Virus record (IMG/VR): IMGVR_UViG_3300020219_000001
From: an uncultured virus (IMG/VR IMGVR_UViG_3300020219_000001)
Lineage: Duplodnaviria > Heunggongvirae > Uroviricota > Caudoviricetes
Strand: one strand, 5' to 3'
Length of the DNA: 20,000 nucleotides
Shown: positions 1 to 20,000 of the stretch, piece by piece
Layout of the letters: every line of letters starts with the position of its first letter
Numbering within the stretch: the first letter of the stretch is position 1
Program-made: the position numbers and the translations under genes
The notes under the pieces: model-generated
Databases searched by the model: none
Told to the model about the DNA's origin: nothing
The model's input: the letters and a program-made list of their open reading frames with translations, nothing else

Positions 1-324
1 CAGCGGCAAAAGGGCGCGGAAGCTCGACGCATCCGCCATGAAGACCTCAAGGGGCTGAGGACTTGGCTCGACGCCGAGGGCTGGGACGTGATCTTCAACG
101 AGTACAACGAACTCGAAGTCCGTGGCCGTAAGAGCCAGACGGCCCCACGTCCGTCGCTTGGCACATTGGATAACCTCAGCGTTCCGAACAAGGACGGGAG
201 TTATCGTAGACTCGACGCCGGGAAGGACGGAGTGAAGTCGATCGAGATTGTCTCTTACGGCTTCGCTGAAGCAGACCCAGAATTTGTAATCGTCTACGAC
301 GATGGTCGAATGGAGAGCGTGTAA
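1..324 (+). CDS. hypothetical protein, 5' partial
   Basis: Frame 1 is open from base 1 to TAA 322-324, which overlaps the next ATG (TAATG). Confidence 0.7.
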   Translation, partial: QRQKGAEARRIRHEDLKGLRTWLDAEGWDVIFNEYNELEVRGRKSQTAPRPSLGTLDNLSVPNKDGSYRRLDAGKDGVKSIEIVSYGFAEADPEFVIVYDDGRMESV

Positions 325-779
325 TGGGCTACAGCACAGAATTCAAAGGTCAGTTCGACCTCGACGTTCGCCTACCTCGCGAGTACGAGGACCGTCTCCT
401 ACTGCTCCAGGACCAGGACACTCGCGATCTCGACGACGATGAGGATTACCCTGGCTACTTCTGTCAGTGGATTCTCAGCAAGGATCGGATGCACCTGCGG
501 TGGGACCTTGGCGAGAAGTTCAACGACTACGCCGAGTGGCTCCAGTGGATCATCGACGAGATTTGCACGCCAGCCGGTGTGCTGCTCACGGGTCGAGTTG
601 AGTACCAGGGCGACGACGTGGGCGACCACGGCTTCCTTGTAATCAAGGACGGTCAAGTCGAACGGACACAGTGCCCGCTCGTGAACGACACGTTCGACGA
701 ACTCCTCGCGTTCCGCGACTTCGTCCTGCGGTCGGACTACGCCGACGACATCGCAACCGCTTGGAGACGCCGCCGATGA
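324..779 (+). CDS. conserved phage hypothetical protein
   Basis: MGYSTEFKG...CQW...WDLGEKFNDYAEWLQW...GRVEYQGDD pattern resembles a widespread phage family; coupled to neighbours at both ends. Confidence 0.8.
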   Translation: MGYSTEFKGQFDLDVRLPREYEDRLLLLQDQDTRDLDDDEDYPGYFCQWILSKDRMHLRWDLGEKFNDYAEWLQWIIDEICTPAGVLLTGRVEYQGDDVGDHGFLVIKDGQVERTQCPLVNDTFDELLAFRDFVLRSDYADDIATAWRRRR

Positions 780-1414
780 AGTTGGCCGGTGAAAAGCCGA
801 TCGTGGGCGAGACCTACATGGTGCCGTGCTTTGCCGGTACCCCCGTCGTAGGTGAGACCCACACGGACAACAGCCACTTCGTCCACGGTAAGGAGCACTA
901 CCACTGTGACTCACGCTTCGTTGAAAGCGAGACGCAAGACCAGTGTGGTGTGATGCTACACCTGAACCCAGACGCGAAGCTCACTATGGAGCCTCGCGTC
1001 TGCATTCGAGACACGCCCGTTCGCCCTGACAACCCAGCAGCCTGGCTCGCAAAGGCGGCCTTGTACCTGGACTACGGGCACTGCCGAGTGGTGAATGGCC
1101 GGTGCCCACACAAGGGTATGCCGATCCAGAACGGCGTGTGCTCCGGACACCGGATGAGGTTTGTGGGCGATCGACCGAAGCACAAGGGGCCGATCACGCT
1201 ACGCATTCGCGGTACCAAGAACGAGATCGTAGTCACGCAAACGTCCGAGATGGACGAGATGCCGATTCCGATCACTGAACGCTTTGTCGGCAACGTCATG
1301 CTGGAATTCATCGACAACAAGGGAGAGCTAATCTCCGAGCGTCCGTTCGGCTACTGGACTCTGGAGCCGGGCGAAACTCTTACCATCAGACCTGAAGAGA
1401 GGAACAGCTATTGA
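776..1414 (+). CDS. Rieske-like [2Fe-2S] motif protein
   Basis: ATGA overlap at 776-779 gives the start MKLAGE; contains GRCPHKG...VCSGHRMRF (CxH...CxxH). Confidence 0.6.
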   Translation: MKLAGEKPIVGETYMVPCFAGTPVVGETHTDNSHFVHGKEHYHCDSRFVESETQDQCGVMLHLNPDAKLTMEPRVCIRDTPVRPDNPAAWLAKAALYLDYGHCRVVNGRCPHKGMPIQNGVCSGHRMRFVGDRPKHKGPITLRIRGTKNEIVVTQTSEMDEMPIPITERFVGNVMLEFIDNKGELISERPFGYWTLEPGETLTIRPEERNSY

Positions 1415-1989
1415 GCGGCATCGACAGCTTTGAACAGATCAACGGCCGACTCAACAACACGGTCTTGATCGCGGCCCGCTGTGCCTTCGAGGCACACGAC
1501 GGCCAGCTTCGCAAATACAGCAACCGACCGTACATCGAACACCCGATGCGTGTCGCCGGCAGAGTGAGCCTGCTGCCCGAGACCAGAGATTGGATCGTGG
1601 CCGCGGCCTGGCTCCACGACGTGCTCGAAGACACCGCGGTGACCGAGGATGACATCTTCTGCAAGTGGAAGCTACCACGGGTAACCATCGACCTGGTCAA
1701 GGAACTGACCAACCCGTCCAAGGGACTGAACCTTCCGCGAGAAGAGCGGAAGAAGATGGACCGCGAGCATCTGTACCACGCCAGCGAGTGGGCAAAGCGA
1801 CTCAAGCTCATCGACCGGATCGACAACATCCGCGACATGACGGGCGCTGAGAAGGGATGGAAGCACAAGTACGCCGAGGAGACCATGCTGCTCCTTAGTT
1901 CGTTGCTCGACATCCGTGACCGTGTGAACAAAATCCTCTACCTCGAACTCTGCCGAGAGATCGAGACCCTTATCCGGAGTGCCGCATGA
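1411..1989 (+). CDS. HD-domain hydrolase, Mesh1/small alarmone ((p)ppGpp) hydrolase-like
   Basis: Motifs AHDGQLRK, PYIEHPMRVA, AAWLHDVLEDT, LVKELT and KLIDRIDN match the RelA/SpoT hydrolase domain. Confidence 0.85.
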   Translation: MSGIDSFEQINGRLNNTVLIAARCAFEAHDGQLRKYSNRPYIEHPMRVAGRVSLLPETRDWIVAAAWLHDVLEDTAVTEDDIFCKWKLPRVTIDLVKELTNPSKGLNLPREERKKMDREHLYHASEWAKRLKLIDRIDNIRDMTGAEKGWKHKYAEETMLLLSSLLDIRDRVNKILYLELCREIETLIRSAA

Positions 1990-2336
1990 GCAGCGCGAAG
2001 ATCAGACTGAAGAACGGCGTTTGCACGGTCCACATCGGTGGTCACGTGTTGCCAGGCACAGTGAACGCGAAGATTTACTTCGAGGTCCAACTGTCCACGG
2101 CGAAGTTCAAACCGATCGGCGAAGCCGAGCTTGAACTAGGAGTGAACCTGAAGCGGAAGAAGAACGGTTTCTACCTTGGAACTGATCTCTTCTGCTCACT
2201 GCCGAAGGATGACGACTTCGACCATATCGAGCGTCGTCTGAAGAAGATTGTCCAGTTGATCTACGAACGTGGCTGGGAGCTTCGTTGCGCCAAGCAGGTT
2301 TACGGCTCGCAGCCGGAAGTGGGGATCGAAGGATGA
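1986..2336 (+). CDS. hypothetical protein
   Basis: 116 aa ORF with ATGA overlaps on both sides. Confidence 0.7.
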   Translation: MSSAKIRLKNGVCTVHIGGHVLPGTVNAKIYFEVQLSTAKFKPIGEAELELGVNLKRKKNGFYLGTDLFCSLPKDDDFDHIERRLKKIVQLIYERGWELRCAKQVYGSQPEVGIEG

Positions 2337-2545
2337 GGCACCACTTGAACGAACGCCAAGCCGAGTACGAAGCCCTGATTGCTGAAGCCCGGACGAAAGC
2401 GATCGGCATGTTCACGCTCGACGACCTGGAGTTCCTCCAGGAGAAGTTCAGCGGTCGCTTCGCCGGCCTTGTCCTGCTCGAACAGATGGACAAGTTCTAT
2501 TCCGAGTCCCGCATCACCCGACTCAAGAAGTTGTTACACCGATGA
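2333..2545 (+). CDS. hypothetical protein
   Basis: Start MRHHLN at the ATGA overlap 2333-2336; ends overlapping the next ATG. Confidence 0.7.
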   Translation: MRHHLNERQAEYEALIAEARTKAIGMFTLDDLEFLQEKFSGRFAGLVLLEQMDKFYSESRITRLKKLLHR

Positions 2546-2826
2546 TCGAAGTATCCAAAGACGGCATCATGTTCCGGGATAGCAAGGGGCGGTCGGCCTG
2601 GGTCGATATGCCGCTCAACGGTGGCATGATCCATGACATCGTTCACACGACAATCCATGAGCAACGCACGTTGCTCCGTGACGCCGCGATTAACCTCGCT
2701 GGTGAGATGACCTACCACGCCGGTATCGTCGAGGACCCGTTCATGTGCATCATGGAGGCGCTTGGCTGCCCTTGGGATGGCGAACCGAATACGCACACGG
2801 CCGCGGCCGAGGCGGTGAAGCTGTGA
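2542..2826 (+). CDS. hypothetical protein (similar to next gene)
   Basis: Coupled ORF; shares an EQRxLLR segment with 2823-3092. Confidence 0.7.
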   Translation: MIEVSKDGIMFRDSKGRSAWVDMPLNGGMIHDIVHTTIHEQRTLLRDAAINLAGEMTYHAGIVEDPFMCIMEALGCPWDGEPNTHTAAAEAVKL

Positions 2827-3092
2827 TCCAAATGGATGGAAACTGGCTCGTCGCCGACTACCAAGGACTATCGACACGTGTCGAGTTGCCAGAAGGTAAA
2901 GCCGAGATTGTTGCAGCAGCTATCAAGGAGCAGCGGTCGCTGCTTCGACAGATCGCAATGATCGTCGGTCTGCGGTTGTCACCCAGCGACAACGTATCGG
3001 GCACGATTTACGACTACGCCATCCATCTTCTCGGTGTGCGGAAGACGGACCACAAAGACCCCTTCGACCTAGCACAGCAGATCAAACCATGA
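2823..3092 (+). CDS. hypothetical protein (similar to previous gene)
   Basis: GTGA overlap at 2823-2826 (alternative ATG at 2832). Confidence 0.7.
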   Translation: MIQMDGNWLVADYQGLSTRVELPEGKAEIVAAAIKEQRSLLRQIAMIVGLRLSPSDNVSGTIYDYAIHLLGVRKTDHKDPFDLAQQIKP

Positions 3093-3196
3093 CCCACATC
3101 CCTGAAGAAGGCCCGATCGAGCGCTTCGTTGTGCGTTCGTTCTGGGTGATCGTATTCCTGATGGCGGTGCATGGCACCTTGGAGTTGTTCCGATGA
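3089..3196 (+). CDS. small membrane peptide (35 aa)
   Basis: Not in the ORF track. MTHIPEEGPIERFVVRSFWVIVFLMAVHGTLELFR fills the gap exactly, with ATGA overlaps at both ends and a hydrophobic core. Confidence 0.65.
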   Translation: MTHIPEEGPIERFVVRSFWVIVFLMAVHGTLELFR

Positions 3197-3522
3197 ACGC
3201 AAGCGACCTTGCAAAGCTGTCCGACGAACGCGCAATGATCCTCCAGCAAGAGGCGGAAGCTCAGCGAGCCAGGGAAGAGGTTCGCAAAGAAGAGCACCAC
3301 GTCCGCCGCATTGCGCAGATCAGGAAGGAAATGACCGACGCCGCTATGGAAGGTAAGAAGTCCATCGAAACGAACGTCGCTTACAGCGACCAAAGCGAAC
3401 GCATTCTCGCGGAGCTACAGGCTGAAGGGTTCAAGGCTAGCGTCGAGTCGAGAAGCATTAGCGACGGTGGCTGTCGAGGAAACCCGTTCTCCGTTTTCCG
3501 CATCACATGGTACCACGAATGA
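3193..3522 (+). CDS. hypothetical protein
   Basis: Coupled ORF with a helical, charged N-terminus. Confidence 0.7.
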   Translation: MNASDLAKLSDERAMILQQEAEAQRAREEVRKEEHHVRRIAQIRKEMTDAAMEGKKSIETNVAYSDQSERILAELQAEGFKASVESRSISDGGCRGNPFSVFRITWYHE

Positions 3523-3830
3523 GATACGCCCACGGTGAGGAGAGCTTCAAGTTCTTGGAATCCCAAGGCTGGAAGTACGACTGCAACGACATCTTCATGC
3601 ACCTTGGCGGCGAATACCGAGAGAACCTCCGTGCCGATGCACTGTGGTTGGAGATCGTGAAGCTTCGCCAAGCCCTGAAGGAGATCGCAGTCGAGTCCGC
3701 CCCCTACATGGGCTGCTGTGACGCCGGCTGTACGCTGCATGAAGTCAACGAGATGGCACTCGCGGCACTCGGCGTCGATGTATCGAGTATCGTCAACCAC
3801 GAAGAGGCCGCGGCTGCGGTAATCGTTTGA
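3519..3830 (+). CDS. hypothetical protein
   Basis: Start MRYAHG at the ATGA overlap 3519-3522. Confidence 0.7.
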   Translation: MRYAHGEESFKFLESQGWKYDCNDIFMHLGGEYRENLRADALWLEIVKLRQALKEIAVESAPYMGCCDAGCTLHEVNEMALAALGVDVSSIVNHEEAAAAVIV

Positions 3831-4303
3831 TCGACCAATACTACATCGACAAGGGCACGCTGGCCGGACTGATCCGGAGACTCCCGGAGTATGTCAGCGA
3901 CCCCGACGACTACAACGACTACCTGATGGCGCTACTGGAGCTTCAGGAGCGGATGACGCTCCCGCAGCCGGCCTTCATCGTCAGCAGTGGGCATTACGAC
4001 GCATACACCGTGGCCGTCGTCTCCACCAAAGAGCGAGCGGACGAGATTGCCGAGATCATGCCGGAAGCCCAGGTCCATCCGTGGACCCTCGACAGGTTCG
4101 AGAAGCCGACCCGTTGGCGAGTCACGATTTCATTCCGGTGGGAGGGTGACCCGATCCCGTATCCGCTGGAGTCTTTCATGGACTGGTACGAGAGCGGAGT
4201 CGAGATCGACAACTACCACTTCACATGGATCGGTGAAGCGAGGACGTGGAAGGAAGCCGTTGACAAAGCCCGTGAAGCAAAAGACACCCTTTACCTGAGG
4301 TAA
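3827..4303 (+). CDS. hypothetical protein
   Basis: TTGA overlap start; 158 aa with GC3-rich codons. Confidence 0.7.
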   Translation: MIDQYYIDKGTLAGLIRRLPEYVSDPDDYNDYLMALLELQERMTLPQPAFIVSSGHYDAYTVAVVSTKERADEIAEIMPEAQVHPWTLDRFEKPTRWRVTISFRWEGDPIPYPLESFMDWYESGVEIDNYHFTWIGEARTWKEAVDKAREAKDTLYLR

Positions 4304-4307
4304 CACC

Positions 4308-4490
4308 ATGCGTGCGTTTAACTCGTTCCAACTCGTCAGCCTGTTTGCTGGCACCCCGTTCCTACTGGCCTGGGTAGCGACGGCTACGTTCCCGTATGCC
4401 CCGGCCGCGTTCTGGGCGGTGATCGTCGCCTACGTGATCCAGTTCGGCTTCCTCTGGTACTCGGTCTGGGAATCAATGGAGAAGCGCTAA
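4308..4490 (+). CDS. small membrane protein (2 TM)
   Basis: GAGGT upstream; two hydrophobic segments. Confidence 0.7.
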   Translation: MRAFNSFQLVSLFAGTPFLLAWVATATFPYAPAAFWAVIVAYVIQFGFLWYSVWESMEKR

Positions 4491-4783
4491 TGCTCTTCGG
4501 GCAACAGTGGCACCCGGACTACCCGACGCAGCTTGACGCTCCCCTCTGTAGTCTGCTGATCCTGGCAGACCATGACAAGAAGGGCAGCGTCACTTTCTCG
4601 GAGGACATGGACTCCGACGACGCGAAGATCAAGGTCACCATCGACGGCGAGGTGATCGGCGACTACACCCTGGCGACCATCAAGAGGCGACTCCGTGGAA
4701 CTAAGAAACGTAAAGCTCCAAGTCAACGGAGTCGAAGCGTCCGTTACCGACATTCAAGCACCAAAGGATACGACCACGGGTAA
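4490..4783 (+). CDS. hypothetical protein
   Basis: TAATG overlap start; the 3' end overlaps the next ORF by 89 nt. Confidence 0.6.
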   Translation: MLFGQQWHPDYPTQLDAPLCSLLILADHDKKGSVTFSEDMDSDDAKIKVTIDGEVIGDYTLATIKRRLRGTKKRKAPSQRSRSVRYRHSSTKGYDHG

Positions 4784-4904
4784 CGTGGAGATCGTGATCC
4801 CCTGGACCAAGGGCAACATGCGAGAAGCTCGCCGTGCCCACCGTGAACGCGAGCTAGCACGCCGGGACTTCTGGAAGAAGAAGATCGAGGAGTGGACGCA
4901 ATGA
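4695..4904 (+). CDS. hypothetical protein
   Basis: GTG start preceded by GAGG; ends at an ATGA overlap. Confidence 0.6.
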   Translation: MELRNVKLQVNGVEASVTDIQAPKDTTTGNVEIVIPWTKGNMREARRAHRERELARRDFWKKKIEEWTQ

Positions 4905-5149
4905 TCGTCGCGGCCTTAACGCCTGAGTGCCCTACCTCTTACATGCTCAACGCAGACATGCTTGGTGGCGCTATCGCCCAAGGGCTGAAGGACTGCGAGA
5001 TCAAGGGCGTCACGAAGGACTGTGACATCATCGTGCATCACGACCGTGGACAAGTGCTCCGGCGGCCGAGCGGGCATTACAAGGTGACGATCGACTACTT
5101 CGATCCACACGTCGCCAAGATCAATCGAGAGGGAGGGCTAGCATATTGA
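4901..5149 (+). CDS. hypothetical protein
   Basis: ATGA overlap start, GAGGAG upstream. Confidence 0.65.
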   Translation: MIVAALTPECPTSYMLNADMLGGAIAQGLKDCEIKGVTKDCDIIVHHDRGQVLRRPSGHYKVTIDYFDPHVAKINREGGLAY

Positions 5150-5505
5150 CCGACAGCTACATCCAGATGCCCGCGGTCGAGCTTCAGCGTGTGATTGGAG
5201 ACCGCTTCAGTGAACTCCATAAGCGCCGCGAACAAGCCTGGGAGCGAGTCATCACAAAGTGGACCTCCGACTGGAAGTGGAAGGTCCGCGGGTTCATCTA
5301 CCGATTGATGCGCTGCCGGCTTCCGCAGACCTTCGAGGAGTGCAAGCAGCACTACCGAGACCTCGCACCCTACAACGGCCTCGGCACACCTGACAACCAC
5401 GGTTGGCAGGAACAGGCTGTCCTGGACAGCTTGTATCTGATGGCCTGCCGCGGCCACGACGTTTACGTTTCAGCTTCCGACTACCGATACCTGGTGAAGA
5501 AATAA
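5146..5505 (+). CDS. hypothetical protein
   Basis: TTGA overlap start with GGAGG upstream; stop overlaps the thyX ATG. Confidence 0.7.
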   Translation: MTDSYIQMPAVELQRVIGDRFSELHKRREQAWERVITKWTSDWKWKVRGFIYRLMRCRLPQTFEECKQHYRDLAPYNGLGTPDNHGWQEQAVLDSLYLMACRGHDVYVSASDYRYLVKK

Positions 5506-6500
5506 TGTGCATTGACCAACGCATCATCGACACGCCGCTCCATAGCGAAGAGATGAAGGGACTCCTGAACCTCGTCATCGAGCGGGGCGAAGGCCGCCTC
5601 ATCGAATGCCTGGACGACGGCTTCATCCGCCTGGTGGACAAGATGGGCAGCGACGAGTCCGTGACTCGTGCCGCCCGGGTGAGCTATGGCGCTGGCACTC
5701 GCAAGGTGTCCGACGATCGCAACCTGATCCGGTACCTGATGAGGCACAATCACACGACGCCGTTCGAGATGGTGGAGTTCGTCTTCCACGTGCGGTGCCC
5801 GATTGATGTCTTCCGCCAGTGGATTCGCCACCGTACCGCCAGCGTCAACGAGTACAGTACGCGGTACTCCGAAGCGATCGACAGCATGGCGACGGCCGAG
5901 ACGTGGCGCTCGCAGGCCACGAACAACAAGCAGGGGTCCAACGGCCTGGTCGGCGACGAGTGGCCCGAGGGCTACGAGGTCAAGAGCACCGAGAAGCCTG
6001 GTGAATGGGTGGTCTCGTACCCGAACGGTGTGTGGTACGCATCCGACCGCGAGGCCCCGCCGACGCCGACCGAGTTCCTCACGCAACAGGAGATCGGCAT
6101 CCACAAGCACCTCAAGCGGGTCTACGACGACCGCTTGAAGTTCGGTGTCGCCCGCGAGCAGGCCCGGAAGGACCTGCCCATGAGCAACTACACCGAGGCG
6201 TACTGGAAGTGTGATCTGAAGAACCTGCTCGGCTTCCTGCGCTTACGCATGGACAGCCACGCACAGCTTGAGATTCGCACGTTTGCCAATGCGATGTACG
6301 AATTCATCAAGCCGCACGTGCCCGCCGTGGCTGAAGCCTTCGAGGACTACGTCCTGAACGCGATCACGTTGACTGGGCCGGAGATCGCTGAGCTTTACTC
6401 ACGACTCACCGGTAACGCCGTGGTCGGCAAGGTGATGAGTGACCGTGAGCGACAGGAATTCGTGGCCAAGTGTTCGCGCTTAGGAGTCTCCAATGCTTGA
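5505..6500 (+). CDS. thyX: FAD-dependent thymidylate synthase
   Basis: AARVSY, HTTPFE, RQWIRHRTASVNEYSTRY (ThyX signature), AREQARKDLP, LRMDSHAQLEIR; start at the TAATG overlap. Confidence 0.95.
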   Translation: MCIDQRIIDTPLHSEEMKGLLNLVIERGEGRLIECLDDGFIRLVDKMGSDESVTRAARVSYGAGTRKVSDDRNLIRYLMRHNHTTPFEMVEFVFHVRCPIDVFRQWIRHRTASVNEYSTRYSEAIDSMATAETWRSQATNNKQGSNGLVGDEWPEGYEVKSTEKPGEWVVSYPNGVWYASDREAPPTPTEFLTQQEIGIHKHLKRVYDDRLKFGVAREQARKDLPMSNYTEAYWKCDLKNLLGFLRLRMDSHAQLEIRTFANAMYEFIKPHVPAVAEAFEDYVLNAITLTGPEIAELYSRLTGNAVVGKVMSDRERQEFVAKCSRLGVSNA

Positions 6501-6513
6501 CGACGACCAGCTT

Positions 6514-7083
6514 CTACTCGACATCATGGACCTGTTCGCAGAGGTTGCCTGTTTTCTTGGCCAGCCGAGGAGCCTGGTAACACTCCTCTAACGGGTTGAG
6601 CCTGAGCAGCGAGCCGCGATAGGCCGCTGAGATCAACCCGTGAAGTGTCTTCTGCTCCAAGCGGACCTTCAGCCCACGAACCCGGCCGTCGATGGTGGAC
6701 GTTGAACGATCCATCTCGACGGCTATTTCGTTGATGCCCTTGTCGGCCGCGAGCAGCCGAAGTATTTCGATGTCCTGGTCCGTGAACTCGTTGAAGCACA
6801 CCGGTAGAAGTTGATTGACGGACAGTGCGGCTATACCTGGTAACTCAACTGGGAATAAGAAGGTGCGCGACCAGACCTGGCCTCTCCGCGGTGAGTCCCA
6901 CCTGGAAATGAACTCGACCCGATGACCACGAAGTACGGCATCGGCAAGACGCGCTTCGGCGCTTACGCGATCCTCCTCAACGGCAAACTCTGCCAACTTT
7001 GAGTTGAGCGCGAAGTTGTCCTTGTCCGAGGTCCAGATGATCCGGGCGCGGTGATCCAACAGCTTGATGAAATGACTCTCCAT
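6514..7083 (-). CDS. LuxR-family HTH regulator with PAS-like N-terminal domain
   Basis: FTDQDIEILRLLAADKGINEIAVEMDRSTSTIDGRVRGLKVRL fits the LuxR/GerE HTH; AAGGAG lies upstream of the ATG. PAS assignment is by eye. Confidence 0.75.
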   Translation of the reverse strand: MESHFIKLLDHRARIIWTSDKDNFALNSKLAEFAVEEDRVSAEARLADAVLRGHRVEFISRWDSPRRGQVWSRTFLFPVELPGIAALSVNQLLPVCFNEFTDQDIEILRLLAADKGINEIAVEMDRSTSTIDGRVRGLKVRLEQKTLHGLISAAYRGSLLRLNPLEECYQAPRLAKKTGNLCEQVHDVE

Positions 7084-7409
7084 CGTGGGCCGACTCCTTG
7101 CCTTGAGAGCTTGTGCTTCCGCCGCCTAAAGCAGTGGCTTTGCCCCTTCGGGTGCTAGTGGAAGAATCAAGTCACTCAGGTGGGTGGCTCTGAAACGACC
7201 ATTAACATTTTTAATCTTCGGACGCTCAAGTCCGCTTCGCCCCTTTGAATCTGACGGCATGACTGGCCCGCAATAGCGGCAAAAGCTACCGGTTGTAGAC
7301 ATTGAGCACAAAGGGCCTGACCACAACGGCCCAGGAGGTGGGGTGCTCTCCCACCCTCCCGAGTATTGGTCGAAATCTCGTGGTGGAACCGGACACAGAA
7401 TCCGGAGAA

Positions 7410-7496
7410 TCCCGATCGGGAACAATCCAGGACTTCATGGCCTCTCTAAGGCCCTCCTGGTGCTCGACAACAGCGTCCTGATCCCGATCGGGATCA
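7410..7496. promoter_or_regulatory. pair of palindromes, candidate operators
   Basis: TCCCGATCGGGA (7410-7421) and TGATCCCGATCGGGATCA (7479-7496, perfect 18 bp). Confidence 0.4.
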
Positions 7497-7689
7497 ACGC
7501 TCGTCCGCGGCCGCCGCTCTCGGCGCTGCGATCGCCGGCTCTCGCCCGGCCCCGGCCCACACGACCACATGACACCATCAAACCGGTCTAGTTGGAGTCG
7601 GACCCTCCCGGCTGACCTCCGGCACCCCGGGGCGCTGATCCAGAGACCCCGCCCTAGAACCACTTTATTCGGACCTAGTCACTTCGCGT

Positions 7690-7718
7690 TTGACTTCGTA
7701 GTAACTTGGTACATACTT
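7690..7718 (+). promoter_or_regulatory. repeated sigma70-like promoter P1
   Basis: TTGACT tcgtagtaacttggta CATACT T. Confidence 0.8.
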
Positions 7719-7751
7719 TCATTAGTCAACCAAGGCCACGGGGTAGCAACG

Positions 7752-8147
7752 ATGGACATCGAATACGACAAGCACGGCAACATTAAGCTGCCGCGCTTCC
7801 CGAAGAACTACAAGTTTCGCGGGCCGGAATACTACGGCTGCTGTGGAACTGGACGCCGCCCGACGATCTTGAATTGTGGTGGAACGGAACGCTTCATTGT
7901 CGGTGCCGAGTCCGACGTTGAGCAGCTACGCCTTGAGGCGTACCGATCCAAGAAGCGAACCATCCGCAAGGGCAACGCCGTGGTCTACGTCTTTAAGACT
8001 CGGCAACCGGCCGTCGCGAAGTGGACGGAACTGTGCAAGGCCGTGACGAAGTGGAACGAAGATACCCGCAACAAACACAAGGCCGACCTGGAAGCCGCGC
8101 GTCGCGGCGATACAGCGGCGGCCGGCCGACTTGGAGACTACTGCTAA
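7752..8147 (+). CDS. hypothetical basic protein
   Basis: Start MDIEYD follows P1 and the leader ACGGGGTAGCAACG. Confidence 0.75.
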   Translation: MDIEYDKHGNIKLPRFPKNYKFRGPEYYGCCGTGRRPTILNCGGTERFIVGAESDVEQLRLEAYRSKKRTIRKGNAVVYVFKTRQPAVAKWTELCKAVTKWNEDTRNKHKADLEAARRGDTAAAGRLGDYC

Positions 8148-8374
8148 TGGTCACGAAGGAACAAGCCGCCGCCGCCATCCGAGTCGTGCAAGCCGTCGCG
8201 GAAGCCATCCGCGAAGCCGGGGAGATTCCCGCCGGCCACTTGTACGCCTTGATGATGAACGTCACTGATCTTGCCGGATTCGACCGCATTGTGGGCTTGC
8301 TGATCGACGCTGGCGTCGTGCTGAAGAAAGGGGACCTCCTGGTATGGCAACAGCCACAACCAAGCTGTGGGTAA
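8147..8374 (+). CDS. hypothetical protein, possibly winged-helix
   Basis: TAATG overlap; three predicted helices then a beta hairpin (LIDAGVVLKKGDLLVW). Confidence 0.6.
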   Translation: MVTKEQAAAAIRVVQAVAEAIREAGEIPAGHLYALMMNVTDLAGFDRIVGLLIDAGVVLKKGDLLVWQQPQPSCG

Positions 8375-8616
8375 GCGTTGGGCAGGCTGGCGACTACGAA
8401 CCGTTCGATACGCTGGCCGACGCCGCCAAGTACATGAACAGCCTTAGCGTCGGCAAGCCGACCGGGTGGAAGTTCGGCGGGTTTGATACGCCGAACTTCT
8501 GGGGCAACGACTACGTTTCGATCTATCACGGCGACGACGTGGGCGAATACGTCGAGCACCTCAGCGACGACGAACAATGCGAGATTTACAACCGCCTGGA
8601 GGAAGTCTACCTATGA
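8344..8616 (+). CDS. hypothetical acidic protein
   Basis: 90 aa ORF ending at an ATGA overlap. Confidence 0.7.
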   Translation: MATATTKLWVSVGQAGDYEPFDTLADAAKYMNSLSVGKPTGWKFGGFDTPNFWGNDYVSIYHGDDVGEYVEHLSDDEQCEIYNRLEEVYL

Positions 8617-8945
8617 CGAAGGCCGCCCTCAACGCGCTGGCGTACACGTACCTAACTGGCGTGATGCCGAAGTACCTGCATTCGCACACGTGGCGAGTCG
8701 TTTACAACTGCATTGAAAGCCGTGGCTTGCGGTACACGCTGAAGCCGGAATGTGTCGCGATGGTTGCCGACCATCCGCAAGTGCTGAAGCTTCGCGAACT
8801 GGAGACGGACGGGTGGAAGATTGCCAGCGACCTAGGTCGCCGCAAGGTTCGCGTTGGTATCGACCTCTATCGGGACTTGCCCGATGGCAAATACCAAAAG
8901 ACGTGCGTCTATCCCGATGGAAAGCAAGGCCGAGTCTGGGGCTAG
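8613..8945 (+). CDS. hypothetical protein
   Basis: Start MTKAAL at an ATGA overlap with GGAGG upstream. Confidence 0.7.
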   Translation: MTKAALNALAYTYLTGVMPKYLHSHTWRVVYNCIESRGLRYTLKPECVAMVADHPQVLKLRELETDGWKIASDLGRRKVRVGIDLYRDLPDGKYQKTCVYPDGKQGRVWG

Positions 8946-8965
8946 AAAAATCTTCGCGACTCGAT

Positions 8966-8994
8966 TTGACTTCCTAGTTACTTGATACATACTT
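8966..8994 (+). promoter_or_regulatory. repeated promoter P2
   Basis: TTGACT tcctagttacttgata CATACT T. Confidence 0.85.
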
Positions 8995-9035
8995 ACATTG
9001 TGACGGGACCGAACGGCAACACGGGAAACGCAACA

Positions 9036-9689
9036 ATGAGCAAGCAAGTAACGAAGACGGTCTACACGTTCAAGGAACTGATCGAACTAGGGAACGCTAA
9101 GGCCATCGAGAAAGCCCGCCAGTGGTTGATCGAAGGCGCGACCGATCATGGCTGGCACGAATACACGATCGACATGTGGAAGCAAGCCCTCGCTTCGATC
9201 GGCATCGAAGACGCCGAGATTAGCTTCTCCGGCTTCTGGTCGCAAGGCGACGGAGCAAGCTTCACCGGCAAGGTGGATGCCGAGAAGTTGATTAAGTTCT
9301 TCGCGGCCGACATCAAGGCGACGGAAGGCATCGAAGTGGAAGATGGCAAGGAAGCTTTCCAGCCGTGGCTGGTCGGCAAGATCGGTGGCAAGCGGACCGT
9401 GGATTACTCGGTCCTGGACACCGAAGACCTTGTCATCGAACTGAACCGGATTAGCCACCGCTACTCGCACGTGAACACGGTCGAGTTGGTTGCCTACATG
9501 GATCGGCACGAGAAAAGCGAAGTGGTCAAGGACTTCCGTGAGGATGCCGAGTCACTCCGCAAGGAACTCTGCCGCGAGATTTACAAGTCACTGGAGACGG
9601 AATACGAGTGCCTCACTAGCGACGAATCGCTGATCGAAAACAGCGAAGCCAACGACTACTTCTTTGACGAATTCGGGAGAAGCGAATAA
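9036..9689 (+). CDS. conserved phage/ICE protein with SGFWSQGDGA motif
   Basis: VYTFKEL...SGFWSQGDGASF...EYECLTSDE...ANDYFF. From memory this family is often auto-annotated as an antitoxin; function unverified. Confidence 0.7.
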   Translation: MSKQVTKTVYTFKELIELGNAKAIEKARQWLIEGATDHGWHEYTIDMWKQALASIGIEDAEISFSGFWSQGDGASFTGKVDAEKLIKFFAADIKATEGIEVEDGKEAFQPWLVGKIGGKRTVDYSVLDTEDLVIELNRISHRYSHVNTVELVAYMDRHEKSEVVKDFREDAESLRKELCREIYKSLETEYECLTSDESLIENSEANDYFFDEFGRSE

Positions 9690-9691
9690 CC

Positions 9692-10051
9692 ATGTTTGAC
9701 CCAAACGACTTAGGCCAATTCACCGGCAGCGAACAGTGGTACCGCCACTTTCTTCGCGGCCTGATCTACACGGACGGTATTCACTACCTGGTCGAGAATG
9801 GCGCGGCCTGGTTGGTCGATGCAATCGCCAGCCATCAGATGAGCAAGAAGCTTGTCGGACCTCTCCGCGACTTCCAACTGTGGGAACTCAAGGTCAAGAA
9901 CGGCAAGGCCGTGCTGACTTGCAAGGCGGATAGCGACCAGAAGCCCGTTATCACGCAACGCATCGAGTACACCGACTTCCCGATGGAACACATCACGATC
10001 TACGTCGAGCGCGGTGAGCACTTGACGATGATGCTTCCTTCGGAGCGATAG
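9692..10051 (+). CDS. conserved hypothetical protein, DUF6876-like
   Basis: LGQFTGSEQWYRH, YTDG, AWLVDAIASHQ, FQLWELKV and IEYTDFP motifs. Confidence 0.7.
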   Translation: MFDPNDLGQFTGSEQWYRHFLRGLIYTDGIHYLVENGAAWLVDAIASHQMSKKLVGPLRDFQLWELKVKNGKAVLTCKADSDQKPVITQRIEYTDFPMEHITIYVERGEHLTMMLPSER

Positions 10052-10064
10052 CATTCCCGTTGCC

Positions 10065-10101
10065 GCCCGGGCGGTTGAAACTCGTAGTTTCCCGCCCGGG
10101 C
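10065..10101 (+). other. intergenic GC-rich hairpin
   Basis: GCCCGGGCGG-tt-GAAAC-tcgta-GTTTC-CCGCCCGGGC, no U tract. Confidence 0.6.
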
Positions 10102-10123
10102 ACCCGTACACAAGGAACTCCGC

Positions 10124-10756
10124 ATGACCATCAAAGATCAAACCCGCGACTACGTCCGCACGTGGCACTCGCACGGTACGCTGTTCCGCCTAACGGCCAC
10201 GGTACGCCACGACGATCGGTGCGGCAACGGACACAACACGTTCAGCGTGACGGGGGTTATCGACCGGAAGTCTGGCCGTCACTGGCTAGATCATTCGGGC
10301 GGTTGCATTCACGACGACATCGCGAAGCACGTTCCGGAACTCGCGACCTACCTGAAGTGGCACCTTTGTTCCACCGATGGCCCGATGCACTACATTGCGA
10401 ACACGGTCTATCAGGCGGGCGACCGGGACCACTGGGGACTTCGCAAGGGGGAGTTTCGCCAGTCCGTGGATAAGGAGACTGGTAGGCTGTTGTGGGAACT
10501 TGACATCGAGAATGTAAGCCAACGTGTGGCTTGCAACCATCAACCGGACGCCGTGCAAATTGATTGGAAGCCGATCGGTCTAACGGGAGAGGGCAAGGAG
10601 CGCGACCTCAAGGCCGCACGGGAGTCGGCTATCTGGCCCGATGCGACCGACGAAGAACTCACGGCGGCCGGACTGGAGGAACGCCTTGCGGCCCGGCTGC
10701 CGGCGCTGCTGGCCGAATTCCAAGCGGCCGTTGAGAGTCTCAACCTGAATTTCTGA
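10124..10756 (+). CDS. conserved phage hypothetical protein
   Basis: AAGGA upstream; Cys/His motifs DDRCGNGHNTFSVTG, GGCIHDDI and KWHLCSTDGPMHY. Confidence 0.8.
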   Translation: MTIKDQTRDYVRTWHSHGTLFRLTATVRHDDRCGNGHNTFSVTGVIDRKSGRHWLDHSGGCIHDDIAKHVPELATYLKWHLCSTDGPMHYIANTVYQAGDRDHWGLRKGEFRQSVDKETGRLLWELDIENVSQRVACNHQPDAVQIDWKPIGLTGEGKERDLKAARESAIWPDATDEELTAAGLEERLAARLPALLAEFQAAVESLNLNF

Positions 10757-10773
10757 TACAGCCCCTCCCGGGC

Positions 10774-10806
10774 AGGCCCACACTCCCCGTGGGCCTATCA
10801 TTTTCT
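10774..10806 (+). terminator. probable intrinsic terminator before P3
   Basis: AGGCCCAC-actcccc-GTGGGCCT followed by ATCATTTTCT. Confidence 0.5.
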
Positions 10807-10809
10807 CGT

Positions 10810-10838
10810 TTGACTTGCTAGTTACTTGGTACATACTT
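10810..10838 (+). promoter_or_regulatory. repeated promoter P3
   Basis: TTGACT tgctagttacttggta CATACT T. Confidence 0.85.
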
Positions 10839-10874
10839 GCATTGTAAGGCAAGCACACCACGGGAACAGCAACA

Positions 10875-11222
10875 ATGACGAAGCTTGACGAATTCACCCG
10901 GGCCTACATCACGGCCGCCTTGTGGGCCGAAACCGGCAGCGACGATGAACCGCTTGACGACAACTACACGGTTCACGACATCAATGCCGAGACGTTGGCC
11001 CGGATGGTCGAAGACTGCCGCGACTTCCAAGCGAAGTACGGCGAACTGATCCAAGGCATGGAAGCACAAGCCGGACACGACTTCTGGCTGACTCGCCGTG
11101 GCCACGGCTGTGGCTTCTGGGATGGTGACTGGGCCGAACTCGGCGACGAACTGACGAAGGCTGCCGAGTCTTACGGGGACATGGAACTGGACGATTACGA
11201 AGGGGTGGTCTATGCAATCTAG
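10875..11222 (+). CDS. conserved phage hypothetical acidic protein
   Basis: AYITAALW...AGHDFWLTRRGHGCGFWD motif; follows the P3 leader. Confidence 0.8.
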   Translation: MTKLDEFTRAYITAALWAETGSDDEPLDDNYTVHDINAETLARMVEDCRDFQAKYGELIQGMEAQAGHDFWLTRRGHGCGFWDGDWAELGDELTKAAESYGDMELDDYEGVVYAI

Positions 11223-11589
11223 CTTCAACGAAGTGAAGTTCACCGACGCCGACGTGGTCAACCTGGACGACTGGATTCCGGACGGGGAATACAACCCGCA
11301 CAAGGTACGGCCGTTTCTGCTGCATGACCACGGCTTCGTCGTGTGCGTCGTGTTCGCCAGCAACTTGCAAGATGCGTTAGACGCCGCTGTGGACGCCGAC
11401 AAGATGGACCGCTTCCTGATCGCGGAAGCCGACTACGGCGACTACGACATTGAGGGAAACGCCGACGGCCGGGTGACCTTCCTAGGCAACGCCAGCGAGC
11501 CGTTCGACATCGAGTCACTCGACTACATCGAACTGCCGAACCCGAAACGATCCTTCGTCGCACAATTCAACAACCGGGGTGACCAATGA
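11212..11589 (+). CDS. hypothetical acidic protein
   Basis: Coupled 125 aa ORF. Confidence 0.7.
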   Translation: MQSSFNEVKFTDADVVNLDDWIPDGEYNPHKVRPFLLHDHGFVVCVVFASNLQDALDAAVDADKMDRFLIAEADYGDYDIEGNADGRVTFLGNASEPFDIESLDYIELPNPKRSFVAQFNNRGDQ

Positions 11590-11963
11590 GCGCCTACATC
11601 TACGCTGCTGCCATGTACTGCGAAGCGTGCGGCGAGGAACTCTGCAACACGCTACCGAAACCCGCGAACCTGGACGAACGCACCTACGATAGCGGTGACT
11701 ATCCCAAAGGCCCTTACGCCAACGGTGGAGGAGAATCGGATTGCCCGGAACACTGCGCGAACTGCCATTGCTGTTTGAACAACGAACTGACCGAAGCCGG
11801 AGTCCAGTACGTCATCGAGACCCTGGACCAGGCAATGGTCCGCGGCGCGACGACAGACGTGGAACGGGGGTGGGCCGCCCAACTCCGCGACTACTACCTC
11901 AGCAACGAACAACAACTGACCCTGGACTGTTACCTGGAGTGCTTTGCATCATGCTCGAAGTGA
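11586..11963 (+). CDS. CxxC-containing hypothetical protein
   Basis: CEAC...DSGDYPKGP...CPEHCANC. Confidence 0.7.
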   Translation: MSAYIYAAAMYCEACGEELCNTLPKPANLDERTYDSGDYPKGPYANGGGESDCPEHCANCHCCLNNELTEAGVQYVIETLDQAMVRGATTDVERGWAAQLRDYYLSNEQQLTLDCYLECFASCSK

Positions 11964-12181
11964 TCCGCGACTACTTCCGACGCCGCAAGCTACGCAAGCT
12001 TCTGGCCGATCCTCGCTTTGAATTCCGCAAGTCCGAAACGCTGGCGAAAGCCACGGGCACCGGCGGTGACAAACTGGTCGATCTACTCAAGTCGGTCGGC
12101 GCACGGCCGGCCTACCGCAACAGCAATCTCTGGGGACCGACCGATAAGGTCGGCCTGAAGCCGCGACGGCGGCGCGACTAA
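11951..12181 (+). CDS. hypothetical basic protein
   Basis: Start MLEVIR at 11951 with GGAG upstream. Confidence 0.65.
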   Translation: MLEVIRDYFRRRKLRKLLADPRFEFRKSETLAKATGTGGDKLVDLLKSVGARPAYRNSNLWGPTDKVGLKPRRRRD

Positions 12182-12214
12182 CAAGGGGAAGCTTACTCGT
12201 GTCGCTAACCTCAA

Positions 12215-12343
12215 GGGCAAGGCCGGGAGATGAGAGAATGTAACCTGTAAAGCCGTGGGGCTATGTACCATCACCAATACTGAACTGAAGAATCCGCAAG
12301 ACTGAAATGGTGAAGATCGGACCCCGTAACAAGGAACTTGCCC
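12215..12343 (+). ncRNA. candidate structured RNA
   Basis: Nested complementary pairs GGGCAAG/CTTGCCC, GGGG/CCCC and TCACCA/TGGTGA in a 200-nt gap with no convincing ORF. Confidence 0.35.
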
Positions 12344-12383
12344 ACATGAATTAACAAAGCACAACACAACAAAAATTCTTCAA

Positions 12384-12419
12384 CGGCCGGGGTGAACCAC
12401 ACCCCGGCCGCAGTTTTTT
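12384..12419 (+). terminator. intrinsic terminator before P4
   Basis: CGGCCGGGGTG-aacca-CACCCCGGCCG then CAGTTTTTT. Confidence 0.8.
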
Positions 12420-12424
12420 GGTAT

Positions 12425-12453
12425 TTGACTTTCTAGTTACTTGATACATACTT
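12425..12453 (+). promoter_or_regulatory. repeated promoter P4
   Basis: TTGACT ttctagttacttgata CATACT T. Confidence 0.85.
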
Positions 12454-12484
12454 GTATCAGGCAACAACAACGGGGAACCAAAAC

Positions 12485-13297
12485 ATGTGCGGACTGTTCG
12501 GTGCGGTAGGCAAGTCGATCAACCCGGGAACCATTCGGGCGCTGGCCCTGATTAACCGTGAGCGAGGGACCGACTCGCTTGGCTTCTTTGACAACAGCGG
12601 TAAGCTGGTCAAGAGTGGCAAAGACCCGATGGACGCCCTGAACAACCGGGGTATCTCCAAGTTCATCGACCACACCGGCCGCTGGTTTCTGGCTGGCCAC
12701 ACTCGCTACGCAACCCGTGGTCGCGTGTGCAAGCGGAACGCCCACCCGTTCCACTACGGCAACATTGTGGGATCGCACAACGGCCACGTGACGGCCCCGA
12801 AGGGCTACCAGGTGGATAGCGAGTATCTGTTCGACCAGCTTGACTTGGCGGACGGCGACTACCAGCGGGCTTTCGCCGATGTCCAGGGCTACTGGGCGCT
12901 GACCTGGTTCGACGGCGATGCGTTCTACGCTCAGGCGCACAAGAACTCGCTGTGGTTCGGCCTGGTAGGCGATACGCTCTACTACTCATCGGACCGTGGC
13001 CACTTGCTGGCGTGCGTCGGTCGAGTGGAGTGCTTTGAACTGACCGGCGGCCGCACGCTGCAATTCACCCCGAAGGGCTACACCGAACTCCCGGCCTTCG
13101 TCCCTGCGAAGCAAACCAAGCAGACCTCGCTGTGGGGTGAGCACGACGACAAGAACTGGTTTTACGACGAATGGGACAAGGCCGCGATGGACCTTGGTTA
13201 TCTCGACATTGAAGACCTCATGTTTACGAAGGGCTACCGCGACAAGCACGACGCCTACGAATTCATCGAAAGCTTCTGGACGAAGTTGACTTCCTAG
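12485..13297 (+). CDS. class II (Ntn) glutamine amidotransferase
   Basis: N-terminal MCGLFG (catalytic Cys2), RGTDSLG, GHTRYAT, NAHPF, HNG, VDSE. Confidence 0.9.
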   Translation: MCGLFGAVGKSINPGTIRALALINRERGTDSLGFFDNSGKLVKSGKDPMDALNNRGISKFIDHTGRWFLAGHTRYATRGRVCKRNAHPFHYGNIVGSHNGHVTAPKGYQVDSEYLFDQLDLADGDYQRAFADVQGYWALTWFDGDAFYAQAHKNSLWFGLVGDTLYYSSDRGHLLACVGRVECFELTGGRTLQFTPKGYTELPAFVPAKQTKQTSLWGEHDDKNWFYDEWDKAAMDLGYLDIEDLMFTKGYRDKHDAYEFIESFWTKLTS

Positions 13298-13314
13298 TTT
13301 CTTGATACATACTT
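13286..13314 (+). promoter_or_regulatory. repeated promoter P5 (overlaps the GATase stop)
   Basis: TTGACT tcctagtttcttgata CATACT T. Confidence 0.85.
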
Positions 13315-13319
13315 GGAGT

Positions 13320-13526
13320 ATGAGCAACTCCAATGGCTGGAACGAAACGACTGGACAAACCGACCACACCGCTTTGAAGCGGTACGTCAAGCAACTCCGC
13401 GACCCGGGCTACGTGGCCCGTGACGCCACCGAGTCGGCCCGCCTCGACCCACACGGATCGAAGGCCGGTTACTACCTTGACCTGGTCAACTACATCGGGA
13501 TGCAACAATCGGGGAACCTGCGATGA
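13320..13526 (+). CDS. hypothetical protein, possibly leaderless
   Basis: ATG begins 7 nt after the P5 -10 hexamer. Confidence 0.65.
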   Translation: MSNSNGWNETTGQTDHTALKRYVKQLRDPGYVARDATESARLDPHGSKAGYYLDLVNYIGMQQSGNLR

Positions 13527-13852
13527 AATACCGAGCCTACGTCCAGGACTTTTCGGCCGTGATCGGTCGCAACCCCGAACTCGCCGAACGGGGGAATCCG
13601 AACGGCGACATCGTCGGAACGAAGTACATCGTTATGCTGGAGCGCGAAGACGGCAAGCGACTAGCTGGCCCTGAAGTGGAGGAACGCGAAGCCGCCGAGA
13701 AGCGAGCCGCTGCAATTCAGCGGTCGCTCGACCGCAACTGGAATCCGGAGAATGCTTTCCGGGAAGTCCCACCTGCCTACGGCAGTATTCGCTACATCGA
13801 AGTGGACTACGAAGTGAATGACGCAATCTACGAACGGAACAACGATGCTTAA
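13523..13852 (+). CDS. hypothetical protein
   Basis: ATGA overlap; contains a PAYGS motif. Confidence 0.7.
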   Translation: MKYRAYVQDFSAVIGRNPELAERGNPNGDIVGTKYIVMLEREDGKRLAGPEVEEREAAEKRAAAIQRSLDRNWNPENAFREVPPAYGSIRYIEVDYEVNDAIYERNNDA

Positions 13853-14078
13853 AGCACTGTACCAACTGACCCTGGAGGTGGAACCGGCCGGCAGCTACGC
13901 CAGCGTGATGGAATCGCGTACCGTGGAAGCCGAGACCGTGGCGCAGGCGCTTGCCGCCGTATGCGACTGGCCCGCGACCGCCGACAACCTGGAGTTAGGC
14001 GGGATGGCCGTTGACCCAACAACCGGACCGCTGCTGAAACGCTGCTGGTTCGCCACACGACTGAGGTACCTACTGTGA
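13845..14078 (+). CDS. hypothetical protein
   Basis: Start MLKALY with an 8-nt overlap. Confidence 0.6.
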   Translation: MLKALYQLTLEVEPAGSYASVMESRTVEAETVAQALAAVCDWPATADNLELGGMAVDPTTGPLLKRCWFATRLRYLL

Positions 14079-14383
14079 TTCCGATCGAAGACATCAAGAA
14101 GATCGCGGCCGGAGAGGAAGTGACCTTCCTGGTTAAGCCGGACCCGCCGGAGCACGTCATCAAGCGTGTGACCGCGCTGGCGGAAGTGGCCCACGGGAAT
14201 TACTGGATGCGATGCGAAGAAAGTTCCGGGCGGCTGGGCCGCTGGGGAATCATCCAGATTGCGGAATTCTCCTGGAGGCGCAAGGTGCAACTGATGGTAG
14301 TCGGCCGTGGCTACTCGCACCCGGCCGCCGAACTCGACGGAAAGAAAATCGAACTCATCCACATTCCGGAACCACCTCAGTGA
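14075..14383 (+). CDS. hypothetical protein
   Basis: GTGA overlap, GAGGT upstream. Confidence 0.7.
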   Translation: MIPIEDIKKIAAGEEVTFLVKPDPPEHVIKRVTALAEVAHGNYWMRCEESSGRLGRWGIIQIAEFSWRRKVQLMVVGRGYSHPAAELDGKKIELIHIPEPPQ

Positions 14384-14559
14384 TTATCACCGCTGAAGCC
14401 GTCGCAGACATCATCGCGGACGCCGTCGCCAACACCTACGTGGATGGCCCGGACTTCTACGCAATCGAAGACCTCGCCAACCGATTCGCCGCACACCTGG
14501 AGCAGACCAGCCCGGGCTTCGACCGTGAGGCGTTCCTGGAGAAGTGTGAACTCACATGA
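14380..14559 (+). CDS. small hypothetical protein
   Basis: GTGA overlap; C-terminal PGFDREAFLEKC resembles the NPxFDxxxFxxAC ending of many small phage proteins. Confidence 0.65.
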   Translation: MIITAEAVADIIADAVANTYVDGPDFYAIEDLANRFAAHLEQTSPGFDREAFLEKCELT

Positions 14560-14774
14560 AGCAATACATCCGCCACCAACACAAGCACCACACGGAACGC
14601 TTGCACGCCGACGCTCAGGTACTCATAACACGAATGCGGACCCTGATGGAAACAATCGAGCGGGGTGGCTCGATTAACTCGCTAGGGGAAATTCAGGGGA
14701 TGGCCCTGGACATCGACCGCCGCTGCGCGCAGATCGGAATTCTTCGCGAACTTCTTGACTTCCAAGAAACTTGA
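14556..14774 (+). CDS. hypothetical protein
   Basis: ATGA overlap; the 3' end lies inside P6. Confidence 0.65.
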   Translation: MKQYIRHQHKHHTERLHADAQVLITRMRTLMETIERGGSINSLGEIQGMALDIDRRCAQIGILRELLDFQET

Positions 14775-14783
14775 TACATACTT
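14755..14783 (+). promoter_or_regulatory. repeated promoter P6
   Basis: TTGACT tccaagaaacttgata CATACT T. Confidence 0.85.
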
Positions 14784-14822
14784 GCTTGTGTAACGGGAAC
14801 GCAACCAACGGGAACACAAGCA

Positions 14823-15077
14823 ATGCAGATCAAGAAACTGAAGAAAGCCGCCAACCCCCTCCTCACCCTTCCGCTTGGCTACTACTGGATTCGCACCCAG
14901 CACACAGACAAGCACGTCGGGACCGTTTGGTCGCCGTGGCATCCGATCCACTTAACCGAGAATCACCAAGGTCCGGGACTGCCGGTCCGCTGGGTCAAGG
15001 AATTCCACGGATCGACGCTGGCTGCCGCCTACGACAAGGCCGTCCTGGAAGTCCGCAAGCTGGAGGTGCCCGCCTAA
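14823..15077 (+). CDS. hypothetical protein
   Basis: Follows P6 and the ACGGGAACACAAGCA leader. Confidence 0.7.
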   Translation: MQIKKLKKAANPLLTLPLGYYWIRTQHTDKHVGTVWSPWHPIHLTENHQGPGLPVRWVKEFHGSTLAAAYDKAVLEVRKLEVPA

Positions 15078-15409
15078 TGATGCACGAACTATTCATCCTT
15101 GGCTTGCCGTGCGGTGAACGCAAGGATATGACAGAAGCCGACGCCGCCGCCCGGAACCGCGACCTGTACCTAGCAGGCAAACGTAGCCAAGGATGGAAGC
15201 CGGTCACGCCGGAACCGCGACCAGAGGTAGTGGTCCCGAAGCCGGTGGCCGCCACGGTGCCGAAGCCGCCGAAGCCTGAACGCAACGAGGAACTCGAAGC
15301 CGCGCTTGTGGCGCTTGGCTTCAAGAAGGGGGACGCCAAACGCCGTGCGGCATCGGCCCCGGCTGGAACACTTCAGGAACAGCTTGCGGGAGTCTTCGCG
15401 AAACCATGA
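15077..15409 (+). CDS. protein with C-terminal RuvA domain III-like (UBA-like) module
   Basis: TAATG overlap with GGAGG upstream; Pro-rich linker then EELEAALVALGFKKGDAKRRA...TLQEQL. Confidence 0.6.
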   Translation: MMHELFILGLPCGERKDMTEADAAARNRDLYLAGKRSQGWKPVTPEPRPEVVVPKPVAATVPKPPKPERNEELEAALVALGFKKGDAKRRAASAPAGTLQEQLAGVFAKP

Positions 15410-15762
15410 AACTGCATAGCAACAAAGCCGAGACGGACGATAAGCGGCGCATGTTCCACTACATGTACCGGAGCGCCCAACGCTACGCCAACCGGCACAA
15501 GCAACTGGCCCGCAAGCTGAAAGCCCAACGCGCTCACCTTGACCAGCAACGTGAGGAACTCGGCGCAACGGGACTGCCGGGCTTGCTGAGTTACCCTTCG
15601 TATCTGACGAAGCACAAGCGGAAGTACAACGTCCACTTTCAGAAGATCGAAGCCGAGCAAGCCCGACACGACGTGGAACGTCGCGAACGCGAAGCGCAAG
15701 AGCGTGCGGCAATCAAGGCGGAAGCCCGGATCGAACTGGCATCGGAGTTAATCACCGGATGA
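15406..15762 (+). CDS. hypothetical coiled-coil protein
   Basis: Coupled, charged helical ORF. Confidence 0.65.
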   Translation: MKLHSNKAETDDKRRMFHYMYRSAQRYANRHKQLARKLKAQRAHLDQQREELGATGLPGLLSYPSYLTKHKRKYNVHFQKIEAEQARHDVERREREAQERAAIKAEARIELASELITG

Positions 15763-16085
15763 ACAAACCCAACGTCGAAGATGCACGCGAAGCGTTTGAC
15801 GCCCAGATTGATCGGTGGATACTCGGCGAGGTTACACCCTACGCCCAGTCGCTACTGGACAAAGCCGCCAAGCGAATGCACCGACACCGGTTGGAATTCT
15901 TTCAAGGCATGGGGCATTTCGGCTTCAGCATCGACGGCGACGTGGTCCACAAACTGAACGATGCGTTCAACTACCCAAACGAACACAACCATAGGTACGC
16001 GCGAGCGTTCCCGGAACTAGAAGAGCTACACCAACTGGCGTTTGACATCGAAGACAAGTTCAACCGCGAACTGGGTGATATGTGA
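15759..16085 (+). CDS. hypothetical protein
   Basis: ATGA overlap. Confidence 0.7.
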   Translation: MNKPNVEDAREAFDAQIDRWILGEVTPYAQSLLDKAAKRMHRHRLEFFQGMGHFGFSIDGDVVHKLNDAFNYPNEHNHRYARAFPELEELHQLAFDIEDKFNRELGDM

Positions 16086-16342
16086 CCGTGGTCTACATCT
16101 GTACCAACCCGGCCGTTCAATCAGGCGACCTTGACGCCGCCTATCGGGCGGCCGCGCTTGTGCTGAAGCGGTACGGCTATGAATGCGAAGCCGATCCGAA
16201 GTGGACCCACGGCAAGTACCATCGGTACGCCCGCGTCTTCAATCATCTGGCCGTGGAACACCGCGAACTTGACGAACTCGTGCAAGTGGCAATGAGTGAA
16301 GCCGCCGTGGCGTACTACCACGTGCTTAGGTTGACGGCATAA
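16082..16342 (+). CDS. hypothetical protein
   Basis: GTGA overlap; last gene of the + strand run. Confidence 0.65.
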   Translation: MTVVYICTNPAVQSGDLDAAYRAAALVLKRYGYECEADPKWTHGKYHRYARVFNHLAVEHRELDELVQVAMSEAAVAYYHVLRLTA

Positions 16343-16540
16343 CGCGCTTACCCCTTCGCGCGCTTAGGAGGACGGGTACGGGCGCTTGCGCTTACAAAGT
16401 CTCGAACACTCCGGCACACCCGGCGGCCGCCACGTCGCGGCGGTTAAGTAGGCAACCTTGCTGAAAATACCGCCGCGACAAGGGTGACCTTTAATGGCCC
16501 GGCCGTCCTAGGCCGATGATGAACTTGGCTGTGGCTCAGT

Positions 16541-16587
16541 GAAGCCTAGGCAAGGGGACTGGAACCCCTGCCTAGGCTTCTTTCGTT
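16541..16587 (+). terminator. intrinsic terminator
   Basis: GAAGCCTAGGCA-a-GGGG-actggaa-CCCC-TGCCTAGGCTTC then TTTCGTT. Confidence 0.65.
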
Positions 16588-16749
16588 GGTGGACGCCTCC
16601 CTGGAGACCTCGAACCCACGGACGCAACAGCGGGGCAACCAGGGGCCTTCTCCGTGGTGCCCGGCTTGCAGCCCGATGGTGGCCACGGCCGCCGATCGAC
16701 GCCGCCGTGCCGGCGCTGACCAGGTGACCGACCGTCCCCGCCGCCGACC

Positions 16750-16779
16750 TGTCAGAAAAAGTAGCTTGTTTTTCTGACA
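16750..16779. repeat. perfect 11-8-11 inverted repeat
   Basis: TGTCAGAAAAA-gtagcttg-TTTTTCTGACA. Confidence 0.85.
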
Positions 16780-17051
16780 CCTGGACGCATGATGGCAGCA
16801 CCTAAACCGCCTAGCAGCATGGACTTAGCCATATTGACGGTAGTTTGATGGTTCGGCCCGCCGGTCCAGAATGGTAACCGGTTCGGTGAGAGGTGGATGG
16901 CCGCCAAGGTGAGGCTCGATCCGGCCCGGCCGCGGCCGAGAATTTTGGCGACAAACCGAATTTGACTCGGTTAGAAATCCAGCCCGGTTACACCACTTAT
17001 AGGGTTTGCACACGGTTAGAAATCGAGGCCCCGGCTGGACCCCGGGGGGTC

Positions 17052-17240
17052 GGCACAACCGCTACAACCGCTACAGCCTCGACAATCGGTACAATCCACA
17101 CAATCGGTAAAATCCGAACATCCGGCACAACCGGACCTGGCGGTAGGACCGGAACATTCGGAGCATCCGGAGCATCCAGGATAACCGGAACCCGCCGCGG
17201 AATCGGAACAATCGTCAAAATCGGTACTGACGGTCGGGAT
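17052..17240. repeat. degenerate 9-bp tandem repeat (about 21 units)
   Basis: GGCACAACC GCTACAACC GCTACAGCC TCGACAATC GGTACAATC ...; consensus approximately GGNACAAYC. Confidence 0.75.
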
Positions 17241-17287
17241 CGCTACAACCCGCGCGATGATCCCAACCGTCAAAACCGATTCAAGCC

Positions 17288-17797
17288 GCAAGCGCCGCGA
17301 CGGCCGCTGATCGGCAGCGACTCGCGAGCGACGGCCGCTGATCGGCAGCGACTCGCGACCAGGTGAGCACCTCGACCGTCGCGGGAAGATCGGCAGCAAG
17401 CGCCGACGGCCGCGACCAGGTGAGCGCCGACGGCCGCTGATCTTCCGCACCTCGACCAGGGCGCAGCACCTCGACCAGGTGAGCGCCGCGACGGCCGCGA
17501 CCAGGTGAGCACCTCGACCAGCGACGGCCGCTGATCTTCCCTCGACCGTCGCGAGCACCTCGACCAGGTGAGCGCCGACGGCCGCTGATCTTCCGCACCT
17601 CGACCAGGGCGCAGCACCTCGACCAGGGCGCAGCACCTCGACCGTCGCGGGGAAGATCGGCAGCAAGCGCCGACGGCCGCGACCAGGTGAGCACCTCGAC
17701 CAGCGACGGCCGCGACCAGGTGAGCGCCGACGGCCGCCGCTGATCGGCAGCGACTCGCGACCAGGGCGCAGCACCTCGACCAGGTGAGCGCCGCGAC
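17288..17797. repeat. mosaic repeat array 1
   Basis: Shuffled exact words GCACCTCGACC, AGGTGA, AGGGCGCA, CGACGGCCGC, TGATCTTCC, GGAAGATCGGCAGC, GACTCGCGA. Confidence 0.9.
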
Positions 17798-17801
17798 TAG
17801 C

Positions 17802-17990
17802 TTAGATAGTGGCAAGATCGACCCTCGCGCGTTTGGCATTTTCGGCACGACTCCACAATAGAGCATAAGCGCCACATTCGGAAATGAGCCGGCGCGTCGC
17901 GCCGCAAAATCGGCCGCGCTTGAATAACGGGCGCATCTCGTTTTTCAGGTAGAACACTCCCCGCCGTAAATCCCGTTCGATGTCCGACAT
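17802..17990 (-). CDS. small basic hypothetical protein
   Basis: ATG overlaps the amidoligase stop (TAATG); GGAGG upstream on the minus strand. Confidence 0.55.
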   Translation of the reverse strand: MSDIERDLRRGVFYLKNEMRPLFKRGRFCGATRRLISECGAYALLWSRAENAKRARVDLATI

Positions 17991-19294
17991 TAGGCAACCT
18001 CCTCACAGATGGAATAATTGGTCCCAAACTTACAGGCCCGCTGACGGTAAAATTCCGTCAATTCATCATCGCCCCAAATCTCGGCAAGCTTGGCAAACCA
18101 GGCACGATCGTCAAGACGCCACAAGGCGCACACTTCGTCACAGGTGAGCTTGCTGAAGTAATCGACAAACTTGACATGCGCGACAACCCAGTTGCAAACC
18201 TTACCACCGTCAAGAGTCGCAGTATGCAGACGAACCTCAAAGGTGTTGTGAACGGCATAGGCCGCAAAATTCACCCAACGGTAACGAGGCTGAGAAGCGG
18301 CCCAACCCTCCCATTCGGAATCTTCCATCGTTTGCATATCATCGGCAGACCAGTCAAATTGCTTGCAGAAGCGATTTTCCCTACGATCCCGATGGACGAA
18401 AGAACCCCACACTTTGGCGCTCATGGCATAAGCGGCACAGACCGCACGCTTGGCTTCGTCGGAAAGATCGGCAGCACCGATATGAAGGTGAAAACCGCAC
18501 CGACTGTCAACGTCGAAAGAACTGGCGTTGTCGCAAAAATCGGAAATGGCCGTCAAACCCCGATCGCCGCGCAGAACCTCAGAGACGAACTCTTTCCCCG
18601 AGATGCTACCATCCTCACAGGCGGTGAAATGGGTCTGGCCGTCAAGATCGGCAATATCGTCGCATTGCGAAGTTTCAAGCTCGACGCCGAATGTGCGGAG
18701 GCTGCCGATTTTAGCGAATGTATCGTCGTCGCGGAATCGGAACTCGCAAGCTTCGCACTCACCATCGGAACTAGGCATACAATCGTCACAATAGCAACAA
18801 CCGTGGCGCTCGTGATAGTTCATGTTGTCACGACTCACCCAGTCGTTACAACCCTCACAGCAGTCATAGTGCTCACTATGGCACTCGTTGCAATAATCGC
18901 TACCATCCTGCCGGACGATGTCATCGGTAACGAAGTAATTATTGCAACATTCGCACTGCGTGAATTTATCGTCAAAACAGGACTCACACCACTTTTCGCC
19001 ACGATACCTGCGACCGTCATGTTCCTTGCAATCGTCAAGATCGCCCACCTCACCACAATCGGTGCAGGTGAAGTAATCGTCACTGCACGACTCACAGATA
19101 CATTCGCCATCTTTGTTAAGATAGTCAAGATCGTCAGAGTCGCCACAATCGGCACAGACGGCATCTTCCGCAGCTTCCGTCACAACCGGCCCCATCGGAG
19201 CGACCGGAGCCATCGGCACTTGACCGACCAACTCGTACAATCCGAACAACTCACCGAATGTGCGTTGTAAGTATGTTTTGCAAGTTTGGCACAT
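17990..19294 (-). CDS. putative amidoligase (COOH-NH2 ligase, Amidoligase_2-like) with N-terminal CxxC zinc-ribbon repeats
   Basis: TFGVELET, EDGSI..EFVS.VL.G, CGFHLHIG, RY.WVN and TFEVRLH.ATL motifs. Start placed at MCQTCK by the shared ACGGG-N10-ATG leader. Confidence 0.85.
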   Translation of the reverse strand: MCQTCKTYLQRTFGELFGLYELVGQVPMAPVAPMGPVVTEAAEDAVCADCGDSDDLDYLNKDGECICESCSDDYFTCTDCGEVGDLDDCKEHDGRRYRGEKWCESCFDDKFTQCECCNNYFVTDDIVRQDGSDYCNECHSEHYDCCEGCNDWVSRDNMNYHERHGCCYCDDCMPSSDGECEACEFRFRDDDTFAKIGSLRTFGVELETSQCDDIADLDGQTHFTACEDGSISGKEFVSEVLRGDRGLTAISDFCDNASSFDVDSRCGFHLHIGAADLSDEAKRAVCAAYAMSAKVWGSFVHRDRRENRFCKQFDWSADDMQTMEDSEWEGWAASQPRYRWVNFAAYAVHNTFEVRLHTATLDGGKVCNWVVAHVKFVDYFSKLTCDEVCALWRLDDRAWFAKLAEIWGDDELTEFYRQRACKFGTNYSICEEVA

Positions 19295-19338
19295 TGTCGC
19301 GACTCCCGTTGCGTTGCGTCCCGTTGCCTTACACTTAC

Positions 19339-19395
19339 AATCTAGGTCGCATCTATTAACTTGCAAGTTACTAGATGCAAGAAACTAGCAAGTTA
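19339..19395 (-). promoter_or_regulatory. variant promoter P7 with two operator-like boxes
   Basis: Minus strand TTGCAA-N16-TAGATT then 5 nt and TGTAAGGCAA, as in P3; boxes CAAGTTACTAG (19364-19374) and CAAGAAACTAG (19378-19388). Confidence 0.6.
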
Positions 19396-19444
19396 GCGCC
19401 TAAGTCTATGCGCCGCTAGGGAATAAAACTTCCGAAATAGTTAG

Positions 19445-20000
19445 CCGATCGGCCGCGCCGACGGCCGCTAGATAGGTGAATGGTCGCGAGCACCTCGACC
19501 AGGTGAGCGCCGACGGCCGCTGATCTTCCGCACCTCGACCAGCGACGGCCGCTGATCGGCCGCGACCAGGTGAGCACCTCGACCGTCGCGGGAAGATCGG
19601 CAGCGACTCGCGACCAGGGCGCAGCACCTCGACCAGGTGAGCGCCGACGGCCGCGACCAGGTGAGCACCTCGACCAGCGACGGCCGCTGATCTTCCCTCG
19701 ACCGTCGCGAGCACCTCGACCAGGGCGCAGCACCTCGACCGTCGCGGGGAAGATCGGCAGCGACTCGCGACCAGGTGAGCACCTCGACCAGGGCGCAGCA
19801 CCTCGACCAGGTGAGCACCTCGACCAGCGACGGCCGCTGATCTTCCCTCGACCGTCGCGGGGAAGATCGGCCGCGACCAGGTGAGCGCCGACGGCCGCTG
19901 ATCTTCCGCACCTCGACCAGCGACGGCCGCTGATCGGCCGCGACCAGGTGAGCACCTCGACCGTCGCGGGAAGATCGGCAGCGACTCGCGACCAGGGCGC
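19445..20000. repeat. mosaic repeat array 2 (runs off the window)
   Basis: Same vocabulary and orientation as array 1; 19645-19724 is identical to 17489-17568. Confidence 0.9.

Follow-up and report, generated by a model that had tools for sequence, protein, structure and literature searches.

Accessory-gene regions of phage genomes are plastic, and the DNA elements responsible for this plasticity have been described for few model groups. The window analyzed here, a stretch of 20,000 nucleotides from an uncultured virus (IMG/VR record IMGVR_UViG_3300020219_000001), contains two non-coding arrays in which a few short words recur letter for letter in variable order. We asked what these arrays are, how words can be shuffled and still remain exact, and what role the arrays might play in the phage. 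Together with related sequence, about 61 kb of an estimated ~125-kb phage genome was covered.

Arrays of exact short words in ever-shifting order are confirmed here as a real feature of an uncultured large phage. Their structure, their polarity and their non-coding nature are established. It is equally clear that they occur at two or more loci and in two or more samples, and that their junctions are recombinant in pattern. The arrays are most likely products of recombination at tiny shared overlaps and, as a putative role, mark the edges of swappable accessory genes. Our literature searches found no description of such arrays in phages, which does not prove that none exists.

Results

Two one-directional arrays share a small vocabulary of exact words

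Array 1 (17288..17797, plus strand) consists of 30 interior words, all beginning with CGAC, in variable order and a single orientation, with a G+C content of 73%. Array 2 (19445..20000, plus strand) has the same vocabulary and orientation; a border word of the TAGATAGGTGAATGGTCGCGA type (19468..19489, plus strand) lies at its left edge, regular words run from 19485, and the array is cut by the end of the window. Cutting both arrays at each CGAC yields 61 interior words of 7-37 nt. Only 20 are distinct: 13 recur and together account for 54 of the total, and the seven singletons are indel or junction variants of recurring words. The vocabulary is small by k-mer count too: across both arrays, 1056 positions yield just 109 different 5-mers, and 1044 yield 230 different 11-mers.

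The initial annotation had described two arrays of the same orientation, made of a few words with very few point changes, no fixed period and no unique spacers, and the counts bear this out. Point changes are almost absent within the arrays, where CGACCAGGTGAGC has 16 exact copies and no copy with one or two mismatches, and TRF found local periods (31 nt x2, 19 nt x2.6, 17 nt x3.4 and 150 nt x1.9) and no array-wide one. The copies of GCACCTCGACC, put earlier at about 10 and 12, number exactly 10 in 17288-17797 and 12 in 19445-20000, all 22 on the plus strand, where 0.03 would be expected (200 shuffles); the gaps between consecutive copies range from 17 to 93 nt. The 80-nt block said to be identical between the arrays is indeed so (17489-17568 and 19645-19724, 100% identity). 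The self-complementary words and the richness in GATC and CCAGG were also recovered: the arrays contain the CACCT-N5-AGGTG dyad six times, GGAAGATC six times, GATCTTCC seven times, CGGCCG 22 times, TCGCGA nine times, GATC 19 times and CCAGG 24 times. Polarity is strict, with 63 CGAC against nine GTCG on the plus strand. Prefixes are nested, CGACCAG lying within words that begin CGACCAGGTGAGC and CGACGGCCG within words that begin CGACGGCCGCTGATC; suffixes are shared as well as prefixes, and CGACGGCCG always comes next after CGACCAG.

Several familiar explanations fail on these data. The variable GCACCTCGACC gaps and the lack of a fixed array-wide period rule out a simple tandem repeat or classical minisatellite, and a CRISPR array is ruled out by the lack of unique spacers, since the 20 distinct words cover the arrays and the singletons are themselves variants. 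A coding reading was rejected because all three minus frames are open only through a vocabulary free of stop triplets, and because the lengths of 43 of the 61 words are not multiples of 3 (18 are). No Rfam family reached its gathering score in the window or in L001 and no tRNA was found, which excludes a known RNA. The arrays fold only slightly better than shuffled sequences, with z-scores of -2.41 (DNA, plus strand) and -2.69 (RNA, minus strand).

A low-GC amidoligase cassette lies between the arrays

Array 1 is internal and has genes to its left and right; the two arrays bracket a cassette that is read against the surrounding genes. Its main member is an amidoligase gene (17990..19294, minus strand), with a Cys-rich N-terminal half followed by an amidoligase domain (PF12224, E 1.9e-12); the frame is open to 19366, and the likely ATG is at 19294. 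The ATG of a 62-aa basic ORF (17802..17990, minus strand) overlaps the amidoligase stop, and this ORF, for which neither Pfam nor PHROGs gave a family match, ends 5 nt from array 1. Low G+C (52% against 58% in the rest of the window), opposite strand and a promoter-like element of its own give the cassette a foreign look, which we count in favor of cassette exchange. Upstream of the leftward cassette a near-perfect palindrome of 30 nt (19349..19378, unstranded) lies in a degenerate copy of the phage promoter motif, and in the mat assemblies 19341-19376 was also found adjoining another array elsewhere in the genome.

Two degenerate tracts lie on the other side. A 9-nt-periodic tract directly left of array 1 (17040..17287, unstranded) is either a decayed repeat or a Cys-rich small minus-strand ORF, with a weak match to phrog_15341. 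Farther left, a relic resembling the array words (16680..16750, plus strand), which had been noticed earlier near 16685-16740, is visible and includes one 13-mer match at 16717 with two mismatches.

Array words occur at further loci and in other samples

One related contig, G001, was found in IMG/VR; it has the phage promoter motif in common with the window and no genes in common. It opens with an array, whose bases 5-64 are a walk through 14-mers of the window in a different order, and the 17-nt core of the TAGATAGGTGAATGGTCGCGA-type border word occurs twice near the outer edge of that array. In the outer zone a 14-nt unit is present three times and a 7-nt piece of the promoter spacer four times, the words otherwise differing from those of the window. 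A serine recombinase gene lies 1.5 kb from this array. When IMG/VR was scanned for two other array words and for the promoter motif, only G001 or nothing was returned, and searches with the amidoligase and amidotransferase proteins gave no relatives. The 429-aa neighbor protein in G001 led to six distant loci (33-34% identity), where the only low-complexity stretches are coding. A blastn search with array 1, with the low-complexity filter on, gave no phage match and one chance match of 65 nt to a Streptomyces plasmid gene.

Logan contigs, which are k=31 assemblies and check array order to about 70 nt, matched array pieces of 56-70 nt with 0 differences in two microbial-mat runs. A joint leading from 19376 through 34 nt to 17743 has a depth of 13.6 in mat X1 and 15 in mat X5, which is the depth of the phage itself, and shows that this genome has one or more additional array loci. 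In X5 a contig of 910 nt (record 21) carries a diverged version of the promoter region with array words to either side, a variant not seen in X1. A soil contig (X9 record 22) joins the window words in a different order; the piece of the amidoligase gene from the soil strain differs at 6 of 151 positions, and its array words are still exact. Depth in the mat contigs is below that of the flank (13.4 and 14.8) for 17298-17357 (3 and 7.4) and for 17708-17771 (9.2 and 8.7), as expected of a heterogeneous population, although it could be coverage noise. A host repeat family or prophage copy was dismissed, as the 19-mer GCACCTCGACCAGGTGAGC was found at 44 metagenome and 32 genome loci, each time singly and with no array; L054, where it lies near a contig end, proved to be ordinary sequence.

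Junctions have the pattern of repeated exchange at short shared cores

Sixteen shared cores of 4-24 nt pass a four-gamete test, each being found with left and right flanks in all four pairings. A walk over a word graph, the check proposed in the initial annotation, was run as random (Markov) walks at k=7-13, and a shared block of at least 80 nt appeared in 5 to 41 of 100 simulations. Because the walks reproduce the length of the block common to both arrays, that block is no special evidence of recent copying; the walks and the four-combination cores together make the arrays look like the outcome of repeated recombination or slippage at short homologies. The earlier proposal of template switching or recombination driven by microhomology thus stands as to the kind of process, on the strength of the cores, the walks and the other orders found elsewhere; recombination or slippage and template switching are indistinguishable from the letters alone. 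Short units of other kinds have been amplified locally as well (the 14-nt and 7-nt units of G001, the 31-nt and 19-nt periods of the window, and the relics alongside), and such varied amplification is more readily explained by a mutational process than by a single fixed binding site.

Discussion

The best reading, which we hold tentatively and at a little less than even confidence, is that the arrays are dispersed one-directional mosaic minisatellites whose homology serves the exchange of cassettes. In this view a small set of ancestral GC-rich units would have been broken and rejoined again and again, through slipped-strand mispairing, unequal exchange and gene conversion. Such exchanges would use shared cores only 4-24 nt long and would never give rise to new junction types, so that the words stay exact while their order and number drift within the population and between strains. 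The arrays would be scattered at several places within the accessory-gene region of the phage, adjoining a shared palindromic promoter/operator element and bracketing small cassettes with promoters of their own, and could then act as long tracts of homology for the gain, loss or exchange of these cassettes. We infer both how the words are reshuffled and that the arrays take part in cassette exchange. Against this, the exactness of the words across the window, G001 and the soil strain could equally mean selection on the words, for instance as protein sites; no recombination enzyme can be linked to the arrays, and this includes the serine recombinase of G001; and no excised or cassette-less form was seen among the Logan contigs.

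Comparable elements are known from bacteria. BIMEs of E. coli and NIMEs of Neisseria are dispersed arrays of non-coding modules in variable combinations, often bordering variable gene blocks, and are thought to promote recombination; the units of BIMEs, or REPs, are strong hairpins in alternating orientation. The phage arrays resemble them in having a small set of modules, in variable order, at several intergenic loci (the window has two, G001 has one and the mat assemblies add at least one). They differ from BIME/REP elements in being strictly one-directional and weakly folding, in consisting of 7-37-nt words without linkers and in residing in a phage; with every GCACCTCGACC copy on one strand and such small fold z-scores, they are not palindromic units of the REP/BIME type. 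Among phages, a parallel is offered by the PeSL (promoter-early stem-loop) cassettes of T4-type phages, where repeated elements of regulation and homology adjoin small non-essential genes and recombination between copies shuffles, deletes or circularizes the intervening genes (Arbiol et al. 2010, PMC2839356). In the window a putative promoter palindrome, which recurs beside another array, and an array flank a cassette of deviant G+C, whereas a PeSL is one promoter plus one terminator hairpin and the element described here is a 0.5-kb array of shuffled words.

If exchange at short homologies is the cause, the arrays would be a new and highly legible example of plasticity elements, each junction being the readable record of one recombination event. 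They would be a natural system for measuring the shortest homology that a phage recombination or replication apparatus uses, and could test whether dispersed phage repeats are sites of cassette exchange, landing pads for proteins, or both.

That the arrays load a protein is a rather unlikely alternative. Words or parts of words (the CACCT-N5-AGGTG dyad, YAGGTGAGC, words containing GATC) would be recognized by a protein of the phage or the host, and the arrays would act as origins, enhancers or sites of partition/condensation, in the manner of baculovirus homologous regions (hrs); reshuffling would be tolerated because only the density of sites matters. Exact words without point-mutated copies, common to contigs and strains, are what this predicts; AGGTGA is enriched, with 17 occurrences in the 1.07 kb of arrays against seven in the 18.2 kb outside, and persists in the otherwise different outer words of G001; and the arrays adjoin promoter-like palindromes and exist in several dispersed copies. 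They have, however, no single repeated unit, the full dyad occurs only six times, and the outer zone of G001 amplifies quite different words, a fragment of the promoter included. Helical phasing common to both arrays is absent, the phase statistic at 10.5 nt being near random in seven of eight motif-array pairs and never consistent between arrays, and no Rep, ParA, ParB or other obvious partner gene lies nearby, as judged from 35 (Pfam) and 34 (PHROGs) window ORFs. Iteron and centromere arrays, such as incC-incA of P1 or sopC of F, consist of a single binding unit (about 17-43 bp) repeated at even intervals in phase with the helix; with no single unit, no consistent phasing and no rep or par gene among the ORFs scanned, and with an amidoligase as the flanked gene, this class is not supported, nor is the partition-like array that had been proposed.

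A further version, which we consider unlikely, sees in the arrays the phage equivalent of viral homologous regions, a dispersed one-directional code of short words that selection keeps exact or a template-based process actively rewrites, because a phage or host protein reads it. They would then be multi-copy loading sites driving replication, transcription or packaging of neighboring cassettes, and the grammar of the words (CGACCAG, then CGACGGCCG) would be functional rather than historical. The analogy is with baculovirus hrs, dispersed palindrome arrays that bind IE-1 and have origin and enhancer activity (PMC6669502). Several dispersed arrays with imperfect palindromes in a large dsDNA virus genome are common to both systems, whereas hrs are AT-rich and built on a regular unit with a 30-bp palindrome.

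Quite unlikely, in our view, are genome-end or packaging repeats, in which case the arrays would be located at or close to a packaging start or the borders of long direct terminal repeats, and would result from, or serve, end processing. G001 begins and the window ends inside an array; contig ends are nevertheless uninformative because contigs break at any long repeat. The terminase of G001 is nearest to those of SPO1-like Bacillus phages and Thermus phages, at only ~24% identity. SPO1-like Bacillus phages package genomes with long terminal repeats, and a note in the JL and Shanette records points to such repeats too. Depth, as given by contigs only, is nonetheless equal across array 1 (13.4/13.4 in X1, 14.8/13.3 in X5), with no two-fold step of a terminal repeat. 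At the left end of T7, 11 copies of a one-directional 7-nt word are irregularly spaced, with gaps of 13-115 nt, in the first 420 nt (NC_001604), but repetition there is much weaker (0.80-0.95 distinct 8-mers per 200 nt, as compared with 0.48-0.61 in the present arrays). In T5 the terminal repeat includes three untranslated repeat regions, which separate pre-early genes and stand among small early genes; one of them is split by an inserted gene (Davison, bioRxiv 10.1101/866236). In the present arrays the anchor word is one-directional and irregularly spaced as in T7, and non-coding repeats stand among small genes as in T5. The T7 and T5 regions, however, are located within or next to their terminal repeats, and related phages have them in one order, whereas the order of the present arrays varies and their repetitiveness is far higher.

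Templated writing is very improbable. A polymerase (reverse transcriptase, primase-polymerase or slipping replicase) would recopy a short master template, realigning at CGAC or other overlaps, much as telomerase makes the irregular telomeres of yeast by realignment of its template. Exact words with nested prefixes, all beginning with CGAC, and the strict polarity agree with this; the shared suffixes, on the other hand, leave the direction of copying open, the arrays are internal in the window and flanked by genes, and the master template is absent from the ~61 kb seen. The earlier suggestion of a nearby primase-polymerase, reverse transcriptase or ParB-like gene was followed up, and no such gene was present among the ORFs scanned, which for the two polymerases were 35 in the window and 42 in G001. 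Telomere-like templated repeats were rejected on this absence, over about half of the genome, and on the internal position of array 1.

An assembly artefact, in which an assembler walking the tangled graph of a simple tandem repeat or strain mixture created the shuffled order, is the least probable of the readings weighed here. In its favor, exact repeats of 24-127 nt are numerous within the arrays, the depth of some junction pieces is below that of the genome, and a terminal repeat of 127-130 nt (19493-19622 and 19871-20000) is longer than in all 100 simulated walks. Part of that repeat, 19513-19577, is present twice in the window, yet its depth in the mat contigs is 16.3 against 13.4 for unique flank; with depth so near single copy, the terminal repeat is possibly an assembly re-traversal or a minority form. 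In practice, short-read assemblies of this phage lineage are interrupted at the arrays, and long-range order taken from them is unreliable. The junction cores of 4-20 nt are nevertheless shorter than any assembler word size, so the differing flanks must be in the reads; independent k=31 assemblies from two samples reproduce the 56-70-nt pieces without difference, a piece present twice in the window has about twice the depth (29 against 13.4), and the same words form a 60-nt walk in an independent IMG/VR contig.

The restriction/methylation decoy offered earlier is disfavored, since the phage lacks 35 of the 64 palindromic hexamers and the array palindromes CGGCCG, TCGCGA and CGATCG are among those that it does not avoid.

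Word structure of the arrays

The shuffled-word arrays of this uncultured large phage, dispersed and one-directional, are a real and unusual structure. Array 1 (17288-17797) and array 2 (19445-20000) together contain only 109 distinct 5-mers in 1056 positions, and every word in them can be taken to start with CGAC. Splitting the arrays at every CGAC gave 61 interior words of 7-37 nt, 20 of them distinct; 13 recurrent words cover 54 of the 61, and the seven singletons are recurrent words with a small insertion, an extra G in a G-run or another junction. GCACCTCGACC occurs 22 times, on the + strand only (10 copies in array 1 and 12 in array 2, with 0.03 expected), and CGACCAGGTGAGC is present in 16 exact copies, with no copies carrying one or two mismatches inside the arrays. 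Polarity is strict (CGAC 63 vs GTCG 9; CCAGG 24 vs CCTGG 0), and G+C content is 73% and 71%, compared with 58% in the gene region. No unique spacers were found among the 61 interior words of both arrays, TRF returned local periodicities only, with none array-wide, and an 80-nt block of array 1 is repeated in array 2 with no differences, so that the description of the arrays in the initial annotation, exact words included, proved accurate.

Other readings of the arrays were rejected. Word lengths are divisible by three in only 18 of the 61, so any coding frame would shift at most junctions, and the three minus frames are open simply because the words, read on that strand, supply no stop triplets. 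The arrays matched neither Rfam families nor tRNAs, and their folding gains little over that of shuffled sequence (z = -2.41 for + strand DNA, -2.69 for - strand RNA). A host repeat family was discarded, 19-mer matches at 44 metagenome and 32 genome loci each being single and without an array, as were regular binding-site arrays, there being no unit, spacing or helical phase common to the two arrays.

Genomic context

The window DNA is phage-like. Small rightward genes follow one another in a long series up to 16342, among them an HD phosphohydrolase (1411-1989, +), a ThyX-type thymidylate synthase (5403-6500, +), a class-II glutamine amidotransferase-like protein (12452-13297, +) and a DUF6876 protein. 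From 16343 onwards the arrangement differs: a degenerate array relic (about 16680-16750) lies in a non-coding stretch and is followed by a degenerate 9-nt-periodic tract (17040-17287), array 1 (+), a leftward cassette, a 30-nt palindrome in a promoter-like region (19349-19378) and array 2 (+), truncated by the window end. The periodic tract, either coding or a decayed repeat, reads on the minus strand as a Cys-rich peptide with CSG/DCx triplets and a weak phrog_15341 match (E 1.6e-4), and on the plus strand as a Gly-x-x-like repeat.

The cassette consists of a Cys-rich amidoligase (17990-19294, -; PF12224, E 1.9e-12) and a 62-aa ORF (17802-17990, -). In the amidoligase-family ORF (17990-19366, -) the N-terminal half, of ~245 aa, is dense in CxxC pairs, and the nearest phage matches, in Porphyromonas and Arthrobacter phages at about 28% identity, cover the C-terminal amidoligase domain only. 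The window also carries the glutamine amidotransferase-like gene, ThyX and the HD hydrolase, and together with the amidoligase these could point to a nucleotide or base-modification module. The 62-aa ORF is arginine-rich and had no family match; its start overlaps the amidoligase stop, its end is 5 nt from array 1, and its product is a candidate nucleic-acid binder.

A strongly conserved, promoter-like motif, TTGACT followed by CTAGTTnCTTGrTACATACT, has six copies in the window vs 0.00 expected (7698, 8974, 10818, 12433, 13294 and 14763, all +), each preceding a rightward gene. The leftward cassette is preceded by a degenerate, palindromic version of it.

Related contig and public metagenomes

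The array vocabulary was found in only one IMG/VR record, G001 (pieces L084-L086), of 41.5 kb and rated 33% complete. It starts inside an array, and its bases 5-64 trace an exact path over 14-mers of the window, in a word order not found there. Its outer zone holds the border word of the left edge of array 2 and amplifies other short units (three copies of a 14-nt unit, four of a 7-nt promoter-spacer piece and two of a 30-nt unit). The promoter-like motif recurs at L084 about 1827, 2594, 6384 and 11668, just upstream of rightward genes. No proteins are common to G001 and the window. Given the like G+C (57.8% vs 58.7%), the common promoter motif and the common palindrome avoidance, G001 is a different section of this phage or of one very close to it.

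G001 carries terminase, portal, capsid and tail genes. A small serine recombinase (L084:1843-2580, +; PF00239, 245 aa) is its first gene, preceded by the array and 1.8 kb of palindrome-rich non-coding DNA, and a small Cys-rich ORF (L084:633-860) lies on the minus strand of its counterpart non-coding region. A 104-aa protein consisting of little but Asp/Glu runs (L084:15992-16306, -) is the only low-complexity stretch apart from the array zone.

About 90% of sampled words of 16300-20000 were present in eight microbial-mat runs. In two of these, X1 and X5, the unique flanks matched with 0 differences at a depth of about 13-15, and array pieces of 56-70 nt also matched with 0 differences. A piece occurring twice in the window had ~2x depth (29 vs 13.4), and a terminal-repeat piece had single-copy depth (16.3). 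Depth was sub-genomic at junction pieces 17298-17357 (3 and 7.4 in the two runs) and 17708-17771 (9.2 and 8.7). A contig in both runs leads from 19341-19376 through 34 other letters into array words at the phage's own depth, which shows that this palindromic element adjoins a further array at another place in the genome. When X1 and X5 were compared, a 910-nt contig found only in X5 had a diverged promoter-region copy flanked on either side by array words. In a soil run the left flank of array 2 was exact, a gene piece differed at 6 of 151 positions, and a 142-nt contig carried window words in a different order.

Possible role of the arrays

Several features suggest a role of the arrays at cassette borders. 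The amidoligase pair reads against its neighbouring genes, has its own promoter-like palindrome and the lowest G+C in the window (52%), and lies between two direct arrays; furthermore, the palindrome-plus-array junction recurs elsewhere, and a variant in one sample has array words around a diverged promoter copy. PeSL elements are reported to shuffle small genes in T4-type phages (PMC2839356), and the arrangement here resembles these at a larger scale, as it does the mosaic repeat arrays that bacteria carry at variable loci. The arrays can be classed with such mosaic repeat arrays, in this case in a phage and with an unusually small and exact vocabulary.

The main alternative, that the words are putative sites read by a protein, would also account for word exactness across strains, and we regard it as possible, if doubtful. 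A terminus or packaging role would fit the contig breaks at arrays and the SPO1-like terminase of G001 (about 24% identity), but depth is unchanged across array 1 and such a role is unlikely.

Origin of the arrays

At sixteen cores of 4-24 nt, each of two left flanking bases is found together with each of two right ones, so that the four possible combinations are all present, the pattern that would be expected from repeated cutting and rejoining inside short shared cores. When the observed word graph was walked at random, with a memory of 7-13 nt and 100 trials per memory length, an inter-array common block of at least 80 nt arose in 5, 20, 17 and 41 of 100 trials, so the arrays closely resemble such walks in their statistics. 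Only the 127-nt window-end repeat departs from this: none of the 100 trials at any memory length reached it. Exchange inside shared cores would create no new short junctions; words would thus stay exact while their order drifts, and a special enzyme would be unnecessary. The local amplification of other units, the decayed relics beside a fresh array and the sub-genomic depth of some junctions suggest that a process generating repeats is active locally.

The template switching or recombination proposed in the initial annotation is upheld as far as the short-core rejoining pattern goes; slippage, unequal exchange and gene conversion on the one hand, or polymerase template switching on the other, might do the rejoining. 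Templated writing of the words is an attractive origin, but enzyme and template are both absent from the 61 kb seen, which leaves it very improbable.

Palindrome avoidance

In 59.4 kb of the phage lineage (window 1-16600 and 17800-19440, and G001 301-41452) 35 of the 64 palindromic hexamers are absent, several of them expected at 20-31 copies, including GTCGAC, CTCGAG, TTCGAA, GACGTC and ATCGAT. CGGCCG, TCGCGA and CGATCG, with which the arrays are filled, are among the commonest palindromes of the lineage and are not avoided, so the restriction decoy also proposed initially is disfavoured and probably not their role. Among 4-mers, GATC, CGCG, GGCC and TCGA are not avoided and GCGC is at about half of expectation. 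This avoidance of palindromes suggests a host with many type II restriction systems.
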